Assembly (NCBI GenBank): GCA_036847185.1 | Contig: DAIUAM010000016.1 | Coordinates: 993-64,992, forward strand | Direction of reading: 5' to 3' | Length of the DNA stretch: 64,000 bases | Origin: Actinomycetota bacterium | GTDB lineage: Bacteria; Actinomycetota; UBA4738 | In this document: positions 1 through 64,000 of the stretch, piece after piece | How positions within the stretch are numbered: position 1 is the first letter of the stretch | Layout: the number at the start of each line of letters is the position of its first letter | Made by a program: the position numbers and the translations under genes | The notes under the pieces: model-generated | Databases searched by the model: none | What the model saw: the letters and a program-made list of their open reading frames with translations, nothing else | What the model was told of the DNA's origin: nothing

Positions 1-2726
1 CGCTCGACCGCCACCTCCGGGACCTGGTCGCCGAGGGCGCCCGGGCGCGGTACGGCGAGGTCTCCGAGGAGATCGGCCGGCGGATCGAGGACGAGCTGAC
101 GGTGATCACGTCCATGGGGTTCGCCGGCTACTTCCTCATCGTGTGGGACCTGATCCGCTTCGCGCGCGAGCGTGGGATCCGGGTTGGGCCGGGGCGCGGC
201 TCGGCTGCTGGCAGCGTGGTCAGCTACAGCCTGAAGATCACCGACCTGGACCCGCTCCGGTACGGGCTGATCTTCGAACGGTTCCTGAACCCCGAGCGCA
301 AGCAGATGCCCGACATCGATATGGACTTCGACGAACGGCGCCGGGACGAGGTCATCCGCTACGTGGCCGACAAGTACGGGGCGGACCACGTCGCCCAGAT
401 CATCACGTTCCAGACCATCAAGGGGAAGCAGGGTATCCGGGACGCCTCGCGCGTCCTGGGGTTCCCGGCGATGTTCGGCGACCGCCTGGCGAAGATGTAC
501 CCGCTCGCGGTCCTGGGCCGCGAGTTCTCGATCGAGGACGCGTTGAAGGGATCGCAGGAGCTCCGGGACGCCTACGATCGGGAGCCCGAGGCGCACGAGG
601 TGATCGAAACGGCCCGGGCCCTGGAGGGCCTGCGGCGAGAGGACAGCGTCCACGCGGCCGGGGTGGTGATCGCTGACGCTCCGCTCGTGAACTACCTGCC
701 GCTCAAGCTCGCCAAGGACTCCCGCGACGACTCCCGGCGGATCGTGACCCAGTTCGACATGCACGGCGTCGAATCCCTGGGCCTGCTGAAGATGGACTTC
801 CTCGGCCTGCGCAACCTGAGCGTGATCGACGACACGGTGGGGTTGTTGCGCCAGAAGGGGACCCCGCTCGACATCGACCACGTCCCGCTGGACGACGAAC
901 CGACCTACGAGATGCTCCGCCGCGGCGACACCGACGGGGTGTTCCAGCTGGAGAGCCCCGGGATGCGCCAGCTGATCCGGAGCCTGGCCCCCGACCGGTT
1001 CGAGGACCTCATGGCCCTGAATGCCCTGTACCGTCCGGGTCCCCTGAGCGCCGGGATGCACATCGAGTACGCCGAACGCAAGCACGGCCGGCGGCCGGTC
1101 GAGTACCCCCACGACGACCTGACCGACATCCTGAAGGACACCTACGGAATCATCGTGTACCAGGAGCAGGTCATGCAGATCGCGGTGCGCATGGCCGGCT
1201 ACTCGATGGGCCGGGCCGACCTGCTGCGCAAGGCCATGGGCAAGAAGATCCGCGAGCTGCTCCTGCCGCACCGCGAGCAGTTCGTGAACGGGTGCGTCGA
1301 ACGCGGCTACACGAAGAAGCTGGCCGAGGGGGTGTTCGACCTGATCGTGCCGTTCGCCGATTACGGGTTCAACGCCTCGCACGCCTGCGCCTACGCCTAC
1401 GTTGGGTACCAGACGGCCTACCTGAAGGCACACCATCCGGTCGAGTACATGTCTGCCGTGCTGACCAGCGTGAAGGACGACAAGGACAAGAAGCCCTTCT
1501 ACCTGAACGCCGCGCGGCTGATGGGCATCCAGGTGCTCCCGCCGGACGTGAATCAGTCTCAGCAGTACTTCACCCCCTCGAACGGCGACATCCGGTACGG
1601 GCTGGCCGCCGTGCGCAATGTGGGGGTGGGGGTGGTCGACGCGATCATCGCCGCCCGGACGGAAGCGGGCCCGTTCGCGTCGTTCACGGACTTCTGCCGG
1701 AAGGTGGAGTCCGGGGCGCTGCACAAGAAGTGCCTCGAGTCGCTGATCCTCGCCGGGGCGTTCGACTCGCTGGGGTATGCGCGGCAAGCACTGCTGGAGG
1801 GCTACCAGAAGGTGGTCGACCCGATCCTGGCCGACCGGCGGGCCGAAGCGAGCGGACAGGAGTCGTTCTTCGGCGGCCAGGTCGCCCCGGCCCTGTCGAT
1901 CGACGAGAGCGTCCTGGCCGGGGAGGAGTTCGAGAAGCGCGAGCTGCTCCGGAACGAGAAGGAGATGCTCGGGCAGTTCGTGACCGACCATCCGCTCCTG
2001 GGGATCCGGGTGCAGCTCGAACGCCAGACCGACATGCCGATCTCCGAGCTGGGCGCGCTGGGAGACGGCGACGTGGTCGCGGTGGCCGGGATCGTGGGAG
2101 CGGTTGCCCGCAAGTACACGAAGCGCGGCGAACCGTTCGCCCTGTTCCGGCTGGAGGACCTGACCGGCGGGATCGGGATCGTGGCCTTCCCCCGCATCTT
2201 CGACAAGGCGTCGGTACTGGTGGTGTCGGATCAGGTCGTGCTGGTGAAGGGCCGGGCCGACCTCCGGGGTCGCGAGCTCCAGCTGGTGGCCCTGGAGATC
2301 TCCGAACCCGATCTCTCGGGGCCCGGCGGCGAGAACGGGGGTGGCGGCGGCGGGTCCGCGCTCCCCGCGCGGCCGGCCGGCCCCGTCGACCCGCTGATCG
2401 TGGACATCCCGGCGGCGAGCTGTACCCGCGGCCTGCTGAACCAGCTGAGGTCGATGTTCCGCGCCTACCCGGGCGACCTGCCGGTCCTGGTCAACCTGGT
2501 GCACGATTACGAGAGCACCCGCCTCCGCCTGGGGCCGGACTGCTGCGTGGATGGCTCGCCGGCGCTGCTGTTCGAACTGGGACGGTTGCTCGGGCCGGGA
2601 GCCGTGCAGGTGGTGGTGGCCTCCGGGCCGGCGCCACCCACCGTCCCGGCCGGTGGGGGGCCCGGGTCGAACGGTGCCCGCCGGCCGGTGGCGGGCCCGG
2701 CCTCGCCGGTGGCGCGGCGAAGGTAG
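1..2726 (+). CDS. dnaE: DNA polymerase III alpha subunit, C-terminal ~900 aa (5' end lies upstream of the window)
   Basis: Reading frame is open from position 3 (LDRHLRDLVAEG...), so the gene starts before the window. The translation has DnaE polymerase core and OB-fold regions. The C-terminus has a Gly-run and a low-complexity tail. Confidence 0.9.
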   Translation, partial: LDRHLRDLVAEGARARYGEVSEEIGRRIEDELTVITSMGFAGYFLIVWDLIRFARERGIRVGPGRGSAAGSVVSYSLKITDLDPLRYGLIFERFLNPERKQMPDIDMDFDERRRDEVIRYVADKYGADHVAQIITFQTIKGKQGIRDASRVLGFPAMFGDRLAKMYPLAVLGREFSIEDALKGSQELRDAYDREPEAHEVIETARALEGLRREDSVHAAGVVIADAPLVNYLPLKLAKDSRDDSRRIVTQFDMHGVESLGLLKMDFLGLRNLSVIDDTVGLLRQKGTPLDIDHVPLDDEPTYEMLRRGDTDGVFQLESPGMRQLIRSLAPDRFEDLMALNALYRPGPLSAGMHIEYAERKHGRRPVEYPHDDLTDILKDTYGIIVYQEQVMQIAVRMAGYSMGRADLLRKAMGKKIRELLLPHREQFVNGCVERGYTKKLAEGVFDLIVPFADYGFNASHACAYAYVGYQTAYLKAHHPVEYMSAVLTSVKDDKDKKPFYLNAARLMGIQVLPPDVNQSQQYFTPSNGDIRYGLAAVRNVGVGVVDAIIAARTEAGPFASFTDFCRKVESGALHKKCLESLILAGAFDSLGYARQALLEGYQKVVDPILADRRAEASGQESFFGGQVAPALSIDESVLAGEEFEKRELLRNEKEMLGQFVTDHPLLGIRVQLERQTDMPISELGALGDGDVVAVAGIVGAVARKYTKRGEPFALFRLEDLTGGIGIVAFPRIFDKASVLVVSDQVVLVKGRADLRGRELQLVALEISEPDLSGPGGENGGGGGGSALPARPAGPVDPLIVDIPAASCTRGLLNQLRSMFRAYPGDLPVLVNLVHDYESTRLRLGPDCCVDGSPALLFELGRLLGPGAVQVVVASGPAPPTVPAGGGPGSNGARRPVAGPASPVARRR

Positions 2727-2779
2727 CGCCCGGGGAAGCGGCACCGCGGCCGCGCCTCCCGGATAGGCTCGGTTCCGAC

Positions 2780-3514
2780 GTGACCGCCGACCCGACCTTC
2801 GACGTCCTGCCAGCGCTGGACCTGGCCGGCGGGCGGTTGGCTCGGCTCGCGCGGGGCGCGGCGGACAGCCTGGCCCCGCGCGCCGGTGACCCTGTGCAGG
2901 CGGCGCGGGACCTCGCGGCGCAGGGCGCGAAGTGGGTCCACGTGGTCGACCTCGACGCGGCGCTCTCCGGCGAGGCCGGGAACCTGGACGTCCTGGCTCG
3001 GATCGCGACGCTCCCGGTCCGGGTGGAGGCGGGAGGAGGGTTCTCCCCCGCCGGGGTGCGCGGCGCGTTGCAGCGGGGGGCGTCCCGGGCCGTCCTCGGC
3101 GCTTCGTCCCTGGCCGAGCCCGACGAGGTGGCGTCCGCGGTGGCGGAGTTCGGTCCCTCCCTGGCGGTCGGGCTTGACGTGCGTGACGAACGCGTCGCTC
3201 CCCGTGGCCGGCCCCCGACCGGCGTCCCGGTGGCGGATGCGCTGGCCCTGCTGGCCGAGGTCCGGCCGGCGCTGGTTGTGTACACGAACGTGGAGCGTGA
3301 CGGCACGCTGGGTGGACCGGACCTGGAGGGGCTCCGGCGCGTCGTGGAGGAGACCGGTGTGCCGGTCCTGGCGTCGGGGGGGATCGCGTCGTTGGCGGAC
3401 CTCGAGGCTGTGGCGCGGCTGGCGCCCAGCGTGCGGGGGGCGATCGTCGGGCGGGCGATCCAGGACGGCACGTTCACGCTCCGGGAAGCGCTCGCGGCCG
3501 TCGGCGGTGCATGA
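2780..3514 (+). CDS. hisA: HisA/PriA-family (beta/alpha)8 phosphoribosyl isomerase (ProFAR isomerase, possibly bifunctional HisA/TrpF)
   Basis: GTG start. '[12 protein letters not shown]...VVDLDAA...GGGF...VLASGGI' matches the HisA/PriA fold. It sits directly upstream of the trp genes. Confidence 0.8.
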
Positions 3515-4260
3515 TGGAGCCGGCTCGGGAGATGGGGGCGAAGGACATGGGGGTCGAAGCAACCCCGCCGGTCGCACCGGAGGAGGCCCGAGTTCCGGCG
3601 ACCCGCGACGCGGATGCGCTGGTCTCGGCGCTGATCGCGGTGGTGGGCGCCGGCCTGGTCGTGGCCGGTTCGCTGCTGCGGTGGATCTCCCTGCACAACC
3701 AGGCACTCCCGCTGGCCGGCCGGAGCCCGCTCGACATCACGGCCGCCGGGACGGCGCTCACGGAAGGGCGCGTCGCCGCGGGTGCTGGGGCGGCAGGGCT
3801 GGTGGCGGCGGTGGTGATGTTCGCGTCCCTCCGGCCGGCGGTTCGCCGGATCCTCGGCGGGGTGGCCCTGGCCGCCGGGCTGGTGGGGGCGGGGTTCGCG
3901 TTCGGGGCGATCGGCGGCCGCGACCATCTGACGACCGAGGCGATCCAGGGGGTGATCCGGCACCGCCTGGGGCACACGCTCCCCGCATCGGTCATCGAAC
4001 GGGTCCAGGCGGCCCTGGCCGGCCTCGGGGTGCGCGCGGTGTTCGGGCCCGGGGTGTACCTCGCGGCAGGGGGTGGCCTGATCGCGGCCATCGGCGGAGG
4101 CTCGGCTGTGGCCACCCGTTCGGCCCGTCCCGCGGGAGCGGTCGTCACCGACCCTCTGGTAGAGGGACCCTCGGTCGCGACCGAACCCGACCCGGGACCA
4201 GAGTCAGGTTCGGGGGCAGCGCCGGGGCCGCCTTCCGGCCTCCCTCACGACCAGCCCTGA
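3511..4260 (+). CDS. Trp-region conserved membrane protein (actinobacterial trp operon-associated, TIGR02234-like)
   Basis: ATGA start/stop overlap with hisA. Several hydrophobic helices rich in Gly/Ala. Positioned between the isomerase and trpC, as in actinobacterial trp regions. Confidence 0.6.
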
Positions 4261-4437
4261 CCGAACGGGCCGCCCGGTACGCGAACCTTACGCGCGTCTT
4301 ACGTCTCCCTGCGGTCGCCCTCACACCCGGTCGCCGACACTGTCGGTCCCTCGACGGGAACCGCGCTCACGGTCCTCCTGCCGGCGACGCAGGCCGCCTC
4401 GCTATAGTTTCGGGATGCGTCCCTCGAGCGCTCCCCG

Positions 4438-5231
4438 GTGTCGATGGGCTTCCTGACCGACATCGTCGAACGCGTCCGGCGAGACCTCGAACGGGACCCT
4501 CCCGACGAGGGCCACCTGTCGCTCCGGGTCCGTTCGATGCCGCCGGCCCGGGACTTCGCGGCGGCTCTCTCCGGGCCGGGGGTCTCGATCGTGGCCGAGG
4601 TGAAGCGGGCCTCGCCATCCGCGGGGGACATCGCCGCCGACGCCGATCCCGGCGAGCAGGCCGCGCGATACGAAGCCGGCGGGGCCGCCGCCATCTCCGT
4701 CCTGACCGAGCCGCGGCACTTCGGGGGATCGCTGCTGGACCTTCGCCTGGCCCGGCGGAAGACGACGTTGCCCATCCTGCGGAAGGACTTCGTGGTGCAT
4801 CCCGGGCAGGTGCTGGAGGCCCGGGCCGAAGGGGCCGACGCCGTCCTGCTGATCTCGGCGTCCCTGACGCTTGGGGAGCTCCGGGACCTCCGGGACGTGG
4901 CCGAGTCGCTCGGGATGGCCGCCCTGGTGGAGGCGCACGGCGAGGAGGACCTGGACCGGGCGCTCGCCTCGGGCGCCCGGCTGGTCGGGGTGAACGCGAG
5001 GGATCTGGAGACGCTGGACGTGGACCTGGACCGGGCGGTGCGGCTGGCGTCGGCGGTGCCCGCCGATCGCTTGCTGGTCCTGGAGAGCGGGATGTCCACC
5101 AGGGCCGACGTGGCTCGCGCCGAGGAGGTGGGTGCCCGGGCCGTGCTGATCGGCGAAGCGTTGATGCGCTCGACCGATCCGGCCCGGACGATCCGCAAGC
5201 TCCGGGGCGTCCTGGCCCCGGTCGGCGAGCC

Positions 5232-5235
<4 letters not shown>
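4438..5235 (+). CDS. trpC: indole-3-glycerol phosphate synthase
   Basis: [20 protein letters not shown] and GVNARDL motifs. Confidence 0.92.
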
Positions 5236-6448
<1,213 letters not shown>

Positions 6449-6449
<1 letters not shown>

Positions 6450-7234
6450 TGCCGGACACGCGGCTGGGTGAGGGGCTGGGGGCGCGCCTGCGGGGTCTTC
6501 GCGACGCCGGGCGGAAGGCGTTCGTCCCGTACGTGACCGCGGGATTGCCCGGCGTCGACGAGGCGCTCCTCCGGGGCCTGGCCGGCGCCGGGGCCGACGC
6601 GGTCGAGGTCGGTATCCCGTTCTCCGACCCGGTGATGGACGGCCCGGTCATCCAGGAGGCGTCGAAGCGCGCCCTGGAGGCCGGTACGACGCCCGCCGCT
6701 GCGTTCGACCTCATCCGCCGGGCTGCTCTCGACGTCCCCGTGGCGGTCATGACGTACCTCAACCCCGTGCTGGCCATGGGCATGGAGGCCTTCGCGGGGG
6801 CGGCCTCCGCGGCCGGGGTTGCGGGCGCCATCCTGCCGGACCTCCCCGTCGACGAAGCCGCCGGCTGGATGGCGTGCGCGAAGGCAGCCGGGCTCGCTCC
6901 GGTGCTCCTGGCAGCCCCGAACTCCACGCCGGAACGGCTGACGGCCATCGCCGCCGCCGGGGGGGGCTTCGTCTACTGCGTGGCCACGTTCGGTGTGACC
7001 GGTGCCCGGGAGGAGCTGGCGGCATCGGCCCGCCGGGTGGTGGCCGCCCTTCGCCCCCTCACGGAGACGCCGCTGCTGGTCGGGGTCGGCATCTCCACGC
7101 CCGAGCAGGCCCGGGCGGCCTGCGGGTTCGCCGACGGGGTGGTGGTGGGCACCGCGCTGGTCGAGCCGCTCCTGCGCGGCGCCCCGGCCGAAGTCATCGA
7201 CCGCGCCCGCCGGTTCCGCGAGGCCACCGGCTGA
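6449..7234 (+). CDS. trpA: tryptophan synthase alpha subunit
   Basis: ATGA overlap with trpB. 'VPYVTAG.P', 'VEVGIPFSDP' and 'YCV...GVTG' motifs. Confidence 0.93.
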
Positions 7235-7253
7235 ACGGCCCGAGCTCGCCCGG

Positions 7254-8369
7254 TCAGGGCCAGAACCGCTCCTGCGCCGCCAGCACCCACGACACGAACC
7301 GCCACGCCCCCCACCCGTCGGCCAGCTCGCCCGACACCGGCGTTCCCGTTCCCGGCGGGTTCACGTGCTCGAACCACCGCAGCAGGATCAGGCGGGCCCC
7401 CGGCACCGAGTCCCGAAACCGGAGGGCCTCGGTGGGCGGCGTGGCCGGATCGCTCTCGGACTGCATGACGAACAACGGGGCGCGGAGCATCCGAAGGTGG
7501 GTGGCGGGGGAGAAGAGCCGGAGCGTGGCCAGGAACGACGGCGGGGTTCGCGCGGCCAGCGGGTACGTTCGGCGCGGATCGCGGTTCTCCAGCAGGTCGA
7601 ACACGGACCGCATGTCCGGCGGGAGCGCGGCAGGGTCGCCCGGCGACAATGCCGAGGACAGCGCGGCTCGCTCGCCCGCCGGGGCCAGGCCGACCGCTGC
7701 GCGGTTCATGGTCGATCGGGCCTCCGGCACGGTCCTCCACGGCACCAGGCGACCGCGGTACGTCGTCGCGCCGGTGGTGATCCCCTGGACCACCCCGAGC
7801 AGATCGTCGAAGGAGCCGAACACCGCGACGAACGCGACCATGTGCGATGCGGCCGGGTCCTCCGCCGCCAGCAGGCAGAACGACCCGCCGTAGGAGAACC
7901 CCACCACACCGACCTTCGCGCCGCCTTCCATCCGGGACAGAGCCCGGATCGACCGCACCAACCGGACCTCGTCCGACCATTGGAACGTCTGGTGCCGGAG
8001 CTCGAGCTGGGGAGCGAACACCTGTCGGCGCGCTCCGGCGAGCGCGCGGGCCACCCGCACCAGCCGGGGATCCTCCGCGCCCTGGGGGGTCGCGCCGGAG
8101 ACCAGCAGCAGCGGCGGGGCGGGCCCCGGCGAATACAGGTCCCCTCGCACGTCCGGTGCCAGCAGCACCCCCCGGCGGACCGCGACCCGTTGGGCGAATG
8201 GACGCGGGAACGGGATGCCGACGGACCGGGCCAGCACGGCGGCCGCCTTCGCCCGCGCCCGGAGGGGCGGCACGGCGATGCACAGGACCACCACCGCGAG
8301 GAGCAGGGCCAGCACGGCCCGGCCGGCCCGCCGGAGCCGAGGACGCCTCGCGGTCAGGGTTCCCGGCAC
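7254..8369 (-). CDS. membrane-anchored alpha/beta-hydrolase (esterase/dienelactone-hydrolase-like)
   Basis: N-terminal TM helix and a GFSYGG nucleophile elbow (G-x-S-x-G). Its start overlaps the end of the upstream rsbW-like gene. Confidence 0.6.
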   Translation of the reverse strand: MPGTLTARRPRLRRAGRAVLALLLAVVVLCIAVPPLRARAKAAAVLARSVGIPFPRPFAQRVAVRRGVLLAPDVRGDLYSPGPAPPLLLVSGATPQGAEDPRLVRVARALAGARRQVFAPQLELRHQTFQWSDEVRLVRSIRALSRMEGGAKVGVVGFSYGGSFCLLAAEDPAASHMVAFVAVFGSFDDLLGVVQGITTGATTYRGRLVPWRTVPEARSTMNRAAVGLAPAGERAALSSALSPGDPAALPPDMRSVFDLLENRDPRRTYPLAARTPPSFLATLRLFSPATHLRMLRAPLFVMQSESDPATPPTEALRFRDSVPGARLILLRWFEHVNPPGTGTPVSGELADGWGAWRFVSWVLAAQERFWP

Positions 8370-8776
8370 TTGACGAGGCGGACCACCGTGCCGGGCTTGC
8401 GGGCCGTGCCCTCCCGGATCGTCACCTCGTCGACCAGCGCCATCATCAGCGGGATCCCGTGGCCGCCGCCGTCCAGCTGCGGCATCGGCGCCTCCCGCCG
8501 GAACACGCCTTCGTCCTGGATGTCGACTTCGACGCAGCCTTCCAGCTCGCTCCAGGTCACCCGGATCTGGCGGCTCGCGGTGTGCAGCATCGAGTTCGCG
8601 GCCGCCTCCGTCACCGCGACGAGCAGGTCGCTGACGATGTCCGGGCGAAGCTCGGTGGTCCTGGCGCAGTCTCGGACGAACCGGCGGATGTGGTACAGGA
8701 CGGAAGGATGGGACCGGAAGGCCTGGACCACGGGCGTGGGCCGCTCAGGCGGTCTCGAGCGACTGGTCGTCGTCAA
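8354..8776 (-). CDS. anti-sigma regulatory factor (RsbW-like HATPase_c Ser kinase)
   Basis: ~140 aa with a GHKL-type fold pattern (E..NS..H N-box-like; 'GHGIPLM' G-box-like). Overlaps the upstream STAS gene by 32 nt. Confidence 0.65.
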   Translation of the reverse strand: MTTTSRSRPPERPTPVVQAFRSHPSVLYHIRRFVRDCARTTELRPDIVSDLLVAVTEAAANSMLHTASRQIRVTWSELEGCVEVDIQDEGVFRREAPMPQLDGGGHGIPLMMALVDEVTIREGTARKPGTVVRLVKCREP

Positions 8777-9077
8777 GGATCATCTCGACGTTGGCGAGCT
8801 GGCCCAGCCGGACCCGCTCCAACGTGTGGGCTACGACGGCTCCAGGGCGGAGCAGCCGGAGGTTCCCCGATCCCTCCAGCCGGCGGGCCGTTCGGATGAT
8901 GACCTGAATGCCGCTCGAATCCATGAACGTCAACCCGGTCAGGTCGAGGGTCAGGTCGCCGCCCTGTTCGACCTCCGGCTCCAACGCGTCGGTCAAGATG
9001 TCGGCGTTGGAGACGTCGATCTCGCCGATCAGCCGGAACCCGCGAGGAGACTCGGTCCTGGCTACCTGTAGCAGCAT
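8745..9077 (-). CDS. STAS-domain anti-sigma-factor antagonist (RsbV/SpoIIAA-like)
   Basis: ~110 aa with 'LDLTGLTFMDSSGIQVII', a typical STAS phospho-Ser region. Start chosen at the internal Met (MLLQVAR) of a longer ORF. Confidence 0.65.
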   Translation of the reverse strand: MLLQVARTESPRGFRLIGEIDVSNADILTDALEPEVEQGGDLTLDLTGLTFMDSSGIQVIIRTARRLEGSGNLRLLRPGAVVAHTLERVRLGQLANVEMILDDDQSLETA

Positions 9078-9324
9078 GGCGTGTTCACCGTCCCGGGGGC
9101 GACTGAAACGTACCGTAGGTCCGTCCCCGCCCGCCTGGCAAACTGGCCGCCCGGAGGGGGTTCCAGCGCCCTCGATCCCGCCGCACGGACGTATGCGTAC
9201 AACCGTTCGAGGCGTCGGGGGCGAGCGGGGGGCGCCCGCCATGGCAGAATGGCCGCTGGCCTTTGCCCCTCGATTGTGATACATCGACGCGGACACGACT
9301 GCGGGGGATCGAAAGGAGGAACGC

Positions 9325-10527
9325 TTGCGGAGCAAGACAACGGTGCTGCGCGTCGTCACCCTGGTGGCGCTGGTCGCCATCGTCGGGGCTGCGTGCAGCA
9401 AGAGCCCATCGGCAAGTTCCAAGAAGACCGTGAAGATCGCCGAGTTCGGCGCCTTCACGGGTCCGGTCGCACAGCTGGTGATCCCTGGCTACCAGGGGGC
9501 CAAGCTGGCCTTCGACCAGGCGAACGCCGGGAAGTTCGGAGCGCTTCCGGTCACGATCCAGTTCACACAGGAGGACACGACGGGTAGCGGTACGGTCATC
9601 CCGCCCATCGCGAAGAAGGTCAGCCAGGACCCGTCGTTCATCGGGGTGGTCGGCCCGAACTTCTCCGGGGAGTCACTGGCCGGAGGGCCGATCTTCAACT
9701 CGGCGGGCATCCCGTTCGTCACCGCCTCGGCGACGAAGACGGCGATCAACCAGAACCACTGGGCGTTCTGGTTCCGGGCGAACGGCAACGACGATGAGCA
9801 GGGGCCGGCCGGCGGGGATTACATCGCCAAGATCCTGAAGCCGAACTGCGCCTTCGTCACCAGCGACGACTCCCCGTACGGGACGGCGCTGGCGGGCACC
9901 GTGCAGACCACGATCACCAACGACGGCGGGACGGTCCAGGCTCAGATCAACGCCGTGCAGACCAGCAACGGCAGCGTTCACCCCACCGACTTCTCGGCCC
10001 TTGTCACCAAGATCCAGACGTCGGGCTGCAAGGCCGTCTACTACGGCGGGTACGACGCTGAGGCCGGGCTCCTCCGGACCCAGATGACGTCGGCCGGCCT
10101 CACCGACGTCACACTGGTCGGCGGCGACGGGATCGAAGACACCACGTATGCCACCGAGGCGAAGGCCTCCGGCGAGGCGACGGTTGCCACGTGCCCGTGC
10201 GGCGACATCACCAAGTCGACCAGCCCGGACGCCCAGGCGTTCGTCAAGGACTACACGGCCAAGTGGGGCGTGGCGCCGGGCATCTACTCGGGCGAGTACT
10301 ACGACGTGGCCCGGCTGTACATCAACGCCATCAAGGCCGGCAACATCACGCGCACCGCGATCAAGAACTACCTGGTGAAGGTGAACTACGTCGGGCTTAC
10401 CAAGACGTATTCGTTCCAGGACAACCATGAGCTCGTTCCGAGCGACGTGAAGATCTTCTACTGGAAGGACGTGAACCAGACGTTCACGTACCTCGGCGAG
10501 TCCTCGCAGGTCCTGGCCGCGGGCTAG
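9325..10527 (+). CDS. branched-chain amino acid ABC transporter substrate-binding lipoprotein (LivJ/LivK family)
   Basis: TTG start with a strong SD (GAAAGGAGGA). Signal peptide with a lipobox (IVGAAC). Type-1 PBP of the Leu/Ile/Val-binding family. Confidence 0.85.
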   Translation: MRSKTTVLRVVTLVALVAIVGAACSKSPSASSKKTVKIAEFGAFTGPVAQLVIPGYQGAKLAFDQANAGKFGALPVTIQFTQEDTTGSGTVIPPIAKKVSQDPSFIGVVGPNFSGESLAGGPIFNSAGIPFVTASATKTAINQNHWAFWFRANGNDDEQGPAGGDYIAKILKPNCAFVTSDDSPYGTALAGTVQTTITNDGGTVQAQINAVQTSNGSVHPTDFSALVTKIQTSGCKAVYYGGYDAEAGLLRTQMTSAGLTDVTLVGGDGIEDTTYATEAKASGEATVATCPCGDITKSTSPDAQAFVKDYTAKWGVAPGIYSGEYYDVARLYINAIKAGNITRTAIKNYLVKVNYVGLTKTYSFQDNHELVPSDVKIFYWKDVNQTFTYLGESSQVLAAG

Positions 10528-10607
10528 ACCATCGGGTGTCGCGGGAGGGGCGGGCCGAGAACGATCGGCCTGCCCCTCCCGGCGACGTGCATCGGCGTGA
10601 GGGGTCC

Positions 10608-11723
10608 ATGGCGGTTGCGAGCGAGCAGCAGGTTGGGATCCGGCGCCCCAGGATCCCATCCGCCGCATTCGGGTGGGGGGGCGCGGCCGCCCTGGTCGCG
10701 CTCCTGCTGTTCTTCGGGATCCGCCATCACGTGTGCCCGAGCAACGCTTCGGCATGGGTGAGCTTCACGATCACCGGACTCCGGCTGGGCTTCCTCTACG
10801 CGATGATCGCGCTGGGGTACACGATGGTGTACGGCGTCCTCCAGCTTCTGAACTTCGCCCACTCGGAGATCTTCATGGTGGGGTCGTTCGCGGGGCTGTA
10901 CGCGTTCAAGACCCTGTTCGGCATCACCAATGCGAACCATCCGAACGGCATCGGGGGGATCTACCTGGCGGTCGTGCTGGCCGTGGGGCTGCTGGTGGCG
11001 GCACTGGCCTCGGGTGGAGCAGCGGTCATCATGGAACGCCTGGCGTACCGCCCGCTTCGCCGGCACGGAGCGTCACGCCTGGCGTACCTGATCACCGCCA
11101 TCGGCGCGTCGCTGTTCCTGTCGAACCTGTTCTACCTCCTGGACGGGCATTCGCACCTCGGCCTGCCCTTCAACTGGCCCCGGATCGCCGGGGCCTCTCC
11201 GGTCGACTACCCGCAGGTCATGAAGAAGGTCATCGTGTTCAGGATCGCCAAGGTCCCCATCGACAGCCAGACGATCCTCATCGTGGCGGTGGCCATCGCG
11301 ATGCTGGTGGTGCTGGACCTGTTCATCCGGCGGACCAGGGCCGGGAAGGGCATCCGGGCTGTGGCGGAGGATCCGGAAACGGCGTCACTGATGGGCGTGA
11401 ACATCAACGGCATCGTGGTGATGACGTTCTTCGTGGGCGGCCTGATGGCCGGGGCTGCCGGCCTTCTGTACGGGATGTTCTTCACGCAGGCGCTCTTCAG
11501 CATGGGATTCGTCCCGGGCATCAAGGCGTTCACGGCCGCCGTGCTCGGCGGGATCGGTAACGTCCGTGGAGCCGTGCTGGGCGGGATCCTTCTGGGTCTG
11601 ATCGAGAACCTCGGCGTGGCCTGCACGGGGACGCAATGGCAGTCGGTCATCGCCTTCCTCGTCCTGGTGGGCGTGCTGATGTTCCGCCCGACGGGGCTCC
11701 TCGGCGAGCAGGTCGGAGGATAG
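10608..11723 (+). CDS. livH: branched-chain amino acid ABC transporter permease
   Basis: LivH-like TM topology (GLRLGFLYAMIALGYTMVYG). Confidence 0.85.
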   Translation: MAVASEQQVGIRRPRIPSAAFGWGGAAALVALLLFFGIRHHVCPSNASAWVSFTITGLRLGFLYAMIALGYTMVYGVLQLLNFAHSEIFMVGSFAGLYAFKTLFGITNANHPNGIGGIYLAVVLAVGLLVAALASGGAAVIMERLAYRPLRRHGASRLAYLITAIGASLFLSNLFYLLDGHSHLGLPFNWPRIAGASPVDYPQVMKKVIVFRIAKVPIDSQTILIVAVAIAMLVVLDLFIRRTRAGKGIRAVAEDPETASLMGVNINGIVVMTFFVGGLMAGAAGLLYGMFFTQALFSMGFVPGIKAFTAAVLGGIGNVRGAVLGGILLGLIENLGVACTGTQWQSVIAFLVLVGVLMFRPTGLLGEQVGG

Positions 11724-11727
11724 AGCG

Positions 11728-13026
11728 ATGCCGGACGACCGGATCGATCTCCACCAGGAGGGTGGAAACCCGGATCCCCCGGATCCCGCGGCGCCAGCGG
11801 CACCCGCGTCCGGGGTCGCTCAGAAGGACACCGCCCAGCGAACGGGGCCTCCGTCCGAGCCGCGGGCCCGATCCAGCCTGCGGGAGCGGTTCCGCCTGGC
11901 GAGAAGCCCGGTCGCCTTGATCCGGGATCGGTTCGACGGAATGGCTCCTGTCTCCCGGTTTGGCTTCCTGACGGCAGGCGTGGCCCTCGCGGCGGTCCTT
12001 CCGGTCCTGATGCCGCACATCACCGCGGACCCCGCCTACTGGACGAGCGTGCTGACGAAGGTCGGGATCGCAGCGCTGCTCGCCCTCGGGCTGAACGTGG
12101 TGGTCGGGTTCGCCGGCCTCCTCGATCTCGGCTACGTGGCGTTCTTCGCGGTGGGCGCCTACACGTTCGCCATCCTGTCCGGCGCGAGCCGGTACGCCAT
12201 CGCCCTCACGCGCAGCGATCCGAATGCGTTCAAGCTGCTCCCCACCTGGCACATGTACTCCTGGCTGTTCTTCTTCGCGGCCCTCGCGGTGGCGCTGGTG
12301 GCCGGGGTGATCCTGGGCGCGCCCACGCTTCGCCTCCGCGGCGACTATCTGGCCATCGTGACCCTTGGATTCGGCGAGATCGTCCGGATCACTGCGGACA
12401 ACCTCACGTCGGTCACCGACGGCTCGCAGGGGATCCCACAGATCCCCCATCCCGCGCTCACGGTGGGGCCGGTCCATTACAACTTCGGCTTGAACGACGC
12501 CGCCTACTACTGGCTGCTCCTTGGGGTCATCGTCGTCTGGATCCTCCTGCTGCGCCGGATCAACGCGTCCCGGATCGGGCGGGCCTGGGCGGCCATCCGG
12601 GAGGACGAGCTCGCCGCGGCGTCGATGGGTGTTCCGACGATCCGGATAAAGCTGCTGGCCTTCGCCATGGGCGCCGCGGTCGCCTCGTTCGCAGGGGTCA
12701 TCTACGCGAGCGAGTACGCGTTCATCGATCCCGGCACCTTCCAGCTCTTCAGCTCGGACTTCGGTTCGGTGATCATCCTGGCCATGGTGGTGCTGGGCGG
12801 GATGGGCGGGATCGCCGGCCCCATCCTGGGCGCCGGCCTGGTCATCTTCCTCCCGGAGCGGTTCCGGTTCCTGGGCGACGCCCGGTTCCTGATCTTCGGT
12901 GCCGTCCTGGTGATCGTCATGGTGCTCCGGCCGCAGGGGATCCTGCCCAGCCGCCGCCGGGCGGCCGAGCTGGAGGGCGGCGTCAAGGACACCTCGGTCT
13001 TCGAAGCGCAGCAGCACGGAGGGTAG
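11728..13026 (+). CDS. livM: branched-chain amino acid ABC transporter permease with N-terminal Pro-rich extension
   Basis: LivM core (LGLNVVVGFAGLLDLGYVAFFAVGAY) preceded by a ~100 aa Pro/Ala-rich extension. The true start could be the internal Met at 11941. Confidence 0.8.
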   Translation: MPDDRIDLHQEGGNPDPPDPAAPAAPASGVAQKDTAQRTGPPSEPRARSSLRERFRLARSPVALIRDRFDGMAPVSRFGFLTAGVALAAVLPVLMPHITADPAYWTSVLTKVGIAALLALGLNVVVGFAGLLDLGYVAFFAVGAYTFAILSGASRYAIALTRSDPNAFKLLPTWHMYSWLFFFAALAVALVAGVILGAPTLRLRGDYLAIVTLGFGEIVRITADNLTSVTDGSQGIPQIPHPALTVGPVHYNFGLNDAAYYWLLLGVIVVWILLLRRINASRIGRAWAAIREDELAAASMGVPTIRIKLLAFAMGAAVASFAGVIYASEYAFIDPGTFQLFSSDFGSVIILAMVVLGGMGGIAGPILGAGLVIFLPERFRFLGDARFLIFGAVLVIVMVLRPQGILPSRRRAAELEGGVKDTSVFEAQQHGG

Positions 13027-13944
13027 ATGGTCGCGGTTCTGGAGTCGGAGGCGCTGACCAAGCAGTTCGGAGGCCTACGAGCTCTTTCGGGCGTCGACCT
13101 CACCATCGAGGACGGCCAGATCTTCAGCCTGATCGGGCCGAACGGGGCCGGGAAGACCACGTTCTTCAACGTGGTGGCCGGGATCTTCCGGCCCACCTCG
13201 GGGTCGATGCGGTTCCTGGGAGGGCCGCTGTTGGAGTTCCAGCCCCTGTCGTTCCTGCCGCTCTGGAGGCGACCCCGGAGGCCGTTCCAGATCACGCGCC
13301 TGGGGATCGGCCGCACGTTCCAGAACATCCGGCTGTTCGCGAACATGACCGCCATCGAGAACGTCATGGTCGGCGTCGACGCGCACAACCGGAGTGGGGT
13401 CGTGGGAGCCATGCTTCGAAGCGGCCGCCACCGCCACGAGGAGGTTGTCACCTCGGGGCGAGCCAGGGAGCTGCTGGAGTTCGTGGGGATCGCCCGATAC
13501 GCGGGCGAGCTCGCCAAGAACCTTGCCTACGGGGACCAGCGCCGCCTCGAGATCGCTCGAGCCATGGGGACGAGTCCCAAGCTCCTCATGCTGGACGAGC
13601 CAGCTGCCGGGATGAACCCGGCCGAGAAAGCCGCGCTCATGAGGCTGATCCAGAAGATCCGTGACCAAGGGATCACGATCCTGCTGATCGAACACGACAT
13701 GAAGGTGGTGATGGGGATCTCGGACAGGATCGCCGTGCTCGACTTCGGACAGAAGATCGCAGAGGGCCGGCCGCAGGAGGTCCAGAAGGACCCGCGAGTC
13801 ATCGAGGCCTACCTGGGCCGGGGCGCGGTGGGTGCGGCTTCGGAGGGGGACGAACCGGAGGCGAGCCCGGGATCGGCAGACGAACCGGGCCCAGACGCCC
13901 CCGCGCCGAGCGCGGATTCCTCCGACGGGGAGGTCACCGTCTGA
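13027..13944 (+). CDS. livG: branched-chain amino acid ABC transporter ATP-binding protein
   Basis: Walker A GPNGAGKTT, LSGG signature, and an acidic/Pro-rich C-terminal tail. Confidence 0.9.
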   Translation: MVAVLESEALTKQFGGLRALSGVDLTIEDGQIFSLIGPNGAGKTTFFNVVAGIFRPTSGSMRFLGGPLLEFQPLSFLPLWRRPRRPFQITRLGIGRTFQNIRLFANMTAIENVMVGVDAHNRSGVVGAMLRSGRHRHEEVVTSGRARELLEFVGIARYAGELAKNLAYGDQRRLEIARAMGTSPKLLMLDEPAAGMNPAEKAALMRLIQKIRDQGITILLIEHDMKVVMGISDRIAVLDFGQKIAEGRPQEVQKDPRVIEAYLGRGAVGAASEGDEPEASPGSADEPGPDAPAPSADSSDGEVTV

Positions 13945-14678
13945 TGCCCCTCCTCGAGCTCCACGACGTCCACATCCACTACGGTGGGATCGAAGCGGTC
14001 AAGGGCATCGACCTCTCGGTGGAGGAGGGCGAGATCGTCACGCTGATCGGGGGCAACGGGGCCGGCAAGACCACCACGCTGAAGACCATCTCGGGAGTGA
14101 AGCGGCCCACCACCGGTTCGATCGCCTTCCGGGACAAGCGGATCGACGGCAGGCCCGCCCACGAGGTGGCCGGCCTCGGCATCGGACACGCGCCCGAGGG
14201 CAGGAGGATCTTCGGGCGGATGTCGGTCCGGGACAACCTGGCCATGGGCCTGTACGCGGCGTCGGCTCGAGGATCGCGCGCCGAGCATCGAAGGACGGCC
14301 GACGAGGCGTACCAGCGGGTGTTCGCGCTGTTCCCGATCCTCGAGGAGCGGGCCGAACAGAAAGGGGGGACGCTGTCCGGCGGGCAACAGCAGATGCTGG
14401 CCATCGGCCGGGCGTTGATGACCCGCCCCGACCTCCTGTTGCTCGACGAGCCCTCGATGGGCCTCGCTCCCATGCTCGTGGAGAAGATCTTCGACGTCGT
14501 CAAGGAGATCAACCGCCAGGGGACCACGATCCTGTTGATCGAACAGAACGCCCACATGGCACTGAACGCGGCCACCCGCGGCTACGTGATCGAGTCCGGT
14601 TCGATCGTCCTGGAAGACAGCAGCCGGAACCTGCTCGGCAACGACCAGGTCCGCAAGGCCTACCTGGGCGAAGAGTAG
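13944..14678 (+). CDS. livF: branched-chain amino acid ABC transporter ATP-binding protein
   Basis: Walker A GGNGAGKTT, LSGGQQQML. Its start overlaps the livG stop. Confidence 0.9.
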   Translation: MPLLELHDVHIHYGGIEAVKGIDLSVEEGEIVTLIGGNGAGKTTTLKTISGVKRPTTGSIAFRDKRIDGRPAHEVAGLGIGHAPEGRRIFGRMSVRDNLAMGLYAASARGSRAEHRRTADEAYQRVFALFPILEERAEQKGGTLSGGQQQMLAIGRALMTRPDLLLLDEPSMGLAPMLVEKIFDVVKEINRQGTTILLIEQNAHMALNAATRGYVIESGSIVLEDSSRNLLGNDQVRKAYLGEE

Positions 14679-14710
14679 TCGGCTCCCCACCGCCGCTAGC
14701 ATGGGCAGCC

Positions 14711-15739
14711 ATGCGAAAGATCGACGTGGCAGTGGTGGGTGCCGGTGTCATGGGGGCGGCGACCGCCAGGGCTCTGGCTCGGCGAGGTCGCACCGTCGGG
14801 CTCTTCGAGCGGCGCGAGGTGGGGCACGACCACGGCTCCAGCCACGGCCGTTCCCGTATCTTCCGCTTCTCCTACCACGACCCGGTGTACGTGCGGATGG
14901 CCATGGAGGCCCTGCCGTTGTGGCGCGCCCTTGAGGCCGAAGCCGGCGAGGACCTCCTCACCGTGACCGGCGGTTTGGACGCGGGGCCCGCCGCTGACGT
15001 CAACGCCGCGGCCCTGGGGCAGGTGGGCGCACGGTTCGAATGGCTGGAACCTCCGGCGGCTCGCGAGCGCTTCGGCCTGGCCTACCCTGGCGGCACACGG
15101 CTCCTGTTCCAGCCGGACGCCGGATGGCTCCGGGCCGACCGGGCCTGGGCGGCTCTGTCCCGGCTGGCCGTCGCGGGAGGTGCGGAGCTGCACGAAAACA
15201 CCCCTGTCGAAGCGCTCCTGGCCCGGGGCGAAGAGGTCGAGGTTCGAGCCGCCGGGGAGACCGTCCGGGCGTCGGTGGCCGTGGTCACGGCCGGCGCGTG
15301 GTCGAAGGACCTCCTGGGGCAGGCCGGCGTCGAGCTCGCCGTGCGGCCGACCCGCGAGACGCTCGTGTACTTCGCGCTCCGGGAGGGCCCGCCGCCACCC
15401 CCGCTGGTCGAATGGGGGACACCGTCCCGCTACGCACTCCCGGACCCCGCGATCGGCATGAAGGCCGGCGAGCACCAGGCCGGGCCGACCATCGACCCCG
15501 ACGCCGCGGGTGCCCCCGATGGGGCCTCGGTCGAACGCCTGCGGGCGTGGGTGGCTGAGCGGTTCCCGGGCGCCGACCCCGAGCCGATCCACGTCCAGAC
15601 CTGTCTCTACACCAACACCCCGGACGAGGATTTCGTCCTGGAACGGCACGGGAACGTGGTGGTCGGTTCGGCATGCAGCGGGCACGGTTTCAAGTTCGCC
15701 CCACTCATCGGGGAGCGCCTGGCCGACCTGGCGTCCTGA
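14711..15739 (+). CDS. FAD-dependent oxidase of the sarcosine oxidase / N-methyltryptophan oxidase (MSOX/MTOX) family
   Basis: DVAVVGAGVMG dinucleotide fold, HGRSRIFR, and a C-terminal SGHGFKF motif that contains the covalent-FAD Cys of the MSOX family. Confidence 0.75.
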   Translation: MRKIDVAVVGAGVMGAATARALARRGRTVGLFERREVGHDHGSSHGRSRIFRFSYHDPVYVRMAMEALPLWRALEAEAGEDLLTVTGGLDAGPAADVNAAALGQVGARFEWLEPPAARERFGLAYPGGTRLLFQPDAGWLRADRAWAALSRLAVAGGAELHENTPVEALLARGEEVEVRAAGETVRASVAVVTAGAWSKDLLGQAGVELAVRPTRETLVYFALREGPPPPPLVEWGTPSRYALPDPAIGMKAGEHQAGPTIDPDAAGAPDGASVERLRAWVAERFPGADPEPIHVQTCLYTNTPDEDFVLERHGNVVVGSACSGHGFKFAPLIGERLADLAS

Positions 15740-15960
15740 GCCAGGGGGCTGGCCCCGAAGGACCACGTCCACGTGGTTCGAAAGGATGGAACTCGGACTA
15801 TTCCGTCTTCCGCTCATTGCGAGGGGCGGAGCCGCTCTTCAGAGTGCTTCGTGGCAGCCGCTTAGGCAATCCGCGCCCCGGACCAGGCGCGAACGTGGAT
15901 CGCGACTGTTGACAGAGTTCGAGGTCTGTTCCGCAGGCGGGGGGTTGCAGGCGGACCGAG

Positions 15961-15990
15961 GGGCCCGGCCTCCATCGGGGGGCCGGGCCC
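15961..15990 (+). terminator. perfect 10-bp stem hairpin (GGGCCCGGCC-N10-GGCCGGGCCC) followed by TTTCC
   Basis: Read directly from the sequence. It lies ~220 bp downstream of the oxidase gene, at the edge of the lower-GC island. Confidence 0.4.
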
Positions 15991-16126
15991 TTTCCATTCC
16001 CGTGGAATCATTCGGACTGCCGAGAGGAGTGTCTGGTCTTTCAGGGCATTGGCGACAGAAGTCCGGGGGAAAGAGATGGGGCCGAGCTCGCGCCGGCCCC
16101 ATCCTTTCTGCTCTTGCCACTGGGGC

Positions 16127-17398
16127 TCAGTGCGTCGATGCCTCGGCCACTCCGATCCTGATGTCCGTCCCCACCGGGATCCCGAGTGAGTTCTGGACGC
16201 TGATGATGAGCTCGATCATGCGAATCTCGATGGAGTTCGAGGTGATGATCTCACGCCGTAGCCACAACGTCCCGAGCCCGACGAGCGTAACCTTCGTGTT
16301 GGGTCCCACGTCGTCCCCGATCTCCGGATGACCGTTCACGCTGAGGTTCACGAACTGGGAGCCGCCGTCACCGAACGTGAACGTCGAGCCGTCCGTGAAG
16401 CTATGCGCGTCGGCCTTGATGAGGTCGACGGTGACAGCACCATCAGCCACGTTTGCCGTTTGTACGGTCGAGGTGGTCTCTCCGCTTGCCGAAGTCGAGG
16501 TGACCGTCCCCTGCGCAGTGTCCTGGACCGTGCCCACCTTCAATGTGGGGGAAGCGTCTACCGATGCAACGGAGTTGCTCTTGATGACGCCGTTCGTCCC
16601 CTGACATCCCAGGCTGATGTAGGCGGACTTCCCGGAGATGATCGTGTGACTGACATTGGCGAAGCTGCCGTAGGCGAATCCGTCCAGGGTCCCACCCACG
16701 CTCGCCTTCAACATGCTGGTGGCGTGAGCGACGATGATCTGCGTGCCCTTGGGGACCAGGGGATTGGTCAGAGTCACGAAGACGTGGATCATGTTGACCG
16801 TCAAGGACGCCGACGACGACCTCAGGGTCGAGATCTGCTCGTTGAGCACGACGTGACCGATCCCTGGCAGATTGATCTGCGTGTTCGGTGACGGGAGGAC
16901 CGTGATCGGCACCCCGTTCACCACGAGGTTGACTAGGTTCGAGCCTGTTGCACTCACCTGGAATCCCGAAGGGTCCAGGGTGGTGGTGCTGACCGCCTTG
17001 ACCTCGTCGCCGGTGATCAGACCCATCAGCACGTTGACGCCGTGGACATCGGCCGTGGCCTGAGACGTCTGCGTCCCGCCGTCCGTGGCGGACGCCGTCG
17101 TGTTGATGAGGCCGGTCGTGACGAACGGCGGTGCGTTCACCGTGGCCACCGTGTTGGAGTTGCTCATCGGCGGTGTCAGCGTGCCGCAGCCGCCGAGGTT
17201 CACCACCGCTGACTTGCCCGCCTTCACTACGCTCCCGACGAAGGCGTAGGTCCCATAGGCGTCCGCCGTGTACTGCGTCCGACCCGATGTGGTCGTCTGG
17301 TGCAATCGAGGGAGCGCGTTCGCCCCCGTCGCCACCATGCCAACCACCGCAGCGACGAGCGGGACCACAACGGCGAGCCGAAACTGATGACGTGTCAT
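16127..17398 (-). CDS. secreted hypothetical protein with two tandem homologous ~170-aa domains
   Basis: Signal peptide (MTRHQFRLAVVVPLVAAVVGMVATGANA). Two internal repeats share ...NLGGCGT... / ...SLGCQGT... Ser/Thr-rich cores. GC content is lower than the flanks. Confidence 0.6.
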   Translation of the reverse strand: MTRHQFRLAVVVPLVAAVVGMVATGANALPRLHQTTTSGRTQYTADAYGTYAFVGSVVKAGKSAVVNLGGCGTLTPPMSNSNTVATVNAPPFVTTGLINTTASATDGGTQTSQATADVHGVNVLMGLITGDEVKAVSTTTLDPSGFQVSATGSNLVNLVVNGVPITVLPSPNTQINLPGIGHVVLNEQISTLRSSSASLTVNMIHVFVTLTNPLVPKGTQIIVAHATSMLKASVGGTLDGFAYGSFANVSHTIISGKSAYISLGCQGTNGVIKSNSVASVDASPTLKVGTVQDTAQGTVTSTSASGETTSTVQTANVADGAVTVDLIKADAHSFTDGSTFTFGDGGSQFVNLSVNGHPEIGDDVGPNTKVTLVGLGTLWLRREIITSNSIEIRMIELIISVQNSLGIPVGTDIRIGVAEASTH

Positions 17399-17588
17399 GC
17401 CCTTGCTCCTTTCCTGATCTCGGAATCCGGGCGTCCGAGGGGCGATCGATACGGGCTTACCCATCTACTGACACGCCTCCCTCCTGTGGGCTAGTCATAT
17501 ATACCTGATAGAGATTATCTAGTCAAATTAGGGGGGTTATGTACTTGACGCACGGCTGCGGAAGATGTATTCTTCATGTTGTGAACAC

Positions 17589-17774
17589 CTACTTGGACGG
17601 CTTCGGAGGCTCTACCTGCGGTTTCGGTTCTTTCCCAATCTCCCGGTCAACATGTTCGATGACCTTCTTTGGGAACAACTTGCGCATTGCCTCGTCCGTT
17701 GTCCATTCGGTCGGGTGTCGCTTCTTCCTAGGCATGGGGGCCTCCAAGTGAACGAACCGAAGCCGCTGACGCAC
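17589..17774 (-). CDS. small basic hypothetical protein inside the IS left arm (possibly MPRKKRHPTEW... from an internal start)
   Basis: 61-aa ORF in low-GC DNA just upstream of the transposase. No recognisable family. Could be non-coding IS sequence. Confidence 0.15.
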   Translation of the reverse strand: MRQRLRFVHLEAPMPRKKRHPTEWTTDEAMRKLFPKKVIEHVDREIGKEPKPQVEPPKPSK

Positions 17775-17792
17775 GTGAACGGCAAGCAGGAG

Positions 17793-18695
17793 ATGGACCT
17801 AATGAAGCTGATCGACCGCTTCGGGTCAGAGGACCGCTGCCGTGAGTACCTGATTCACCTTCGCTGGCCCGAGGGACCGGAGTGCGTAAAGTGCGGCTCC
17901 AAGTCGCTGTCGTGGATCTCCACTCGGAACCAGTTCGACTGCAACTCATGCCGCGCTCGATTCTCGGCGACGGCGGGGACCGTGTTCCACGATTCCCACC
18001 TTCCCCTCCGGAAGTGGTTCCTCGCCACCTACATGATGGTCGAGGCTAAGAAGGGCGTCAGCGCGAACCAGTTGAAGCGGACGCTCGGCACGTCGTACAA
18101 GACGGCGTGGTATCTGTGCCATCGCATCCGCTCGGCCATGATGGGCTCGAGCCCCGAGCGGCTCCAAGGGACCGTCGAGATAGATGAAACGTTCCTCGGC
18201 GGCAAGGTCAAGAGCGGGAGCAAGCCCGCCATGGAAGCCGCTCGGCGGAAGACCACCAACAAGGTCATGGTCATGGGGGCATTGGAGGAAGGTGGACAGA
18301 TTCGCCTCAAGGCAGTAGGCAAGCGAACCGTAGCCTCGACACGCTCGGTCGATGCGTTCCTTGCCGATGCCGTCGTGAACGGAGTTCGGCTCTACTCCGA
18401 CCAGTCCAGCGCCTATGCCCACCTTCCGAACCATGAGTCGGTGGATCACAGCACCGATGAATGGGTTCGGGGCGACGTGACGACGAACGGCATTGAGTCG
18501 GCGTGGTCGCTGCTCAAGCGGTCCATCGTCGGGAGCTATCACCAGCTCTCCGAGAAACACTTGAGCGCCTACCTGGACGAATTCGAGTTCCGGTTCAACA
18601 ACCGGGAGAACCCCTACCTGTTCCGAGACACTCTGCTCGCGCTCATTCATGCGGACGCTCTCCCGTATCGGGAATTGGTCGAAGCTTCACGGTGA
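17793..18695 (+). CDS. IS1595-family (ISXO2-like) transposase
   Basis: N-terminal zinc-ribbon (CVKCGS...CNSCR) and a DDE ISXO2-like domain (IDETFLGG...YSDQSSAY...TNGIESAWSLLKR). Confidence 0.85.
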   Translation: MDLMKLIDRFGSEDRCREYLIHLRWPEGPECVKCGSKSLSWISTRNQFDCNSCRARFSATAGTVFHDSHLPLRKWFLATYMMVEAKKGVSANQLKRTLGTSYKTAWYLCHRIRSAMMGSSPERLQGTVEIDETFLGGKVKSGSKPAMEAARRKTTNKVMVMGALEEGGQIRLKAVGKRTVASTRSVDAFLADAVVNGVRLYSDQSSAYAHLPNHESVDHSTDEWVRGDVTTNGIESAWSLLKRSIVGSYHQLSEKHLSAYLDEFEFRFNNRENPYLFRDTLLALIHADALPYRELVEASR

Positions 18696-19449
18696 AGGAT
18701 CCCCAACCGACGCGCGATGGTTCGTCAGGTATTTGGTACCAGTCCACAACGTAGGTTCCGCTCTCCGCTTTGGCGGAAGGGAAGTCATCGGGATAGTCGC
18801 AACGAGGCCAGCGCCGCATCGGATTGCCCCACCCGGATTCGGCGACGGCAGGAGCGAACATCTCAAATCGCTCGGCCCTCTTGTTCGCGATGTGGCACAT
18901 GAGATCGGAACGGTGACCCCACTCCTCATCCATCGTCCCGTCCTGATGCTCATCCCGATTCGGACTAACCATCCGTAGGCGAATTCCGCCCCTGCCGTTC
19001 ATGGAAACCTCGAACTCCCAGCCTGCCGCGCTTCCCACATCCACACGCGTCAGTTGCAGTTCCTTTCGAGCCATGTGGTACGGGATGCGCAGGTACTGCC
19101 AAGCCACGACTAGAACCCCGTACAGCAGGAAGGCGCCGAGAAGAACTAGCAGCGACTGAATCAAGTACTTCTCCGCGCCGCTTGTGTGTCGCTGAAATGC
19201 GAAGTAGAGAGCGGCCGCCACCGCCGCCGAAAATGCGGCTCCGACCAGCACTCCCTGCGGGGTGCAGAAGACGTGTTTCCAAGCCCTCGACGCCGCCATT
19301 GATACACGCGCGAGTGGGTTCGGCACGCTCGGATTGTACACCGAGTCATGGCCGCCGCCGTGCATGAAGTACATAACCCCCCAAATTAGACCAGTCAGAG
19401 GGCCTGCCAACACCGCGCCGCAGACAGTCCGATGACGAGAGAGGGACAA
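18643..19449 (-). CDS. hypothetical membrane protein (2 TM helices plus a soluble domain); its C-terminal codons are read from IS sequence
   Basis: Hydrophobic segments (AVLAGPLTGLIWGVMYF; LLVLLGAFLLYGVLVVAW). The last ~17 codons overlap the end of the transposase gene on the opposite strand. Confidence 0.45.
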   Translation of the reverse strand: MSLSRHRTVCGAVLAGPLTGLIWGVMYFMHGGGHDSVYNPSVPNPLARVSMAASRAWKHVFCTPQGVLVGAAFSAAVAAALYFAFQRHTSGAEKYLIQSLLVLLGAFLLYGVLVVAWQYLRIPYHMARKELQLTRVDVGSAAGWEFEVSMNGRGGIRLRMVSPNRDEHQDGTMDEEWGHRSDLMCHIANKRAERFEMFAPAVAESGWGNPMRRWPRCDYPDDFPSAKAESGTYVVDWYQIPDEPSRVGWGSFTVKLRPIPDTGERPHE

Positions 19450-19550
19450 CCGAGGCGGCGAGTTGGGCGACGCTACAGGGATCCCGGCCGTCGCCGTGAG
19501 CCCGCCGGGGCCACCCGGTCCTCACCATCCCGGACCCCTCCACGGTGGGC

Positions 19551-20038
19551 CGTATCCTGGCCGCCGCCGAGGGCGAAGTGTTCCACGCCCCGCTCGTCCT
19601 GGCCGCCTCGACCGGGATGCGCCGGGGCGAGGTGCTCGGGCTCTCCTGGCGGGACGTCGAGGAGGCTGGCCTGGTCCGGATCAGCGCCACCTTGCAGCGG
19701 AACGCCGGCTGCTCGCGGGGCCCGACTGGAACGACCGCGGCCTGGTGTTCGATCGGGACGATGGGCGACCACTGGATCGGGGCCATTTCTCGCACCGCTT
19801 CCACAGGCTCGCCATTGCAGAGGGGTGCTCTGAGGTCCGCGTGCACGATCTGCGGCACGCCTTCGCGACGACGCTGCTGGCCAGCGGCAAGGTGCACCCG
19901 AAAGTCGGCTCCGAGGCCCTCGGGCACGCGTCCGTCGGCTTCACGATGGACGTCTACGCGAGCGTGCTTCCCTCGATGCAGCAGGCCGCCGCGGAGGCCA
20001 TACAGGAGGCTCTCGGCGGAGTGGTGACCAGTCTGTGA
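19551..20038 (+). pseudogene. tyrosine-recombinase (phage-type integrase) remnant: catalytic domain only, frameshifted
   Basis: Box I (TGMRRGEVLGLSWRDV) is in one frame. Box II/III (VHDLRHAFATTLL...LGHASVGFTMDVYASV) is in another frame. No N-terminal domains. Lies next to the 3' end of tRNA-Leu. Confidence 0.7.
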
Positions 20039-20103
20039 CGAACGAGACGACTCGGGGCGGGTGGCCCTTCGGGCGCCTTCCCGTCTCCGCAGGTAGATAC
20101 AGG

Positions 20104-20190
20104 TGCCGGGAGGGGGAGTTGAACCCCCACGCCCTTGCGGGCGCCGGATTTTGAGTCCGGTGCGTCTGCCAGTTCCGCCATCCCGGCGAG
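20104..20190 (-). tRNA. tRNA-Leu (anticodon CAA), class II with long variable arm
   Basis: Reverse complement reads GCCGGGA...anticodon loop CTCAAAA...GGGGGTTCAACTCCCCC TCCCGGC A CC. Cloverleaf built by hand. Confidence 0.8.
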
Positions 20191-20388
20191 CGGACCGGCT
20201 CGGCCGGTCGGGGCGAGTGTAGCGAAGGGCCGGGCGCCGGGCGACGATTGGTCCCGCGGAGAGGCGGACCTCGGACCCGGTGGAGAAGGTGCATTGGAAC
20301 GGCGGATGGGCTAGATTTCGCGAGCGGGCGGAGCGGGGAGGCTTCGACACCTCGCCATCATGTCTCTGGTTCGGAGGGGGGTAGGGAG

Positions 20389-21327
20389 ATGAGGTTCATG
20401 GTTCCTACGAGGCGGTCACGGCTCGGTGCACTGATTGCGGTCGGCGTCGCCTTCGTCACCTTCGCCACCGCGTGCTCCAAGTCGAGCAACAGCGGTGACA
20501 CGTTCGGAGCGGCCAAGTCAGACACCATCGCCAAGGAGGTCCCGAGCGACATCTCCTCCAAGGGCTCGGTCACGGTGGCCGTGGACGCCAGCTACGCCCC
20601 CAACGAGTTCTTCGATACCGACAACAAGACCATCATCGGGTGGGACATCGACCTGGGGCACGCCCTGGGCGCGGTGATGGGGGTCAAGTTCAACTTCGTG
20701 GAGGCCAGCTTCGACGGGATCATCCCCGGCCTGGCCTCGGGCAAGTACGACGTGGGGATGAGCAGCTTCACCGACAACTCCGACCGTGAGAAGACGGTGG
20801 ACATGGTCACCTACTACTCGGCCGGGACGAACTTCTACGTCAAGGCCTCCGGGGGACCGAACATCCAGAGCCTTGACGATCTGTGCGGCCACACCGTGGC
20901 CGTGGAGAAGGGCACCACCCAGCTGGACGACGCCACCGCCCAGGCCAAGAAATGCACCGACGCCGGCAAGCCGACCGTGAACGTCCTGGCCTTCCCCGAC
21001 CAGAACGGGGCGAACCTGGCGATCGAGAGCGGCCGAGCCGAAATCGGTATGGCCGACTCCCCGGTGGCCGCCTACCAGGTCAAGCTGTCGGACGCGAAGT
21101 TCAAGCTGTCCGGCCCGGCCTACGGGGTGGCCCCCTACGGGATCGCCATCCCCCGCCCCGCAGGATCGGCGCCGGGGACCGGCCCGTTGTCCAAGCCCAT
21201 CCTGGACGCCCTGAAGGAGCTCATCTCCGATGGCATTTACCTGAAGATCCTGACCAAGTGGGCCGTGCAGGGCGGCACGAGCTACGGCGCCATCACCAGC
21301 CCGGTGATCAACGGAGCGAGCGGCTAG
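20389..21327 (+). CDS. polar amino acid ABC transporter substrate-binding lipoprotein (PBP type 3, GlnH-like)
   Basis: Signal peptide with lipobox (FATAC) and SBP_bac_3 motifs. Confidence 0.8.
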   Translation: MRFMVPTRRSRLGALIAVGVAFVTFATACSKSSNSGDTFGAAKSDTIAKEVPSDISSKGSVTVAVDASYAPNEFFDTDNKTIIGWDIDLGHALGAVMGVKFNFVEASFDGIIPGLASGKYDVGMSSFTDNSDREKTVDMVTYYSAGTNFYVKASGGPNIQSLDDLCGHTVAVEKGTTQLDDATAQAKKCTDAGKPTVNVLAFPDQNGANLAIESGRAEIGMADSPVAAYQVKLSDAKFKLSGPAYGVAPYGIAIPRPAGSAPGTGPLSKPILDALKELISDGIYLKILTKWAVQGGTSYGAITSPVINGASG

Positions 21328-21438
21328 GCGGGGGAGGTACTGACGGAGACCACGCCGGACACTCGGACGGCCGGCCCGTCAGGGCCGGCCGGTCCCGAGC
21401 AGATCAAGGCCATCCCGGCTCGTCACACGGCCCGCTGG

Positions 21439-22299
21439 GTGGTCACGGTGGTGCTGCTGATCGTCGCCGTGGAGGCGATCCGTAGCATCATCAAGAACCC
21501 CAACTTCAAGTGGCACGTGGTCGGCCAGTTCTTCACCACGAACGCAGTGCTCAAGGGCCTGCTGGTCACTCTCGAGCTGACCGTGTTGGCCATGGTTCTG
21601 GGAATCACGATCGGAGTGATCCTGGCCGTCATGCGCCAGTCCCCGTCCCCGATCGTGGCCGGCTCTGCCTGGCTCTACATCTATTTCTTCCGGGCCACTC
21701 CCGTCCTGGTTCAGCTGCTCTTCTGGAACAACATCACAGCCCTGTACCCCCGGATCAGCATCGGGATTCCGTTCCTCCCCGCGGCGTTTCATGGCAACGC
21801 CAACGTACTCATCTCCACATTCACCGCCGGAGTCCTGGGTCTGGGGCTGAACGAGGGGGCCTACATGGCCGAGATCGTTCGGGCCGGAATCCTGGCGGTG
21901 GACGAGGGGCAGATCGAGGCGGCACAGTCCATCGGGATGAGTCGCCTGCAGACGATGCGGCTCATCGTCTTGCCCCAGGCGATGCGGGTTATCATCCCCC
22001 CCACCGGCAACGAGACCATCTCGATGCTGAAGACCACGTCATTGGTCAGCGTCATCTCTCTGCAGGAGCTTCTTTTCACCGTGCAGATCATCTACGCGAG
22101 GAACTTCCTGACGATCCCGTTGCTCTTGGTGGCCAGCCTCTGGTACATGGTCGTCACCACGGTCCTAACCGTCGGCCAGTCCTTCATCGAGCGGCACTAC
22201 GCAGCGGGTTCCGCGCGCAACCTCCCGCCGACCTTCCTGCAGCGGTTGCGCCAGGCCCTCATCCACATCCGTCCTCCGAAAGAAACTCTCCAGCGGTAG
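21439..22299 (+). CDS. polar amino acid ABC transporter permease
   Basis: His/Gln/Glu-type permease signature ([33 protein letters not shown]). Confidence 0.85.
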
Positions 22300-22312
22300 G
22301 AGGAGCGCTCTC

Positions 22313-23083
22313 GTGACCGAACGCGTTCCCATGGTGAAGGCCGAAGGCGTCCACAAGTCCTTCGGCCGGATGGAGGTCCTGAAGGGCATCGACATGGTGG
22401 TCCAGCCAAAGGAGGTCGTGGTGGTGATTGGCCCCTCCGGGTCTGGAAAGTCCACGTTCCTGCGGTGCATCAACCACCTCGAGAAGATCAACGGCGGGCG
22501 GCTATCGGTGGACGGTGAGCTGGTGGGCTACCAGCAACGGGGCGACAAGCTGCATGAACTCCACGAGAAGGGGATCGCCAGGAAGCGGGCAGAGATCGGG
22601 ATGGTCTTCCAGCGGTTCAACCTCTTCCCCCACCTCACGGCCGTCGAGAACGTGATGATCGGCCCGTGTGCGGTGAAGAAGGAGGATGAGAAGGTGGTCC
22701 GGGAGCGAGCACAGCGGCTCTTGGCCCGGGTAGGACTGGGGAACCGCGGCGACGCGCATCCCGCGCAGCTCTCCGGCGGTCAGCAACAGCGGGTGGCCAT
22801 CGCCCGGGCCCTGTGCATGGAGCCGAAGCTCATGCTCTTCGACGAACCCACTTCCGCGCTCGACCCCGAGCTCGTGGGAGAGGTTCTTGACGTCATGCGG
22901 GAGCTCGCCCAGAGCGGCATGACCATGATCGTCGTCACTCACGAGATGGGGTTCGCCCGGGAGGTGGGGGACGAGCTCGTGTTCATGGACGACGGCTTCA
23001 TCGTGGAGGCCGGGAAGCCTCGGGACGTCATCTCCAATCCCCAGCACGAACGCACCCAGCAGTTCCTGTCGAAGGTGCTCTGA
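22313..23083 (+). CDS. polar amino acid ABC transporter ATP-binding protein (GlnQ-like)
   Basis: Walker [25 protein letters not shown], Walker [13 protein letters not shown]. Confidence 0.9.
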
Positions 23084-23099
23084 GCTCACGCCGGAACGG

Positions 23100-23594
23100 C
23101 TACAGGTAGCGGTTGTCCGGTTGGTCGCGCTCGGCCGGCTGGGGGAGACCTCGACGGACGCGTGCCTCCATCTCCTGGGCGGCCTGCTGAGCGGCCTGGA
23201 GCTGGATGGCGAGCTGGGTACCCTGGAACAGACCCTCCAGCCAGCCCAGGATCTCCGCGTGAGCCAGGGCTAGTTCCTCCAGCGTCCCGTCCTTGATGTC
23301 AGGGGTCAGCGACTTCAGCTCGTCGTAGAGCTCGGGAGGCAGCGCGTCCTCGAGCTCCCGGGAGATCTGCCCGTGCACCCGCCGGAGGTGATCGATCGCG
23401 CCGGGCTCGGGCCGGATCCGGCGAGCCTCCTCCAGCACCTCGCGGGTCACGCCAGCGTTCCGGAGCAGCTTCTGGGGGTCGACCATCCGGGCGGTGACGA
23501 GTCCGTGGCCTTCGGGCGGCTCGGCATCATCGGGCGGCCCGGCATCCTCGGGAGGTGGGGACGAAGGGTGCGGTGCGGGGGGTTCGTCGCTCAT
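23100..23594 (-). CDS. DUF2587/Bpa-like protein (bacterial proteasome activator homologue) with variant C-terminus ...NRYL
   Basis: The core region (ISRELEDALPPEL.DEL..L......LAHAEILGWLEGLFQGTQLAIQ) resembles Mycobacterium Bpa (Rv3780), recalled from memory. The C-terminus is NRYL rather than GQYL. Confidence 0.5.
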   Translation of the reverse strand: MSDEPPAPHPSSPPPEDAGPPDDAEPPEGHGLVTARMVDPQKLLRNAGVTREVLEEARRIRPEPGAIDHLRRVHGQISRELEDALPPELYDELKSLTPDIKDGTLEELALAHAEILGWLEGLFQGTQLAIQLQAAQQAAQEMEARVRRGLPQPAERDQPDNRYL

Positions 23595-24052
23595 CCGGGA
23601 GAGAGCTTACCCGGCGGTCGGAAGGAACGATCCGCGGGCGACGGAGAGGAAAAGCATGGGCGGGTCCGAGAGGCCTTTGGAGCCGCTCACGCCTTCCCCA
23701 TACGCGAGCGTTATCTACTCGGCTTCTCGGACCCGCCCAAAGGGTGGCCCCAAGCAACCCCCTACGACCGGCGGGTGAACCTGGCTTCCTGTGGCTCCGA
23801 CCGGGTCCTCGAGGCTCGCGCCCTTCCGATCCTGCCGGGTCCCCGGGAGGCCTCGGCTCTCCCTTCGGTCCCGGTGCCGCTTGGGACCGGTGCGAAAACT
23901 AGCAAGGCCACCTTCGGCTGTCAAACGGAGGAAAATAGCTGCGGCACATCAATTTTCGCGGATTCGTGCAGGTGGGGGGCGGGCTCGTGGTCGCGAAAAT
24001 CTTGCGAGAATGACAAAGAAAGTCGCGGTCGTCCGGGGGGCCCACCCGGTGT

Positions 24053-24505
24053 CTAGCCCTGGGCCGGTTCGATCGGGCGGATGGCCAGCGTCAGACGTCC
24101 GGCCGCGGTGAGGCGATCCTGGTCGTCCCGGACCCGGAAGTCCCACACGGCGGTGGTGCGCCCCACATGCAGGGGCGTTCCGACCGCCGTCGCGTGGCCG
24201 TCGCGGACCGCGCGGATGTGGTTGACGTTGAGCTCGATCCCCGTGACCAGCAAGTCCGGGCCGACCAGCAGGGCCGTTCCCAATGAGCCGATCGTCTCCA
24301 GGAGCGCCGCGGTTGCCCCGCCGTGGAGAAGCCCGTACGGCTGGGTGTTCCCCTGGACCGGGATACGGGCGACGATCCGTTCGCGGGCGAATTCGAGGAA
24401 TTCGACCCCGATCCGTTCTATCAGGGTCCCCGCGCTGAACCCGGTGAGCGCTTCGAGGGCGCCGGGCTCAAAAGGAGTCAGCTCGGCGGGGACGGGGTCA
24501 CGCAT
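24053..24505 (-). CDS. PaaI/YbdB-family hotdog-fold thioesterase
   Basis: YGLLHGGATAALLETIGSLG motif. Start chosen at MRDPVPAE inside a longer ORF. Confidence 0.7.
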   Translation of the reverse strand: MRDPVPAELTPFEPGALEALTGFSAGTLIERIGVEFLEFARERIVARIPVQGNTQPYGLLHGGATAALLETIGSLGTALLVGPDLLVTGIELNVNHIRAVRDGHATAVGTPLHVGRTTAVWDFRVRDDQDRLTAAGRLTLAIRPIEPAQG

Positions 24506-24536
24506 CGGCGACGATAGTAGCGCGCGGCCAGGGCTC

Positions 24537-25382
24537 TTAGGCGTGGGCCGCGACGATGACCAGTTCGGTCGAGAGCCCCAGCAGGAAGCCGAACAGGACC
24601 CCCCAGATCGTGGTCTCCCAGGCACCGAGGCGCCGCCCGGTGAACAGGAGCTCCGCCACCACATAGATGATGGCGCCGGCCGCCAGCGTCAGGAAGCCGA
24701 CGAACAGGTACTGGCTGGAGACGGACCGGCCGACGATGGTGCCGACGAAGGTGGGCCCGCCGCCCACCAGCCCGGCGGTCACCAGGTAGCCCCACGACGC
24801 CCGGACCCCTCCGGCCGCGAGCGGTCCCACGATCCCGAACCCCTCGGTGGCGTTGTGCAGCGCGAAGCCCACCACCAGCAACACCGCCAGCGAGATCTCG
24901 CCCCGGTGCGCAGCTTGCCCGATGGCGAGGCCCTCCGAGAAGTTGTGGAAGCCGATCCCGGTGGCGATCGACATGCCAAGGCCGAGCGCGGTCCGCTGCA
25001 GGACCGCTTCGTTCTGTTCGGCCACCGCCATGGCCCCCGGTCCGATCTCTCTCGCTGCTCGGCGCGACCGCTGGTACTTCCCGAGATACAGGAGCGATAG
25101 CAGGCCCGCTGCGAGCCCGCCGGCGTACACCACCGCCATCAGGGCGAACGACCCCCACACCGCACCGTGGACCGGCGCGGTGGCCCGCCGGACGAGCTCC
25201 TCCAGCGGCCCGGTCGCGTTCTCCAGGATGTCGAACAACAGGAAGAGCAGGATGCCGGCGGAAGCCGCGTTCAGGAACGCCTTCAGGCGGGGGTGAGGGT
25301 TCCGGAGGCGGCCGAGGGGCAGGCCCAGGAAGATCGTGCTTCCCGCGATGGCCCCCAGCGCGACCGTCCGGGCCAAGGTCAT
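24537..25382 (-). CDS. ZIP-family metal cation transporter (ZupT-like)
   Basis: GFHNFSEGLAIG and HNATEGFGIVGPL motifs. Start at MTLARTVALG. Confidence 0.8.
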   Translation of the reverse strand: MTLARTVALGAIAGSTIFLGLPLGRLRNPHPRLKAFLNAASAGILLFLLFDILENATGPLEELVRRATAPVHGAVWGSFALMAVVYAGGLAAGLLSLLYLGKYQRSRRAAREIGPGAMAVAEQNEAVLQRTALGLGMSIATGIGFHNFSEGLAIGQAAHRGEISLAVLLVVGFALHNATEGFGIVGPLAAGGVRASWGYLVTAGLVGGGPTFVGTIVGRSVSSQYLFVGFLTLAAGAIIYVVAELLFTGRRLGAWETTIWGVLFGFLLGLSTELVIVAAHA

Positions 25383-25533
25383 CGGATCGCGGCCGAGCGG
25401 CGGGGAGTGGACATTCCGGATCGAAACTCTACCAACCGGATCGGATTCGAAACGCCCTTCCGACCGGCCGCTCCCGGAGCCAGGACCGGGCCTCGGCCGT
25501 GGGTGTCGGACCCCGGGGCTAGAATCGCGGGCG

Positions 25534-28206
25534 GTGGCAGATCGAACCGACGACCGGAGCGACGAGGGGGCCCGGCCGAAGCGCATCTTCCTCCTCGACG
25601 GACACAGCCTGTCGTTCCGGGCCTTCTTCGCCCTCCCCGTCTCCCTGGCCACGACCAGTGGACAGGTGACGAACGCGGTCTACGGATTCACGTCCATGCT
25701 GATCAAGCTGCTGGGGGACGAGAGGCCCGACTACCTGGCGGTGGCGTTCGACAAGGGCCGCCCGACGGTCCGGCTCGAGCAATACGCGGAGTACAAGGCG
25801 GGCCGAGCCGAGGCCCCCGACGAGTTCCGCCAGCAGCTCGGCCTGATCCGCGAGGTCGTGGAGACGCTCCGGATCCCGATCGTGGAAGTGGTGGACTGGG
25901 AGGCGGACGACGCCCTGGCCACGCTCGCCCTCCAGGCTGTCGGGGAGGGCCTGGAGGCGGTGATCGTCACCGCGGACCGGGACTTCTTCCAGCTGGTCCG
26001 GCCGGGGATCTCGGTGATGTTCAACCGCCGGGGCATCTCCGACATCGTCAACTACGATGTCGCCGCGGTCACCGAGCGGTTCGGCTTACCACCCGAGAAG
26101 TACCTGGACTACGTGGCCCTCAAGGGGGACTCGTCCGACAACATCCCGGGCGTGCCCGGGGTGGGGGAGAAGACCGCCTCGAAGCTCATCCAGGACTTCG
26201 GTTCGGTCGAGGATCTGCTGGGGAACACCGACCGGCTCAAGGGCCGGCTGCGGGAGTCGATCGAACAGGCCGGCCAGGACCTCCTTCGCAACCGCGAGCT
26301 GGCCCGGTTCAAGACCGACCTCGAGTTGGACGTGACCCCGGAGGATTGCGTGATGGGGTCGTGGGACCCGGACGCGGTCCGGCGGCTGTTCAACGCGCTC
26401 GAGTTCCGGACGCTGCTCGAGCGGCTGGAGGACCTCGAAGCCACCGCCAAGCCGGCCGTCGAGCGCACCTCTCTGGAGGTCCGGACCGGAACGATCCCCG
26501 ACCTGCGACGCCTGACTGCCGACGACGAACCGAAGGCGCTCAGCCTGCATCCGGGCCCGGACATCGACGGGATCGGGATCTCGCCCGGCGGCGGGCAGGC
26601 CGTGTACATCCCCCTCGACGCCGGGTCCCTGGTCAACGATGGGGGGACCTGGCTGGAGGACCCGGACAAGCCCAAGTGGGTGCACGACGCGAAGGACACC
26701 GCTACGGCCCTCGCCCGCCAGGGCATCGAGCTGCGCGGGGTGGAGTTCGACACGCTCCTGGCCGGCTACCTGCTGGACCCGGCCGAGGCGAGCTATCCGC
26801 TGGGGGAACTCTGCCGGCAGTACCTCGGGATCGACGTGGTGAGCGAACTGGAGGGTCCCGACGAGGGGCAACTGTTCGCCGACCCGGCGCCATCGGTGGG
26901 CGCCGGCGCCTCGGCGGTCGGGCTGCTGGCGCCGGTCCTTCGGGAGCGGATCGAACGGGCCGGCCTCCGGCCTCTGCTGACCGACGTCGAGCTGCCGATG
27001 GCCGGCGTCCTGGCCCGGGTCCAGGCGGCCGGGGTGTCGCTGGATGTCGGCTACCTGCGGGAGATGTCGGAGACGCTCGGTGATCGGATGGCCACGCTCG
27101 AGAAGGAGATCTACCGGCACGCCGGCGAGGAGTTCAACATCGGCTCGCCGCCCCAGCTCGCCGTCATCCTGTACGAGAAGCTCCGCCTACCCATCCTGAA
27201 GCGCACCCAGAAGGGCCGGGCTCCCTCGACCGACGCGGACGTGCTGGAGAAGCTCCGCGACCACCACCCGATCGTCGACGCGCTGCTGAACTACCGGGAG
27301 CTGTCCAAGCTCAAGTCCACCTATCTCGACGCCCTCCCGCCCCTGGTCGATCCGAAGACCGGCCGCATCCATACCACCTACAACCAGGTCGGGGCGGCCA
27401 CCGGGAGGCTCTCCAGCGTGAACCCGAACCTGCAGAACATCCCGGTGCGGGGAGAGATCGGCCGGCAGGTCCGGCGAGCCTTCGTCCCCGGTGCCCCGGA
27501 CCGATCGCTGCTGGTGGCCGACTACTCGCAGATCGAGCTGCGGGTGATGGCCCACCTGTCGGGTGACCGGGCCATGGCGCAGGCGTTCGCCGAGGGGAAG
27601 GACTTCCATGCAGCGACGGCCTCCAAGGTGTTCGGCCTGCCGGAGGACCAGGTGGACGGCGCCATGCGCAGCCGCGTCAAGCAGATCAACTACGGCCTGC
27701 CGTACGGGATGAGCGCCTACGGGCTGGCCACCAGGATCGGCATCGCTCCCGACGAGGCCGCCGAGTTCGTCGAGGCGTACTTCGCGCAGTTCCCGAAGGT
27801 CCGGGAGTTCCTCGACCGCCAGGTGGCCAAGGCGGCCGCCGAGGGGTTCACCGAGACCATGCTCGGCCGGCGCCGCTACCTCCCGGAGCTCCAATCGCCG
27901 AACCCGCGGGTTCGGGACATGGGCCGGCGGATGGCCCTGAACGCCCCCATCCAGGGCGGCGCAGCCGACATCCTGAAGCTGGCCATGATCAAGGTGGACG
28001 CCGAACTCCGCGGGTCCGCCCTGGACTGCATCATGGTCCTGACGGTCCATGACGAGTTGGTGTTCGACGTGGCCGACCGAGACTTGGCCGGCGCGGGCCG
28101 CCTGGTGCGGGCGGCCATGGAGTCGGCGTACCCTCTGACCGTCCCGCTTCGGGTGGACCTCGGATCGGGGAAGAACTGGGCCGAGGCGTCCCCCGCCGGG
28201 CACTGA
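25534..28206 (+). CDS. polA: DNA polymerase I
   Basis: 5'-3' exonuclease N-terminus (RIFLLDGHSLSFRAFFAL), polymerase motifs (DYSQIELR; HDEL..) and a GTG start. Confidence 0.93.
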   Translation: MADRTDDRSDEGARPKRIFLLDGHSLSFRAFFALPVSLATTSGQVTNAVYGFTSMLIKLLGDERPDYLAVAFDKGRPTVRLEQYAEYKAGRAEAPDEFRQQLGLIREVVETLRIPIVEVVDWEADDALATLALQAVGEGLEAVIVTADRDFFQLVRPGISVMFNRRGISDIVNYDVAAVTERFGLPPEKYLDYVALKGDSSDNIPGVPGVGEKTASKLIQDFGSVEDLLGNTDRLKGRLRESIEQAGQDLLRNRELARFKTDLELDVTPEDCVMGSWDPDAVRRLFNALEFRTLLERLEDLEATAKPAVERTSLEVRTGTIPDLRRLTADDEPKALSLHPGPDIDGIGISPGGGQAVYIPLDAGSLVNDGGTWLEDPDKPKWVHDAKDTATALARQGIELRGVEFDTLLAGYLLDPAEASYPLGELCRQYLGIDVVSELEGPDEGQLFADPAPSVGAGASAVGLLAPVLRERIERAGLRPLLTDVELPMAGVLARVQAAGVSLDVGYLREMSETLGDRMATLEKEIYRHAGEEFNIGSPPQLAVILYEKLRLPILKRTQKGRAPSTDADVLEKLRDHHPIVDALLNYRELSKLKSTYLDALPPLVDPKTGRIHTTYNQVGAATGRLSSVNPNLQNIPVRGEIGRQVRRAFVPGAPDRSLLVADYSQIELRVMAHLSGDRAMAQAFAEGKDFHAATASKVFGLPEDQVDGAMRSRVKQINYGLPYGMSAYGLATRIGIAPDEAAEFVEAYFAQFPKVREFLDRQVAKAAAEGFTETMLGRRRYLPELQSPNPRVRDMGRRMALNAPIQGGAADILKLAMIKVDAELRGSALDCIMVLTVHDELVFDVADRDLAGAGRLVRAAMESAYPLTVPLRVDLGSGKNWAEASPAGH

Positions 28207-28370
28207 ACCCGATTGACGCCCGGCTGGAGCCGACACTAGACTGACCCGGCGCTGCGGCGCTTCTTCGCTGTGCAATCCAAAGAGCAGCCCCTCGGGGCGG
28301 TTGGTGGGCGAACGACGGCGCAGACGCAGGAAGGGAGTGACGCGGGATCGACAGTGGAACGGAGAGCCAG

Positions 28371-29807
28371 ATGGCCCAGGCGCAGGAGGACTACACGCCT
28401 GAGGAGCTCATCAAGGCCATCGAGGAGAGCCTGAAGGACTTCAAGGACGGCGACCTCGTCGAGGGGACCGTCGTCAAGGTGGACCGCGACGAGGTCCTCC
28501 TGGACATCGGGTACAAGTCCGAGGGCGTCATCCCCGCCAAGGAGCTGTCGATCCGCCAGGACGTCGATCCCTCCGAGGTCGTCAAGCTCGGCGACACGTT
28601 CGAAGCCCTGGTTCTCCAGAAGGAGGACAAGGAGGGCCGCTTGATCCTCTCCAAGAAGCGCGCCCAGTACGAGCGCGCGTGGAGCCGGATCGAGGACATC
28701 ATGAAGTCCGGCCAGACCATCACCGGACCGGTGATCGAAGTGGTCAAGGGCGGCCTGATCCTGGACATCGGCCTCCGCGGGTTCCTGCCCGCGTCGCTGG
28801 TCGAGCTTCGCCGGGTCCGCGACCTCCACCCCTACGTCGGCCAGTTGCTCGAGTGCAAGATCATCGAGTTGGACCGCAACCGGAACAACGTGGTCCTGTC
28901 CCGCCGGGCCTTCCTCGAGGAGTCCCAGAGCGAGGGCCGCAAGAAGTTCCTGGAGAGCCTGCACAAGGGCGAGCGCCGCCGCGGCACCGTCTCGTCCATC
29001 GTCAACTTCGGCGCCTTCGTCGAGATCGGCGGAGGGGTCGACGGGCTGGTGCACGTCTCCGAGCTGTCGTGGAAGCACGTCGACCATCCCAGCGAGGTCG
29101 TGGCCGTCGGCCAGGAGGTCGAGGTCGAGGTGCTGGACGTGGACCTCGATCGGGAGCGCGTGTCGCTCTCGCTGAAGGCCACCCAGGAGGACCCGTGGCG
29201 GGAGTTCGAACGCATGCACACCACGGGCGAGGTCATCGACGGGGTGGTCACCAAGCTCGTCCCCTTCGGGGCGTTCGTCCGGGTGGGCGAAGGGATCGAG
29301 GGCCTGGTCCACATCTCCGAGCTCTCCGACCAGCACGTGGACACGCCCGAACAGGTCGTGCAGGTGGGCCAGCAGGTCCGGGTGAAGGTGGTCGACGTGG
29401 ACGTCGCCCGCCGGCGCATCAGCCTGTCGATCCGCCGGGTCGCCGAGGAGCCCGAGGTGCTCCCCGAGGTCGAGTTCGAGGCCGAACCGTCCGAGGAGAT
29501 CTCCGCGGAGGTCGAGCCGGAGCCCGCGCCCGAGCCCCGTGAGGTGCTGGCCGATGCTGCCGCCCGGGCCGACGAGGTCTTCGAGGCGACGCTCGAACCC
29601 GAGCCGGAGGCGCCCGAGGAGGCGGCCCTGCGCGTCGTCCCCGAGCCGGAGGCCGCTCCCGAACCGGAGCCTACGCCGGAGGAGCCGGCGCCTGCACCGG
29701 CCGAGGTCGAGGCCGCCGCCGAGCCCCAGGCCGAGCCCGAGGAGAAGGAAGACGTGACGCTCGAGGAGATCCTCGAGGACCTCAAGCGTCGCGAAGGACG
29801 CTCCTAG
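28371..29807 (+). CDS. rpsA: 30S ribosomal protein S1 (four S1 domains, acidic Pro/Glu-rich C-terminal tail)
   Basis: Repeated S1 domains (GTVVKV.., GTVSSIVNFGAFVEI.., VIDGVVTKLVPFGAFVRV..). Confidence 0.93.
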   Translation: MAQAQEDYTPEELIKAIEESLKDFKDGDLVEGTVVKVDRDEVLLDIGYKSEGVIPAKELSIRQDVDPSEVVKLGDTFEALVLQKEDKEGRLILSKKRAQYERAWSRIEDIMKSGQTITGPVIEVVKGGLILDIGLRGFLPASLVELRRVRDLHPYVGQLLECKIIELDRNRNNVVLSRRAFLEESQSEGRKKFLESLHKGERRRGTVSSIVNFGAFVEIGGGVDGLVHVSELSWKHVDHPSEVVAVGQEVEVEVLDVDLDRERVSLSLKATQEDPWREFERMHTTGEVIDGVVTKLVPFGAFVRVGEGIEGLVHISELSDQHVDTPEQVVQVGQQVRVKVVDVDVARRRISLSIRRVAEEPEVLPEVEFEAEPSEEISAEVEPEPAPEPREVLADAAARADEVFEATLEPEPEAPEEAALRVVPEPEAAPEPEPTPEEPAPAPAEVEAAAEPQAEPEEKEDVTLEEILEDLKRREGRS

Positions 29808-29841
29808 GCCTCCCGCGCAACCGCGCGACTACCATTCGGCC

Positions 29842-30462
29842 ATGCTGCTGGTCGGGCTGACGGGCGGGATCGGATCGGGGAAGACCACCGTCGCCCGGCT
29901 CCTCGAGGAACGCGGCGCGGTGGTGTTCGATGCGGACGCGTTCGCCCGGCAGGCTGTGGAGCCGGGGTCGCATGGGTTCGCGGAGGTCATCCGGGCGTTC
30001 GGGCCCGACGTGGTCACGTATCGGGGTGAGCTGAACCGGGAGTGGCTCGCCGGACGGGTGTTCGACGACCCGGAGGCCCGCCGCCGGCTGGAGGCGATCG
30101 TGCATCCCGAAGTGGCACGCCTGCTGGCCGAGGCCCTGCAGCCCTACCGGGACACTGATTCGGTGGTTGTGTACGTGGTGCCACTCCTCGTCGAGAACCA
30201 CCTGGCGTCGATGTTCGACGTGGTGGTGACCGTGGAGGCGCCCGAGGAAGAGCGGGTAGCCCGCCTGGTGCGCGACCGATCGATGACCGAAGCCCAGGCT
30301 CGGGCCCGGATCGCCGCGCAGGTTACGGACGCCGAGCGGGCCGCGGTGGCCGACATCGTGATCCCCAACAACGCGACCGAGGACGCCCTCCGCGAGCGGG
30401 TCGACCGCCTCGTGGACGAGCTGGCGACGCGGGACCGGTCGAAGGCGGATCCGGCCGGGTAG
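29842..30462 (+). CDS. coaE: dephospho-CoA kinase
   Basis: GLTGGIGSGKTTV P-loop. Follows rpsA as in actinobacterial synteny. Confidence 0.9.
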   Translation: MLLVGLTGGIGSGKTTVARLLEERGAVVFDADAFARQAVEPGSHGFAEVIRAFGPDVVTYRGELNREWLAGRVFDDPEARRRLEAIVHPEVARLLAEALQPYRDTDSVVVYVVPLLVENHLASMFDVVVTVEAPEEERVARLVRDRSMTEAQARARIAAQVTDAERAAVADIVIPNNATEDALRERVDRLVDELATRDRSKADPAG

Positions 30463-30481
30463 CCCGATATCATCGCTGCCC

Positions 30482-31186
30482 GTGGGCTATCGGGCGGTGT
30501 TCTTCGACGCTGGGGAGACCCTGCTCGCGCCCCACCCGGGGTTCGTCGAGCTGTTCACGGCGATCCTGCGCGAGGCCGGGCACGAGTTCGACCCCGCGGC
30601 GCTCCGGGAGGCGCTCCCCAAGGTCAACGACCGGTTCAACCGGGCGGCGCGCGAAGGCGAGCTGTGGTCCACCTCTCGTGAGCGCTCGAAAGCGTGGTGG
30701 CGGGAGATCTACACCATCATCCTGGAGGGGTTGGGCATCCCGTTCGACGAGCGGATCGCCCGACGCCTGTACGAGACGTTCACCGACTCCGCGAACTACC
30801 GCCCGTTCCCCGACGTCGTCGGCACCCTCGACCGCCTCCGGGATGCCGGGCTCCGGCTGGGGCTGATCTCCAACTTCGAGGAGTGGCTCGAACAGCTCCT
30901 CGAGTCGCTGGAGCTGAGCGCGTACTTCGAGGTGCGGGTCATCTCCGGTGCCGTCGGGATGGAGAAACCCGACCCACGCATCTTCCAGGCCGCGCTGGAC
31001 CGGTCCGGGGTGGAGGCCGGCGAGAGCGTCTACGTGGGGGACAACCCGTTCTTCGACATCGAACCAGCCGAGCGGCTGGGCATGCTGGCCGTGCTGATCG
31101 ACCGCCGGGGTCGGTTCCCCGACCACCCCGGGCCGCGGGTGACCACCCTCGACGACCTGCCGGCCGCCATCGGGCTGGAGAGGTGA
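30482..31186 (+). CDS. HAD-superfamily hydrolase (subfamily IA)
   Basis: DAGETL motif I, ...SNFE..., and VGDNPFFD motif IV. GTG start. Confidence 0.7.
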   Translation: MGYRAVFFDAGETLLAPHPGFVELFTAILREAGHEFDPAALREALPKVNDRFNRAAREGELWSTSRERSKAWWREIYTIILEGLGIPFDERIARRLYETFTDSANYRPFPDVVGTLDRLRDAGLRLGLISNFEEWLEQLLESLELSAYFEVRVISGAVGMEKPDPRIFQAALDRSGVEAGESVYVGDNPFFDIEPAERLGMLAVLIDRRGRFPDHPGPRVTTLDDLPAAIGLER

Positions 31187-31554
31187 TGGCCGACCGGGAG
31201 TTCACCGCCCAGGAGGCGAACACGCTCCTGCCCGAGCTGACCGGATCCCTGGCGACCATCCGCGAGGCCCGCCAGGTGGTGCTCTCCGCCGGCGAGCAGG
31301 TCCGGCGGTCGGCTCCCGCGAACGGGGGCGGCGCCCCGGGCAAGGCGTACTGGGAGGCGCTGGCTACGCTGCGGCGGGAGGTCGAACGCGTCACGGAGCA
31401 GGGGATCATCCTGCGCGATCCGGAGACCGGCTTGGTCGACTTCCCGACCCGGCGCGAGGGGCGCGAGGTGTTCCTGTGCTGGCGGCTGGGCGAGGAACAG
31501 GTCGGGTACTGGCACGGTCCGGAGGGCGGGTTCGCCGGCCGACACCCCCTTTAG
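31186..31554 (+). CDS. conserved hypothetical protein (DUF2203-like)
   Basis: ATGA overlap with the upstream gene. 122 aa. 'GIILRDPETGLVDFP...REV.LCWRLGE' pattern. Confidence 0.5.
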   Translation: MADREFTAQEANTLLPELTGSLATIREARQVVLSAGEQVRRSAPANGGGAPGKAYWEALATLRREVERVTEQGIILRDPETGLVDFPTRREGREVFLCWRLGEEQVGYWHGPEGGFAGRHPL

Positions 31555-31604
31555 CGCGCTCCTCGGTTGTCCGTTCGCCGCAGGCCTGTCACCCTGAGCC
31601 CGCC

Positions 31605-32561
31605 ATGAAGAACGCCATCGAGATCCGGGGGCTGCGGAAGTCCTACGGCGATGTCGATGCGGTCCGGGGCGTCGATCTCACGGTGGCGGCGGGTGAGGTC
31701 TTCGCGCTGCTCGGTCCCAACGGTGCCGGGAAGACGACGATCGTGGAGATCCTGGAGGGGTACCGGAAACGCGACGCTGGCGACGCGTCGGTGCTCGGCT
31801 TCGATCCTGGCACCGCGGGGCCCGACTTCAAGGCCCGGATCGGGATCGTGCTGCAGTCCACCGGCATCGACCCCTACCTCACCGTGGCCGAGACGGTCGC
31901 CCTGTACAGCGGCTACTACCCCCATCCCCGCCCGGTGGACGAGGTCGTCGAGCTGGTCGGCCTGGCGGAGAAGCACGACGAGCGGGTGCTCCGGCTTTCC
32001 GGCGGGCAGCAGCGGCGGCTGGACGTGGCCATCGCCCTGGCCGGCGACCCCGAGCTGCTGTTCCTAGACGAGCCGACCACCGGGTTCGACCCATCGGCCC
32101 GGCGGGGAGCGTGGGAGATCGTGAAGAGCCTAGCCGCGCTGGGCAAGACCGTGCTCCTGACCACGCACTACATGGACGAAGCGCAGTACCTCGCGGATCG
32201 GGTCGCGGTGATCGCGGGCGGGAAGTTCGTCGCCGAAGGCTCTCCCGCAACCCTGGCCGGCCGCGACGCGGAGGATACGTGGATCCGGTTCCGGCTCCCC
32301 GCCGGAGCCGAGCCTCCTCCCCAGGTGGCGAGCCAACAGCCGGAGGCCGGAGGATACCTGGCGGTGGCCACCGAGGACCCCACCGGTGACCTGCATGCCC
32401 TGACGGGCTGGGCACTGGATCACGGCTATCGCCTTGAAGCGCTCGAGGTCCTCCGGCCTTCACTCGAGGATGTCTACCTCGAGCTCACCGGGGCGCCGGG
32501 CGACGATGCCCGGACGGAGCACGCGGCCTCGAGCGGGCGGCAGAGGCGGAGGCGGCGGTGA
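31605..32561 (+). CDS. ABC-2 type exporter ATP-binding protein
   Basis: GPNGAGKTT, LSGGQQRRLDVA, LDEPTTGFDP. Confidence 0.85.
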   Translation: MKNAIEIRGLRKSYGDVDAVRGVDLTVAAGEVFALLGPNGAGKTTIVEILEGYRKRDAGDASVLGFDPGTAGPDFKARIGIVLQSTGIDPYLTVAETVALYSGYYPHPRPVDEVVELVGLAEKHDERVLRLSGGQQRRLDVAIALAGDPELLFLDEPTTGFDPSARRGAWEIVKSLAALGKTVLLTTHYMDEAQYLADRVAVIAGGKFVAEGSPATLAGRDAEDTWIRFRLPAGAEPPPQVASQQPEAGGYLAVATEDPTGDLHALTGWALDHGYRLEALEVLRPSLEDVYLELTGAPGDDARTEHAASSGRQRRRRR

Positions 32562-33325
32562 AGCTCCTCCGGCTCACCCTTCGGCAGGTCAGGTACACGA
32601 ACAAGACGTTCTGGCGGAACCCGGCTTCGGCCTTCTTCACCTTCGCCTTCCCGCTGATGTTCCTGGTGATCTTCACGTCGCTGCTCCCCAAGGGAGACGT
32701 CCAGATCGCGGGCCTGTTCGTCAAGCAGTCGACCTACTACGTGGCGAACATGGCCGCCTTCTCGGTCATCACCGCGTGCTATACGAACATCGCCATGAGC
32801 GTGACCTTCCAGCGCGACGCCGGCATCCTCAAGCGCACGCAAGGGACGCCGCTGCCCGGCAGCGCCTACCTCGCCGCACGGGTCCTCCACGCGATGCTGA
32901 TGGCGCTGTTGCTGGTGGTCATCACGGCGGCCTTCGGACGGCTCTTCTACAACGCCGACATCCCGGCCGGAGGGACGCTGCTCCGGTTCGCGGTCATGCT
33001 GATCGTGGGGGCCGCCGCCTTCTGCTCGCTCGGCCTGGCCATGACCTCGTTCGTGCCGAACGCCGAAGCCGCCCCCGCCGTGGTCAACGCCTCAATCCTC
33101 CCCCTGCTGTTCCTCTCGGGCATCTTCATCCCGATCGGTGACACCTCGCCGGCGTGGATCCGCTGGGTGGCCCGGATCTTCCCGGTCCGCCACTTCGCGC
33201 TCGGCATGTCCGCCGGCTTCTTCGGGACGCCGTTCGAGTGGAAGGACGTGCTGGTCGTGGCCGCGTGGGGGGTCGGTGGGCTGCTTGTTGGGGCCCGGCG
33301 CTTCAGCTGGGAACCCCGGCGGTAG
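32558..33325 (+). CDS. ABC-2 type exporter permease
   Basis: 6-TM ABC-2 membrane protein. Start overlaps the ATPase stop. Confidence 0.8.
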   Translation: MKLLRLTLRQVRYTNKTFWRNPASAFFTFAFPLMFLVIFTSLLPKGDVQIAGLFVKQSTYYVANMAAFSVITACYTNIAMSVTFQRDAGILKRTQGTPLPGSAYLAARVLHAMLMALLLVVITAAFGRLFYNADIPAGGTLLRFAVMLIVGAAAFCSLGLAMTSFVPNAEAAPAVVNASILPLLFLSGIFIPIGDTSPAWIRWVARIFPVRHFALGMSAGFFGTPFEWKDVLVVAAWGVGGLLVGARRFSWEPRR

Positions 33326-33424
33326 CGCACCGCTGTTTCAGACCGAAGGGCTGTGCTAGGCTCCGGCCGATTCCCGAGCCCGGCGGAAGCGGACGGACAG
33401 CTCGATCCTCGTGGGGGGGCGGCC

Positions 33425-34285
33425 ATGCGAAAGACGTTCCTGTCCATCTTCCTGATCGCGCTCTCGACCGCGCTCCTTGCGGCCTGCAGCTCGACTACGC
33501 CGACCGCGTCCTCGTCGTCGCCACCCTCTTCGGGCGCCTCTCCCACGGCGTCGGCCAACGCGTGCAGTTCCCCGGCGGTCCAGACCCCGGGGACCCTGAC
33601 GGTGGGAACCTCCTATCCCTACTACAAGCCGTTCAAGACCGGTCCGAAGGACAACCCCACGGGCTTCGAGGGCGACCTCGCCCACAAGCTCGCCCAGCAG
33701 ATTGGCCTGTCCACCGTGGCGTGGTCGATCTCGCCGTTCGACGCCCTGTACGCCCCGGGCCCGAAGAAGTGGGACTTCGCGATGGACGAGATCTCGATCA
33801 CCACGGCCCGCGCCCAGGTGGTCGACTTCAGCGCGCCGTACTACACGATCCAGCAGGGTCTCCTGGTGAAGAAGGGCACGCCGATCACGAACGCGCACAC
33901 CTTGGCCGACCTGCAGCAGTACCGCTTCGGCGCCCAGACCGGGACCACCGGCCTCGACTACATCAAGAACACGATCAAGCCGGCGAAGGTCAGCCAGTAC
34001 GACGACACGATCACGGCCGGGCAGGCGCTGTCGAACGGGCAGATCGACGCCGTGGTCATCGACGTGCCGATCGCCATCCCGATGACGCAGCAGATCACCA
34101 ACCTCGAGGTGATCGGACAGTTCCTGACCAACGAGTCGTACGGCTTGACGCTGGTCAAGGGCAACCCGCTGCTGGGGTGCGTGAACCAGGCGCTGGCCTC
34201 GCTCAAGACGGACGGGACCCTGAAGACGCTGACCGACCAGTACTTCCCGGGCACCACGGCGACCCTGCCGGTGTTCGGCCCGTAG
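33425..34285 (+). CDS. polar amino acid ABC transporter substrate-binding lipoprotein (second copy)
   Basis: Lipobox LLAAC and PBP type 3 motifs. Confidence 0.8.
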   Translation: MRKTFLSIFLIALSTALLAACSSTTPTASSSSPPSSGASPTASANACSSPAVQTPGTLTVGTSYPYYKPFKTGPKDNPTGFEGDLAHKLAQQIGLSTVAWSISPFDALYAPGPKKWDFAMDEISITTARAQVVDFSAPYYTIQQGLLVKKGTPITNAHTLADLQQYRFGAQTGTTGLDYIKNTIKPAKVSQYDDTITAGQALSNGQIDAVVIDVPIAIPMTQQITNLEVIGQFLTNESYGLTLVKGNPLLGCVNQALASLKTDGTLKTLTDQYFPGTTATLPVFGP

Positions 34286-34379
34286 CGGGGCCAGTCCAAA
34301 CATCGCGGTGATCAGCGGGGGCGGGGTCCCCACCCCGAACGTCGACCCGGACCTCCTGCCTGCCGGCGGGGGCGGTGGC

Positions 34380-35213
34380 ATGCGGTACCTCGCGTCGCGT
34401 CGATCGCGGATGTTCGGTGGCCGGCGCGGCGCGGTGGTCTCTGCCGCGAGCACGATCGTCTTCCTCGGCGTGGTTGCCGTCCTGGTGGCGACCGCGCCGG
34501 GCACCCCGATCATCCGTCAGCGGTTCTTCGACTGGGGGCACATCAAGCAGGCGTTCCCGTCGGTGGCCTCGGGATTCCTGCTGAACATCAAGATCATGCT
34601 GATCGCGGAGGTCCTGATCCTGGCGTTCGCCCTGCTCCTGGCCGTGGTCCGAAGCATCCCCGGGCCGGTGTTCTTCCCGCTTCGGTTGGTCGCCATCGGC
34701 TACGTCGACCTGTTCCGGGGGATGCCCCTGATCCTTGTGCTGTACCTGATCGGGTTCGGCGTTCCGGCTCTGTCGCTCCGAGGGCTCTCCAACCACGACG
34801 TGGTGACGTACGGGATCCTGTCGCTGGTCCTGGTGTATTCGGCCTACGTCGCGGAGGTGTACCGGGCGGGGATCGATTCTGTCCACGAGAGCCAGACGAT
34901 GGCCGCACGCTCGCTGGGCCTGTCACGGTGGCAGGCCCTGCGGCACGTGGTCATCCCACAGGCCATCCGCCGGGTCATCCCGCCTCTCCTGAACGACTTC
35001 ATCGGCCTGCAGAAGGACACCGCTCTGGTCTCGGTGATCGGACCGATCGAAGCCGCCCGCCAGGCCCAGAACTTCGGAGCGGAGACGTTCAACTTCGCGG
35101 GCTACGTGGTGGCCGCGTTCCTGTTCGTGGTGTGCACCATCCCCCTGGCGCGGTTCGTCGACTATCTGATCGCGCGGGACCGCCGCCGGCGGGCCATGGG
35201 GAGCACCCGATGA
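34380..35213 (+). CDS. polar amino acid ABC transporter permease (second copy)
   Basis: EAARSLGLSRWQALRHVVIPQAIRRVIPPLLN signature. Confidence 0.8.
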   Translation: MRYLASRRSRMFGGRRGAVVSAASTIVFLGVVAVLVATAPGTPIIRQRFFDWGHIKQAFPSVASGFLLNIKIMLIAEVLILAFALLLAVVRSIPGPVFFPLRLVAIGYVDLFRGMPLILVLYLIGFGVPALSLRGLSNHDVVTYGILSLVLVYSAYVAEVYRAGIDSVHESQTMAARSLGLSRWQALRHVVIPQAIRRVIPPLLNDFIGLQKDTALVSVIGPIEAARQAQNFGAETFNFAGYVVAAFLFVVCTIPLARFVDYLIARDRRRRAMGSTR

Positions 35214-35977
35214 GGGCGGACGACGTGCCGGCGGGCGGCGCGCTGCGCCTGGAGGGGGTCCACAAGTCCTACGGGAAGGCGGAGGTCCTCCGGGGGATCG
35301 ACCTGGAGGTCGCCGCCCACGAGGTGCTCTGCCTGATCGGAGCGTCCGGCTCCGGCAAGTCGACCATGCTGAAGTGCGTGAACCTGCTCGAGCCGATCGA
35401 CGCCGGCCGGATCTTCGTGGAAGGGGACGAGATCACGGCGGATGGCGTGGACGTGAACCGTATCCGGGAGCGGATCGGCATCGTGTTCCAGGCCTTCAAC
35501 CTGTTCCCGCACATGACGGTGCTCCGTAACATCACGCTAGCCCAGATCAAGGTCCGCGGGGCCTCCCGCCAAGAGGCAGAGGACACGGCTCGGGAACTCT
35601 TGCGCCGGTTCGGCCTAGAGGACAAGAAGGACGAATATCCGGACCGGCTGTCCGGCGGTCAGCAGCAGCGGGTGGCGATCATCCGTGCCCTGGCCATGAA
35701 CCCGGACATCATGCTGCTCGACGAGGTCACCAGCGCTCTGGACCCCGAGCTCGTGGCGGAGGTCCTGAACGTCATCCGGGGCCTGGCCGAGATCGGGATG
35801 ACCATGCTGATCGCCACGCACGAGATGGGGTTCGCTCGCGACATCGCCGACCGGGTGTGCTTCCTGGACGCGGGCGTCATCCTCGAAGACTCGCCGCCAT
35901 CCCAGATGTTCTCCGATCCGCAGAACCCGAGGACGCGAGCGTTCCTGCAGCGGATCATCGAGGCCGGCCGGCTGTAG
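35210..35977 (+). CDS. polar amino acid ABC transporter ATP-binding protein (second copy)
   Basis: [38 protein letters not shown] overlap with the permease. Confidence 0.9.
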   Translation: MRADDVPAGGALRLEGVHKSYGKAEVLRGIDLEVAAHEVLCLIGASGSGKSTMLKCVNLLEPIDAGRIFVEGDEITADGVDVNRIRERIGIVFQAFNLFPHMTVLRNITLAQIKVRGASRQEAEDTARELLRRFGLEDKKDEYPDRLSGGQQQRVAIIRALAMNPDIMLLDEVTSALDPELVAEVLNVIRGLAEIGMTMLIATHEMGFARDIADRVCFLDAGVILEDSPPSQMFSDPQNPRTRAFLQRIIEAGRL

Positions 35978-36169
35978 GCCTCCGGAGTCGCTCCGGTCCG
36001 TGGGGGCTCCATCACGTCGACCTGGTCGAGTGCGACCTCGTCGGGGCAGGCTGGGAACCGGCGGCGGATCCCGGTTCGGAGTGCCGACTCCACCTGGTGC
36101 CGGCGCGATCTCGGAGGCTCCAACCGCGCAGGTCAGAGCGTGTCACCGGCGGCGCCTACAATCGGCGGC

Positions 36170-38197
36170 ATGGCCCCTGACTTCGCCCTCGTCTCCGAGT
36201 TCGAGGCCTCCGGCGACCAGCCGACGGCGATCGGACAGCTGGCCGTCGGCGTGCTCGGCGGCGACCGCTACCAGACCCTCCTGGGAGTCACGGGCAGCGG
36301 GAAGACCCGCACGATCGCCGGGGTGATCGAACGCGTCCGCAAGCCGACGCTGGTGATCGCCCCGAACAAGTCGCTGGCCGCCCAGCTGGCCAACGAGTTC
36401 CGCGAGCTGTTCCCCGAGAGCGCGGTCGAGTACTTCGTCAGCTACTACGACTACTACCAGCCCGAGGCGTACGTCCCGCAGACCGATACCTACATCGAGA
36501 AGGACAGCTCGATCAACGACGAGATCGAACGCCTCCGGCACTCCGCCACCGCGGCGCTCCTGACCCGGCGGGACGTGATCATCGTGGCGTCCGTGTCCTG
36601 CATCTACGGGCTGGGCACGCCCGAGGAGTACATGGGCCAGGTGCTCCGGGTGATCAAGGGGGTTCCCCTGGACCGCGACTGGGCGATCCGGCGGCTCACC
36701 AACATCCAGTATCAGCGAACGAACGGCGACCTGGCCAGGGGGCGGTTCCGGGTTCGGGGCGACACCATCGAGGTCCACCCCGCGTACGACGAGACCATGG
36801 TCCACGTCGAGCTGTGGGGCGACCAGGTCGACCGCATCGTGCAGATGGACCTGGTGACGGGCGAGGTGCTCGCCGACCACCAGGAGCTGTGGATCTACCC
36901 GGCCACGCACTACGTCGCCTCCGAGGATCGCCTGCACCGGGCCATCGAGTCCATCCAGGAAGAGCTGGGCTCGCGGCTGGCATTCCTCGAATCCGAGAAC
37001 AAGCTGCTCGAAGCCCAGCGGCTGCGGATGCGCACGAACTACGACCTGGAGATGCTGCGAGAGGTCGGGTTCTGCAACGGGATCGAGAACTACGCCCGGC
37101 ACATCGACGGCCGGAACCCGGGGACCGCTCCGTACACGCTGCTCGACTACTTCCCTCAGGATTGGCTGTGCGTGATCGACGAGTCGCATGTCACGGTGCC
37201 CCAGCTCCACGGGATGTACGAGGGCGATATGTCCCGCAAGCGCACGCTGGTCGAGTTCGGCTTCCGGCTGCCGTCGGCCATGGACAACCGTCCCCTGCAG
37301 TTCGAAGAGTTCACCGACCGGATCCAGCAGGTCGTGTTCATGTCGGCCACCCCGGGGCCCTACGAGCTGCGGGTGTCCTCGCGGGTCGCGGAGCAGGTCG
37401 TCCGGCCGACCGGGTTGATCGATCCCGAGGTGGAGGTGCGCCCGACGAAGGGCCAGGTCGACGATCTGATCGAGGAGATCCGCCGGCGGGTCGAGGCGGG
37501 TGCCCGGGTGCTGGTGACGACGCTGACGAAGAAGATGGCCGAAGACCTCACCGATTACCTGATCGAGATGGGGCTGAAAGTCCGGTACCTCCATTCGGAG
37601 GTCGATACGATCCAGCGGATCGAGATCCTCCGGGACCTCCGGCTGGGTGAGTTCGACGTCCTGGTCGGGATCAACCTCCTGCGGGAGGGCCTGGACCTGC
37701 CCGAGGTGTCCCTGGTGGCCATCCTGGACGCCGACAAGGAGGGGTTCCTGCGGAGCGAGACCTCGCTGATCCAGACGATCGGGCGGGCCGCGCGCAACGT
37801 CGACGGCAAGGTATTGATGTACGCCGACACCGTGACCGATTCGATGCGGACGGCCATCTCCGAGACCATGCGCCGGCGCGGCATCCAGATGGCGTACAAC
37901 ACCGAACACGGGATCGACCCGCAGACCATCCGCCGCCGCGTCTCGGACATCCTGCTCTCGCTCCAGGGCGACCAGAAGCGCCGCCCGACCGCCACACCCA
38001 CCCGCGGTCGGCGAGGCAGGCGGCGGGCCGAGCCGGCGATGCCCCGGGAGGAGCTCGAACGCCTCATCCAGACGCTGGAGGAGGAGATGCACGAGGCGGC
38101 GAAGGATCTCCGGTTCGAATACGCCGCCCGGTTGCGCGACGAGGTGCTGGAGCTGAAGCGCGAGCTGACCGCGCTCAAGGAAGCCGGGGTGCGCTAG
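36170..38197 (+). CDS. uvrB: excinuclease ABC subunit B
   Basis: GVTGSGKT and the beta-hairpin region [13 protein letters not shown]. Confidence 0.95.
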
Positions 38198-38248
38198 GGG
38201 TATGCCACGAGCCCTCCCCCAGGGGAACCGAAGATCGAGCGACGACCG

Positions 38249-39334
38249 GTGAGCGTGCTCTCCGTCCGGGCCCCGCTGGCCTGGCTGGGGCCCGGACGGC
38301 TTGTCGAGGATGCGCTCGTGGTGTTGGACGGCGGGCGCGTGGCCTACGCGGGGCCGGCGGCAGAGATCTCCGTGGTGGTGGCGGGGGAGCGCGGCGCCGA
38401 AGGGCTCAGCGGCCGCGCGGCGCCGCCACAAGCGGACCAGGAGATCCGTTTCGACGGGTTCGTGATGCCGGGCGTGGTCGATCGCCATGTCCACATCGGA
38501 CTCTCCGACCCGGGGGCCGTCCTGGCCGGGGGGGTGGTCGCGGTCCGTGATCTCGCCTGGCCGCCGGACGTGGTGTTCCCGCTGGCCGAAGCGTCCGAGA
38601 CAACCGCCTTCAACGGGCCGCTGATCCGCGCGGCGGGCGCCATGCTCACCTGCCCGGGTGGCTATCCCACGCGGGCCGCCTGGGCTCCTTCGGGCACCGG
38701 TTTGGAGGTCCTCGGGGCCGGCGACGCAGCCGCCCGGGCCGCCGACCTGCTGGCGCGAGGCGCCGTGGTGCTGAAGGTCGCGTTGAACGGGGATGTTGGG
38801 CCGACGGTGACCGATGCGGAGCTCGTGGCGATCTGTGACGTTGCCCACCAGGCCGGGACGATCGTGACCGCCCACGCGCAGGGTCGCGGCCAGGCGGCGC
38901 GCGCGCTGGGAGCCGGCGTCGACGAGCTCGCGCATTGTCCCTGGTCCGAACACCTGTCGGACGAGCTCATCGAAGCCATGGCCAGGCGGATGCGGATCGT
39001 TTCGACGCTGGACATCCACTCCGGCGGCAGGGACACACCGGAGCTGCGGACGGCGGTCGACAACCTCTCGCGGTTCCTGGCCGCCGGGGGGCGGGTCGCG
39101 TACGGGACCGACCTCGGGAACGGGCCGATCCCCCCCGGCATCCATGTCGGGGAGGCGTTCCACCTCTACCGCGCGGGGCTCGGGCCCGAGCGGTTGCTGG
39201 AGGCGCTCACCTTCCGGCCGCTGGCCGAAGGCGAACCGGCTGATCTGATCGGCCTGGCCCGCGATCCGCGCGAGGATCTGGGAGCCCTCGGCGAGGTACG
39301 ACTCGTGGTGCGGGGGGGCAGGCGCTACCGCTGA
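38249..39334 (+). CDS. amidohydrolase-family metal-dependent hydrolase
   Basis: GVVDRHVHIG (HxH metal motif) plus downstream TAHAQG and AHCPW His ligands. Confidence 0.65.
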   Translation: MSVLSVRAPLAWLGPGRLVEDALVVLDGGRVAYAGPAAEISVVVAGERGAEGLSGRAAPPQADQEIRFDGFVMPGVVDRHVHIGLSDPGAVLAGGVVAVRDLAWPPDVVFPLAEASETTAFNGPLIRAAGAMLTCPGGYPTRAAWAPSGTGLEVLGAGDAAARAADLLARGAVVLKVALNGDVGPTVTDAELVAICDVAHQAGTIVTAHAQGRGQAARALGAGVDELAHCPWSEHLSDELIEAMARRMRIVSTLDIHSGGRDTPELRTAVDNLSRFLAAGGRVAYGTDLGNGPIPPGIHVGEAFHLYRAGLGPERLLEALTFRPLAEGEPADLIGLARDPREDLGALGEVRLVVRGGRRYR

Positions 39335-39370
39335 ACGGCGGCCGCGTGCCGGGTCGCCGCGTGCGGGGGC

Positions 39371-40324
39371 TCACTCCCGGGCGCGGATCCGCTGGTGGGG
39401 GTCGAGGGCATCGCGCAACCCGTCGCCCAGGAAGTTCACGCAGAGCACAGTGGCCAGGATGAACAGGCCGGGAAACAGGGTCAGGTACGGCGATGTGAGG
39501 GCGAAGGGTTGCGCCTCCAGCAGGAGGTTCCCCCATGTTGGCAGCGGTGGCTGCACGCCGAACCCCAGGAACGAGAGCGCGGACTCCGCCAGGATCGCCC
39601 CGGCGATGCCGAGGGTGGCGTTCACGATGATCGGTCCCAACGCGTTCGGCAGCATCTGGCCGAAGATGATCCGCGGGTTCGAGGCCCCCACGGACCGGGC
39701 GGCCTCCACGAACTCCTTCTCCTTCATGGACAGGAACACACCCCGAACGATGCGCGCCAGCGGCATCCAGAAGAACAGGGAGAGGATCACCACGATCCCC
39801 AGCGCCCCGCGGTCCGCGATGAACGGCACCCGCGACCCCACGATGAGGATGACCAGGAACGGAAGGGCCAGGAAGAGGTCGGTCACCCGCATCAGCAGGT
39901 TGTCGATCCAGCCGCCGTAGTAGCCGGCCAGGGCGCCCACGATCGAACCGATGACGCCCGCGGAGAGGGCGACCGAGACACCGACCATCAGCGAGATCCG
40001 CCCGCCGTACAGGACCCGGGTGAAGACGTCGCGGCCGATCTCGTCCACGCCGAACCAGTGCTTCCAGCTCGGGCCGCTGTGCGCGAACGGCGCCACGATC
40101 CGTCCGGCGGTGAAGGTCTGGTGGTACGAGTCCTTGGATAGGAGGGGAACCACGACCGAGGCCACCCCGATCAGGAGCAGCAGGACCGCGCTGGCCAGGG
40201 CGAGCCGGTGGCGGCGGAAGCGGCGCCACGCGAGCTGGCGGGTGGAGAGAGACTCCCCGGAAGCCGCGACGGGGGCCGCAGCAAGCGGCTGGAGTGGCTC
40301 GATGATGTCGGTATCGATGGCCAT
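39371..40324 (-). CDS. orphan oligopeptide/dipeptide ABC transporter permease (OppC/DppC paralogue)
   Basis: ~75% identical to the OppC encoded at 59666..60640. No cognate SBP, OppB or ATPase genes nearby. Confidence 0.85.
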   Translation of the reverse strand: MAIDTDIIEPLQPLAAAPVAASGESLSTRQLAWRRFRRHRLALASAVLLLLIGVASVVVPLLSKDSYHQTFTAGRIVAPFAHSGPSWKHWFGVDEIGRDVFTRVLYGGRISLMVGVSVALSAGVIGSIVGALAGYYGGWIDNLLMRVTDLFLALPFLVILIVGSRVPFIADRGALGIVVILSLFFWMPLARIVRGVFLSMKEKEFVEAARSVGASNPRIIFGQMLPNALGPIIVNATLGIAGAILAESALSFLGFGVQPPLPTWGNLLLEAQPFALTSPYLTLFPGLFILATVLCVNFLGDGLRDALDPHQRIRARE

Positions 40325-40469
40325 CGGCCCCCTCCCGTCCCTCCGCCTGTGGCCCGGTGGCCGCCGAGGCGAAACCGCCCAAAGGATTACACAGGTGACG
40401 CCACCGGTCAAGATTGAATGCTGGTTATGGCCGCCGGCATGCGCCACGCGTAGACTGCCATCCGGTTCC

Positions 40470-41051
40470 ATGGCAGAGACCGACGGATTCGACGAGCCGG
40501 GAGGACGCCGCCCCGCGCCGGGCTCGCTCCGGTTGGTCCAGCTCTTCCTCAACTCCCACGACATCCTTCCTGGGATCGACACGATCACCACACCCGAGGA
40601 GCTGAAGGCCTGGCTCCGCCGGCGGGACCTCGTCTCGTCCTCGGTGCGGGTCCGGTCCGATGACCTCCGCCGCGCGCTCGCCGTTCGCGAGGCGCTCCGC
40701 GGCCTGGCGGTGCGCAACGGCGGCGAGGTGCCGGACGGCGACCCCGTGGCGGCGCTCAACCGGGTCGCCCGTCGGGCATCGCTCCGGGTGACCTTCTCGC
40801 CGGACGGCCACGCGACGCTGGAGCCGTCGCGGCGCGATGTCGACGGCGCGCTGGCCGTGATCCTCGCGGGGGTGGCCCTGTCCATGGTCGAGGGCACGTG
40901 GCATCGGCTGAAGGCGTGCCGGAACTGCCGGTGGGCCTTCTACGACCACTCGAAGAACCGCTCGGGGGCATGGTGCACCATGTCGGTGTGTGGGAACCGG
41001 AGCAAGGCCCTGGCGTTCCGTTCGCGCCACCGGGCCGAAGCTGTCCGGTAG
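40470..41051 (+). CDS. CGNR zinc-finger (ABATE-domain) protein
   Basis: C-terminal CRNCRWAFYDHSKNRSGAWCTMSVCGNRSKA matches the CGNR zinc-finger signature. Confidence 0.75.
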   Translation: MAETDGFDEPGGRRPAPGSLRLVQLFLNSHDILPGIDTITTPEELKAWLRRRDLVSSSVRVRSDDLRRALAVREALRGLAVRNGGEVPDGDPVAALNRVARRASLRVTFSPDGHATLEPSRRDVDGALAVILAGVALSMVEGTWHRLKACRNCRWAFYDHSKNRSGAWCTMSVCGNRSKALAFRSRHRAEAVR

Positions 41052-41076
41052 GGGCACCGGGCCGGTTCAGAAAACG

Positions 41077-42219
41077 CTAGAGGATCTCGCGCAGCGCTTC
41101 GAACAGCCGCTCGATGTCGGCGTCGTTGCTGAAGAAGTGCGGCGACACGCGGATCCCGTCGCCCCGGAAGTCGGTGCACACGTTCCGGTCGAGGAGCGCG
41201 TGACAGACCTTCTCCGCCTCGTCGCCCACCCCGATGTTCACCACGCCGCCGCGTGCGTTCCGGTCCCGGGGCGAGCGGACGGGCAGCCCGGCCTCGTCGG
41301 CCTGGGCGATCACGTGGTCGATCAGGTCCTGTTGGTGTTCGCGGGTGTTCTGCGGGCCGACCTCGGCGATGATGTCGAGCCCGCCCTGGGCGACGAACGC
41401 CACCGGCGCCGCCGGCGTCCCGTGCTCCAGCCGCCGGGCCGACGGATGGTAATCGAGGTGCTGCAGGTCGAACGAGAACGGCTCCTTCGTGGCGAACCAT
41501 CCGGTGACCAGCGGCTCGAGCGAGGACAGCAGGTCCCGGCGGGCGTACAGGAACGTGAGGCCCGGCCCCCCACACAGCCACTTGAGGACGCCCGCGGTGT
41601 AGAAGTCGCAGCCGAGATCGTGGACGTCGACGGGCAGGATGCCGGCACCGTGGAAGTCGTCGACGACGGACCAGGCCCCGGCGTCGCGGGCCATCCGGCA
41701 GACCTCCTTCGCGTCGATCAGCGCGCTGGTTCGGTACAGGACGCGGTTCGTCACCACCAGGGCCGTGTCCTCGTCGATCGCGTCGCGGTAGGCCTCCATC
41801 GGGACGGTCAATCCGTCGGACTTCAGGAAGACCGGTTCGGCCCCCAGGCGCCGGTAGGCCAGGGCGACGTGCCCGTCCGTGGGGAAGTCCAGCTCGGAGA
41901 GGATGACCTTCTTCCGCTTCGAGAAGTCCACGCACGAGAAGATCGCCCCGAGGGCCAGCGAGACGTTGACGGTGATGGCGAGCTCGTCCGCGTCAGCGCC
42001 GACCAGACGGCCGAACGTCTCCTTCACCGACCGCATGCGGGGGAAGATGTCCTCGACCCACACCAGGTCGGGCGCGCCCTTCGTGGCCCATGCGTCCATG
42101 TACTCCTGGAGGTAGTCCTGGGAGCGGTTCGACACGGGTCCGAGGGAGGCGCTGATCAGGTAGGCCTTGCGGTTCACGACCGGGAACTCGTCGCGGTAGG
42201 ACTCGAAGCTTCGGCTCAC
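41077..42219 (-). CDS. class V aminotransferase-fold PLP-dependent enzyme (kynureninase/cysteine-desulfurase-like)
   Basis: Overall fold type I/class V pattern. Family-level call only. Confidence 0.6.
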   Translation of the reverse strand: MSRSFESYRDEFPVVNRKAYLISASLGPVSNRSQDYLQEYMDAWATKGAPDLVWVEDIFPRMRSVKETFGRLVGADADELAITVNVSLALGAIFSCVDFSKRKKVILSELDFPTDGHVALAYRRLGAEPVFLKSDGLTVPMEAYRDAIDEDTALVVTNRVLYRTSALIDAKEVCRMARDAGAWSVVDDFHGAGILPVDVHDLGCDFYTAGVLKWLCGGPGLTFLYARRDLLSSLEPLVTGWFATKEPFSFDLQHLDYHPSARRLEHGTPAAPVAFVAQGGLDIIAEVGPQNTREHQQDLIDHVIAQADEAGLPVRSPRDRNARGGVVNIGVGDEAEKVCHALLDRNVCTDFRGDGIRVSPHFFSNDADIERLFEALREIL

Positions 42220-42223
42220 CGGT

Positions 42224-42517
42224 TCACCCCCGGCCGTGCCTGCGGAGGTAGTCGATGTACAGGGGACGGAGCGCGTCGGCCAGCGGGCCCTCGTCGGCGT
42301 GGTCCAGGTCGGACAGCAGCGGGACGAGGTCGCCCACCCCCACGTCGGCTTCCGACTTCTGGAGCTCGCCCGCCGCCGCCTCGGCGACGGGGATGGCCTT
42401 GATCAGCCGCCACAGGAAGACCACGTCCAGCCGGTGCTCGGCCAGGCGGACCGCCCGGTCGTGGAGCTCCTTGGACGACAGGGAATCGAGGGCCGTGTCC
42501 TGTCCTTCCTCCGTCAC
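42224..42517 (-). CDS. small acidic hypothetical protein (97 aa, no Cys), co-oriented 5 nt upstream of the aminotransferase
   Basis: ORF with coupled spacing to the downstream gene. No recognisable motifs. Confidence 0.4.
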   Translation of the reverse strand: MTEEGQDTALDSLSSKELHDRAVRLAEHRLDVVFLWRLIKAIPVAEAAAGELQKSEADVGVGDLVPLLSDLDHADEGPLADALRPLYIDYLRRHGRG

Positions 42518-42618
42518 GGCAGGAGCCTACCCGTCGGGTGGGCGCGACGGCAAAGGCGCGGTCCCCCACCCAGCGGGGCCGGGAATTTCGACTGGACGGC
42601 CCTCGTTAGAATGCCCGC

Positions 42619-45516
<2,898 letters not shown>

Positions 45517-45517
45517 A

Positions 45518-47146
45518 ATGAGCGCCGCCGTGGTCCAGACCCGATCGATCCTCGCGAGGCACTGGCGGGCGTTCGCCGCCCTGGTTGCGGCCACCATCGC
45601 CGGTGCCGCCTGCGCGCCGGGCGGGAGCCCGCCCAGCTTCCCGGTGGTCGCCGCCACCGGCCTTCGCGTCCAGGTCGTCGATTCGCTGTACGACGCAGGC
45701 CGCTCCCCGTCGGTCGCGTTGGACAAGAACGGCAACCCGGAGGTCGCCTACCTCCTGTACCAGCCGGTCCTGAAGAAGGGGGATCTGCCCCCGCCGATCG
45801 TGGGCGGCGCGCCGCAACCCCCGTCCGTGATGCAAGCGGCGTATTCCGGCGGGACCTGGACCCGGGTGCCCGCCAGCGGCGGCGTCTCGCTCGGGCAGTC
45901 GGAGGCCGGCAAGGCGACGGCGATCGCGAACAAGGACGGCCAGGCCATCCCGGGGGTCAACGACGCCATGACCCTGGACGCGGCCGGAAAGCACCACATC
46001 GTGTGGGCCACCCCGTCCGGGCTCTTCTACACCGACGACTCCAACGGGACCTACGGGAGCCCGACGAAGATCAGCTCCGCACAGACGTTCGGGGCGTCCA
46101 TCGCGGTGGCCCCCGACGGTACTTCGTGGATCGCCTACTACGAAGGGTCGACCGTCAAGGTGGCAAGCGGCTCGGGCAGCACGTTCACGGAAGAGCAGGT
46201 CGCCACGACCAGCGGCGCGCCGGGAGCCACCGCGGGCGTGACGGCCATCGGAGCAGGGTCGAGCGGCCCGCAGGTCGCGTACGGCGACAACGGCACGACG
46301 GTGGTTGCCTCGAAGGTCGGGAACGCCTGGACGCCGACGCCGATCACGGGACCCGGCGGCTACGGTCTGTCGATGGCCCTCGACAAGAGCGGGAATCCGA
46401 ACCTCGCTTACTACGACCAGTCCGGCAACGTCTACGAGGTCGGATTGAACGGGGGAGGCCAGACGAAGCTGGCCACCGTGGAGCCGGCGAAGGGTACGAC
46501 GGGCCCTTCGGCGGGCTGGTCGACCGGGATCGCGGTCGATGGCTCCGGGGTCGACTACGTCGCCTGGTCCGACATCGGGCGAGGACTGGTCTACGTGGCG
46601 ACGAACGGGAGCGGCTCGTTCCAGACCCACCCCGTCCAGGGGAGCTTCGGCGGCCTCAACCCCTCGATCGCGGTCTCGGCCGACGCGCAGCACCTGGCGG
46701 TGGCGTGGTACGACGGGCCGGACGGCGACCTCGACATCGCGACGCCGCCGGCCGGCAGCCTCGCCCTGGCCTTCTCGCCCGCCCCCGTGGTCCTGCCGTC
46801 GGCGGGCCCGACCGCCCCACAGTGCTCGCCCGGCAGCTCGACCGACCTCTCCATCGCCGCCCCGGTCGGCGCCGCCGCCAAGGGATTCGACACGACCTGC
46901 CTCGCGGTCGCGGCCGGGAAGACGTTCACGGTGACCTTCGCGAACGACGACACCGGCGTGCCGCACGACTGGGCGCTCTTCGCGAACTCCGCCGCCACGA
47001 GCCCGATCGGCGGGGCCACCAGCCCGACCCCGGTCAGTCCGGGCAGCTCGCAGAAATACTCGCTGACGGCCCTGAAGGCAGGCACGTACTTCTACCACTG
47101 CGACTTCCACCAGACCACGATGACCGGCACGCTCGTCGTGAAGTAA
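45518..47146 (+). CDS. lipoprotein with 7-bladed-propeller-like domain and C-terminal type-1-copper cupredoxin domain
   Basis: Lipobox-like IAGAAC. Seven ~40-aa repeats ([DG].G.P.[VL]A[YW]...G..Y). C-terminal GVPHDW...YFYHCDFHQTTMTG carries H, C, H, M type 1 Cu ligands. Starts 1 nt after the uvrA stop. Confidence 0.7.
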   Translation: MSAAVVQTRSILARHWRAFAALVAATIAGAACAPGGSPPSFPVVAATGLRVQVVDSLYDAGRSPSVALDKNGNPEVAYLLYQPVLKKGDLPPPIVGGAPQPPSVMQAAYSGGTWTRVPASGGVSLGQSEAGKATAIANKDGQAIPGVNDAMTLDAAGKHHIVWATPSGLFYTDDSNGTYGSPTKISSAQTFGASIAVAPDGTSWIAYYEGSTVKVASGSGSTFTEEQVATTSGAPGATAGVTAIGAGSSGPQVAYGDNGTTVVASKVGNAWTPTPITGPGGYGLSMALDKSGNPNLAYYDQSGNVYEVGLNGGGQTKLATVEPAKGTTGPSAGWSTGIAVDGSGVDYVAWSDIGRGLVYVATNGSGSFQTHPVQGSFGGLNPSIAVSADAQHLAVAWYDGPDGDLDIATPPAGSLALAFSPAPVVLPSAGPTAPQCSPGSSTDLSIAAPVGAAAKGFDTTCLAVAAGKTFTVTFANDDTGVPHDWALFANSAATSPIGGATSPTPVSPGSSQKYSLTALKAGTYFYHCDFHQTTMTGTLVVK

Positions 47147-47164
47147 CCGGCTCGCGGGCCGCTC

Positions 47165-47641
47165 CTACCCTCGCGTCCCTACCGGATTCCGCCCCGGCCC
47201 GGCCGGGCCGGCAAGCTGCGTGAGGTCCCGCCCCGAGACGAGCGCCTCCGCAACGGTCGCCGTGTCCAACGACGACCGAAGGGCCTGGGCCGCCTCGAAC
47301 CAGGCCGGATGCACCGGGCACGGATCGTCGGGACGGCAGGTGGTGCCGCGCAGGGTGCATCGCTGGGGGAGAAGGGCCCCCTCAGAGGCTTCCACGACCT
47401 CGAGCAAGGTGATCTCCGACGGTGGGCGGGCCAGGCGGTATCCCCCCTCCCGCCCCGCTCGCGCTTCGACCAGGCCGGCTCGAACCGTGTCCCCGAGGAC
47501 CTGTGGCGTGTAGCTCACGGGGATGGACATCGAGCCCGAGATCTCCCGGATCTTGCGGTACGAACCGTCCCCCCAGGCCTCCCCCAGGTAGAGGATCGCC
47601 CGCACCGCGTAGTCCGCACGTCTCGAAAGTTGCAGGTCCAT
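47165..47641 (-). CDS. Rrf2-family transcriptional regulator (NsrR/IscR-like, Cys-x6-Cys-x5-Cys-x2-His cluster ligands)
   Basis: N-terminal wHTH (LSRRADYAVRAILYL). CTLRGTTCRPDDPCPVH cluster-binding motif. Divergent from nirK. Confidence 0.8.
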   Translation of the reverse strand: MDLQLSRRADYAVRAILYLGEAWGDGSYRKIREISGSMSIPVSYTPQVLGDTVRAGLVEARAGREGGYRLARPPSEITLLEVVEASEGALLPQRCTLRGTTCRPDDPCPVHPAWFEAAQALRSSLDTATVAEALVSGRDLTQLAGPAGPGRNPVGTRG

Positions 47642-47677
47642 CGGCCCGATCATACCCCTCGTTCAGTCTCTAGCCTA

Positions 47678-47700
47678 ACGTGTAGGAGTAAGCTACACGT
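47678..47700. promoter_or_regulatory. perfect inverted repeat ACGTGTAG-N7-CTACACGT in the rrf2/nirK divergent intergenic region (candidate Rrf2 operator)
   Basis: Read directly from the sequence. ~40 bp upstream of both the nirK ATG (47741) and the rrf2 start (47641). Confidence 0.5.
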
Positions 47701-47740
47701 GTTGGAGTCGAGGAGCACGCGGTCGGAAAGAGAGGTCCGG

Positions 47741-49222
47741 ATGGATGCGAACAGGAGCGAACGAGGCAACGCTGGGATCGCGGTCCTTGTGGTGCTGTCC
47801 CTGACGGCCCTGGGGGTCGGGACGGCCGGCGTGGTCCGCGGCGGGGCGCGGTCCTCGCGAGCGGTCCAGGCTGCTTCCGTGCCCTACCTGATGGCGGGGA
47901 GCGGCACCGGCCACGTGGTGAGCGTCGACCTGACGGCGAACGACACGACCATCCAGGAGATCGCTCCCGGCGTGAAGTTCAACGCCTGGACCTTCAACGG
48001 CACCGCACCGGGTCCCGTGATCCGCGTCCAGCAGGGCGACACCGTGCAGTTCACCCTCCACAACGCGTCGAAGAACATGTCCCATTCGATCGACTTCCAC
48101 GCCGCGCAGACGCCGTGGGACGTGAACTATCAGGCGGTGGCGCCTGGCAAGGTCTTCACCTTCAGTTGGGTGGCTCGGTTCCCGGGCGTGTTCATGTACC
48201 ACTGCGGGACCCCGCCGGTCATCCAGCACATCTCGAACGGGATGTACGGCGCGATCGTCGTCGAGCCCGCCCACACGCTCGCCCCGGCCCGCGAATACGT
48301 CTTGGTGCAGAGCGAGTTCTACCCTTCGGCCCAGCCGACGGGCGGCGTTTACTACGGCGACTACAACGCGATGCTGGCCAACCAGCCCCAGTACATCGTG
48401 TTCAACGGAGAGGCCAACCAGTTCAAGGACCACCCCTTGGTCGCCAGGCCGGGGGAGCTGATCCGGCTCTGGGTGGTGGACGCCGGCCCCAGCCACTGGT
48501 CGGCCTTCCACGTGATCGGCGCGCTGTTCGACAGCGCGTACGCGAGCGGGAACCCGGCGAACGCCGTGCACGGCGTGCAGACCGTAACCATCGCTCCCGG
48601 TGACGGGTGGATGATGGAGCTCCGGATCCCCGACGCCGGGCTGTATCCGTTCGTCACGCACTCCTTCGCCGATGCGGGGAGGGGGGCGCTGGGGATCATC
48701 AAGGTGGACCCGAAGGCGCCTGCGGCTCCGAAGTCGTACCCGACGATGGGCGACCCGATGACGGCCGGGGTGACGGCTGATACCGCGACCGGGACCACCG
48801 GCCCGAGCACCGGCGGCACCGGGATGGCCGGTATGCCCATGCCTTCGCCGGCGGCCGGCGGGACGTCTTCGCCTCCCGGTGCGGCCTCGTGCATGCCGAT
48901 GGGAACGAAGCTCGAGATCACCGCACCGGCCGGGGCGAGCACGTCGGGGTTCGACAAGACGTGCCTGGCCGCCCCCGCCGGGTTGACGTTCACCGTGACC
49001 TTCAAGAACCTGGACACGGGCATCCCGCACAACTTCGCGATCTACTCGGACTCGAACGCCACCACGTGGCTGGGCGGGGCGGAGAGCGCGGCGAAGATCG
49101 TGATGGGACCGGGGAGCGTCACCTACACGATCAAAGGGCTGCCTGCCGGCCAGTACTTCTTCCGGTGCGACATCCACCCCCAGACCATGAAGGGCGTGTT
49201 CATAGTCGCGGGCGGCCACTGA
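47741..49222 (+). CDS. nirK: copper-containing nitrite reductase (NirK) with Met-rich linker and extra C-terminal cupredoxin domain
   Basis: Signal/TM N-terminus. HNASKNMSHSIDFHAA (T1/T2 Cu His). MYHCGTPPVIQHISNGMYG (His-Cys...His...Met spacing identical to NirK). A MxxM-rich linker follows, then a second cupredoxin (GIPHNF...YFFRCDIHPQTMKG). Good SD (AAGAGAGG). Confidence 0.85.
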   Translation: MDANRSERGNAGIAVLVVLSLTALGVGTAGVVRGGARSSRAVQAASVPYLMAGSGTGHVVSVDLTANDTTIQEIAPGVKFNAWTFNGTAPGPVIRVQQGDTVQFTLHNASKNMSHSIDFHAAQTPWDVNYQAVAPGKVFTFSWVARFPGVFMYHCGTPPVIQHISNGMYGAIVVEPAHTLAPAREYVLVQSEFYPSAQPTGGVYYGDYNAMLANQPQYIVFNGEANQFKDHPLVARPGELIRLWVVDAGPSHWSAFHVIGALFDSAYASGNPANAVHGVQTVTIAPGDGWMMELRIPDAGLYPFVTHSFADAGRGALGIIKVDPKAPAAPKSYPTMGDPMTAGVTADTATGTTGPSTGGTGMAGMPMPSPAAGGTSSPPGAASCMPMGTKLEITAPAGASTSGFDKTCLAAPAGLTFTVTFKNLDTGIPHNFAIYSDSNATTWLGGAESAAKIVMGPGSVTYTIKGLPAGQYFFRCDIHPQTMKGVFIVAGGH

Positions 49223-49318
49223 CCGGACGGCACGCGGGCGGGGAGGGTTTGCGGAAAGACAGAACCTCCCCGTCCGCTTGCGGGGTGGGGCCCCGGCTCG
49301 CTCCTACAATGGTCTAGC

Positions 49319-51226
49319 GTGAGCGTCCGACGGCCGGAACCGTCCTCCATCCCCGACGAGCCGGGCGCGTACCTCTTCCGGGACTCCGACGGTCGCGTCG
49401 TCTACGTGGGGAAGGCGATCTCCCTCCGCAAACGGCTCGCTTCGTACTGGAGCCGCCCGCTGCATCCGCGCACCGAGGCGATGGTCGAGCACGCCGTCAC
49501 GGTCGACTGGATCCTGGCGAAGAACGAGGTCGACGCGCTGATGCTCGAGTACAACCTCATCAAGTCGCACCGGCCACGGTTCAACATCCGCTACCGCGAC
49601 GACAAGTCGTACCCGTACCTCGCGCTGACCGTGGGGGAGCGTTGGCCCCGGGCCAGGGTGATGCGGGGACCCAAGCGCAAAGGGGTCCGGTACTTCGGGC
49701 CGTACGGCCACGCCTACGCGATCCGGGAGACCCTCGACGCGCTGACCCGGGTCTTTCCTGTTCGAACGTGCAGCGACGGGTTCTTCGACCAGCGGGCCCG
49801 GGCGGGACGGCCATGCCTCTACTACGACATCGGGCGATGCGCCGGCCCGTGCGTGCCGGCATCGACCGGGGTCACCGAGGCGAGCTACCGCGAACAGGTC
49901 GACGCGCTGTCCGACTTCCTGGCCGGGCGACACAAGCCGATCCTGTCTCGCCTCGACGTGGAGATGCGGGGCGCCGCCGAGTCGCTCGAGTTCGAACGCG
50001 CCGCCAAGCTCCGGGACCAGCTCGCCGCCGCCCGCAAGGCGATCGAGAGCCAGGAGATGGTGCTCTCCCGCCGGGAGGACCTCGACGTCATCGGGATCGA
50101 AGAGGACGACCTCGAAGCCGCGTTGCAGGTGTTCTTCGTCCGGGGCGGCCGGGTGATGGGCCGGCGCGGGTGGGTGGTCGACAAGGTGGAGGACATCCAG
50201 CTCCCTGGGCTGATCTCGTCGTTCGTGCGCGAGCTGTACATGGAGCGCGAAGAGGTCCCCCGGCGCGTGCTGGTGCCGGTCCTTCCCGAGGAGCAGGAGC
50301 TGCTCGAGGAGTGGCTGTCCCGGGTCCGGGGCTCCCGCGTTCAGATCTCCGTCCCGGCCCGTGGCGACGGCCGCCGCCTGCTCCAGACGGTCACCCAGAA
50401 CGCGAAGGAAGCCTTCGTCCGCCACAAGCTGAAGCGGTCGTCGGACTTCGCTGCGCGGTCACGGGCGCTGCAGGAGCTGGGCGACGCTCTCGGCCTGCCG
50501 AACGGCCCGCTGCGCATCGAGTGCTACGACATCTCCAACCTCGGCCCGACGGACAAGGTCGCCTCGATGGTCGTGTTCGAGGACGGCCTGCCGAAGCGCA
50601 GCGATTACCGAAAGTTCGCCATCAAGAGCGTGCCGGGACAAGACGACTTTGCAAGCATGGAGGAAGTGCTCCGACGACGCCTGGCCCGCCTGCGCAGCGA
50701 AGGGGAACCGGCCGGCCCGGCCGGCCCAGAAGAAGAGACGCCCCGGCGGCGGCGGCGGTTCGCGTACTTCCCGTCGCTCATCGTGGTGGACGGAGGACGC
50801 GGGCAGCTCTCGGTGGCCGAACGGGTGCTGGCCGACTTCGGGCTCGCCATCCCTGTGGTCGGGCTCGCCAAGCGGCTGGAGGAGGTCTACCTCCCCGGCC
50901 AACCCCAACCCCTGCAGATCCCTCGCGGGTCGGAGGCGCTGTTCGTGCTCCAGCACATCCGGGACGAGGCGCACCGGTTCGCCATCACCTTCCACCGGCA
51001 GAAGCGGCAGAAACGCGCGCTCAGGTCCGTCCTGGACGATATCCCCGGCGTGGGCCCGTCGCGGAAGAAGGCCCTGCTCCGGCGATTCGGGTCGGTGGCG
51101 CGGCTGCGGACCGCCTCGTCAGAGGAGATCGACGGCACCCCGGGGGTGGGCCGATCCCTGGCCGGGGTGATCCATGAGCACCTCCATCGCGTAGAAGCAG
51201 TGACGGACGTACGGAGGGTGGGATGA
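49319..51226 (+). CDS. uvrC: excinuclease ABC subunit C
   Basis: GIY-YIG N-terminus (PGAYLFRDSDGRVVYVGKA), UvrBC-interaction region and a C-terminal HhH. Confidence 0.93.
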   Translation: MSVRRPEPSSIPDEPGAYLFRDSDGRVVYVGKAISLRKRLASYWSRPLHPRTEAMVEHAVTVDWILAKNEVDALMLEYNLIKSHRPRFNIRYRDDKSYPYLALTVGERWPRARVMRGPKRKGVRYFGPYGHAYAIRETLDALTRVFPVRTCSDGFFDQRARAGRPCLYYDIGRCAGPCVPASTGVTEASYREQVDALSDFLAGRHKPILSRLDVEMRGAAESLEFERAAKLRDQLAAARKAIESQEMVLSRREDLDVIGIEEDDLEAALQVFFVRGGRVMGRRGWVVDKVEDIQLPGLISSFVRELYMEREEVPRRVLVPVLPEEQELLEEWLSRVRGSRVQISVPARGDGRRLLQTVTQNAKEAFVRHKLKRSSDFAARSRALQELGDALGLPNGPLRIECYDISNLGPTDKVASMVVFEDGLPKRSDYRKFAIKSVPGQDDFASMEEVLRRRLARLRSEGEPAGPAGPEEETPRRRRRFAYFPSLIVVDGGRGQLSVAERVLADFGLAIPVVGLAKRLEEVYLPGQPQPLQIPRGSEALFVLQHIRDEAHRFAITFHRQKRQKRALRSVLDDIPGVGPSRKKALLRRFGSVARLRTASSEEIDGTPGVGRSLAGVIHEHLHRVEAVTDVRRVG

Positions 51227-54558
<3,332 letters not shown>

Positions 54559-54559
54559 C

Positions 54560-55336
54560 GTGGCGGAACCGGAGCGGCGGCCGATCATCGCGGCCAACTG
54601 GAAGATGCACAAGACCCACCTGGAGGCCATCCAGGCCGTGCAGAAGCTGTCCTACCTCCTGGACAGGAAGGACGGCGAACAGGTCGAGGTGGTGATCTGC
54701 CCACCGTTCACTGCCCTGCGGAGCGTGCAGGTGCTGATCGAGAGCGACCGCCTCCCGTACGGGCTGGGCGCGCAGGACGTCCATTGGGAGGAGAAGGGCG
54801 CCTTCACCGGCGAGGTCTCGGCCGGGATGCTTTCGGCCTTGAGGTGCGAGTACGTGATCGTGGGGCACTCGGAGCGCCGGCAGCACTTCGGCGACACCGA
54901 CCAGACGGTGGCGAAGAAGGTCCGGGCCGTGTACGGCGAGGGGATGACACCGATCCTGTGCGTGGGGGAGACCCTCGAGGAGCGGGACGCCGGCCGGACG
55001 GACGACAAGGTCACCGGGCAGGTCACCGCCGCCCTGAGCGGGCTGGACGCCGCGCAGGTGGCCGGGCTGGTCATCGCCTACGAGCCGATCTGGGCCATCG
55101 GGACCGGCCGGAACGCCGAACCGAACGACGCCGGAGCGGTGGTCTCCCTGATCCGTTCGACGGTGGGCGAGGCGTTCGGCCCCGACGCCGCCCAGGCCCT
55201 TCGGGTGCAGTACGGCGGCAGCGTGAAGCCGGGCAACATCCGGGACTTCATGGCGCACCCGCAGATCGACGGCGCGCTGGTGGGCGGGGCGAGCCTGGAC
55301 CCGGAGGAGTTCGCCCTCATCGTGAGGTACCGATGA
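54560..55336 (+). CDS. tpiA: triosephosphate isomerase
   Basis: IAANWKMH, VGHSERR, AYEPIWAIGTG. Confidence 0.95.
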   Translation: MAEPERRPIIAANWKMHKTHLEAIQAVQKLSYLLDRKDGEQVEVVICPPFTALRSVQVLIESDRLPYGLGAQDVHWEEKGAFTGEVSAGMLSALRCEYVIVGHSERRQHFGDTDQTVAKKVRAVYGEGMTPILCVGETLEERDAGRTDDKVTGQVTAALSGLDAAQVAGLVIAYEPIWAIGTGRNAEPNDAGAVVSLIRSTVGEAFGPDAAQALRVQYGGSVKPGNIRDFMAHPQIDGALVGGASLDPEEFALIVRYR

Positions 55337-55349
55337 TGGGAGCGGCGCG

Positions 55350-56615
55350 GTGAAGCAGCTCCTGTACGTCTGCCTCGACGGGCTGGGCGACGACCCGATC
55401 CCCGAGTTCGGCGGCATGACCCCGCTGGAGGCGGCGAGGACGCCGAACCTCGACCGGCTGGCCTCCGACGGACGGGAGGGCCTCGTCTACACGGTGGGGC
55501 GGGACATCGCGCCCGAGTCCGACATCGCCGTGTTCGCCATCCTCGGGTACGACCCTCGACAGGACCATCCCGGGCGCGGCGTCCTGGAGGCGCTGGGCTG
55601 CGGCATGGCGTTCGAGGACGGCGACCTGGCCCACCGGGTGAACTTCGCCACCCAGGAGGCGGGGGAGATCGTGGACCGTCGGGTGGGGCGCGACCTCCCG
55701 AGCGAGGACTCCCGGGGGCTGGCCGGGGAGGTGAACCGCGAGCTCACGCTCCCGGGGGCGACGTTCGAGCTGCGGGCGACCGTCGAGCACCGGGGGGCGC
55801 TGGTGATCCGGTCCCAGGCGGGGCACCTGTCGGCCAACGTGACGAACACCGACCCTGCATACGCGAAGGAGGGCTCGCTGGGGGTCGCCCTAGAGTCGTT
55901 CGAGAACCGGGTCGCCCAGTCGAAGCCCCTCGACGATTCCGACGCGGCTCACCGGGCCGCCGACCTGACGAACCTGTTCGTGGAGGATTCGGCTCGGATC
56001 CTGGAGGCGAGCGAGGTGAACGCCCGGCGGCGCGCCGAGGGCCGGCTGCCGGCCAACCTCATCCTGACCCGCGACGGAGGTGACCACGTCCCGCACCTCA
56101 CCCCGATCCAGGAGCGGTTCGGCCCTTCGTGGGGGTGCTTCGTGGAGATGCCGGTCGAACGAGGGATCGCCCTGGTGCTGGGGATGTCCCCGGTCGACGC
56201 CCCCACGGGGACGGATCGCAGCGCGCAATACGCCGCGTGGGCCGAGCTCGCCGCGGAGGCACTGGGGGGCTACGACGCGCTGTACATCCACATCAAGGGC
56301 CCGGACGTGCCGGCCCACGACGGCCGGGCCGTGGACAAGCGGGACGTGATCGAGGACATCGATGTGTCGTTCTTCGGCGAGCTCCTGCCCCGGATCTCGT
56401 CCCGCAAGGTCCTCCTGGCGGTCACCGCGGACCATTCGACGTCCTGCGTCCGCAAGGCGCACACAGCCGAACCCGTCCCGCTCCTGGTGAGCGGACCCGG
56501 CGTGCTCCCCGACGGTGCGGGATCGTTCGGCGAACGGGCCGCCCGCGAGGGCTCGCTGGGCGTGCTGGCCGGCGTCGACGTGCTCCCGCAACTGGTCGAG
56601 TTGCTGCGTTCATAA
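55350..56615 (+). CDS. apgM: cofactor-independent phosphoglycerate mutase, archaeal type (metalloenzyme superfamily)
   Basis: MKQLLYVCLDGLGD N-terminus, ...ADHS..., and a 2-domain ApgM-like layout. GTG start. Confidence 0.7.
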   Translation: MKQLLYVCLDGLGDDPIPEFGGMTPLEAARTPNLDRLASDGREGLVYTVGRDIAPESDIAVFAILGYDPRQDHPGRGVLEALGCGMAFEDGDLAHRVNFATQEAGEIVDRRVGRDLPSEDSRGLAGEVNRELTLPGATFELRATVEHRGALVIRSQAGHLSANVTNTDPAYAKEGSLGVALESFENRVAQSKPLDDSDAAHRAADLTNLFVEDSARILEASEVNARRRAEGRLPANLILTRDGGDHVPHLTPIQERFGPSWGCFVEMPVERGIALVLGMSPVDAPTGTDRSAQYAAWAELAAEALGGYDALYIHIKGPDVPAHDGRAVDKRDVIEDIDVSFFGELLPRISSRKVLLAVTADHSTSCVRKAHTAEPVPLLVSGPGVLPDGAGSFGERAAREGSLGVLAGVDVLPQLVELLRS

Positions 56616-56795
56616 GGCCGTCGGCAGTCAACGGGCCGAACGCACTGTGGACCGGTGTCCCGCGCCGCAATCCCCCCATCCGGGAATCCCCGTATATAGA
56701 GGTGACTTCCCATTTCCTTTGCGTGGGGAGCGGTATGCATATAGGCTTTCGCGGGCTGCCCGCGGGGGGCACCTGCGAGGAAGGGAGGGCAAAGT

Positions 56796-58580
56796 ATGAG
56801 GTTTCGTACCTTGGCACGTGCGGTTGCCGTGATCGCTGTCTTGGGGGTCGTGGCTGCCGCTTGTTCCAGCAAGACGCCTAGCAAGGGGTCGTCGGCGTCA
56901 CCGTCCAGTGGCGCAGCGTCGATCCCACAGGGTGGCAAGATCGTGTTGGGCGCCGAGCAGTATCCGGAGTGCCTCAACCCGGTCACCCAGTGCGCCTCGG
57001 CGTCGTGGCTGTACTGGTCGTCCACGATGTGGGTCATGCCCCGGGCCATGGTGTGGGGCCTGGACGGCAAGCCGGCGGCGTCGCCGTTGCTCGCCGAGAC
57101 CCCGACCCTGGACAACGGGGACCTCACCAGCAACCCGTTCGTGGTGAAGTTCAAGATCAACCCCAAGGCCGTGTGGGCGGACGGTACGCCGATCACCTGC
57201 GCGGACTTCGACTTCACCCGCAACGCGATCATCAACTCCAAGGGCACCTACAGCACGCTCGGGTACATCCCGATCGGCTCCGTGGGGTCTCCCGACTACG
57301 TCCCTGGGATCACCAGCATCGACTGCAGCACCCCGTCCGTCGCGGTCCAGGCCTACAGCGGCCCTTTCGCCGACTGGGCGGACAACTTCGGCGGTGGCAC
57401 CGGCTTCCTGCTGGAGAAGGCCGCGTTCCCGAACGAGGCGAACAGCACGAAGGTCGACCTGAGCAAGGAGATGCAGAACCTCATCCCCTTCTCCGGCGGA
57501 CCCTGGAAGATGACGGCCTGGAGCCAGCAGCAGACGGTGCTGGTGCCGAACGACAAGTACTGGGTCAAGCACGCCAACGGCAAGCCGACCTACTTCGACC
57601 AGGTCACGATCGTCCCCCGGACGGACGCGACCACCGAGGTCAACGACCTGCTGTCGGGGGCCATCGACGGGATCTTCCCGCAGCCCGACGTGTCCCAGGC
57701 CCAGCAGTTCAAGTCCAACCCGAACGTGAAGTTCCGTGGGGACCCGGGCAACTACTACGAAGCCCTGTGGTTCAACGTGTCCAAGCCTCCGTTCGACGAC
57801 AAGACGGTGCGCGAGGCGATGTACTGGGCGGTTGACCGCACGAAGGTCCTCCAGAACCTCATCACCCCGGTCGACCCCAGCCAGTCCCAGCCCCTGGGCT
57901 GTGGCATCTGGGCCTACCCGGGGACGTTCTACTGTGACAAGCAGCCGTTCGCACAGTTCCACTACGACGTCAACCAGGTCTCCCAGATCATGACGGCGGG
58001 TGGATACGCCAAGGACTCGAAGGGCTTCTGGGCCAAGGGTGGCAAGGAAGTCGCCTTCGAGTACGACACCACGACGAAGCCACGCCGCATCACCACCCAG
58101 GCCCTCCTGAAGGAAGGCCTGACCGCGGCCGGGTTCAACGTCACCACCAAGGCGCTCGACGCGACGCTGCTGTTCGAGACCAAGCTGCCTCACGGCGACT
58201 TCCAGCTCGCGGACTTCGCTGAAGGCGGCATCCCTGACCCGACGGTGACTGGGAACATGTCGTGCAGCTTCATCCCGACGGCCAAGAACGGGTATGCAGG
58301 GTCGAACGACTTCCACTGGTGCAACAAGCAGGCCAGCACGCTGATGGGCCAGAGCGACGGAACCGTCGACCCCACGGCGCGCCGCGCCCTGCTTGACCAG
58401 GTCTACGCACTGGAGGCGTCGGACTTCGCTCCCGGCATCCCGCTGTACGTCCTGCCGAACGTGACCGCGTGGCGGACCGACAAGCTCGCCGGCCCGGTCG
58501 GCATCTGGAACCCCACGGTCTACGGTGGGTGGTACAACGCGCAGGACTGGTACTGCGCGAAGGCTGGCGCTTGCGGCTAG
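56796..58580 (+). CDS. peptide ABC transporter substrate-binding lipoprotein (SBP family 5, OppA/DppA-like)
   Basis: Lipobox VVAAAC. ~590 aa family-5 SBP. Confidence 0.85.
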   Translation: MRFRTLARAVAVIAVLGVVAAACSSKTPSKGSSASPSSGAASIPQGGKIVLGAEQYPECLNPVTQCASASWLYWSSTMWVMPRAMVWGLDGKPAASPLLAETPTLDNGDLTSNPFVVKFKINPKAVWADGTPITCADFDFTRNAIINSKGTYSTLGYIPIGSVGSPDYVPGITSIDCSTPSVAVQAYSGPFADWADNFGGGTGFLLEKAAFPNEANSTKVDLSKEMQNLIPFSGGPWKMTAWSQQQTVLVPNDKYWVKHANGKPTYFDQVTIVPRTDATTEVNDLLSGAIDGIFPQPDVSQAQQFKSNPNVKFRGDPGNYYEALWFNVSKPPFDDKTVREAMYWAVDRTKVLQNLITPVDPSQSQPLGCGIWAYPGTFYCDKQPFAQFHYDVNQVSQIMTAGGYAKDSKGFWAKGGKEVAFEYDTTTKPRRITTQALLKEGLTAAGFNVTTKALDATLLFETKLPHGDFQLADFAEGGIPDPTVTGNMSCSFIPTAKNGYAGSNDFHWCNKQASTLMGQSDGTVDPTARRALLDQVYALEASDFAPGIPLYVLPNVTAWRTDKLAGPVGIWNPTVYGGWYNAQDWYCAKAGACG

Positions 58581-58695
58581 TCCGCGATCGCCTAGCCAGC
58601 AGGTAGGGATGGGGTCCGGCGGGAAACCGCCGGACCCCACCTGATCTATACTGAGGCCCGTTCCATCGGGAGCTGGACGGAGAGGGAGAGGGCGT

Positions 58696-59673
58696 ATGTT
58701 CCGGTACGTCGTCCGACGATTGCTGTACGCGATCCCCGTGCTCGTCATCGCGAGCGTCCTGGTGTTCGTGGTCATCTACAACACGCAGCATCCGCTCCAG
58801 GCCCTCTATCAGAATCCGCGAATCCGACCGGCCGACGTCAAGCGTCTGGCCCACCAGTTGGGCCTGGACAAGACGGGGTGGCAGCTCTACACCACCTGGT
58901 TGCTCCACTTCCTCCGAGGGGAGTGGGGGAGTTCGCTGATCACCCAGCGGCGGGTGGCCCCGGACATCGTCCAGGCGCTGGCGAACTCGGTGGTGCTGGG
59001 GTTGGTGGGGACCGCCATCGCCCTGATCTTCGGTGTGGCGATCGGCGTGTACTCGGCCCTGCACCAGTACTCCACGTTCGACCACATCTCGACGACCGGC
59101 GCATTCGTCGCCCTGTCGATCCCGAACTTCTGGTTCGCCGTCCTGCTGCAGATCTTCTTCGGGTTATACCTGACCCGGTGGTTCCACCTGTCGCATCCGT
59201 TCCTGCCCGTGGCCGGCATCAACACCCCCGGGACCTTCGGGTTCCATCTCTGGGACCGGATCACGCATCTCATCTTGCCCTCGCTCGTGCTGGCCGTGCA
59301 GATCCTGGCGGTGTACAGCCGGTACATGCGGGCCAGCATGCTCGACGTGTTGCACAGCGACTACCTGCGGACGGCTCGGGCGAAGGGATTGCGCGAGCGC
59401 CGGGTGATCTTCCGGCACGCCATGCGGAACGCCCTGGTTCCGGTGACCACCCAGCTGGCCATCGACATCGGGCTCATCGCCAGCGGGCTGATCATCACTG
59501 AGCAGGTCTTCCAGTATCCGGGGATGGGGTTTTACTTCATCCAGGCCATGCAGCGTGGGGACTACCCGGAGATCCTGCCGTGGCTGATGATCGTGGTGGC
59601 CGGTGTCATCCTCTTCAACCTGATCGCGGACATCATGTACGCGGTCCTGGACCCAAGGATCCGATATGCCTGA
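58696..59673 (+). CDS. peptide ABC transporter permease (OppB/DppB-like)
   Basis: BPD_transp_1 with the N-terminal OppB helix. Confidence 0.88.
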   Translation: MFRYVVRRLLYAIPVLVIASVLVFVVIYNTQHPLQALYQNPRIRPADVKRLAHQLGLDKTGWQLYTTWLLHFLRGEWGSSLITQRRVAPDIVQALANSVVLGLVGTAIALIFGVAIGVYSALHQYSTFDHISTTGAFVALSIPNFWFAVLLQIFFGLYLTRWFHLSHPFLPVAGINTPGTFGFHLWDRITHLILPSLVLAVQILAVYSRYMRASMLDVLHSDYLRTARAKGLRERRVIFRHAMRNALVPVTTQLAIDIGLIASGLIITEQVFQYPGMGFYFIQAMQRGDYPEILPWLMIVVAGVILFNLIADIMYAVLDPRIRYA

Positions 59674-60640
59674 TCCGAAGGAAGGCACGACCACAACGTT
59701 CGCCGCCGGTGGTTCGGTCGGCGAGGCCGTGATCGGTGGAGCGATCCAGGTGGGTGCGGCCGACCGGGCGCTCAGCACCCGGGAACTGGCCTGGCGCCGG
59801 TTCAAGCGCCACCACCTGGCCATGGCCAGCTCGATCCTGCTCGTCCTGGTCGCGCTCGCGGCCGTCCTGGTCCCGCTGTTCTACAAGTTCAACTATCACC
59901 AGACGTTCACGGCCGGAGCCCTCGTCGCGCCGTTCCCACACAGCGGACCGAGCCTGAAGCACCTGTTCGGGGTCGACGAGATCGGCCGGGACTATTTCAT
60001 CCGGGTGATCTACGGAGGTCGGATCTCGCTCATGGTCGGGTTCTCCGTGGCGATCTCTGCCGGCGTGATCGGCGCGCTGGTCGGTTCGCTTGCCGGGTAC
60101 TACGGCGGCTGGATCGATAACTCGCTCATGCGGGTGACCGACCTGTTCCTGGCCATGCCGTTCCTGGTCATCTTGATCGTGGCCTCCACGGTGCTGCACG
60201 GCAGCGTGTTCGACATCGTGCTGATCCTCTCGCTGTTCTTCTGGATGCCGGACGCCCGCATCGTCCGAGGGCTGTTCCTCTCGCTGAAGGAGAAGGAGTT
60301 CGTCGAAGCCGCGAAGTCCTCAGGCGCCACGAACAAGCGGATCATCTTCAACCACATCCTCCCCAACACGCTGGGCCCGATCACGGTCAACGTGACCCTC
60401 GGCGTGGCGGCGGCGATCCTGACGGAGTCGGCGCTCTCCTTCCTGGGGTTCGGCGTCCAGCCGCCGGTTCCGACGTGGGGGAACCTGCTGAACGAAGCCC
60501 AGCCCATGACCCAGGTCTCGCCGTACCTGACCTGGTTCCCGGGCCTGTTCATCCTGCTCACCGTCCTCTGCGTGAACTTCCTGGGGGACGGGCTCCGAGA
60601 CGCTCTGGACCCGCACCAGAAGATCGGGGTGGCGGTGTGA
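59666..60640 (+). CDS. peptide ABC transporter permease (OppC/DppC-like)
   Basis: OppC N-terminal domain plus BPD_transp_1. Paralogue of the orphan permease at 39371..40324. Confidence 0.88.
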   Translation: MPDPKEGTTTTFAAGGSVGEAVIGGAIQVGAADRALSTRELAWRRFKRHHLAMASSILLVLVALAAVLVPLFYKFNYHQTFTAGALVAPFPHSGPSLKHLFGVDEIGRDYFIRVIYGGRISLMVGFSVAISAGVIGALVGSLAGYYGGWIDNSLMRVTDLFLAMPFLVILIVASTVLHGSVFDIVLILSLFFWMPDARIVRGLFLSLKEKEFVEAAKSSGATNKRIIFNHILPNTLGPITVNVTLGVAAAILTESALSFLGFGVQPPVPTWGNLLNEAQPMTQVSPYLTWFPGLFILLTVLCVNFLGDGLRDALDPHQKIGVAV

Positions 60641-60745
60641 GGTTGCTCCGGACGCCCCTCCCTTCGGGCTTCCGTTGGGAGGGGCGGCGGGAGTACAGTA
60701 CGCGCACGTCCGGGACGAAGGCCGCATTCGGGGGAGAGATGTCCG

Positions 60746-61759
60746 TTGGCTGAGCCGCTGCTCGAGGTGAAGGACCTGAAGGTCCATTTCCCCACGGACG
60801 ACGGCCTCGTGAAGGCCGTCGACGGCGTTTCGTTCACCCTCTCGCCTGGCGAGACGCTCGGAGTGGTGGGGGAGTCGGGCTCCGGCAAGAGCGTCACCTG
60901 GATGACCGTGATGGGCCTGGTGACGAAGAAGGAGGCCCGCATCTCGGGGCAGGTACTGTTCCGGGGCCAGGACCTCCTCCAGCTCCCCGAGGACGAGATG
61001 CGCCACATCCGCGGGGAGAAGATCAGCATGATCTTCCAGGACCCACTGACCGCGCTGAACCCCGTCCACCGGGTGGGGAATCAGATCGCCGAGGTCTTTC
61101 AGGTCCACCGCGGCACGTCGAAGAAGGAGGCGATCGAAGAGTCGGTCAACCTCCTTCAACTGGTGGGGATCCCGCAGCCGAAGCAGCGGGCCCGCCAGTA
61201 CCCGCACGAGTTCTCCGGCGGGATGCGGCAGCGCGCCATGATCGCCATGGCCCTCGCGTTGAACCCGGACCTGCTGATCGCCGACGAGCCGACCACCGCG
61301 CTCGACGTCACGGTCCAGGCCCAGATCCTGGACCTCATCGACAAGCTGAAGGACGAATTCGACGCCGCCGTGGCCCTCATCACGCACGACCTCGGCGTCG
61401 TGGCCGAGCACTGCGACGACATCATGGTCATGTACGCAGGCCGGTGCGTCGAATACGGCGAGGCCCGCGACATCTACTACAGCGCCCACATGCCGTACAC
61501 GTGGGGGCTCCTGAGCTCGATCGCCCGGATGGACCAGGACCGGAAGGAACGCCTGAAGCCGATCAGCGGCCAGCCCCCCTCCCTGATCAACGTACCGGAG
61601 GGGTGTCCGTTCAACCCGCGGTGCCCCTACGTCATGGACATCTGTCGCCGGGAGCGTCCCGAGCTCCTGCCGAGCAACGGTCACCACGCCTCGGCGTGCC
61701 ACCTGCCGCTGTCCGAGAAGGAACGGATACTCAAGGAGGAGGTGTTGGTCCACTCGTGA
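60746..61759 (+). CDS. peptide ABC transporter ATP-binding protein (OppD-like)
   Basis: GESGSGKS, and a C-terminal oligopeptide_ABC Cys cluster ([14 protein letters not shown]). Confidence 0.9.
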
Positions 61760-62889
61760 GCGTTCAGGTGACCGAACGGACCCCGTCCGAGGCGCAGACC
61801 GACCGCACGCCGCTTGTTCGGCTGGAGGGCGTGAAGAAGCACTTCCCGCTGACCCGAGGGATCGTGTTCCAGAAGAAGATCGGCGCCGTCCACGCGGTGG
61901 ACGGAGTGGACCTGGAGGTCTACCAGGGGGAAACCGTCGGCTTGGTGGGAGAGACCGGCTGCGGCAAGTCCACCCTGGCTCGCGTGATCATGCGCCTGCA
62001 GGACTCCACCGAGGGCAAGATCTTCTTCGAGGGCCGGGACATCACACGGCTGAAGGGGCGGGCGCTGCGCGAGGTCCGTCGCGACATGCAGATGATCTTT
62101 CAGGACCCATACGCCTCGCTGAACCCCCGGAAGACGGTCGGGACGATCATCGGCGAGCCGTTCCGTCTCCACGGGACGGTGCCTCGGAACCGGATCAAGC
62201 AAGAGGTCAAGGAGCTGATGGCGCTGGTCGGGCTCAACCCGGAGCACTACAACCGGTACCCCCACGCGTTCTCCGGCGGGCAGCGGCAGCGGATCGGGTT
62301 CGCCCGAGCCCTGGCCCTTCGACCCAAGCTGATCGTGGCCGACGAACCGGTCTCCGCCCTCGACGTGTCCATCCAGGCGCAGATCCTCAACCTCCTCGAG
62401 GACCTGCAGGACGAATTCAACCTGACCTACCTGTTCATCGCGCATGACCTGTCCGTCGTGAAGCACGTGTCGGACCGGGTGGCCGTGATGTACCTGGGGA
62501 AGATCGTGGAGCTGGCCCCGGGGGACGAGCTCTACAAGAACCCCAAGCACCCCTACACCGGGGCGCTGCTGTCCGCCGTGCCGATCGCCGACCCGGACAT
62601 CGCCGCCCAGAAGAAGCGGATCATCCTCGAAGGCGACGTGCCCTCGCCGATCAACCCTCCGTCCGGCTGCCGGTTCCACCCCCGGTGCCCCCGGGCCCAG
62701 TTCCCCAAGTGCAAGGAGGACGTACCGGAGCTGAGGCCGTTCCACGAGGGGCAGATCGCTGCCTGCCATTTCCCCCTGGAGGACCGGGCCGTGCTGGACC
62801 TGGACGACACGCCCGCCCCGGAGGACGCGGCGCACGAGACTGCTGCGCCGGAGAACGCCGGACCCTCGGACGCCGCAACGGGCGCCTGA
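61756..62889 (+). CDS. peptide ABC transporter ATP-binding protein (OppF-like)
   Basis: GETGCGKST and C-terminal [18 protein letters not shown] start overlapping the oppD stop. Confidence 0.9.
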
Positions 62890-62933
62890 GGACTTCTGAC
62901 CGCGCAGGCGTCGAGAGTTCGAGCCGGTAGAAT

Positions 62934-63164
62934 GTGCCCATGCTGATCGCGTTCCTGATCGTCGTCCAGCTCCTGGCGGCTTCGTTCCTCATCGTGTTCA
63001 TCCTGCTGCACTCCGGGAAGGGCTCCGGGCTGTCGGATATGTTCGGGGGGGGTTCGAGCATGTCGGGTGGGACCACGATGGAGAAGACGCTCGACCGCCT
63101 CACGATCATCACGGCGATCCTGTTCGGCATCACCACGTTCGTCCTGGCGTGGAAGTGGAAGTAG
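62934..63164 (+). CDS. secG: preprotein translocase subunit SecG
   Basis: 76 aa with two TM helices and the central GGGS-rich loop (LHSGKGSGLSDMFGGGS). Confidence 0.9.
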   Translation: MPMLIAFLIVVQLLAASFLIVFILLHSGKGSGLSDMFGGGSSMSGGTTMEKTLDRLTIITAILFGITTFVLAWKWK

Positions 63165-63213
63165 CCGGCGCTCCCCGGCCGGACCTCACCGCTAGAATCT
63201 CTCTCGCATCGCC

Positions 63214-63300
63214 GTCGGAGTGGCGGAACTAGGTAGACGCGCTAGGTTGAGGGCCTAGTGGGCTTCATCGCCCGTGGGGGTTCAAATCCCCCCTCCGACA
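63214..63300 (+). tRNA. tRNA-Leu (anticodon GAG), class II
   Basis: GTCGGAG acceptor. D-stem GCG/CGC. Anticodon loop TTGAGGG. Long variable arm. T-arm GGGGGTTCAAATCCCCC. CTCCGAC-A-CC. Confidence 0.8.
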
Positions 63301-63387
63301 CCGCCTCTGAGCAGCGGAAACGCGAAGGGCCCGGAACGGTCCGCCACCGTCCGGGCCTTCGTCATTCCCCCAGGATTCCCCCGTGCG

Positions 63388-64000
63388 CTACTCGGCGGCT
63401 CCTTCGAACAGCGCGCCCAACCGCTCAGCCGCCTCGGCCGCGACCTCGTCACCGTCGTGCAGGTAGATGTCCGCCGTGGTGGCGATGGTGGCGTGCCCGA
63501 GCTGGCGGCTCACAACGTCCAGCCGCGTCCCCGATCGGAGCGAAAGCTCGGCGTAGGTGTGCCGGGCTCCGTGCAGCCCTATCGGCCTGACTTCGGCCTT
63601 CGCAACCAGCCGCTTCCAACGCGCCAGCAGGGTGTCCGGGTGGACGACCGCCCCGTCCGGCTCGGTGACCATCCACGGTGCATCGAGTCCCAATCCGCCA
63701 CTCGTCTTCCACGCCGGCCCGAAGGCCAGCCGTTCGGTGGACTGGCGAGCCTTCCACGCTCCGAGCGCTGCGGCTGTCGCTGCATCGAACCGGACCCGGC
63801 GCGTCCGGCGGGACTTCGTGGTGCCTCGCACGTACAGCCGCGGTGTCCGGCTGACTGGACGAGGGCGGACGAGGACCTGGCGAGCCACGGTGATGGCCGC
63901 GCCGTCGAGGTCGGTCCACCGCATCCCTAACAGCTCGCCTCGGCGTACTCCGGTCGCTAGCGCCAGTCGCCACACACCCGCCAGCCGGTCCTCGGCCGCG
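63388..64000 (-). CDS. tyrosine recombinase/integrase, C-terminal catalytic domain (gene continues beyond window end)
   Basis: Box I (TGVRRGELLGMRWTDL), HGARHTYAEL, and LGHATIATTADIYLH containing the catalytic Tyr. Stop lies 88 bp from the tRNA-Leu(GAG) 3' end. Confidence 0.8.
   Translation of the reverse strand, partial: AAEDRLAGVWRLALATGVRRGELLGMRWTDLDGAAITVARQVLVRPRPVSRTPRLYVRGTTKSRRTRRVRFDAATAAALGAWKARQSTERLAFGPAWKTSGGLGLDAPWMVTEPDGAVVHPDTLLARWKRLVAKAEVRPIGLHGARHTYAELSLRSGTRLDVVSRQLGHATIATTADIYLHDGDEVAAEAAERLGALFEGAAE

Follow-up and report, generated by a model that had tools for sequence, protein, structure and literature searches.

A Bpa/PafE-family protein ending in NRYL, and a conserved structured RNA upstream of its gene, in an uncultured lineage of Actinomycetota

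The minus strand of the window, the whole 64,000-nucleotide stretch of DNA that was analysed, carries a gene for a 164-aa protein whose C-terminus, ...AERDQPDNRYL, is followed directly by a TAG stop codon. A preliminary description of this DNA had taken the protein for a homologue of the bacterial proteasome activator Bpa (PafE), and had pointed to its NRYL ending, in place of GQYL, as a possible divergent docking motif or the sign of a paralogue with altered or absent proteasome gating. The gene, here called bpa, and the features of its product are the following.

23100..23594, minus strand: bpa/pafE coding sequence, 164 aa, ATG start, TAG stop at 23100-23102 (ORF listing, Pfam, PDB)
23486 versus 23594, minus strand: competing bpa starts (gene callers; cluster members P0122, P0123 and P0001)
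23604..23609, minus strand: candidate -10 element TAAGCT within GGGTAAGCT, 9 nt before the ATG (proposed from cross-species conservation)
23514..23594, minus strand: N-terminal acidic, Pro-rich region, residues 1-27, pLDDT 63-66, without secondary structure and unalignable between homologues
23154..23513, minus strand: helical core, residues 28-147 (AlphaFold2, Foldseek, invariant columns)
23118..23153, minus strand: flexible C-terminal linker, residues 148-159, RGLPQPAERDQP, pLDDT 61-65
23103..23117, minus strand: putative docking tail D160-N-R-Y-L164 (clade conservation; contact roles taken from M. tuberculosis structures)

GC content by codon position in bpa is 0.82/0.46/0.84, the pattern of a true high-GC gene, and an identical protein is encoded in the NCBI metagenome-assembled genomes (MAGs) GCA_002403965.1 and GCA_002413305.1 and in two ENA assemblies. 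Start calls differ among near-identical strains: besides the 164-aa form, gene callers give one of 128 aa, which begins at Met37 and is the annotation on a JGI permafrost contig of 181 kb, and longer ones of 178/184 aa. The start codons of orthologues align with the 164-aa start, the next residues being commonly Ser/Thr/Ala-Asp/Glu, and a -10-like sequence, GGGTA(A/G)NNT, is conserved 9-10 nt 5' of the start codon at orthologous loci. We favour the 164-aa start because both its position and the -10-like motif, GGGTAAGCT in the window, are conserved across species. As this motif looks like the -10 element of actinobacteria, preceded by a G, and stands at a fixed distance from the start, it suggests that bpa has its own promoter and that its leader would be very short or absent, giving a near-leaderless transcript. 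A generic promoter and terminator scan returned no element near bpa.

The preliminary description had proposed an HMM search against DUF2587 as a check on the homology. The protein matches this family, now Pfam BPA (PF10759), over residues 34-156 with E=7.2e-21 and 74.9 bits, well above the gathering cutoff of 29.5; no NCBIfam model matches the 164-aa protein. Among PDB sequences searched with phmmer, only M. tuberculosis Bpa chains match (E ~1e-16), with the GWLEGLF(H/Q)GxQ block aligned, and this GWLEGLFxGxQ motif of the core is invariant across the family. An AlphaFold2 model built with 37 homologues has a mean pLDDT of 83.5 (83-94 in the core, with low-confidence termini) and places the core helices at residues 28-36, 40-59, 64-84, 87-96 and 105-147. 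Foldseek returned eight significant matches in the PDB, all of them M. tuberculosis Bpa, the next match having E ~1. Compared with these chains, the model has a target-normalised TM score of 0.77-0.83, an rmsd of 2.0-2.6 Å and an identity of 37-41%, and its predicted fold is the four-helix-bundle protomer of the Bpa crystal structures. Taking profile, PDB sequences and predicted structure together, we regard membership of the Bpa/PafE family, as first proposed, as established.

The core strings quoted in the preliminary description, ISRELEDALPPEL and ILGWLEGLFQGTQLAIQ, are found in the translated ORF, and residues 1-30, MSDEPPAPHPSSPPPEDAGPPDDAEPPEGH, are indeed rich in Pro and acidic residues. 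The N-terminal region (residues 1-27) is variable and probably disordered, and the M. tuberculosis Bpa crystal structures that align with the window protein start near M. tuberculosis residue 36, past the equivalent region. At the other end of the core, the linker opens with a conserved R-x-(G)-L-P, aligned to M. tuberculosis QGALPP, after which length and sequence vary among homologues, the part following LP being ~5 residues shorter than in M. tuberculosis. This variable, low-pLDDT linker ends in Tyr163-Leu164-stop.

When one genome per GTDB species was scanned, 25 loci were obtained, the best of them 73% identical over the matched region, all from uncultured 'Actinomycetota/Actinobacteria bacterium' MAGs of soil, desert, permafrost and groundwater. 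In most of these the gene order is coaE-rpsA-polA on one strand and zip-4HBT thioesterase-bpa on the other, with a convergent glnQ-type amino-acid ABC operon next after bpa, and distant orthologues keep parts of the neighbourhood (polA and/or the thioesterase, together with ABC genes). We conclude from this conserved synteny that the window bpa is a vertically inherited orthologue and not an extra paralogue; a second, canonical GQYL copy was seen in none of the sequences searched. In one MAG, SMAG_U2720 (DASWCX01), two contigs (loci L016 and L032) each have one Bpa-like match, one cut by the contig end and the other a frame without a YL ending. Strain heterogeneity or a broken assembly may explain this pair, as may an additional or degraded copy of the gene.

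Several other regions of the window were also annotated. The genes uvrC, rapZ and gap lie at ~49.3-53 kb (L007 13802-17845), where rapZ is followed by gap-pgk-tpi, with no yvcK/cuvA or whiA between, and tpi by an archaeal-type cofactor-independent phosphoglycerate mutase (PF01676 + PF10143). Cultured Actinomycetes have a uvrC-rapZ-yvcK-whiA arrangement, and the different organisation in the window may point to a lineage other than the classical Actinomycetes. The interval between uvrA and uvrC (45518-49222 on the plus strand, 47165-47653 on the minus strand) encodes a 542-aa cupredoxin-domain protein, an Rrf2-family regulator and a multicopper oxidase. Between liv-type ABC/DAO genes and tRNA-Leu(caa) (20102-20187), an IS1595-family transposase gene (Zn_ribbon_IS1595 + DDE_Tnp_IS1595, ~17748-18695, plus strand) adjoins a 445-aa ORF without a Pfam match (16127-17464, minus strand). 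At the right window end a tRNA-Leu(gag) gene (63214-63302, plus strand) is followed by a tyrosine-recombinase (phage integrase) gene (63388-64000, minus strand), beyond which lie HTH genes and a DnaB/AAA_25 helicase-like gene (L035 13723-19008); the integrase region is probably an integrated element at tRNA-Leu(gag).

Upstream of bpa, the 458-bp gap between the thioesterase stop codon (24053) and the bpa ATG contains a non-coding element on the bpa strand which is better conserved than the flanking proteins. Its features are listed below.

23650-23924, minus strand: structured RNA with its promoter, RNA of ~240 nt predicted to run from ~23891 to ~23650, with a terminator-like 3' helix
23924-23919 and 23901-23896, minus strand: putative sigma-A-type promoter, TTGACA and TAGTTT separated by 17 nt (conservation)
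23888-23876 with 23758-23746, minus strand: helix A, long-range, 13 bp
23737-23721 with 23675-23659, minus strand: helix B, 14-17 bp
23710-23702 with 23692-23684, minus strand: helix C, invariant apical hairpin with loop AUGGGGAAG, then a U-rich stretch

Nearly all of 106 non-redundant copies of the RNA have a TTGAC[ATC] sequence ahead of the first conserved motif, at a distance of 35-37 nt and most often 36, and a 31-nt core of the RNA is identical or one base off in 20 of the 25 MAG loci, where the proteins are only ~60-70% identical. The proposed pairing was assessed in an alignment of 95 sequences, in which 98.6% of cells are paired, against 26-46% with slid partners. Compensatory double changes occur in 11 pairs (224 cells), whereas sliding the partners leaves them in 2-6 pairs (8-33 cells). 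The covariation score of the proposed pairing is 0.232, that of the controls does not exceed 0.057, and the observed values are reached in 0 of 500 shuffles. Two pairings were inspected manually, namely the invariant helix C and helix B as found at the related locus L010; in both, the wobbles read as G.U on the bpa strand and would be A.C mismatches on the opposite one. The RNA had no match in Rfam 15, either at the gathering score or at E<=10, and its core strings matched nothing in the searchable literature or in the Ms1 supplement; its genomic context, too, is unlike that of Ms1.

An exact-pattern scan of JGI metagenomes found the RNA on at least 120 contigs, in a single copy on each contig listed. 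Where the flanks of these listed contigs suffice, the order is polA / [zip, thioesterase] / RNA / convergent ABC operon, and bpa lies downstream of the RNA in only 21 of the 101 listed loci that have room for it. At the other RNA loci among the matches listed, the end of the ABC gene is found there, or in some a small cupredoxin-like ORF. Given how few of the listed loci have bpa downstream, we rejected the RNA as a bpa leader or riboswitch and regard it as an sRNA gene in its own right. This gene belongs to a broad group of uncultured Actinomycetota and is unclassified, widespread in soil metagenomes and probably highly expressed. As a separate observation, the position held by bpa in the window is occupied in related lineages by a small cupredoxin-like ORF.

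We then turn to the C-terminal tail of the protein. The preliminary description was right that it reads NRYL instead of GQYL and that Tyr-Leu is kept, whereas its suggestion of a special divergent motif is not supported, since xRYL is found in 116 of the 120 nearest homologues (58-96% identity). These comprise SRYL (83), GRYL (18), NRYL (10), TRYL (2), ARYL (2) and RRYL (1); YL ends 119 of the 120, the sole other ending looking truncated, and GQYL ends none. An alignment of 37 sequences shows no change at Y163 or L164 and at least 90% conservation of R162 and D160; the preceding 12-20 residues vary in both length and sequence. By this comparison of sequences, NRYL is a minor variant of a clade consensus P-D-S-R-Y-L. 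Across 23 orthologous loci, Tyr is encoded by TAC (18) or TAT (5), Leu by CTG (10), CTC (12) or TTG (1), Arg(-3) by CGC, CGG, CGT or CGA and Asp(-5) by GAC or GAT, and the residues are fixed. Such synonymous variation with fixed amino acids shows purifying selection on the protein sequence of the tail. This selection, together with the single syntenic orthologue in related MAGs, also speaks against the earlier suggestion of a paralogue with altered or absent gating.

In order to place the tail within the whole family, a profile search was run over 1.84 billion representatives at 50% identity, which gave 649 proteins at E<=1e-3, 233 of them at E<=1e-10. Helical-repeat proteins can yield false positives for Bpa profiles: P0203, a protein of 3,120 aa with 12 Bpa-profile matches at E=1e-15, is a HEAT-repeat protein and was rejected as a Bpa. 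Of the best 150 of the 649, Y[LIM] ends 128, and GQYL no more than 36; most of those without Y[LIM] look truncated. Position -3 of the 121 Y[LIM]-ended representatives of 120-300 aa is occupied by Q (37), G (17), T (11), S (10) or A (10), and more rarely by M (7), R (6), P (6), N (6), H (5) or L (4); position -4 is Gly in 87 of the 121 (72%). On these counts the family signature is x-x-Y-L, usually G-x-Y-L, and N-R replaces G-Q at the two least constrained positions. The window protein lacks the complete GQYL, which is the commonest of many family endings and, at 36 of 128 Y[LIM]-ended representatives, is by the same counts no true family-defining feature. Since xRYL is the norm of the clade and falls within the variation of the family, NRYL is ordinary and no mark of a divergent paralogue.

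The same drift is seen within the polA-linked neighbourhood itself, where orthologues end in SQYL (L021 and L023), GPAEYL (L024) and GGTEYL (L028); a further homologue ends in DPGYL (L031), on a contig whose flanks have no synteny match. With Gln or Glu at this place in orthologues, position -3 drifts, even to an acidic residue, and Tyr-Leu is unchanged. To our knowledge, an acidic residue at -3 is undescribed for any proteasome activator tail. The emphasis on 'GQYL' reflects the cultured Actinomycetes behind the literature: Delley et al. found the whole motif conserved in an alignment of 16 cultured actinobacterial species (PMC4254994). Because only the Tyr-Leu end, mostly with Gly at -4, is conserved family-wide, GQYL is unsuitable as a family filter, and motif searches for proteasome interactors that filter on GQYL or on a strict HbYX would overlook the majority of its members.

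By analogy with M. tuberculosis Bpa, we think it probable (about 0.8) that the window gene encodes the ordinary Bpa/PafE of its lineage, an ATP-independent ring that would dock on the 20S proteasome. Four-helix-bundle protomers would assemble into a ring, whose flexible C-terminal tails would enter the pockets between 20S alpha-subunits. There the penultimate Tyr163 would contact Arg26/Glu119 (M. tuberculosis PrcA numbering) and the carboxylate of the terminal Leu164 would form a salt bridge with the conserved Lys52. The gate would then open, allowing ATP- and Pup-independent breakdown of disordered substrates. In M. tuberculosis, Tyr173 contacts PrcA Arg26 and the Leu174 carboxylate contacts Lys52, both PrcA residues being essential for activation (10.1101/249060). 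Gly(-4) of M. tuberculosis Bpa makes main-chain hydrogen bonds to Asp144/Ser146 of the neighbouring subunit, and no Gln side chain figures among the contacts described in the available portion of that source (PMC9599533); the Gln of GQYL is inessential for function according to a review citing Jastrab 2015 (PMC12288473). Since the reported contacts involve no more than the Tyr, the carboxylate of the Leu and the backbone at -4, and since the Gln is dispensable, ordinary function is the most likely reading. The window protein, as far as its sequence and model can tell, keeps everything shown to matter, namely the fold, the flexible R-x-G-L-P linker, the Tyr and the terminal Leu.

One feature left unexplained by the M. 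tuberculosis model concerns the substrates of the ring. The HspR-contact residues of M. tuberculosis Bpa, H131/F138/R145 (PMC11953334), correspond to Q124/Q131/A138 in the window protein, at positions which vary family-wide (the H131 column has Q in 55 and H in 52). As these contacts are replaced, substrate preferences may differ from those of M. tuberculosis Bpa.

As regards the proteasome itself, tblastn with M. tuberculosis PrcA, PrcB, Mpa and Pup queries found none of them in the window or in 153 related loci; the PrcA and Bpa queries were 100% identical to PDB chains, and the PrcB, Mpa and Pup queries were approximate sequences. No 20S, Pup or ARC genes are annotated within ~10 kb beyond each window end. 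This local absence of prcAB/pup/arc is expected and uninformative, because in known genomes bpa is unlinked to, and far from, the Pup-proteasome locus (PMC4254994). The case for a 20S partner is an indirect one, and what argues for it most is the selection on the terminal Tyr-Leu.

Three other explanations of the locus were weighed. The first concerns the ORF itself, as spurious long ORFs are common in high-GC DNA and 27 ORFs of 50 aa or longer lie in, or reach into, the 3 kb surrounding bpa. That bpa is a chance ORF or an annotation artefact has nevertheless next to no probability, and is excluded by the Pfam match (E=7e-21), the PDB matches, 538 homologues at E<=1e-3, coding-type GC3 and conserved synteny. 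It is also conceivable, and we consider very unlikely, that the protein forms a Bpa-like ring which acts independently of the proteasome, for example as a holdase, having lost gating or never had it, possibly in a genome without 20S. Such a ring would fit the lack of detected proteasome genes in the window, its flanks and the 153 related loci, ring-lining residues that differ from those of M. tuberculosis, and a tail that departs from GQYL. Without a docking partner, however, it is hard to see why over 100 homologues should retain, through purifying selection, an invariant C-terminal Tyr-Leu on a linker that is itself variable and disordered; moreover, bpa is present as one copy at a conserved syntenic position in related MAGs, with no GQYL copy seen, and in cultured actinobacteria it is found only where prcAB occurs (PMC4254994).

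A proposal closer to the ordinary reading, which we also hold to be unlikely, is that D-x-R-Y-L is a docking code co-evolved with the 20S alpha-ring pocket of the clade, so that the protein would still be an activator with altered docking specificity, Arg(-3) for example pairing with an acidic pocket residue. Affinity, or the competition between Bpa and the ARC ATPase for the pockets, would be changed as a consequence. Arg(-3), in 116 of 120 homologues, and Asp(-5) are conserved in the clade through several different codons, and the acidic residues Glu119 and Asp144 line the M. tuberculosis pocket (PMC9599533). As position -3 is free to vary family-wide, the constraint on Arg(-3) is specific to the clade. 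Against this, the polA-linked orthologues with Gln or Glu at -3 (SQYL, AEYL, TEYL) argue against a strict charge requirement, to which can be added the PGYL homologue of unconfirmed context and the dispensability of the Gln in M. tuberculosis (PMC12288473). If such a code were real, affinity would be tuned, or pockets partitioned between Bpa and the ARC ATPase, and bacterial activators would bear lineage-specific tail-pocket specificity instead of one universal GQYL key. We retain the reading of an ordinary Bpa/PafE, in which Arg(-3) and Asp(-5), conserved in the clade, probably do something that the M. tuberculosis model leaves unexplained.

The finding itself is modest and extends Bpa to an uncultured clade; the upstream RNA is the more interesting by-product.

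The closest known system is Bpa/PafE of M. tuberculosis (Rv3780; PDB 5LFJ, 5LFP, 5IET, 6BGL, 8RGX), with which the window protein shares PF10759, the predicted four-helix-bundle core, GWLEGLFxGxQ, a disordered N-terminus, the R-x-G-(A)LP start of the linker and the terminal Tyr-Leu. The two differ in that they are 37-41% identical, that the tail is PDNRYL in the window and GTGQYL in M. tuberculosis, that the window linker is ~5 residues shorter and that the HspR-contact residues H131/F138/R145 are replaced by Q/Q/A. The window gene moreover lies in a different, polA/zip/thioesterase/amino-acid ABC neighbourhood, in an uncultured lineage.

The HbYX activators, which include archaeal PAN, eukaryotic Rpt2/3/5, Blm10/PA200 and the actinobacterial Mpa/ARC with GQYL, dock through a C-terminal tail, as the window protein would, and share with it a penultimate Tyr and a terminal carboxylate left free to bind the conserved Lys of the alpha-subunit, whereas the window protein has no AAA+ ATPase domain and no sequence homology to them. 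Its tail has Tyr at -2 and a free carboxylate, and Arg162 in place of the hydrophobic residue at -3; it falls outside the strict HbYX definition because this Arg is neither hydrophobic nor Gln, and the HbYX search that uncovered Bpa had expressly left out tails with Arg at -3 (PMC4254994). With the 11S activators PA26/PA28 (REG) the analogy is one of function only, these being ATP-independent helical-bundle rings that insert their C-termini into alpha-ring pockets. They are non-homologous and rely on an activation loop instead of a penultimate Tyr, and their rings are heptameric, whereas those of M. tuberculosis Bpa are dodecameric.

Follow-up and report, generated by a model that had tools for sequence, protein, structure and literature searches.

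The interval between uvrA and uvrC in an uncultured actinobacterial lineage raises the question of whether the three genes it contains, coding for a lipoprotein with a cupredoxin domain (lipoCup), an Rrf2-family regulator and a three-domain NirK, belong together. An initial annotation had seen in them a single self-contained cassette in which the lipoprotein serves as dedicated electron donor, at a site where related genomes would carry only repair genes. In the window, i.e., the whole 64 kb stretch of DNA analysed here, open reading frame calls, Pfam and NCBIfam confirm that the three genes are present where they had been placed (Table 1), and the lipoprotein reading frame does begin 1 nt past the uvrA stop codon. 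The flanks constitute a housekeeping block (polA, rpsA, coaE, uvrB, uvrA, uvrC, rapZ, gap, pgk, tpiA), and no nar, nor or nos genes were found in the 64 kb.

Table 1. Coordinates of the features of the uvrA-uvrC interval in the window
Feature	Position	Strand	Details	Basis
uvrA	42619..45516	+		Pfam UvrA_inter, UvrA_DNA-bind, ABC_tran
lipoCup, lipoprotein gene	45518..47146	+	542 aa	ORF, Pfam
lipoCup signal peptide and lipobox	45518-45613	+	lipobox Cys32	sequence
lipoCup seven-bladed beta-propeller	45665-46747	+	residues 50-410	AlphaFold2/Foldseek
lipoCup type 1 copper cupredoxin	46823-47143	+	residues 436-542; ligands H483, C528, H531, M535	Pfam
rrf2, Rrf2-family regulator	47165..47653	-	162 aa	Pfam Rrf2
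Weaker second site	47658..47682		overlaps main operator; common central ACGT core	12/16 to consensus
Main operator-like palindrome	47677..47701		AACGTGTAG-GAGTAAG-CTACACGTG (9-7-9)	inside 87-bp divergent region
nirK, three-domain NirK	47741..49222	+	493 aa	TIGR02376, structural matches
NirK two-domain catalytic core	47909-48730	+	residues 57-330	structural/profile matches
NirK C-terminal cupredoxin, lipoCup type	48890..49219	+	residues 384-493; H430, C476, H479, M483	insertions, HMM, BLAST, NJ
Strong hairpin just after nirK stop	49230..49281	+	22-nt arms, 82% complementary	inverted repeat
-10-like box TACAAT	49305..49310	+	8 nt before uvrC GTG	by eye
uvrC, downstream border of insertion	49319..51226	+		Pfam UvrC domains

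With respect to related genomes, of which 80 loci were obtained using uvrC, the gene order uvrA-lipoCup-uvrC-rapZ can be found in about 30 related species (uvrC 69-80% identical), with neither a NirK core nor an Rrf2 gene there. The interval is therefore not repair-only in related genomes, and lipoCup is a resident gene and a clade-wide syntenic part of it, starting between -4 and +57 nt relative to the uvrA stop codon in those relatives with a resolvable start; uvrA is itself 76-82% identical to that of the closest relatives. The absence of the rrf2-nirK pair at this position in about 30 related species supports its being accessory, whereas lipoCup, conserved at the site, belongs to the core, so that the assumed difference from related genomes holds for two of the three genes only.

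A disordered linker joins the propeller and the cupredoxin of lipoCup, the latter with Pfam Cupredoxin_1/Copper-bind matches at residues 453-542, and the AlphaFold2 model (mean pLDDT 83.8) matches seven-bladed lectin propellers as well as sialidases in Foldseek. The family comprises only 66 proteins, in which the copper ligands are invariant or nearly so. That this cupredoxin serves NirK as its dedicated electron donor, and that all three genes are one co-regulated cassette, seems very unlikely to us, despite the adjacency of the genes, the extracytoplasmic location of both copper proteins, the 50% identity between the lipoCup cupredoxin and the C-terminal domain of NirK, and the presence in locus L086 of a separate cupredoxin gene immediately 5' to the closest NirK core, so that cupredoxin partners of this NirK group exist. 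In the relatives mentioned above lipoCup is coupled to uvrA without nirK or rrf2 in the interval, and at Rrf2-NirK loci elsewhere a full-length lipoCup homologue is absent, with only the cupredoxin domain giving cross-matches. In addition, no operator copy was found near lipoCup in the window, the gene is convergent with rrf2 with 18 nt separating the stop codons, and NirK already has a fused cupredoxin of its own. The single cassette is thus not supported, and the best explanation includes a role of lipoCup independent of NirK and vertical inheritance of the uvrA-lipoCup pair in the clade.

In turn, rrf2 and nirK are a conserved pair. An Rrf2 gene adjoins that of the NirK homologue in 8/8 genome contexts, the flanking genes differing from case to case, and also in metagenome loci (L087-L091, L093, L098-L100, L120 and L160); most two-domain NirKs have no Rrf2 neighbour. 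A second lineage, L170 (uvrC 84% identical), has nirK at the same insertion site, directly upstream of uvrC, with no Rrf2 in the available 200 nt preceding nirK. While this second occurrence and the GC content of the rrf2-nirK segment (0.66-0.72), which is near that of the flanks, might point to a pair that occupied the uvrA-uvrC interval ancestrally and was repeatedly lost, such a history is highly improbable, as the roughly 30 species-level relatives without the pair include the four with the most similar uvrC (76-80% identical), the locus is likewise free of it in more distant Actinomycetota, and homologous pairs reside in unrelated contexts elsewhere. Mobility genes, a tRNA or a convincing target duplication marking the insertion of rrf2-nirK were not found.

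The mechanically called reading frame of nirK (47309-49222) is too long; the gene starts at 47741 with an ATG that follows GAGAGG, and therefore the protein has 493 aa and the divergent region between rrf2 and nirK comprises 87 bp. NirK has an N-terminal membrane helix (residues 9-29) and a low-complexity linker between the core and the C-terminal cupredoxin, and Pfam assigns Cu-oxidase_3/_2 together with a C-terminal Cupredoxin_1/Copper-bind. The profile searches proposed earlier gave Copper-bind, Rrf2 and Cu_nitrite_red matches to the respective proteins, except that NirK (1.7e-55, 188.7 bits with NCBIfam TIGR02376, Cu_nitrite_red) stays under the equivalog cut-off of 296.3 bits. The intact T1/T2 ligand spacing and the extra cupredoxin domain proposed for NirK are borne out, including the ligands of the middle domain: H115, D118, H120, H154, C155, H163, M168, H257 and H307 are invariant among 25 homologues, and all copper ligands and both catalytic residues (Asp and His) are kept. 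The sequence thus supports a well-formed three-domain copper nitrite reductase. The score under the cut-off and the name 'multicopper oxidase domain-containing protein' given to homologues by some sources would also suit a laccase-like multicopper oxidase that is no nitrite reductase, but with invariant T1/T2 ligands and catalytic residues, and merely 18-20 bits from the laccase and CueO models, this can be regarded as extremely improbable. Moreover, in both sequence and fold the best matches are experimentally characterised NirKs, the closest solved core being that of Geobacillus thermodenitrificans / G. kaustophilus NirK (PDB 3WKQ, 3WI9; E 9e-66, about 41-42% identity, TM 0.89, rmsd 1.8 Å), with every ligand in register. 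The same motifs carry the ligands and catalytic residues in both (HSxDFH, YHCGT...H....M, FHV(I/V)G, THxF); unlike the window NirK, however, the Geobacillus enzymes are two-domain proteins without a fused C-terminal cupredoxin.

The palindrome noted earlier in the divergent region (47678-47700) is real, extends over 47677-47701, and is supported as operator-like by its conservation across loci. Its core reads ACGTGTAG-N7-CTACACGT, and AAC[G/C]TTnAG-N7-CTnnA[C/G]GTT is common to 19 independent loci; the 15 loci scored first reach on average a best score of 13.4/16, in contrast to 8.5 ± 0.2 in shuffles, and the 64 kb of the window hold one match with at most one mismatch to the family consensus, compared with none in 100 shuffles. 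With the second site the ACGT cores repeat at 19-bp spacing, and nine of 14 further scored loci also have a second site at an offset of -18 to -19 nt. A sigma-70-like promoter was not detected by simple scan, and an overlap of operator and promoter is therefore assumed only.

The regulator matches Pfam Rrf2 with E 2.7e-28, an alternative start being possible at Met5 (47641), and the Cx6Cx5Cx2H motif described for it is correct (C99, C106, C112, H115). Conservation supports a cluster-binding function of this motif, as D14 and the four ligands are invariant and the ligands are kept in 16 NirK-linked homologues. They align one-to-one with C92/C98/C104/H107 of IscR (E. coli PDB 4HF1; Thermincola 4CIC), the best-scoring solved Rrf2 protein for the family profile, although the first Cys loop is one residue longer than in IscR; the profile is equidistant from the IscR, RsrR and NsrR structures, and the protein combines an IscR-type His with an NsrR-type Asp. 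It falls under every NCBIfam equivalog cut-off for IscR (59.8 vs 207.6 bits), RirA and NsrR, scoring higher with IscR, RirA and the SUF regulator than with NsrR. It is thus no NsrR orthologue (42.6 bits vs a cut-off of 182; motif Cx5Cx5C in NsrR), and, in contrast to IscR, it is linked to nirK, with no isc or suf genes near rrf2/nirK.

Accordingly, the pair might be a regulator-target unit in which Rrf2 senses Fe-S/iron status, oxygen or redox, like IscR, RirA or RsrR, and not NO, or acts as an activator. We consider this unlikely but deserving of some weight, since the ligand set exactly matches the IscR Cys3-His scheme, the NCBIfam ranking disfavours NsrR, and the predicted operator, AACGTTnAG-N7-CTnAACGTT, differs from the published NsrR motifs. 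However, the fact that the regulator is strictly linked in genomes to an NO-producing enzyme points to a signal related to NO or nitrite, as do the lack of Fe-S assembly genes nearby, the invariant D14, and the known Rrf2/NsrR control of nirK (aniA) in Nitrosomonas europaea, Neisseria and Chromobacterium (Rodionov et al. 2005, PMC1274295). In those systems, too, an Rrf2-family Fe-S repressor resides beside or acts on a copper nitrite reductase gene via a palindromic operator (PMC1274295), but the present case concerns an actinobacterium, not a proteobacterium, as host and a three-domain NirK as target.

At the other end of the segment, the 73-nt stretch 49223-49295 including the hairpin has a folding energy of -46.1 kcal/mol (z -3.86; 0/200 shuffles as good), and an analogous hairpin is present in L170; it probably acts as a terminator insulating uvrC. 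The TACAAT box, seen by eye in the window, in 10/10 relatives inspected and in L170, is probably the resident uvrC promoter, and uvrC probably leaderless.

The top structural match of the window NirK is TsNirK of Thermus scotoductus SA-01 (PDB 6HBE), which has the same domain order, i.e., a two-domain core, a long linker and a C-terminal His2-Cys-Met T1 copper cupredoxin, and is colinear over all three domains, yet only 28% identical. While in TsNirK the axial ligand at T1CuN is Gln and a Ser replaces the catalytic Asp (PMC6400189), the window NirK has the canonical Met168 and Asp118, and its C-terminal loop is Cx2Hx3M instead of Cx2Hx2M. In the AlphaFold2 monomer of the window NirK, domain III does not take the place that it has in TsNirK (rmsd 14 Å; linker pLDDT <50).

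Also unlike that of TsNirK, domain III of the window NirK is, judged by its sequence, of the type found in the host-clade lipoprotein, which is a new observation. Besides the 50% identity to the neighbouring domain, two 4-residue insertions are common to the C-domain of the window NirK, that of L170 and the lipoCup family, matching lipoCup in sequence in both NirKs (GASxxGFD, LGGAxS), and none of the other NirK C-domains looked at has them (24 in one set, four in another). The domain scores 155 bits with the lipoCup-domain HMM but 122 bits with the NirK C-domain HMM, whereas 117/117 other NirK C-domains favour the latter by at least 29 bits, and in BLAST lipoCup proteins exceed all NirK homologues in bit score except a near-identical twin and P0018. 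Neighbour joining over 102 columns gives the lipoCup-type placement moderate support (bootstrap 63/100 vs 7/100). In contrast, the core falls among ordinary NirKs (67-79% identity), and P0006, the closest NirK core, has yet another C-domain type, so that replacement does occur in this NirK group. The lipoCup type of the C-domain thus suggests that the usual NirK domain has probably been replaced. A retained ancestral form or convergent insertions, for which the overall identity of about 50% between both domain families, the limited bootstrap support and the lack of one insertion in some lipoCup members (e.g., P0150) might be adduced, are rather unlikely in view of the two separate sequence-matched insertions, the HMM preferences of the other NirKs, the position of the core and the case of P0006.

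Taken together, the locus likely consists of two layers, a resident uvrA-lipoCup pair and an rrf2-nirK segment of about 2.1 kb inserted between lipoCup and the uvrC promoter, the latter being a variant of known regulated nitrite-reductase units and not a new three-gene cassette. A holo-Rrf2 dimer would bind the 25-bp palindrome and the overlapping weaker site, repressing nirK and probably rrf2 too, until the cluster with its Cys3-His/Asp ligands is modified by NO, or by a different nitrosative or redox signal, and the repressor is released. Going by its sequence and the solved structures of the family, NirK would be exported, anchored by its N-terminal helix and reduce nitrite to NO at the T2 copper, with electrons entering via the fused cupredoxin along the path T1CuC -> T1CuN -> T2Cu proposed for TsNirK (PMC6400189), while the hairpin would shield the resident uvrC promoter. 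The link between lipoCup and NirK thus appears to be evolutionary and not operonic, and the domain replacement suggested here would let an acquired NirK draw on the electron supply of the host itself.

Comparison of the interval between uvrA and uvrC across related genomes shows that the locus consists of a resident, uvrA-coupled gene for a propeller-cupredoxin lipoprotein, and of an inserted, putatively Rrf2-regulated three-domain NirK with a fused cupredoxin of the host type. Among the 80 loci retrieved by a scan with UvrC (one genome per species), the order uvrA, full-length lipoprotein homologue, uvrC, rapZ is found in about 30 species (uvrC 69-80% identical), in which there is neither an Rrf2 gene nor a NirK core. 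In one relative (L007) uvrA lies directly beside uvrC, and the lipoprotein is absent from more distant Actinomycetota. The initial annotation had proposed a self-contained three-gene cassette for nitrite and NO handling at a position where only repair genes would be expected in related genomes. What stands of this is the inserted rrf2-nirK pair, which the about 30 species lack, but not the membership of the lipoprotein, which is present in their intervals and belongs with uvrA across the clade. The coordinates and gene calls of that annotation hold (see the table), with the one correction that the mechanically called open reading frame is too long for NirK, its credible start being the ATG at 47741, which lies behind GAGAGG and leaves an 87-bp divergent intergenic region shared with rrf2. 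Profile searches likewise agree with its family assignments, i.e., a C-terminal cupredoxin in the lipoprotein, PF02082 (Rrf2, an N-terminal winged helix-turn-helix domain) at 2.7e-28 over residues 9-136 of the regulator, and, for the NirK-like protein, Cu-oxidase_3 and Cu-oxidase_2, a C-terminal Cupredoxin_1/Copper-bind domain on residues 406-489 (ORF residues 550-633) and NCBIfam TIGR02376 (Cu_nitrite_red) at 1.7e-55, for which the score of 188.7 bits does not reach the equivalog cut-off of 296.3 bits.

Coordinates of genes and sequence features at the uvrA-uvrC interval
Feature	Position	Strand	Length
uvrA	42619-45516	+	
uvrA-lipoprotein gene junction	45514-45520		
Lipoprotein gene	45518-47146	+	542 aa
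Left border motif	47147-47172		
rrf2	47165-47653	-	162 aa
Conserved palindrome	47677-47701		
Mechanically called ORF	47309-49222	+	
nirK	47741-49222	+	493 aa
Stretch with hairpin	49223-49295		73 nt
Right border motif	49292-49306		
uvrC -10-like box region	49305-49321		
uvrC	49319-51226	+	
rapZ-gap region	51291-53362		

Apart from this insertion, the window is made up of a core block typical of actinobacteria (dnaE, trpC, polA, rpsA, coaE, uvrB, uvrA, uvrC, rapZ, gap, pgk, tpiA), and no nar, nor or nos genes are found in its 64 kb. Here gap directly follows rapZ, without yvcK and whiA, which separate the two genes in Streptomyces and Mycobacterium; this adjacency fits a deep-branching, uncultured lineage of the Actinomycetota, and the next-nearest uvrC relatives of the lineage are Acidimicrobiia.

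The lipoprotein belongs to a small family of 66 proteins. At its N-terminus (...AFAALVAATIAGAAC32APGG) a signal peptide ends in a lipobox with a non-canonical Gly at position -3 and a Cys, C32, which at least 90% of 44 homologues retain, and a signal peptide with lipobox Cys is always present in those relatives for which the start of the gene can be resolved. The AlphaFold2 model (pLDDT 83.8) comprises a seven-bladed beta-propeller (residues 50-410) with a generic likeness only to lectin and sialidase propellers, a disordered linker and a type 1 copper cupredoxin of plastocyanin/amicyanin-like kind (modelled pLDDT about 90), whose ligands comprise three invariant residues (H483, C528, H531) and M535, with a conservation of at least 90%. 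Since the distance between the uvrA stop and the lipoprotein start ranges from -4 to +57 nt in the relatives with a resolvable start, several pairs overlapping by 4 nt, the 1-nt junction in the window represents a clade-wide coupling to uvrA, and the two genes are probably co-transcribed. In the window as well as in the loci L006-L034 from relatives, a DNA-repair gene is kept beside a gene for an extracytoplasmic copper protein. Rrf2-NirK pairs at other loci come without a full-length lipoprotein homologue, cross-matches being confined to the cupredoxin domain, and there is no copy of the putative operator near the lipoprotein gene of the window. For annotation this is a caution, as two adjacent copper proteins do not make a cassette here.

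With respect to the catalytic core, the type 1 copper ligands of domain I (H115, C155, H163, M168) align with those of Geobacillus NirK and are, like the type 2 ligands H120, H154 and H307, which align with solved NirKs, invariant in 25 homologues; the type 2 site of NirK is made of three His, one of which is supplied by domain II of the neighbouring subunit. The catalytic residues D118 (in HSIDFH, with the sensing loop HxxDxH) and H257 (in FHVIG) are invariant too, and the motifs HSIDFH, YHCGT..H....M, FHVIG and THSF (the last with the type 2 His) can all be aligned to the Geobacillus enzymes, which are also the closest solved structures (E 9e-66; TM 0.89 and rmsd 1.8 A between the AlphaFold2 core and Geobacillus NirK). 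By sequence, the protein is nearer to the Geobacillus, Nitrosomonas, Neisseria and three-domain NirKs (126-226 bits), the Achromobacter-type NirKs being more distant (about 83-94 bits). The copper ligands and the best matches led us to reject a laccase or another multicopper oxidase. On these sequence grounds it is a predicted copper nitrite reductase, which would reduce nitrite to NO as a homotrimer, and an N-terminal helix (residues 9-29), as modelled, should anchor it outside the membrane.

The C-terminal cupredoxin of NirK has a complete His-Cys-His-Met site, in which H430, C476 and M483 do not vary among homologues, at least 90% of which also have H479. As a whole, the chain aligns colinearly with the three-domain NirK of Thermus scotoductus SA-01 (TsNirK; PDB 6HBE; PMC6400189), the sole solved NirK with a C-terminal cupredoxin. 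However, TsNirK has a Gln as axial ligand and a catalytic Ser in place of the canonical Met168 and Asp118 of the window protein, and the active-site subtype differs while the architecture is alike. In TsNirK, domain III packs against domain I within one subunit, the type 1 coppers being about 14 A apart; the AlphaFold2 monomer of the window NirK aligns with 6hbe over 485 columns at an rmsd of 14.4 A, its linker (residues 348-383) having a pLDDT below 50. More than 5,800 homologues were returned by the search, and all of the best 120 but one have a C-terminal domain of cupredoxin type by Pfam, the exception (P0006) having a different, plastocyanin-like one. Wherever an organism is given, the source is an Actinomycetota MAG, and apart from a twin of 99% identity the nearest NirK has an overall identity of only about 57-59%. 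Among uncultured Actinomycetota of soil and sediment, genes for NirKs with a fused C-terminal cupredoxin abound, and metagenome surveys count such organisms as nitrite reducers and sources of NO and N2O. To our knowledge, TsNirK is the only studied enzyme of this architecture, and in the literature searched nothing was found on the regulation of NirKs with a C-terminal cupredoxin.

The regulator scores 97.6 bits against TIGR00738 (cut-off 73.3). In 16 NirK-linked Rrf2 homologues the Cys triad predicted to hold an Fe-S cluster (C99, C106, C112) is absolutely conserved, as are H115 and D14, and the ligands align with C92/C98/C104/H107 of IscR. A profile of this NirK-linked family scored the structures of IscR, RsrR and NsrR about equally (60-66 bits), the NsrR structure 5n07 faring no better than IscR or RsrR, and the window protein falls short of all NCBIfam equivalog cut-offs, including that of NsrR (NF008240, 42.6 bits as against 182). 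Given the missed cut-offs, the IscR-like ligands and the even profile scores, we treat the NirK-linked proteins as a putative separate, uncharacterised Rrf2 subfamily. An Rrf2 gene lies directly upstream of the NirK homologue in all eight genome contexts compared (seven divergent, one co-directional), the flanking genes differing in each, and the same divergent pair is found in 11 metagenome loci, while most two-domain NirKs lack it. The comparison thus adds evidence that rrf2-nirK is a two-gene unit found in many unrelated genomic neighbourhoods; nothing specific on such a pairing in actinobacteria was found in the literature.

A palindrome, AAC[G/C]TTnAG-N7-CTnnA[C/G]GTT, is common to 19 independent rrf2-nirK intergenic regions, often with an overlapping second site 18-19 nt upstream. 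Over the first 15 loci the mean best score was 13.4 of 16, in contrast to 8.5 +/- 0.2 in shuffled sequences, a large margin in a test that is partly circular because the consensus was derived from the very sequences scored. The palindrome pointed out in the initial annotation turns out to be this conserved site, which is the sole match to the consensus in 64 kb, with 0 expected at one mismatch or fewer. Nitrosomonas, Neisseria and Chromobacterium are known to control nirK by Rrf2/NsrR (PMC1274295), so that the regulatory logic has precedent. From knowledge of the family and from conservation we infer a putative regulation by NO, a putative repression via the palindrome and a putative electron path. 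A scan of 45300-49450 for sigma-70-type promoters returned none, the consensus probably being ill-suited to a high-GC actinobacterial host.

A segment of roughly 2.1 kb with rrf2 and nirK separates the lipoprotein stop from the resident uvrC promoter. This promoter is a conserved -10-like TAnnnT box (TACAAT, TAGAAT or TAGGAT), which probably makes the uvrC mRNA leaderless in the clade. It precedes the start codon of uvrC by 6-11 nt in the window and in the majority of the ten relatives compared (L006-L012, L026, L030 and L034), lies farther from the start codon in two or three of them, and is present in L170 as well. Downstream of nirK there is a strong hairpin, in a stretch folding at -46 kcal/mol (z -3.9). 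On L170, a short metagenome contig whose uvrC is 84% identical and thus closer than that of any species representative, nirK (core 74% identical) also stands immediately before uvrC and has a similar hairpin behind it; since nirK is at the same place there and missing in the next 30, the insertion is common to at least two lineages. The L170 NirK has a lipoprotein signal (LTAC) in place of the membrane helix (positions 1-460 of the contig) and a frame change near codon 86. No Rrf2 start is found in the 200 nt upstream of it, and its DNA similarity to the window starts only at 47895.

As for the mode of insertion, the segment is marked by neither mobility genes nor a tRNA nor a convincing duplication, and Rfam and tRNA scans yielded only two tRNA-Leu genes, both far from the locus, with no RNA element and no tRNA integration site. 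Visual inspection shows CCGGCTCGC...GCTCCTAC at both ends of the segment, where the left copy overlaps the stop codon of rrf2 and the right copy the beginning of the uvrC -10 box; it could be a junction duplication or else chance in GC-rich DNA. As the motif is short, interrupted, GC-rich and was not returned by the repeat search, we treat a target-site duplication as unproven. In three relatives (L009 about 9560-9940, L013 2726-2962, L014 9670-9939) an additional cupredoxin, as a domain or as a small gene, lies between the lipoprotein cupredoxin and uvrC, which makes this spacer, where rrf2-nirK resides in the window, a recurrent site of cupredoxin gain. These second cupredoxins were rejected as donors of the NirK C-terminal domain, being only 37-43% identical. 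On L001, the contig of the 99% twin (GCA_002405235.1), the uvrC match is split at 3609-3938 (residues 1-117 and 159-635), probably by an assembly gap or error.

The fused cupredoxin itself belongs to the type found in the lipoprotein. Both the window NirK and that of L170 have in it two 4-residue insertions, GASxxGFD and LGGAxS, which are typical of the lipoprotein family and absent from the other NirK C-domains inspected (24 homologues plus four). After the twin and P0018, the L170 NirK, its best BLAST matches are lipoprotein cupredoxins (114-136 bits), ahead of ordinary NirK C-domains (94-108 bits). The window domain scores 155 bits with a lipoprotein-cupredoxin HMM versus 122 with a NirK C-domain HMM, the latter being favoured by at least 29 bits in 117 of 117 other NirK C-domains, and of 100 neighbour-joining bootstrap replicates, 63 place the window domain outside these and seven inside. 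A recent conversion by the adjacent lipoprotein gene is contradicted by an identity of only 50% between the two cupredoxins. The closest NirK core (P0006, from locus L086; 79% identical) carries yet another type of C-terminal domain, and replacement therefore happens within this NirK group. L086 (1610-3613) has no Rrf2 next to this core and, directly upstream, a gene for a 170-aa protein of the plastocyanin/azurin family. The most economical reading of these sequence data is that the fused electron-entry domain would have been replaced by the cupredoxin type of the host clade. At the DNA level, blastn of the nirK 3' end (48780-49320) against the fetched loci except L170 gave only 66-72% matches over more than about 130 nt, to both families; none extends past the nirK stop codon or points to a source of the 3' end.

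Between the window and locus L091 the Rrf2 proteins share 79% identity and the NirK cores only 60%; Rrf2s of other NirK-linked loci are 44-56% identical to the window Rrf2. The intergenic regions of the two loci (L091 2837-4991; window 47165-49222) are alike, and the neighbours in L091 differ (M23 peptidase, flavodoxin). The window locus may thus be a mosaic of three parts, unless the loci sampled are simply too few to judge.

Taken jointly, we consider it possible, though we would stop short of calling it probable, that an acquired NirK was fitted to the host's own respiratory chain by a swap of its C-terminus to the cupredoxin type of the uvrA-coupled lipoprotein, and that the NirK-linked Rrf2 proteins form an uncharacterised actinobacterial subfamily for three-domain NirKs with the operator AACGTTnAG-N7-CTnAACGTT. 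If so, the fused domain of three-domain NirKs, which the comparison hints may be swapped for a host-specific one, would be an exchangeable 'plug', and the nitrite reducers among soil actinobacteria, which are abundant and unstudied, would have a regulon open to direct test. The main value of the analysis lies in a concrete, testable operator and regulator for these abundant, unstudied actinobacterial nitrite reductases.

Follow-up and report, generated by a model that had tools for sequence, protein, structure and literature searches.

A predicted lipoprotein joining a seven-bladed propeller to a putative blue-copper domain accompanies uvrA and uvrC in uncultured Actinomycetota

The window, by which we mean the whole stretch of 64,000 nucleotides analysed here, contains a gene of the forward strand, called X below (45518..47146), whose open reading frame starts with ATG and encodes 542 amino acids, with coordinates and length exactly as the initial annotation gave them. 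Judged by the reading frame, the homologues and an AlphaFold2 (AF2) model, its product is a predicted lipoprotein in which a propeller is followed by a flexible linker and a type-1-copper cupredoxin. Directly upstream lies a conserved neighbour, uvrA (42619..45516, +; identified by translation), whose TAG stop at 45514-16 leaves 1 nt before the ATG of X at 45518. On the other side, an Rrf2-family, NsrR-like regulator with a C-x7-C-x5-C motif (47165..47653, −; Pfam Rrf2, 99 bits; TIGR00738, 97.6 bits) is divergent from nirK (47741..49222, +), and the intergenic region between the two holds a perfect 8-bp inverted repeat, ACGTGTAG-N7-CTACACGT (47678..47700), as a candidate operator. NirK is a three-domain protein of 493 aa, with an N-terminal membrane anchor, a two-domain Cu nitrite reductase core and a C-terminal cupredoxin; it is matched by Pfam and NCBIfam models, and the best PDB match of its core is the Geobacillus NirK (226 bits). 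Its C-terminal domain (about nt 48866-49207, +) is a type-1-copper cupredoxin of the same module family as that of X, and an extra cupredoxin is present in nearly all of the best 120 of its 5,845 homologues. The Rrf2 and nirK genes form an inserted cassette; it is followed by the run uvrC-rapZ-gap-pgk-tpi, of which uvrC (49319..51226, +) is directly downstream of X in relatives and displaced 2,172 bp from X here. A scan for promoters and terminators around the X locus gave nothing exceeding the shuffled expectation.

X has 67 homologues, about 60 of them full length and 38-53% identical, and its N-terminus MSAA... is kept among them. The first 32 residues (45518..45613, +) have the sequence pattern of a signal peptide with a lipobox: a hydrophobic stretch leads to ...TIAGAAC32-APGG, in which Cys32 is the predicted lipidated residue. 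This cysteine is at least 90% conserved in the family (consensus AACAP), and a permissive pattern finds a lipobox-like motif in 66 of 73 short representatives; the AF2 model has pLDDT <50 across aa 1-46. X is accordingly described here as a predicted extracytoplasmic lipoprotein, the lipoprotein call being one at pattern level. Between the two folded domains, a Pro/Ala-rich flexible linker (about aa 410-435; 46745..46822, +) is recognised by its pLDDT, below 50 at aa 414-433, and by the lowest conservation of any region of X (34%). The family is uncharacterised and comes from uncultured Actinomycetota, and the combination of a lipoprotein anchor, a seven-bladed propeller and a blue-copper domain is new as an architecture, its parts being already known. 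The suspicion that the architecture was uncharacterised was thus well placed: databases label X 'plastocyanin' or 'cupredoxin domain-containing', we found no paper on it, and literature searches on propeller plus type-1-copper proteins and on uvrA/uvrC/plastocyanin gave nothing relevant. A weak match to the NCBIfam model 'PDIAV motif-containing lipoprotein' reached 23.5 bits against a cut-off of 90.

The initial annotation had read seven repeats in X as a seven-bladed beta-propeller, and the structure model agrees. AF2 with an alignment of 48 homologues (pLDDT 84.2, pTM 0.68) folds aa 50-409 (45665..46744, +) into a ring of 28 strands forming seven four-stranded blades (59-118, 148-186, 191-230, 242-279, 282-322, 336-372 and 379-409), with an N-terminal strand (50-55) that completes blade 7 and closes the ring. 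At the level of sequence the repetition is weak: the seven segments can be aligned to the motif G..S.A.D..G...VAY.D..G...VA..G, and the DNA copies of the blades are 61-73% identical. Pairwise BLAST of blade against blade is without significance (E about 1), and the repeats therefore rest on the structure prediction and the motif alignment instead. The best full superpositions of the propeller are with seven-bladed structures, including the PLL/PHL lectins (TM 0.69-0.72); sialidases also appear among the Foldseek matches, with poor TM (0.3-0.37). These structural matches are generic, spread over many unrelated propellers at 7-14% identity. The blade sequence type itself is common to more than 10,000 representative proteins (E<=1e-10). 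X matches none of the Pfam BNR models, its homologue P0037 has a precomputed PF15892 match, and some large multi-propeller relatives of the blade family have weak BNR_4 matches; none of those large relatives carries a cupredoxin.

Conservation is uneven along X, mean pairwise identity being 52.8% for the cupredoxin, 54-57% for blades 1, 2 and 7 and 43-48% for blades 3-6. Across the family, the propeller has no conserved Cys or Met, and its sole conserved His residues are the pair H159/H160; these belong to a set of conserved polar residues that may form a cluster, namely D55, D59, R62, Q100, D154, H159/H160, Y171, D174, D399 and N402. To judge from the alignment, the propeller has no evident cofactor site and no conserved set of metal or cofactor ligands. 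The conserved sector of blades 7-1-2 probably has a docking role; the polar cluster could instead mark a ligand, metal or catalytic site. A NosZ-like or other metallo-propeller enzyme was considered and ruled out, X having neither the conserved ligands nor the model matches.

The C-terminal module of X (aa 436-542; 46823..47143, +), recognised by Pfam, an amicyanin alignment and invariant columns, is by its ligand set a putative type-1 (blue) copper domain, which upholds the earlier reading. Residues 453-542 match Pfam Cupredoxin_1 (PF13473; 37 bits, cut-off 27) and Copper-bind (PF00127; 26.9 bits, cut-off 21.2), and in the AF2 model aa 443-541 are nearly all beta-strand, with one 4-residue helix and pLDDT 88-96. 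Among solved structures the best match is amicyanin (E 7.7e-6), and the ligand positions align with it: H483 (46964-46966), C528 (47099-47101), H531 (47108-47110) and M535 (47120-47122), all on the forward strand. Among 48 family members, the first three never vary and M535 is kept in at least 90%; in the module at large, the two His and the Cys are present in 110 of 110 copies and the Met in all but one, where the alignment has a gap. The ligand loop, YHCDFHQTTM, has a single Cys, which argues for a type 1 copper site and not CuA. The module also contains a conserved Cys pair, C436/C461, possibly a disulfide.

We compared gene order over 6-10 kb on each side of X, as far as the contigs allowed. 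uvrA is directly upstream of X in 87 of 107 loci, and a contig end cuts off 15 more; uvrC is directly downstream in 98 of the 106 non-self loci, the remaining eight being truncated. The genes are closely packed, with a median of 6 bp between uvrA and X (X being taken to begin at the first possible start of its longest ORF; in seven loci the two genes overlap by 4 bp) and a median of 51 bp from the stop of X to the start of uvrC (52 loci). The conserved order is uvrA-X-uvrC-rapZ, and uvrA-X-uvrC persists even where the propeller is down at 24-30% identity (tblastn best segment). In an uncultured lineage of Actinomycetota, X is a core gene passed on by vertical descent, and its architecture is apparently universal in this deep lineage, known solely from metagenome-assembled genomes.

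The divergent Rrf2-nirK cassette, on the other hand, separates X from uvrC only in the species-level clade of the window, where it was inserted, and within the flanks compared, none of 106 loci outside that clade has nirK or Rrf2 near X. Clusters of X and of NirK at >=90% identity share contigs of 181,218, 34,854, 12,209 and 12,820 bp; the locus L084 has the same gene order as the window, and the insertion is limited to clusters at this level of identity, at least 90%. The divergent pair also occurs without X (L066, L068, L073, L075, L078, L079, L131, L135 and L136), and the metagenome-assembled genome nzgw114 has X (L016) and Rrf2-nirK (L078) on separate contigs. X and nirK are adjacent in the window because the cassette was inserted there. 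This speaks against the proposal, made from the window alone, that X is a redox partner or scaffold for NirK: the 106 outside loci include none with nirK and 98 with uvrC directly downstream. That X is widespread without nirK neighbours is an observation named beforehand as one that would refute the proposal.

The likeness between the two cupredoxins is real. Residues 428-541 of X and the C-terminal domain of NirK are homologous, with 56 of 115 positions identical (49%, E 2e-28). The intra-locus domain duplication that had been put forward to explain it finds no support, however. In a trimmed 97-column domain alignment, the window pair is 46.9% identical, against a mean of 50.1% for X-NirK domain pairs across different genomes, 72% of which are at least as similar as the window pair; in a ranking of 63 X domains by similarity to the window NirK domain, that of the window comes 50th, and the coding DNA is only 71% identical over 164 nt. 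As the window pair is no closer than pairs drawn across genomes, the resemblance belongs to a module that is widely shared. The same DNA identity ruled out a recent gene conversion between the two coding regions. A neighbour-joining tree of 112 cupredoxin domains places the window NirK domain among the X domains; the tree, built from a 93-column alignment, has no reliable resolution, and distributions of identity together with leave-one-out HMM scores were used in its place. For the window NirK domain, the X-domain profile gives 137 bits and the NirK-domain profile 133 bits, and with scores so nearly equal, the two sets of domains are not cleanly separable families.

The cupredoxins of X and NirK are two copies of one widespread Actinomycetota module, used as a C-terminal add-on. 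Twelve NirK fusions carry it. In COX2 fusions, COX2_TM and Cupredoxin_1 occur in one protein, so that a CuA motif is joined by an extra type-1-copper domain; such fusions are found at L065 (twice), L069, L076 and L083 and on more contigs in metagenomes. Membrane-anchored proteins have one to three copies (L067, L070, L071 and L081), and at L076 the module stands alone as a small lipoprotein of 157 aa. A literature search on cupredoxin-fused oxidase subunit II in Actinobacteria found nothing relevant.

By sequence, the solved proteins closest to the module are amicyanin, auracyanin and plastocyanin, and auracyanin with alternative complex III is a documented tethered blue-copper carrier (PMC7439408, PMC10873879). 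With such carriers (auracyanin and the amicyanin, halocyanin and sulfocyanin types), X shares a single type-1 cupredoxin with His/Cys/His/Met ligands, the predicted place outside the cytoplasm, an N-terminal membrane or lipid anchor and a flexible tether; it differs from them in the seven-bladed propeller of roughly 360 residues between anchor and cupredoxin, in the ligand loop C-x2-H-x3-M and in the extra Cys pair C436/C461. The window NirK aligns over its full length with TsNirK (PDB 6HBE), a Class III three-domain NirK whose added C-terminal cupredoxin is of the same kind as in X and the window NirK and passes electrons to the core (PMC6400189). Unlike TsNirK, X has no nitrite reductase core, and the axial ligand is Met in the modules of X and the window NirK, whereas TsNirK is described as Gln-coordinated (PMC6400189); searched alone against the PDB, the module matches auracyanin and plastocyanin, not TsNirK. 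NosZ has the same domain order as X, a seven-bladed propeller and then a cupredoxin, and lies outside the cytoplasm, as is predicted for X. The initial annotation was right to keep the two apart: X has no CuA motif, its propeller is not His-rich and has only H159/H160 conserved in place of the seven CuZ His ligands, no NosZ model in NCBIfam matches at E<=1, no nos accessory genes lie nearby, and the signal peptide shows no evident twin-arginine motif. The COX II fusions resemble the caa3-type oxidase subunit II with fused cytochrome c in having the donor domain at the C-terminus of subunit II, the carrier here being a type-1-copper cupredoxin and not haem c; X itself lacks an oxidase part, and the layout of the fusions backs an electron-carrier reading of the module. 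Seven-bladed propellers of generic kind (PLL/PHL lectins, Vgb lyase, YncE, WD40) resemble X in structure, and BNR_4-like multi-propeller surface proteins share its blade type, at the low identity given above and with no catalytic or sugar-binding residues matched.

On balance, we are somewhat inclined to see X as a lipid-anchored, extracytoplasmic electron carrier whose propeller tethers and docks the cupredoxin. Electron transfer is the most likely role given the ligand set and the fusion partners: since two terminal respiratory enzymes bear the module as a fusion, X most likely uses its cupredoxin to carry single electrons. From the lipid anchor, the chain would run through the seven-bladed propeller and a flexible linker of roughly 25 residues to the type-1-copper cupredoxin, which would carry electrons one by one at the outer surface of the membrane, akin to tethered carriers such as auracyanin; the propeller would keep the cupredoxin at the membrane, and the sector of blades 7-1-2 may dock it onto a partner complex. 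The carrier model explains the packing of X with nucleotide-excision-repair genes solely by inherited operon structure. If the module is a general mobile electron carrier, it would show how the respiratory chain is wired in a poorly known part of the soil Actinomycetota and would offer a concrete target for expression and spectroscopy.

Rather less probable is that X is a new redox enzyme, whose propeller is catalytic or binds a substrate and whose cupredoxin lets electrons in or out, on the pattern of NosZ and of the NirK and COX II fusions. The module is joined to a redox enzyme in every other architecture with an identifiable partner, the conserved polar sector of blades 7-1-2 has the HH pair and several Asp, and many seven-bladed structural neighbours are enzymes (CylK, Vgb lyase, polysaccharide lyases, hydrazine synthase). 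Yet the propeller lacks conserved Cys and Met, its conserved His are too few to form any of the Cu, haem or PQQ sites known in propellers, X matches no Pfam or NCBIfam enzyme family, its blade type is common to thousands of cofactor-less multi-propeller surface proteins, and the module also sits on plain membrane anchors without an enzyme. A bolder conjecture, for which we would claim no great likelihood, makes X the membrane-docked hub of an all-copper, cytochrome-c-independent electron-transfer network at the cell surface, the propeller docking on a respiratory complex or binding a substrate through its conserved sector of blades 7-1-2, with uvr co-regulation. The module is built into COX II, NirK and membrane-anchored tandem carriers, in a lineage of uncultured Actinomycetota, and a uvrA-X-uvrC operon would hint at an envelope redox capacity co-regulated with DNA repair. 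To our knowledge, canonical actinobacteria lack a soluble cytochrome c, its place being taken by a fused di-haem subunit.

We doubt that X acts at the cell surface outside respiration, for instance as a lectin, adhesin or assembly factor, with a cupredoxin that binds or delivers copper and does not transfer electrons. The sugar-binding lectins and sialidase-like folds among the superpositions fit such a role, as does a blade family typical of large surface proteins, and the lipoprotein propellers Ycf48 and BamB are assembly factors. The generic character of the structural matches weighs against it, and so do the complete, invariant His/Cys/His/Met type-1 set, a signature of electron transfer and not of a copper chaperone, and the fusion of the same module to COX II and NirK.

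It is similarly improbable that X serves NirK specifically, as redox partner or scaffold, its cupredoxin donating to the homologous C-terminal domain and the adjacency being functional. The two genes do stay together on several independent contigs of the clade, both proteins have the same module, and electron exchange between like cupredoxins would be plausible. In the 106 loci of other organisms, however, nirK and Rrf2 are absent near X, and elsewhere the cassette occurs by itself; X and Rrf2 are convergent, so that X is outside the nirK transcription unit; the two domains of the window are no closer than random cross-genome pairs; and NirK, like TsNirK, already bears a tethered donor domain. 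The two proteins may still interact locally in this one organism, for which the adjacency is the whole support. A NirK-specific partner arisen by local duplication fails against about 100 related loci and should not be carried forward; what stands is a conserved, unstudied architecture and one cupredoxin module reused on NirK, COX II and membrane anchors.

A tie of X to nucleotide excision repair or its stress response, for example as a sensor of redox state or copper in the envelope, expressed together with uvrA and uvrC, is hardly credible, since the tight or overlapping uvrA-X-uvrC order in about 100 loci, kept despite the divergence of the propeller, has to be set against a predicted location outside the membrane that keeps X apart from DNA, the lack of any DNA-binding or signalling domain, and the frequency in Actinomycetota of housekeeping clusters of functionally unrelated genes, such as uvrC-rapZ-gap-pgk-tpi. 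The case does illustrate a two-gene Rrf2-nirK cassette moving into housekeeping operons, and among all the fetched loci, the candidate Rrf2 operator found in the window recurs only in L084, which is of the same species.

X is encoded by an ORF of 542 aa at 45518-47146 (+), which, in the junction sequence of the window, starts 1 nt past the uvrA stop codon and whose stop lies 18 nt from that of a convergent Rrf2-family gene. The initial annotation described a lipoprotein with a propeller of seven repeats and a cupredoxin akin to the NirK C-terminal domain, and this observation is confirmed in all its parts. An AlphaFold2 model based on a 48-sequence alignment (pLDDT 84.2) places 28 strands at residues 50-409, forming seven four-stranded blades that are only weakly alike in sequence and yet follow the repeat motif given in that annotation; the ring is closed by an N-terminal strand, residues 443-541 form a cupredoxin consisting almost entirely of beta-strand, and residues 1-46 and 414-433 are disordered. 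Foldseek comparison of the model with the PDB returned beta-propellers only, the highest full-length TM-scores (0.69-0.72) belonging to seven-bladed PLL/PHL lectins. The last 90 residues match the Pfam families Cupredoxin_1 (37 bits, cut-off 27) and Copper-bind, while the first 450 have no Pfam match, and NCBIfam yields no match above the cut-off and none at all to NosZ. There is a weak NCBIfam match for residues 337-391, in blades 6-7, to the "PDIAV motif-containing lipoprotein" NF053835 (23.5 bits, cut-off 90), with NPSIAV at the place corresponding to the PDIAV motif; members of that family may be propeller lipoproteins distantly related to X.

Among 5.8 billion proteins searched, 67 are related to X, of which about 60 are full-length and share 38-53% identity with it; without exception they are from Actinomycetota metagenomes or MAGs, and no database label goes beyond "plastocyanin" or "cupredoxin domain-containing protein". 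In the 48-sequence alignment, the conserved N-terminus ends in AAC-AP, and the conservation of Cys32, at least 90%, is consistent with a lipoprotein signal; the Cys pair C436/C461 and the copper ligands H483, C528 and H531 are invariant, and the ligand M535 is at least 90% conserved. In a distant branch of the family, whose members are about 650-750 aa long, the propeller is followed by two cupredoxins in tandem (L014, L017-L021, L025, L028, L030, L031, L033, L034, L040, L042-L044, L047, L049, L051, L054 and L064); copper ligands are kept in both copies, and the second is without the Cys pair.

The same cupredoxin module is found on quite different proteins, which our genome and metagenome scans, seeded on the copper-loop motif, retrieved as well. 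Several are COX II proteins in which COX2_TM and COX2, with its CuA motif, are followed by an extra C-terminal module (L065:1848-2147 and 5563-5862, L069, L076:6763-7062, L083, L129, L130, L132, L133, L148, L157 and L164); they belong to other Actinomycetota, some of them MAGs with the labels Nocardiopsaceae and Nocardioidaceae. The fusion is a copper counterpart to caa3 oxidases, which have cytochrome c fused instead, and the literature that could be searched gave no account of it. In L067, L070, L071 and L081, several predicted transmembrane helices precede one to three tandem copies, and such proteins could possibly serve as membrane-bound "copper wires"; a 157-aa lipoprotein in L076 consists of the module alone. 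All 110 module copies keep the H/C/H ligands, and every copy keeps the Met except one, where the alignment has a gap. Mainly because it is fused to two terminal respiratory enzymes, we consider the module an electron-transfer domain.

Within the X family, mean pairwise identity is 54-57% for blades 1, 2 and 7, which adjoin one another in the ring, 43-48% for blades 3-6, 52.8% for the cupredoxin and 34% for the linker. The 7-1-2 sector carries the conserved polar residues D55, D59, R62, Q100, D154, H159, H160, Y171, D174, D399 and N402, a pattern that favours a defined binding surface, although the sector may instead hold a small ligand or metal. NosZ is the only documented propeller-cupredoxin enzyme, and the initial annotation rightly set X apart from it: the tests for NosZ membership were negative, and the conservation pattern, together with the lack of any conserved Cys or Met in the propeller, speaks against a propeller with a metal cluster of the NosZ or any other known kind. 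We found no paper on a propeller fused to a type-1-copper cupredoxin, nor on the X family; the parts are of known kinds and their combination is new.

On balance, we lean towards X being a lipid-anchored electron carrier. The protein would be exported and anchored by its lipid, with the propeller close to the membrane, given that Cys32 and the first strand are only about 15 residues apart; the conserved 7-1-2 sector would dock it to a partner, and the cupredoxin, swinging on a linker of about 25 residues, would shuttle single electrons between membrane complexes. X would then work like tethered blue-copper carriers of the auracyanin type (PMC7439408, PMC10873879). The nearest solved relatives of its module are amicyanin, auracyanin and plastocyanin. 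Further precedent comes from LpqE and SodC, lipoproteins bound to the outside of the complex III-IV supercomplex of mycobacteria. Alternatively, the propeller could itself act in catalysis or substrate binding, with the cupredoxin feeding it, a reading that we regard as unlikely.

A propeller-only profile matched 19,823 representative proteins at E<=0.001, 1,201 of them at E<=1e-30. The best 150 matches fall into two halves: X-type proteins of 500-570 aa, and surface proteins of 700-6,400 aa in which propeller stretches are numerous. The cupredoxin is present in 58 of the 73 short proteins (<700 aa) among these matches, most of the others being fragments. Giants of 1,000-6,400 aa (e.g., P0198, P0201, P0204 and P0221) show the blade type in as many as 17 matched stretches; they belong to a very large, mostly unannotated family of multi-propeller surface proteins. 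Nine large relatives that we scanned (715-1,056 aa) contain no cupredoxin, and some show weak BNR_4 matches or C-terminal FlgD-Ig domains. That X is a non-redox surface or assembly protein, to which this kinship might point, we think improbable.

Similarly improbable is a NirK-specific partner, as the initial annotation proposed from the neighbouring nirK and the shared cupredoxin. The 107 propeller-encoding loci fetched, from 61 GTDB species representatives (L004-L064), 41 metagenome contigs (L086-L126) and five look-ups (L001-L003, L084 and L085), have the gene order uvrA-X-uvrC-rapZ. With L084 set aside, a MAG contig of the same species as the window whose NirK is 99% identical, uvrC lies directly downstream of X in 98 of 106 loci, the other eight ending before uvrC, and none of the 106 has a NirK core or an Rrf2 gene in the 6-10 kb fetched on either side, as far as the contig reaches. 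X thus occurs widely without nirK neighbours, the very outcome that the initial annotation had named as refuting its proposal. Taking the first start codon in the longest ORF as the start of X, the median gap from uvrA to X is 6 bp, and in seven loci the two genes overlap by 4 bp. From X to uvrC, the median is 51 bp in relatives and the gap 2,172 bp in the window, where it holds the divergent Rrf2-nirK pair. The pair occurs as a unit, without X, in other Actinomycetota (L066, L068, L073, L075, L078, L079, L131, L135 and L136), and one MAG has X (L016) and the pair (L078) on separate contigs. In several samples, X and NirK proteins with 90% identity or more to those of the window are encoded on shared contigs; next closest, among the matches listed, are an X at 53% and a NirK at 59%. 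The simplest reading is one insertion of an Rrf2-nirK cassette in the shallow clade of the window.

The NirK of the window (47741-49222) combines a membrane anchor and a third domain with a two-domain copper nitrite reductase core that most resembles Geobacillus NirK, and aligns end to end with three-domain TsNirK (6HBE), in which the intramolecular electron path is described as starting at the C-terminal type-1-copper domain (PMC6400189). Such three-domain NirKs are very common: the extra cupredoxin is present on nearly all of the best 120 of 5,845 matches. We compared 63 X-type with 117 NirK-type module copies. Across 97 aligned columns, the window pair shares 46.9% identity, against an average of 50.1% for all X-versus-NirK pairs, and 72% of these pairs equal or exceed it; the window X copy ranks 50th of 63 in similarity to the window NirK copy, is nearest to other X copies (at most 66% identity), and the two coding regions share 71% DNA identity over 164 nt. 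As the window pair is no closer than a typical one, the likeness is family-wide and bears no trace of intra-locus duplication, and the claim of a NirK partner arising that way finds no support. What is left is an uncharacterised lineage-wide protein and one blue-copper module reused across respiratory enzymes. A functional tie of X to excision repair, which the synteny with uvrA and uvrC might suggest, is very unlikely.

The 87-bp divergent region between Rrf2 and nirK contains a perfect 8-bp inverted repeat, ACGTGTAG-N7-CTACACGT (47678-47700), a likely operator; the regulator carries a C-x7-C-x5-C motif, as is typical for NsrR and other Fe-S proteins of the Rrf2 family. In the window (36140-51226), L001, L002 and L085, the three excision-repair genes are clustered, with uvrB, a few genes and then uvrA-X-uvrC, and uvrC is followed by rapZ-gap-pgk-tpi without yvcK and whiA, which in cultured actinobacteria usually lie between rapZ and gap. 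The MAG VAYG01 (isolate AC_52) has two different uvrA-X-uvrC loci, L004 and L006, whose X proteins share 51% and 47% identity with that of the window, suggesting a mixed bin or a duplicated region. Elsewhere in the window, G+C falls to 0.61-0.64, against about 0.70, at 14700-20200, where an IS1595-family transposase (17565-18695, +), two ORFs without Pfam match (14696-15817 and 16127-17464, both -) and a phage-integrase fragment (19463-20038, +) adjoin a tRNA gene (20104-20187, -); the whole stretch probably represents an integrated mobile element. At the window end, a second tRNA gene (63214-63300, +) is directly followed by a phage-integrase-family gene (63388-63975, -), and the stretch 63214-63975 is probably the edge of another integrated element.

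Follow-up and report, generated by a model that had tools for sequence, protein, structure and literature searches.

Whether a nitrite reductase gene and the regulator gene divergent to it are controlled from a single palindromic site between them is the question raised by a short intergenic region in a 64-kb stretch of DNA (hereafter, the window) from an Actinomycetota bacterium. Copper nitrite reductase makes NO, a step towards soil N2O emission, and the lineages carrying an rrf2-nirK pair are abundant and mostly uncultured. In the window, rrf2 (47165-47641, minus strand) encodes a 158-aa Rrf2-family regulator and nirK (47741-49222, plus strand) a 493-aa copper nitrite reductase; the former is predicted to bind the intervening dyad and the latter to be the target of regulation. 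Our main reading, to which we assign a probability of roughly 0.7, is that a 23-bp dyad at 47678-47700 (site 1) would be the main operator of the adjacent Rrf2 protein, the holo-dimer repressing both promoters and damage to its cluster releasing it. Together with a third gene, the pair sits between uvrA (42619-45516) and uvrC (49319-51226). This third gene (45518-47146, plus strand) starts 2 nt past the uvrA stop codon and converges on rrf2; the sole recognisable domain of its 542-aa product is a C-terminal cupredoxin, a paralog of the one with which NirK ends, and the protein may be an electron-transfer partner.

The initial annotation had placed a perfect 8-bp inverted repeat with a 7-nt spacer at 47678-47700, within a 99-bp divergent spacer and some 40 bp from each start codon, and both coordinates and complementarity proved exact. 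Read from the window sequence, the dyad ACGTGTAG-GAGTAAG-CTACACGT, to which no strand is assigned, has 8-nt arms that are 100% complementary and goes no further, the outer pair A47677/G47701 being non-complementary. Given starts at 47641 and 47741, the rrf2-nirK spacer is indeed 99 bp (47642-47740); 36 nt separate the dyad from rrf2 and 40 nt separate it from nirK, and the dyad centre (47689) is 2 bp off that of the spacer. The flanking genes are likewise as they had been named, the left-hand product belonging to the Pfam Rrf2 family (99 bits) and the right-hand one being a copper nitrite reductase. A near-identical public contig (L063; DHLK01000198.1, GCA_002405235.1), whose NirK is 99% identical, is annotated with Rrf2 beginning at ATG 47653 (162 aa) and NirK at GTG 47699 (507 aa), the latter inside the dyad. 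We favour 47641 and 47741 as the probable starts because the former (MDLQLSRR...) agrees with the N-termini of 34 homologs and with a conserved -10-like hexamer 7 nt upstream, and the latter is an ATG preceded by a putative ribosome-binding site (GGAAAGAGAGG, 47725-47735).

A lone perfect inverted repeat of 8 bp is improbable only to a modest degree. In the window there are 37 such repeats with spacers of 3-11 nt, and chance expectation per 99 bp is 0.057 repeats, or 0.008 if the spacer is 7 nt. When up to 3 mismatches were allowed, the dyad pattern had its sole match within the 64-kb window at this position, and the same search on shuffled sequence gave at least one match in 4 of 100 shuffles. 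The significance of the dyad lies in its conservation across loci, rather than in the repeat alone. An alignment of Rrf2 homologs, used as the query against GTDB representative genomes, gave 50 loci (41-61% identity) from MAGs of Actinomycetota, Acidimicrobiia, Chloroflexota/Dehalococcoidia, and Dormibacterota; the comparative loci, about 60 in total, are all MAG or metagenome contigs with predicted gene starts. In most of these, ACGTnnAG-N7-CTnnACGT occurs upstream of the orthologous rrf2, the fuller clade consensus being ACGTATAGTA-N3-TACTATACGT, and site 1 fits this clade consensus in the form ACGTnnAG(TA)-N3-(TA)CTnnACGT. A core match of at least 11/12 was present in 25 of 49 regions of 300 bp upstream of rrf2 vs 5 of 1294 control windows drawn from these loci. 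All dyads of a 4-mer and its reverse complement were also counted de novo, independently of the window's own pattern, and here ACGT-N15-ACGT ranked first (17 of 49 loci vs 0.23 expected) and AGTA-N3-TACT second.

The same element was recovered with a weight matrix built from 20 loci with the window left out, by which the dyad ranks first in the 64 kb (22.6 bits). Two metagenome relatives share the layout and score as highly, L060 (71% identity, 22.0 bits) with a divergent nirK and L062 (74% identity, 23.1 bits) without nirK, and sites of 14-22 bits were found in four new divergent loci that were sampled through NirK and had DNA at hand (L064-L067). Information content in the matrix is concentrated in both arms and is about 0 at operator positions 11-13, and symmetric arms conserved in sequence are what recognition by a symmetric dimer would be expected to produce. 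Judged by these sequence comparisons, the 23-bp palindrome is genuine, a cis-element that has been conserved in evolution and goes with rrf2. Metagenome contigs searched with the strict consensus ACGTNTAGTANNNTACTANACGT yielded nine matches, all of them on low-GC contigs and none with Rrf2 or NirK nearby, and seven of the nine were a single locus seen in several samples; this consensus is too stringent, and the scan is uninformative on the regulon. The repeatedly sampled locus (L051, L053, and L055-L059, for example L051:574-596), present on seven contigs of one metagenome series, carries a perfect 10-3-10 palindrome, ACGTTTAGTA-N3-TACTAAACGT, and appears unrelated.

Conservation of this kind also bears on whether the repeat acts as RNA, that is, as a hairpin in the nirK leader or a terminator, or is a palindrome of no consequence. 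An 8-bp stem with a 7-nt loop could form, and roughly 0.06 repeats per 99 bp would arise by chance, yet across 27 sites it is the bases themselves that are conserved at the ACGT and AG/CT positions. No covariation was detected, positions 5/19 being complementary in 8 of the 27 sites and positions 6/18 in 11, as base frequencies predict, and this lack of covariation at variable arm positions marks the dyad as a protein-binding site and excludes a conserved hairpin. An RNA hairpin was also rejected on its fold z-score of -1.6, which is unexceptional, and on the lack of a U-tract after the stem. A chance palindrome is excluded by conservation across about 40 loci, and we give this pair of explanations hardly any credence.

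That the binding protein is the product of the adjacent gene is suggested by the company that the motif keeps. It tracks rrf2 beside FhaA, DAO oxidoreductase, mycothiol transferase, or CHAT-system genes where nirK is absent, thus co-occurring with the rrf2 clade across three phyla and many neighbour types. In a long-form subfamily, the recognition helix reads TYASQ or TFVSQ vs SYTPQ and the motif is shifted to ACGTCAAG-N7-CTATACTT, a joint change expected if regulator and site co-evolve. Some other transcription factor encoded elsewhere, such as a global anaerobic or NO regulator, might also occupy a palindrome at nirK, but this we consider very improbable given the co-occurrence with rrf2 and the parallel shift of motif and recognition helix just described. 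The 23-bp 8-7-8 geometry is, moreover, that of an Rrf2 operator (PMC9338935), and the motif is missing at L068, the sole nirK locus without Rrf2 among the seven sampled; although a single case, L068 would be consistent with the model. Operators of Rrf2 homodimers are dyads of about 23-29 bp; the length noted in the initial annotation falls in this range and recurs across loci, and we predict with high confidence that the adjacent Rrf2 protein binds the dyad.

The long-form loci are those of Acidimicrobiales (L029-L033, L037-L042, L044-L046, and L048), in which Rrf2 proteins of 290-350 aa (for example L030:6001-6954 and L041:5788-6843) carry an unannotated C-terminal extension of ~170 aa. There the shifted motif stands at -28 with a second site at about -82, and neighbouring genes encode a Fer4_5 protein, a Fer4/Pyr_redox_2 flavoprotein, and a NIR_SIR nitrite/sulfite reductase.

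Two further readings agree that Rrf2 binds the dyad and differ over what this does to nirK. In most loci, 35-38 nt separate the rrf2 start from the rrf2-side edge of the site, and autoregulation of rrf2, which had been proposed for this locus from the start, is well supported because the position of the site is fixed at the rrf2 promoter with or without nirK. It is conceivable that the dyad serves rrf2 autoregulation alone, nirK having its own promoter and regulator and being adjacent through co-inheritance. This distance is the most constant feature of the loci, the site is kept where nirK is absent, and in L014 and L017 the nirK start is >220 bp from the main site, so that direct nirK control would not be universal. 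In the window, by contrast, the spacer is only 99 bp and the operator fills its centre, and no FNR, NnrR, DosR, or NsrR box is present in the intergenic region. The nirK-side edge, too, keeps a narrow distance from the nirK ATG (35-41 nt) in eight loci, namely the window, L063-L067, L027, and L043, and L067, with a 154-bp spacer, has two separate sites, one per gene, of which the nirK-side site scores 22 bits. Linkage speaks in the same direction: of the 50 loci found via Rrf2, 17 have nirK as the divergent gene, and when sampling was done through NirK, Rrf2 adjoined 6 of 7 homologs on long contigs (five divergent, one tandem). A role in autoregulation only is therefore, in our estimation, quite unlikely, and the predicted control of nirK, as the initial annotation had envisaged, is well grounded in this adjacency and in the geometry of the eight loci.

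A second, weaker operator is predicted at 47659-47681 (site 2, TCGTTCAGTCTCTAGCCTAACGT, no strand assigned), which overlaps site 1 by a common ACGT and lies 19 bp nearer rrf2. With the matrix that excludes the window it scores 10.8 bits, the second-best match of the window. The best match elsewhere in the window (9.5 bits at 60473) falls within a coding sequence and was set aside as noise, and within the 64 kb the matrix scan found no additional dyad copies near NO-related genes. Copies of at least 9 bits occur at the +19 offset in 14 of 34 loci vs a background of 1e-4 per position, and the two-site layout is also present in L060, L062, and L063-L066. In L063, the near-identical contig, one SNP falls in the secondary site, which reads TCTGTAG vs TCTCTAG in the window.

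Site 2 covers the spacer and the -35 region of the predicted rrf2 promoter. The probable -10 hexamer, TATGAT (47649-47654, minus strand), ends 7 nt before the ATG, and a TANNNT hexamer, typically TACACT or TAGACT, ends 6-8 nt ahead of the rrf2 start codon in 29 of 42 short-form loci, where 0.8% would be expected. Leaderless genes of actinobacteria have a known promoter geometry; the conserved position of TANNNT fits this geometry and implies that the rrf2 mRNA is leaderless, with a start at about 47641. Relative to this putative transcript, site 1 would extend from about -59 to -37 and site 2 from about -40 to -18. Alignment of 11 intergenic regions showed the operator and promoter blocks to be conserved and the nirK-proximal sequence not to be. 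A consensus sigma-70 promoter scan of 47400-47950 gave no match, along with one weak terminator-like match, and the placement of the promoter consequently depends on the conserved TANNNT hexamer.

On the nirK side, no TA dinucleotide, and hence no TANNNT, occurs between the dyad and the ATG (47701-47740), so any intergenic nirK promoter would overlap the operator or sit upstream of it. The hexamer TAAGCT (47689-47694, plus strand), inside the dyad, is a candidate nirK -10, and the nirK-side arm in L064-L066 holds TATAGA, TAAAGT, or TACAGT; a nirK -10 element within the dyad is nonetheless speculative. These hexamers bear on whether the same Rrf2 and operator might activate nirK, or play a dual role there, with rrf2 still autorepressed. 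IscR behaves in this way at type-2 sites. The NsrR of Thermus activates PnirJ and PnorC while repressing PnirS (PMC5748679), and a site centre ~51 nt upstream of the nirK ATG could stand just upstream of the promoter if the leader were very short; seen from the rrf2 start, a centre at about -48 would also permit activation. However, the 40 nt from dyad to ATG offer no plausible -10 downstream of the site, the -10-like hexamers in the arm of L064-L066 fit promoter occlusion, and the Rrf2 sites so far characterised at divergent promoters are mostly repressive (PMC5015018, PMC1274295). We accordingly regard activation at nirK as unlikely and joint repression of rrf2 and nirK as probable.

The regulator itself scores 99.3 bits against PF02082 (cutoff 30) and 97.8 bits against TIGR00738 (cutoff 73.3), and its AlphaFold model (pLDDT 87.6) has a winged helix-turn-helix and a long dimerisation helix. 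The top 38 Foldseek matches in the PDB were all Rrf2 proteins, the closest being RsrR, CymR, IscR, and NsrR. Residues D10, C95, C102, C108, and H111 do not vary among 35 sequences; in a profile alignment, D10, C95, C102, and C108 fall on D8, C93, C99, and C105 of the Streptomyces coelicolor NsrR (ScNsrR), and C108, H111, and W114 on C104, H107, and W110 of IscR, with a Cys/His spacing of Cx6Cx5Cx2H here vs Cx5Cx5Cx2H in IscR. Because the invariant D10, three Cys, and H111 align with known cluster ligands, the regulator very likely carries an Fe-S cluster, and the ligand set would fit a (Cys)3Asp [4Fe-4S] or a (Cys)3His [2Fe-2S] cluster. NsrR and IscR, which the initial annotation named as Rrf2 regulators, are relatives at the level of the family; the protein is an ortholog of neither, and its operator fits the consensus of neither. 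Scores are far under the curated cutoffs for IscR, NsrR, RirA, CymR, and the SUF regulator, at 42.7 bits vs 182 for NsrR (NF008240) and 59.9 vs 207.55 (TIGR02010) and 43.4 vs 275 (NF008110) for IscR. By these profile and motif comparisons, the regulator belongs to a distinct Rrf2 subfamily with its own operator, neither NsrR nor IscR proper. NirK begins with a membrane anchor or signal and ends in a cupredoxin domain; its best solved relatives are Geobacillus NirK (about 1e-65).

Several neighbours of rrf2 in other loci are worth recording. A small Cys-rich ORF of ~87-95 aa (consensus MARWEGFxxCPGCGFD...CPYLPEELDVFCPxCRFNFFTMEGNPPCEDP) immediately follows rrf2 in 12 related loci (L001, L002, L004, L007, L008, L010, L011, L017, L022, L026, L035, for example L035:6593-6856, and L047) and is absent from the window, L060, and L062; the three copies scanned had no Pfam match, and its product may be a partner of the regulator. 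In L060 (6515-9705), rrf2 is followed on the same strand by genes for a NuoF-like flavoprotein (Complex1_51K, NADH_4Fe-4S) and then a 544-aa protein without a family match, neither of which adjoins rrf2 in the window. In L024 (4445-9802), L025, and L032, rrf2 comes after a GAF-GAF-HisKA_3 histidine kinase of DevS/DosT-like architecture, and a 23-bit motif stands just past the rrf2 stop codon, before genes for a polytopic membrane protein and a NasC-like molybdopterin oxidoreductase. Other members of this Rrf2 family adjoin NasC-like, NIR_SIR, and DMSO-reductase-type enzymes. L009 has no site upstream of rrf2 and instead a 25.9-bit site (1934-1956) at the annotated start of ctaD, 756 bp away from where rrf2 begins; the ctaD product, subunit I of cytochrome c oxidase, scores above the TIGR02891 cutoff.

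We propose that a cluster-loaded Rrf2 homodimer would bind the 23-bp dyad with one winged helix-turn-helix on each ACGTnnAG arm, leaving the centre largely uncontacted, and that sites 1 and 2 would form a tandem operator filling the core of the divergent rrf2/nirK promoter region. Bound protein would block the -35 and spacer region, giving rrf2 autorepression, and the operator, 40 nt upstream of the nirK ATG and over or downstream of any intergenic nirK promoter, would repress nirK as well. Modification or loss of the Fe-S cluster would then release the protein, so that nitrite reductase and regulator are induced together. The likeliest trigger would be nitrosylation of the cluster by NO, the product of NirK. 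Since the protein falls far below the NsrR and IscR cutoffs and the nearest solved fold is that of the redox sensor RsrR, NO is not established as the signal, and we put its chances at about even.

That Fe-S repressors of the Rrf2 family can gate NO-related genes is well established, and the model will not surprise a specialist; what appears to be new here is a distinct Rrf2 subfamily, its own operator, and the tandem arrangement of sites. The results are useful for predicting the control of nitrite reduction in uncultured soil lineages, the operator consensus providing a concrete target for EMSA or reporter assays and a matrix for regulon prediction in any MAG, and the regulator being a candidate sensor whose cluster type and signal are directly testable. 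A bolder reading, which we hold only tentatively and consider doubtful at present, is that the clade might constitute a previously undescribed class of Rrf2 sensor, an NO, nitrite, or redox switch over a three-domain NirK. Its marks would be hybrid ligands (Asp10, Cys3, and His111), a tandem operator sharing ACGT in a 19-bp register, a dedicated small Cys-rich partner protein in many lineages, and a wide distribution in uncultured soil Actinomycetota, Chloroflexota, and Dormibacterota. If this were true, such regulators would govern nitrate or nitrite reductases in sister lineages and set NO and N2O output in abundant soil bacteria.

Among known systems, no published binding motif has a significant match in the intergenic region, those compared being NsrR, ScNsrR hmpA1, IscR types 1 and 2, FNR/DNR, NnrR, DosR, and Thermus NsrR. 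The best NsrR-type matches (9/14, 11/22, and 13/23) were equalled or beaten by 13-29% of random 140-bp segments, and the best IscR matches (15/25 for type 1 and 5/9 for type 2) were at chance level. A literature search on Rrf2 and nirK in Actinobacteria and on the divergent arrangement gave no description of this clade or motif. IscR, the [2Fe-2S] regulator of Fe-S homeostasis, resembles the present protein in its Cys3-His ligands (C92, C98, C104, and H107) with a CxxH motif and in the recognition helix S-Y-x-x-Q common to both; no isc or suf genes are among the annotated neighbours in the window or the comparative loci. The NsrR of the Thermus thermophilus nic cluster (PMC5748679) is likewise a non-proteobacterial Fe-S Rrf2 protein beside denitrification genes with its own divergent palindromic motif, and the small partner proteins encoded alongside it bring to mind the Cys-rich ORF of the 12 related loci. 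It differs in its motif (CTTGACCNNGGTCATGG, no match here), in acting as both activator and repressor, and in being without a conserved acidic fourth ligand.

The closest solved fold is that of RsrR from Streptomyces venezuelae, a redox-sensing [2Fe-2S] protein (PDB 6HSD; Foldseek E 2e-9, 30% identity), which represses both members of a divergent gene pair and has two full sites in the 107 bp between them (PMC5015018). Shared features are two sites in a short divergent spacer and, in the protein, D10 at the position of the RsrR ligand E8. Of the RsrR ligands E8, H12, C90, and C110, the Cys pair aligns with C95 and C108, but H12 corresponds to the invariant R14, and owing to this replacement of His12 by Arg14 the RsrR ligand set is not matched here. 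RsrR also differs in having a large NAD(P)H-related regulon without a nitrogen-oxide link. Its class-1 motif is an 11-3-11 inverted repeat, and the clade consensus can be read as 10-3-10.

For the target gene, a precedent is the proteobacterial NsrR, which represses nirK in Nitrosomonas europaea and, in Neisseria and Chromobacterium, is predicted to act on nirK and norB (PMC1274295). It shares with the present regulator the Rrf2 family, three C-terminal Cys, a palindromic operator, the control of copper nitrite reductase (predicted here), and release by NO or nitrite (expected here), and its characteristic linkage to NO-producing or NO-detoxifying genes is found here through the divergent nirK. 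The operators are unlike, ACGTnnAG-N7-CTnnACGT here vs gATGyAT-N5-ATrCATc for NsrR, as are the hosts, Actinomycetota, Chloroflexota, and Dormibacterota here and Proteobacteria in the comparison. ScNsrR, a [4Fe-4S] protein with ligands D8/C93/C99/C105 and a 23-bp hmpA1 operator (PDB 5N07, 7B0C), differs in sequence (~22-24% identity), in Cys spacing (Cx6Cx5C here vs Cx5Cx5C), in target (hmpA vs nirK here), and in its operator, to which the match of 13/23 is not significant; the invariant His111 is an addition here. The 23-bp operator of ScNsrR can, however, be altered in its central 7 bp without effect (PMC9338935), and the present system is alike in operator length, in an unspecific central 7 bp, in the four aligned ligand positions, and in the autoregulation that we predict for it.

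Follow-up and report, generated by a model that had tools for sequence, protein, structure and literature searches.

Nitrite reductases that carry a tethered redox partner serve as models for the study of electron transfer between proteins. By the estimate of one review, such extended enzymes occur in about 30% of nirK denitrifiers (PMC13324648). A single NirK with a C-terminal cupredoxin has been solved, TsNirK of Thermus scotoductus SA-01 (PDB 6HBE; Opperman et al. 2019, PMC6400189), so the three-domain architecture to which an earlier note on the DNA studied here drew attention is not itself new. That paper places the copper of the appended cupredoxin, T1CuC, 14.1 Å from the type-1 copper of the core, T1CuN, and proposes a T1CuC → T1CuN → T2Cu route. 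A dangling cupredoxin is also found in Nmar_1354 (MCO4) of Nitrosopumilus maritimus (9CCK), where it lies 13.5 Å from the core T1 copper (PMC11761707). A different kind of appendage is seen in CueO, whose Met-rich domain recruits Cu(I) (PMC11494321). The core of TsNirK is atypical, with Gln and Ser at two characteristic positions, and the gene analyzed here combines the same domain order with a canonical core.

The gene, its NirK core and its predicted membrane anchor

Within the window, the 64,000-nucleotide stretch of actinomycete DNA that was analyzed, a nirK-type gene (47741..49222, + strand) encodes a 493-aa protein consisting of an anchor, a predicted two-domain Cu nitrite reductase core, a tether and a C-terminal cupredoxin. 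The ORF is uninterrupted from ATG 47741 to the stop codon at 49220-49222. GC3 in its frame is 0.84-0.95 across the core, the linker and the cupredoxin, and the remaining two forward frames contain stop codons within the linker region. A Shine-Dalgarno-like GAGAGG lies 5 nt upstream of ATG 47741. For a 99%-identical protein (P0001), NCBI sets the start 14 codons earlier, at the position equivalent to GTG 47699; ATG 47741 is the more likely start of the gene because this GTG falls within a conserved operator-like palindrome. A 637-aa ORF beginning at 47309 was rejected as the gene: it is a mechanical upstream extension that overlaps the opposite-strand Rrf2 gene.

The earlier note had described a canonical NirK core followed by a Met-rich linker and a complete cupredoxin, and this three-domain layout is borne out: all parts reside in the single ORF, with complete sets of ligands. 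Every motif that it quoted (HNASKNMSHSIDFH, YHCGTPPVIQHISNGMYG, MGDPM, GMAGMPMPSP, SCMPMG, GIPHNF and YFFRCDIHPQTMKG) is present. The length that it gave for the extension, about 140 aa, was too short: 170 aa follow the end of the core at residue 323, made up of a 66-aa linker (residues 324-389) and then about 105 aa of cupredoxin.

The core (residues 55-323; 47903..48709, + strand) has all T1, T2 and catalytic residues in place. The T1CuN ligands H115/C155/H163/M168 align with Geobacillus NirK motifs and are kept in 120-121/121 sequences (the axial M168 in 120/121); the T2Cu ligands H120/H154/H307, with H154 adjoining C155, are invariant in 121/121, as are AspCAT D118 (in HSIDFH) and HisCAT H257 (in AFHVIG). 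The Geobacillus motifs HSMDFH, YHCGT..QHI.NGM, FHV.G and VTH are all matched. The best PDB sequence matches of the core are the experimentally studied Geobacillus NirKs (E ~1e-65), to which it is nearer than to TsNirK 6hbe (core E 4e-53, in a match across residues 69-487). In Foldseek comparisons, the core superimposes on 3wia, 3wkq and 3x1e with TM 0.85-0.91 and 40-42% identity, and its AF2 pLDDT is mostly >90. The NCBIfam equivalog TIGR02376 scores 190.4 bits over residues 56-323, under its 296.3-bit cut-off; assignment to NirK rests on the ligands, the fold and the closest solved homologues, not on this model, and these three support the prediction that the window protein is a copper nitrite reductase.

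At the N-terminus, residues 11-29 (47771..47827, + strand) form a helix in the AF2 model, with a Kyte-Doolittle 19-residue maximum of 2.25, and are predicted to act as a signal anchor or transmembrane helix. A comparable hydrophobic segment is present in 115/115 aligned homologues, and we infer that the helix anchors NirK to the membrane. A Tat signal and lipoprotein attachment were ruled out, the protein having neither a twin-arginine motif nor a lipobox.

The homologue set comprises 5,866 proteins at E <= 1e-10, and the fused architecture is common to all 120 of those listed. The named sources among the listed homologues are uncultured Actinomycetota, and the full-length relatives found all come from metagenome-assembled genomes.

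We think it probable that the locus encodes a membrane-anchored NirK, which reduces nitrite to NO, with a tethered cupredoxin shuttle and a possible weak Cu(I) cluster, the whole forming part of an Rrf2-controlled mobile unit. In its host, an actinomycete not yet cultured, NirK would sit on the outer side of the cytoplasmic membrane, held there by its N-terminal helix; the actinomycete cell surface is assumed to lack an outer membrane. The core would assemble into the usual NirK trimer, with each T2 copper bound by H120/H154 from one subunit and by H307 from its neighbor; proton supply would fall to D118 and H257, and T1 copper (H115/C155/H163/M168) would reduce T2 by way of the C155-H154 bridge. 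We infer this core chemistry from homology to the Geobacillus NirKs, the residues being read from the sequence.

The linker and its methionine cluster

The linker consists of two parts. Its head (residues 324-350; 48710..48790, + strand) is conserved, with the consensus PxAPxxPxxYPxMxDPFxxGv, in which Y333, P334, D338, P339 and G343 hardly vary; at position 340, 113/115 sequences have Phe, and the window protein has Met. With pLDDT 88-98 in the AF2 model, the head is probably ordered and packs on the core. A P/A/S/G/T-rich tether follows (residues 351-382; 48791..48886, + strand) and holds the Met cluster M362-A-G-M365-P-M367 (nt 48824-48841). The structure prediction that the earlier note had proposed as a check gives a confident core and cupredoxin with the disordered residues 351-382 between them (pLDDT <50). 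The conserved 27-residue segment would run along the core surface and be followed by about 32 disordered residues and the type-1 cupredoxin.

Met accounts for 7/66 linker residues (10.6%) vs 10/427 elsewhere in the protein (2.3%; binomial P = 9e-4), and the window protein, together with P0001, has the highest linker Met fraction of 121 aligned sequences. The earlier note described the linker as unusually rich in MxM/MPM motifs. The enrichment stands, but the linker is not Met-rich throughout: the tether holds a single compact cluster of three Met, with no His, and four further Met are scattered over the linker.

The cluster may have no function of its own: compositional drift or slippage could have produced it in a linker of low complexity that evolves fast and is only a flexible spacer. 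This explanation is somewhat unlikely, if far from idle: the tether is predicted to be disordered and cannot be aligned among homologues except at the cluster, 64/115 homologues have no tether Met at all, the cluster is short and is accompanied by no His or other Cys ligands, and a literature search for a link between Met-rich segments and NirK found none. Against it stands the distribution of Met. Counts in the variable tether of the 115 homologues are bimodal, with no Met in 64, one in 3 and at least two in 48; random placement would give 38.8 singletons instead of the 3 observed. A compact MxM/MxxM cluster occurs in the disordered tether of 48/115 homologues, the spacing is MxM or MxxM in 12/12 tethers with two Met, and the Met span is 0.18 of the tether length vs 0.54 in shuffles. 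Met is encoded by ATG only, and the codons of the linker in the window protein are GC-rich. The motif is scattered over the NirK core tree, and the cluster persists in clades where the flanking linker sequence has been fully replaced. Finally, where the same cupredoxin module occurs in the NB family (see below), none of the 55 linkers in front of it has a Met cluster (P = 1.6e-10). The motif is non-random and specific to NirK and turns up repeatedly in the family; it is so far undescribed, a literature search that paired methionine-rich segments with NirK having returned no record.

Met-rich segments that bind Cu(I) are found in CueO, CopA/PcoA and the Ctr1 "Mets" motifs, where clustered MxM/MxxM lie in a flexible region. 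Cu(I) binding by the tether cluster is plausible on the same pattern. More speculatively, by analogy with the CueO segments, M-x-x-M-x-M could form a weak Cu(I) site that captures copper to load the three copper sites of the enzyme at the cell surface. Such a site would be accessory rather than required, and not essential for catalysis, because the cluster is missing from 58% of homologues. Bolder versions, in which the tether binds Cu(I) next to two type-1 coppers and is a self-metallation device for an enzyme whose three coppers must be loaded at an exposed surface, or in which Cu(I) is itself the electron donor, with cuprous oxidation coupled to nitrite reduction, strike us as quite improbable. 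The latter, if true, would make the protein a cuprous oxidase like CueO, but with nitrite in the place of O2; either would give the tether a new function and, in soil actinomycetes, connect nitrogen-oxide metabolism with copper homeostasis.

The appended cupredoxin and its proposed place in electron transfer

The C-terminal module (residues 383-493; 48887..49219, + strand) was described in the earlier note as a complete plastocyanin/amicyanin-like domain with His, Cys, His and Met ligands, and so it proves. Residues 405-489 match Pfam Cupredoxin_1 (PF13473; 43 bits vs a cut-off of 27) and Copper-bind (PF00127; 38 bits vs 21.2). The T1CuC ligands His430/Cys476/His479/Met483 are kept in 120-121/121 homologues, and the copper loop, H430 ... 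C476-D-I-H479-P-Q-T-M483, follows the type-1 pattern His...Cys-x2-His-x(2-4)-Met. The domain is modeled with pLDDT of about 88-96. C384 and C408 are nearly invariant in the family and probably form a disulfide. In a profile search, the nearest solved protein is auracyanin A (2aan, E 4e-9), with plastocyanin and amicyanin also found; the profile matches TsNirK domain III weakly (E 1.4e-5), and the domain was not found when the PDB was searched by sequence with just the extension.

The cupredoxin would act as a built-in shuttle, carrying electrons from a membrane-bound respiratory donor to T1CuC and on to T1CuN and T2Cu, as proposed for TsNirK, with the long leash letting it move between donor and core. 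By analogy with the solved enzyme, this electron-shuttle role is the most likely one. It agrees with the reading of the extension as a tethered electron donor with which the earlier note had begun, and the TsNirK structure (6HBE) and an unfused pair in Tepidibacillus, in which the gene after nirK encodes a lipoprotein cupredoxin as a separate protein, both fit it.

Alternatively, the tethered cupredoxin may be off the electron path, a separate donor reducing T1CuN directly. There is a precedent in Hyphomicrobium HdNiR, whose extra T1Cu is too distant from the core for electron transfer (PMC13324648, PMC6400189). Tethered NirKs are generally slower than two-domain enzymes, and the tethered domain of RpNiR alters Km and potentials and not simply the speed of electron transfer (PMC13324648). 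The AF2 monomer also positions domain III unlike TsNirK, and a 32-residue disordered leash far exceeds what docking within one molecule needs. Even so, an off-path module appears unlikely: in TsNirK and Nmar_1354, both solved C-terminal-cupredoxin enzymes, the two coppers are within electron-transfer range (14.1 Å and 13.5 Å, respectively; PMC11761707, PMC6400189), the four T1CuC ligands are retained across the family, and the Tepidibacillus pair suggests a functional partnership. Just as doubtful are the purposes that such a module could have: it might stabilize the enzyme, adjust its substrate affinity or reduction potentials, or supply electrons to some other enzyme.

It is very improbable that the protein is a two-domain multicopper oxidase with a pendant cupredoxin that, like Nmar_1354, converts hydroxylamine to nitroxyl. 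Several observations favor it: 9cck_A aligns full-length (473 columns, E 5e-31), the Pfam matches are generic multicopper-oxidase domains, relatives bear the NCBI label "multicopper oxidase domain-containing protein", and TIGR02376 is below its cut-off. The ligand motifs decide against it. Multicopper oxidases have H-C-H and HxH, whereas the core has H-C-G (H154-C155-G156) and H-x-x-D-x-H (H115-S-I-D118-F-H120); with no more than three T2-type His ligands available, a trinuclear center cannot form. Both AspCAT and HisCAT are invariant, and identity is 40-42% to genuine NirKs vs 24% to 9cck. Multicopper oxidase identity was ruled out on these motifs.

That nirK and cupredoxin genes were joined by a sequencing or assembly frameshift, the linker being a second signal peptide, has one parallel in the unfused Tepidibacillus arrangement and is practically negligible, having been ruled out by the continuous frame with its uniformly high GC3 and stops in other frames, a linker with no hydrophobic signal-like segment, and the fusion of 120/120 listed homologues from independent assemblies, one of which holds the 99%-identical copy.

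Genomic setting and comparison with described enzymes

The gene upstream of the Rrf2-nirK pair, NB (45518..47146, + strand), encodes a 542-aa lipoprotein in which a short linker joins a beta-propeller to a cupredoxin (nt 46820-47143; Pfam Cupredoxin_1 at residues 453-541). Its lipobox Cys32 is nearly invariant, its AF2 model has pLDDT 86, and the propeller resembles sialidases and lectins; nearly all of the 66 NB-family homologues have a cupredoxin. The top 20 BLAST matches of the window NirK cupredoxin are all NB-family proteins, and two 4-residue insertions are common to both. The NirK cupredoxin is assigned to the NB type because of this BLAST ranking and the shared insertions, which indicate that the original module was probably swapped for one of the NB family.

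Divergent from nirK is a gene for a 162-aa Rrf2-family regulator (47165..47653, - strand) with a C-x6-C-x5-C motif, scoring over the cut-offs of both Pfam Rrf2 (99 bits) and TIGR00738 (97.6 bits). Its NsrR equivalog score is 42.6 bits vs a cut-off of 182; the nearest solved proteins are IscR-like 4cic and RsrR 6hsd, with NsrR 5n07 at E 1.6e-5 only. The nirK family is usually paired with such a divergent regulator and a conserved palindrome. The Rrf2 gene adjoins nirK in 6/6 sampled metagenome loci and is directly upstream in 19/29 three-domain vs 3/38 two-domain species-representative loci (P = 7e-7; the loci were sorted with 11 cupredoxin module queries). In the window, the intergenic region holds a perfect palindrome, ACGTGTAG-N7-CTACACGT (47678..47700), a candidate Rrf2 operator; the consensus AACGTTTAG-N7-CTAAACGTT scores at least 11/16 in 20/22 divergent Rrf2-nirK intergenic regions, with a shuffled mean of 8.8. 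A divergent Fe-S Rrf2 regulator probably controls nirK via this palindrome, and NO or redox state is its likely signal.

Just past the stop codon and before uvrC lies a 13-bp GC-rich hairpin (49234..49277, + strand), a probable terminator or insulator: RNA folding of 49223-49318 yields -52.8 kcal/mol (z = -2.95 vs shuffles). A simple terminator scan, which returned chance-level matches only, missed the hairpin because it has no U tract; a sigma-70 promoter scan returned no match. In the window, the Rrf2-nirK pair is located between the NB gene and uvrC, and in related genomes (loci L007 and L008) NB lies between uvrA and uvrC without Rrf2-nirK. The pair behaves as a two-gene unit moving between genomic sites. 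No electron donor or other denitrification gene was found within ~25 kb of nirK, which could serve in respiration, detoxification or NO signaling.

The family is large. Its hosts are Actinomycetota of soil and groundwater that have yet to be cultured, and little is known of how much they contribute to NO and N2O fluxes. Three leads emerge: a statistically supported short Met motif specific to the NirK tether, cupredoxin modules exchanged between unrelated proteins, and a conserved, genomically mobile Rrf2-operator-nirK unit. They leave the present understanding of a NirK as before.

Among described proteins, the closest solved cores are the clade II two-domain NirKs of Geobacillus thermodenitrificans and G. 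kaustophilus (3WKQ, 3WI9, 3X1E). These share HS[IM]DFH, YHCGT.PV.QHI.NGM, FHV.G and VTH with the window protein and, as is predicted for it, are surface-attached enzymes of Gram-positive bacteria; unlike it, they have neither a C-terminal cupredoxin nor a long tether. RpNiR and PhNiR (3ZIY, 2ZOO) combine, like the window protein, a clade II core that keeps AspCAT/HisCAT with a C-terminal redox partner, but theirs is a heme c cytochrome, the enzymes are periplasmic and Gram-negative, and the RpNiR tether has 36 residues (PMC13324648). A paper on Chloroflexi Nir and a 2016 nirK survey describe N-terminal cupredoxin and C-terminal cytochrome extensions and do not describe the window type.

Nmar_1354 resembles the window protein in having a trimeric core of two cupredoxin domains (a trimer being expected for the window protein), a linker and a pendant T1 cupredoxin; it differs in its trinuclear T2/T3 center, the conversion of hydroxylamine to HNO and an ordered linker of 15 residues, and is 24% identical. 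The auracyanins (2AAN, 6KOL, 1QHQ) have the same His-Cys-His-Met type-1 site as the window module (6kol, E 3.8e-6), yet they are free-standing, membrane-tethered electron carriers with no enzyme fusion. CueO, also of the cupredoxin-fold superfamily, places a flexible Met-rich segment by a T1 copper (PMC11494321, PMC12041951). That segment, which is much larger and Met-richer, covers the T1 site, and cuprous oxidase activity depends on it (PMC11494321, PMC12041951), whereas the window cluster has three Met in a tether and is optional within the family.

TsNirK remains the nearest counterpart in architecture and is the top full-length Foldseek match of the window model (6hbe, E 2e-38, 482 aligned columns). 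In both, a linker along domain I joins the two-domain T1/T2 core to a C-terminal His2-Cys-Met cupredoxin, and there are three coppers per monomer, predicted from the ligands in the window protein; the alignment with a known C-terminal-cupredoxin NirK that the earlier note had suggested runs full-length, with the four T1 ligands conserved in the family. When the monomer AF2 model, with its disordered tether, is superimposed on full-length 6hbe, rmsd is 15.5 Å and TM 0.54-0.63, the position of domain III differing. TsNirK has Gln as the T1CuN axial ligand and Ser in place of AspCAT (PMC6400189), whereas the window family has Met168 and Asp118; because these two residues are retained, the window protein falls outside the TsNirK subgroup of class III despite the shared architecture. 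The linker has 26 ordered residues in TsNirK vs 66 here, about 32 of them disordered and including the Met cluster, and the copper loop is C-x2-H-x2-M vs C-x2-H-x3-M. The C384/C408 pair, the N-terminal anchor and the Rrf2 pairing are features of the window protein or locus with no TsNirK counterpart in the passages of PMC6400189 that were consulted. The differences from TsNirK are thus a canonical AspCAT and axial Met, a longer tether, a Cys pair and pairing with Rrf2 and a palindrome; with its canonical Asp/Met core joined to a C-terminal cupredoxin, the family could serve as the canonical-core counterpart to TsNirK.

An intact three-domain reading frame

The nirK gene is an unbroken frame on the + strand, running from ATG 47741 to a stop codon at 49220-49222 and specifying a 493-aa product that contains every peptide string quoted in the earlier note; the extension past the core, which ends at residue 323, measures 170 aa rather than the ~140 aa claimed there. 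The linker is genuine and not the trace of a frameshift or a separate ORF: GC3 stays at 0.84-0.95 in the nirK frame across the core, linker and cupredoxin, both other forward frames carry stops within the linker, and relatives are fused in the same way. These include a 99%-identical protein (P0001) from an independent NCBI assembly, GCA_002405235.1, and 120/120 homologues among the matches listed. A mechanical ORF list offers a 637-aa frame at 47309-49222, beginning at ATG 47309, whose upstream part overlaps the opposite-strand gene for an Rrf2-family regulator; this extension is an artefact of high GC, not a longer protein. The NCBI call of the 99%-identical protein begins at GTG 47699, and the overlap of this codon with a palindrome at 47678-47700 favours ATG 47741 as the likely true start. 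Directly 3' of the nirK stop, a GC-rich hairpin of 13 bp with no U tract (49234-49277) lies in a region (49223-49318) with a folding energy of -52.8 kcal/mol (z = -2.95) and is a probable terminator between nirK and uvrC.

Pfam places multicopper-oxidase/cupredoxin domains at residues 77-177 and, each over threshold, Cupredoxin_1 and Copper-bind at residues 405-489. The closest solved structures by sequence are Geobacillus NirKs (3WI9, 3WKQ and 3X1E; E about 1e-65), with whose counterparts HSIDFH, YHCGTPPVIQHISNGM, FHVIG and VTH line up. Across 121 aligned family members, the ligands of the core coppers T1CuN (H115, C155, H163, M168) and T2Cu (H120, H154, H307), the catalytic residues AspCAT D118 and HisCAT H257, and the ligands of the cupredoxin copper T1CuC (H430, C476, H479, M483) are all invariant or nearly so. 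The C-terminal domain is thus complete, having all four T1 ligands and Pfam matches above threshold, and the ligands, Pfam and the matches to Geobacillus NirK and to the Thermus scotoductus enzyme TsNirK support the proposed three-domain NirK carrying a tethered cupredoxin. A trinuclear multicopper-oxidase centre is ruled out because H154-C155-G156 replaces H-C-H and HxH pairs are absent.

Built from 115 sequences, an AlphaFold2 model (pLDDT 85.9, pTM 0.70) predicts a helix at residues 11-29, a high-confidence core (~50-323), a well-ordered linker head (324-350, pLDDT 88-98), a disordered stretch (351-382, pLDDT < 50) and a high-confidence cupredoxin (383-490). Because a hydrophobic N-terminal segment is universal (115/115 homologues) and neither a lipobox nor a twin-arginine motif was found in the nirK product, the predicted helix is read as a signal anchor that would keep the enzyme at the external side of the membrane.

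Cysteines and methionines of the tether

The linker consists of a conserved head (consensus PxAPxxPxxYPxMxDPFxxGv), a variable, disordered middle rich in P/A/S/G/T and a conserved tail, C-x-P-x-G-T. The tail cysteine, C384, is present in 113/115 sequences and C408, in the FDxxCL motif of the cupredoxin, in 114/115; a near-invariant pair in a protein located outside the cytoplasm strongly suggests a C384-C408 disulfide.

The reported methionine enrichment is borne out: the linker has 7 Met among its 66 residues vs 10 among the 427 elsewhere (binomial P = 9e-4), and in Met fraction the linkers of the nirK product and P0001 rank highest of the 121 aligned. M336, in the head, is Met in 86/115 sequences, and M362, M365 and M367 form a cluster in the disordered middle. 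Beyond this main cluster, three further residues are lineage-specific Met substitutions: M340 in the head (48758-48760), a position held by Phe in 113/115, and M385 and M387 in the tail (48893-48895 and 48899-48901), at both of which Met falls outside the six commonest residues.

At the family level, Met clustering exceeds chance. The variable middle segments of 115 homologues contain no Met in 64 cases, one in 3 and at least two in 48, where random placement at the observed frequency would leave 27 without Met and 38.8 with a single one. The 12 two-Met tethers all show MxM or MxxM spacing, and the mean Met span is 0.18 of the segment vs 0.54 in shuffles. Met-bearing tethers are dispersed over a neighbour-joining tree of the cores, and the motif (SMSMSMP, MPSMPMP, MGDMPGMG and similar) is retained while the surrounding linker is no longer alignable. 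Homologues of the neighbouring protein NB, described below, serve as a natural control, sharing the same cupredoxin module and a comparable linker in related organisms; since 0/55 of their linkers reach two Met (Fisher P = 1.6e-10), the motif belongs specifically to the tether of NirK. With 58% of homologues lacking it, the motif is optional as well. What is left of the earlier suggestion of a copper-handling linker is this short, statistically supported MxM motif with a putative role. The nearest functional analogue is the Met-rich domain of CueO, which recruits Cu(I) (PMC11494321), and by this analogy Cu(I) binding by the tether cluster is plausible; no literature joining Met-rich segments to NirK was found.

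A probably borrowed cupredoxin and a mobile gene pair

The NB gene (45518-47146, + strand) encodes a 542-aa lipoprotein with a near-invariant lipobox Cys32, a sialidase- or lectin-like beta-propeller, a disordered linker of ~20 residues and a C-terminal type-1 cupredoxin; its homologues, about 66, are mostly annotated as 'plastocyanin' or hypothetical. Two four-residue insertions in the nirK cupredoxin, ITAPAGASTSGFD and WLGGAESAAKIV, occur in 1/115 NirK family members, that of the window, and are typical of the NB family. In BLAST searches with the nirK cupredoxin (48887-49219), the best 20 matches are all NB-family proteins, reaching 137 bits ungapped, and the highest score of an orthologous NirK cupredoxin is 116 bits, in a gapped alignment. 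The cupredoxin of its own neighbour (46820-47143) scores 105 bits vs 137 bits for NB proteins of other genomes. In an exhaustive search, NB-type domains (62% and 60% identity) and small stand-alone cupredoxins rank closest among single-copy representatives, with NirK-type domains behind both at about 54%. Because the insertions are shared with the NB family and the 20 best BLAST matches belong to it, we conclude that the tethered cupredoxin has apparently been replaced by an NB-type module, a domain swap indicated by the indels and the BLAST ranking together. NB itself could act as a redox partner.

With 2,441 representative clusters, 751 of them at E <= 1e-10, the cupredoxin module makes up a large and so far uncharacterised group of surface cupredoxins. 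It is found by itself, repeated 2-4 times in tandem or fused to different proteins. Many representatives (P0187-P0333) are 300-650 aa long with 2-4 tandem copies; others are stand-alone proteins of 105-220 aa.

Divergent from nirK, the Rrf2 gene (47165-47653, - strand) encodes a 162-aa regulator with a C-x6-C-x5-C motif, whose nearest relatives of known structure are IscR-like and RsrR-type proteins, NsrR being more distant. An Rrf2 gene adjoins nirK in 6/6 sampled metagenome loci, the remaining neighbours being unrelated, and one lies directly upstream in 19/29 three-domain loci vs 3/38 two-domain loci (P = 7e-7). Between the Rrf2 and nirK genes, some 40-50 nt 5' of the start of nirK, lies a perfect palindrome, ACGTGTAG-N7-CTACACGT (47678-47700). 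An imperfect version, with consensus AACGTTTAG-N7-CTAAACGTT, recurs in 20/22 divergent intergenic regions (among loci L009-L074) with scores that shuffles seldom reach, and a conserved palindrome is also found in L002, L004, L005 and L006. It is a credible candidate for the Rrf2 operator.

Elsewhere the window carries housekeeping genes (polA, rpsA, coaE, uvrB, uvrA, uvrC, rapZ, gap, pgk, tpi and ABC transporters), and no further denitrification genes were found in it. NB and uvrC flank the Rrf2-nirK pair; because related genomes (L007 and L008, compared with window 42619-53362) keep the order uvrA-NB-uvrC-rapZ-gap-pgk-tpi without this pair, the two-gene unit was inserted there in the window lineage. 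As the same pair is found elsewhere in unrelated contexts, it behaves as a unit moving between genomic sites.

Relation to known tethered nitrite reductases

NirKs with a C-terminal cupredoxin are already established, and the nirK product is a known kind of enzyme; a 2026 paper describes the field likewise and portrays the roles of tethered domains as complex, not simple (PMC13324648). A 2016 survey of nirK described N-terminal cupredoxins for cultured Actinobacteria and C-terminal cytochromes for other organisms, but not the C-terminal-cupredoxin type (PMC4770552). In a scan of species-representative genomes, the full architecture is almost confined to uncultured Actinomycetota MAGs, apart from one Limnocylindrales MAG and short-linker fusions of Nitrososphaerota; the nearest two-domain cores come from Chloroflexota and Rhodanobacter. 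Tepidibacillus infernus (L069, 2866-4556) represents the unfused state, in which the gene for a two-domain NirK lipoprotein precedes a separate one for a 137-aa lipoprotein cupredoxin. A Nitrososphaerota MAG (L075, 2938-4272) encodes a true NirK-cupredoxin fusion that has the canonical AspCAT, a linker which is short and made of Gly/Ser/Thr, and an amicyanin-like C-x2-H-x2-M loop, without the conserved Cys pair. Given this unfused state and this fusion, NirK-cupredoxin fusions have arisen, or spread, in several lineages.

The top full-length Foldseek match of the model is TsNirK (6HBE; E 2e-38 over 482 columns); the docking of the cupredoxin in the monomer model does not match that of TsNirK (rmsd 15.5 Å). 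TsNirK is a homotrimer in which each subunit binds three coppers, with a T1CuC-T1CuN distance of 14.1 Å and a proposed route T1CuC to T1CuN to T2Cu (PMC6400189). Nmar_1354 (9CCK) also has a pendant C-terminal cupredoxin, 13.5 Å from the core T1 site (PMC11761707), but its core is a two-domain multicopper oxidase. The Hyphomicrobium enzyme HdNiR is a precedent for caution in placing a cupredoxin on the electron path. The TsNirK subgroup is marked by a Gln axial ligand and SerCAT, whereas the nirK product has Met and Asp. Because it keeps these residues and its core is nearer to Geobacillus NirK than to TsNirK, the nirK product falls outside the TsNirK subgroup.
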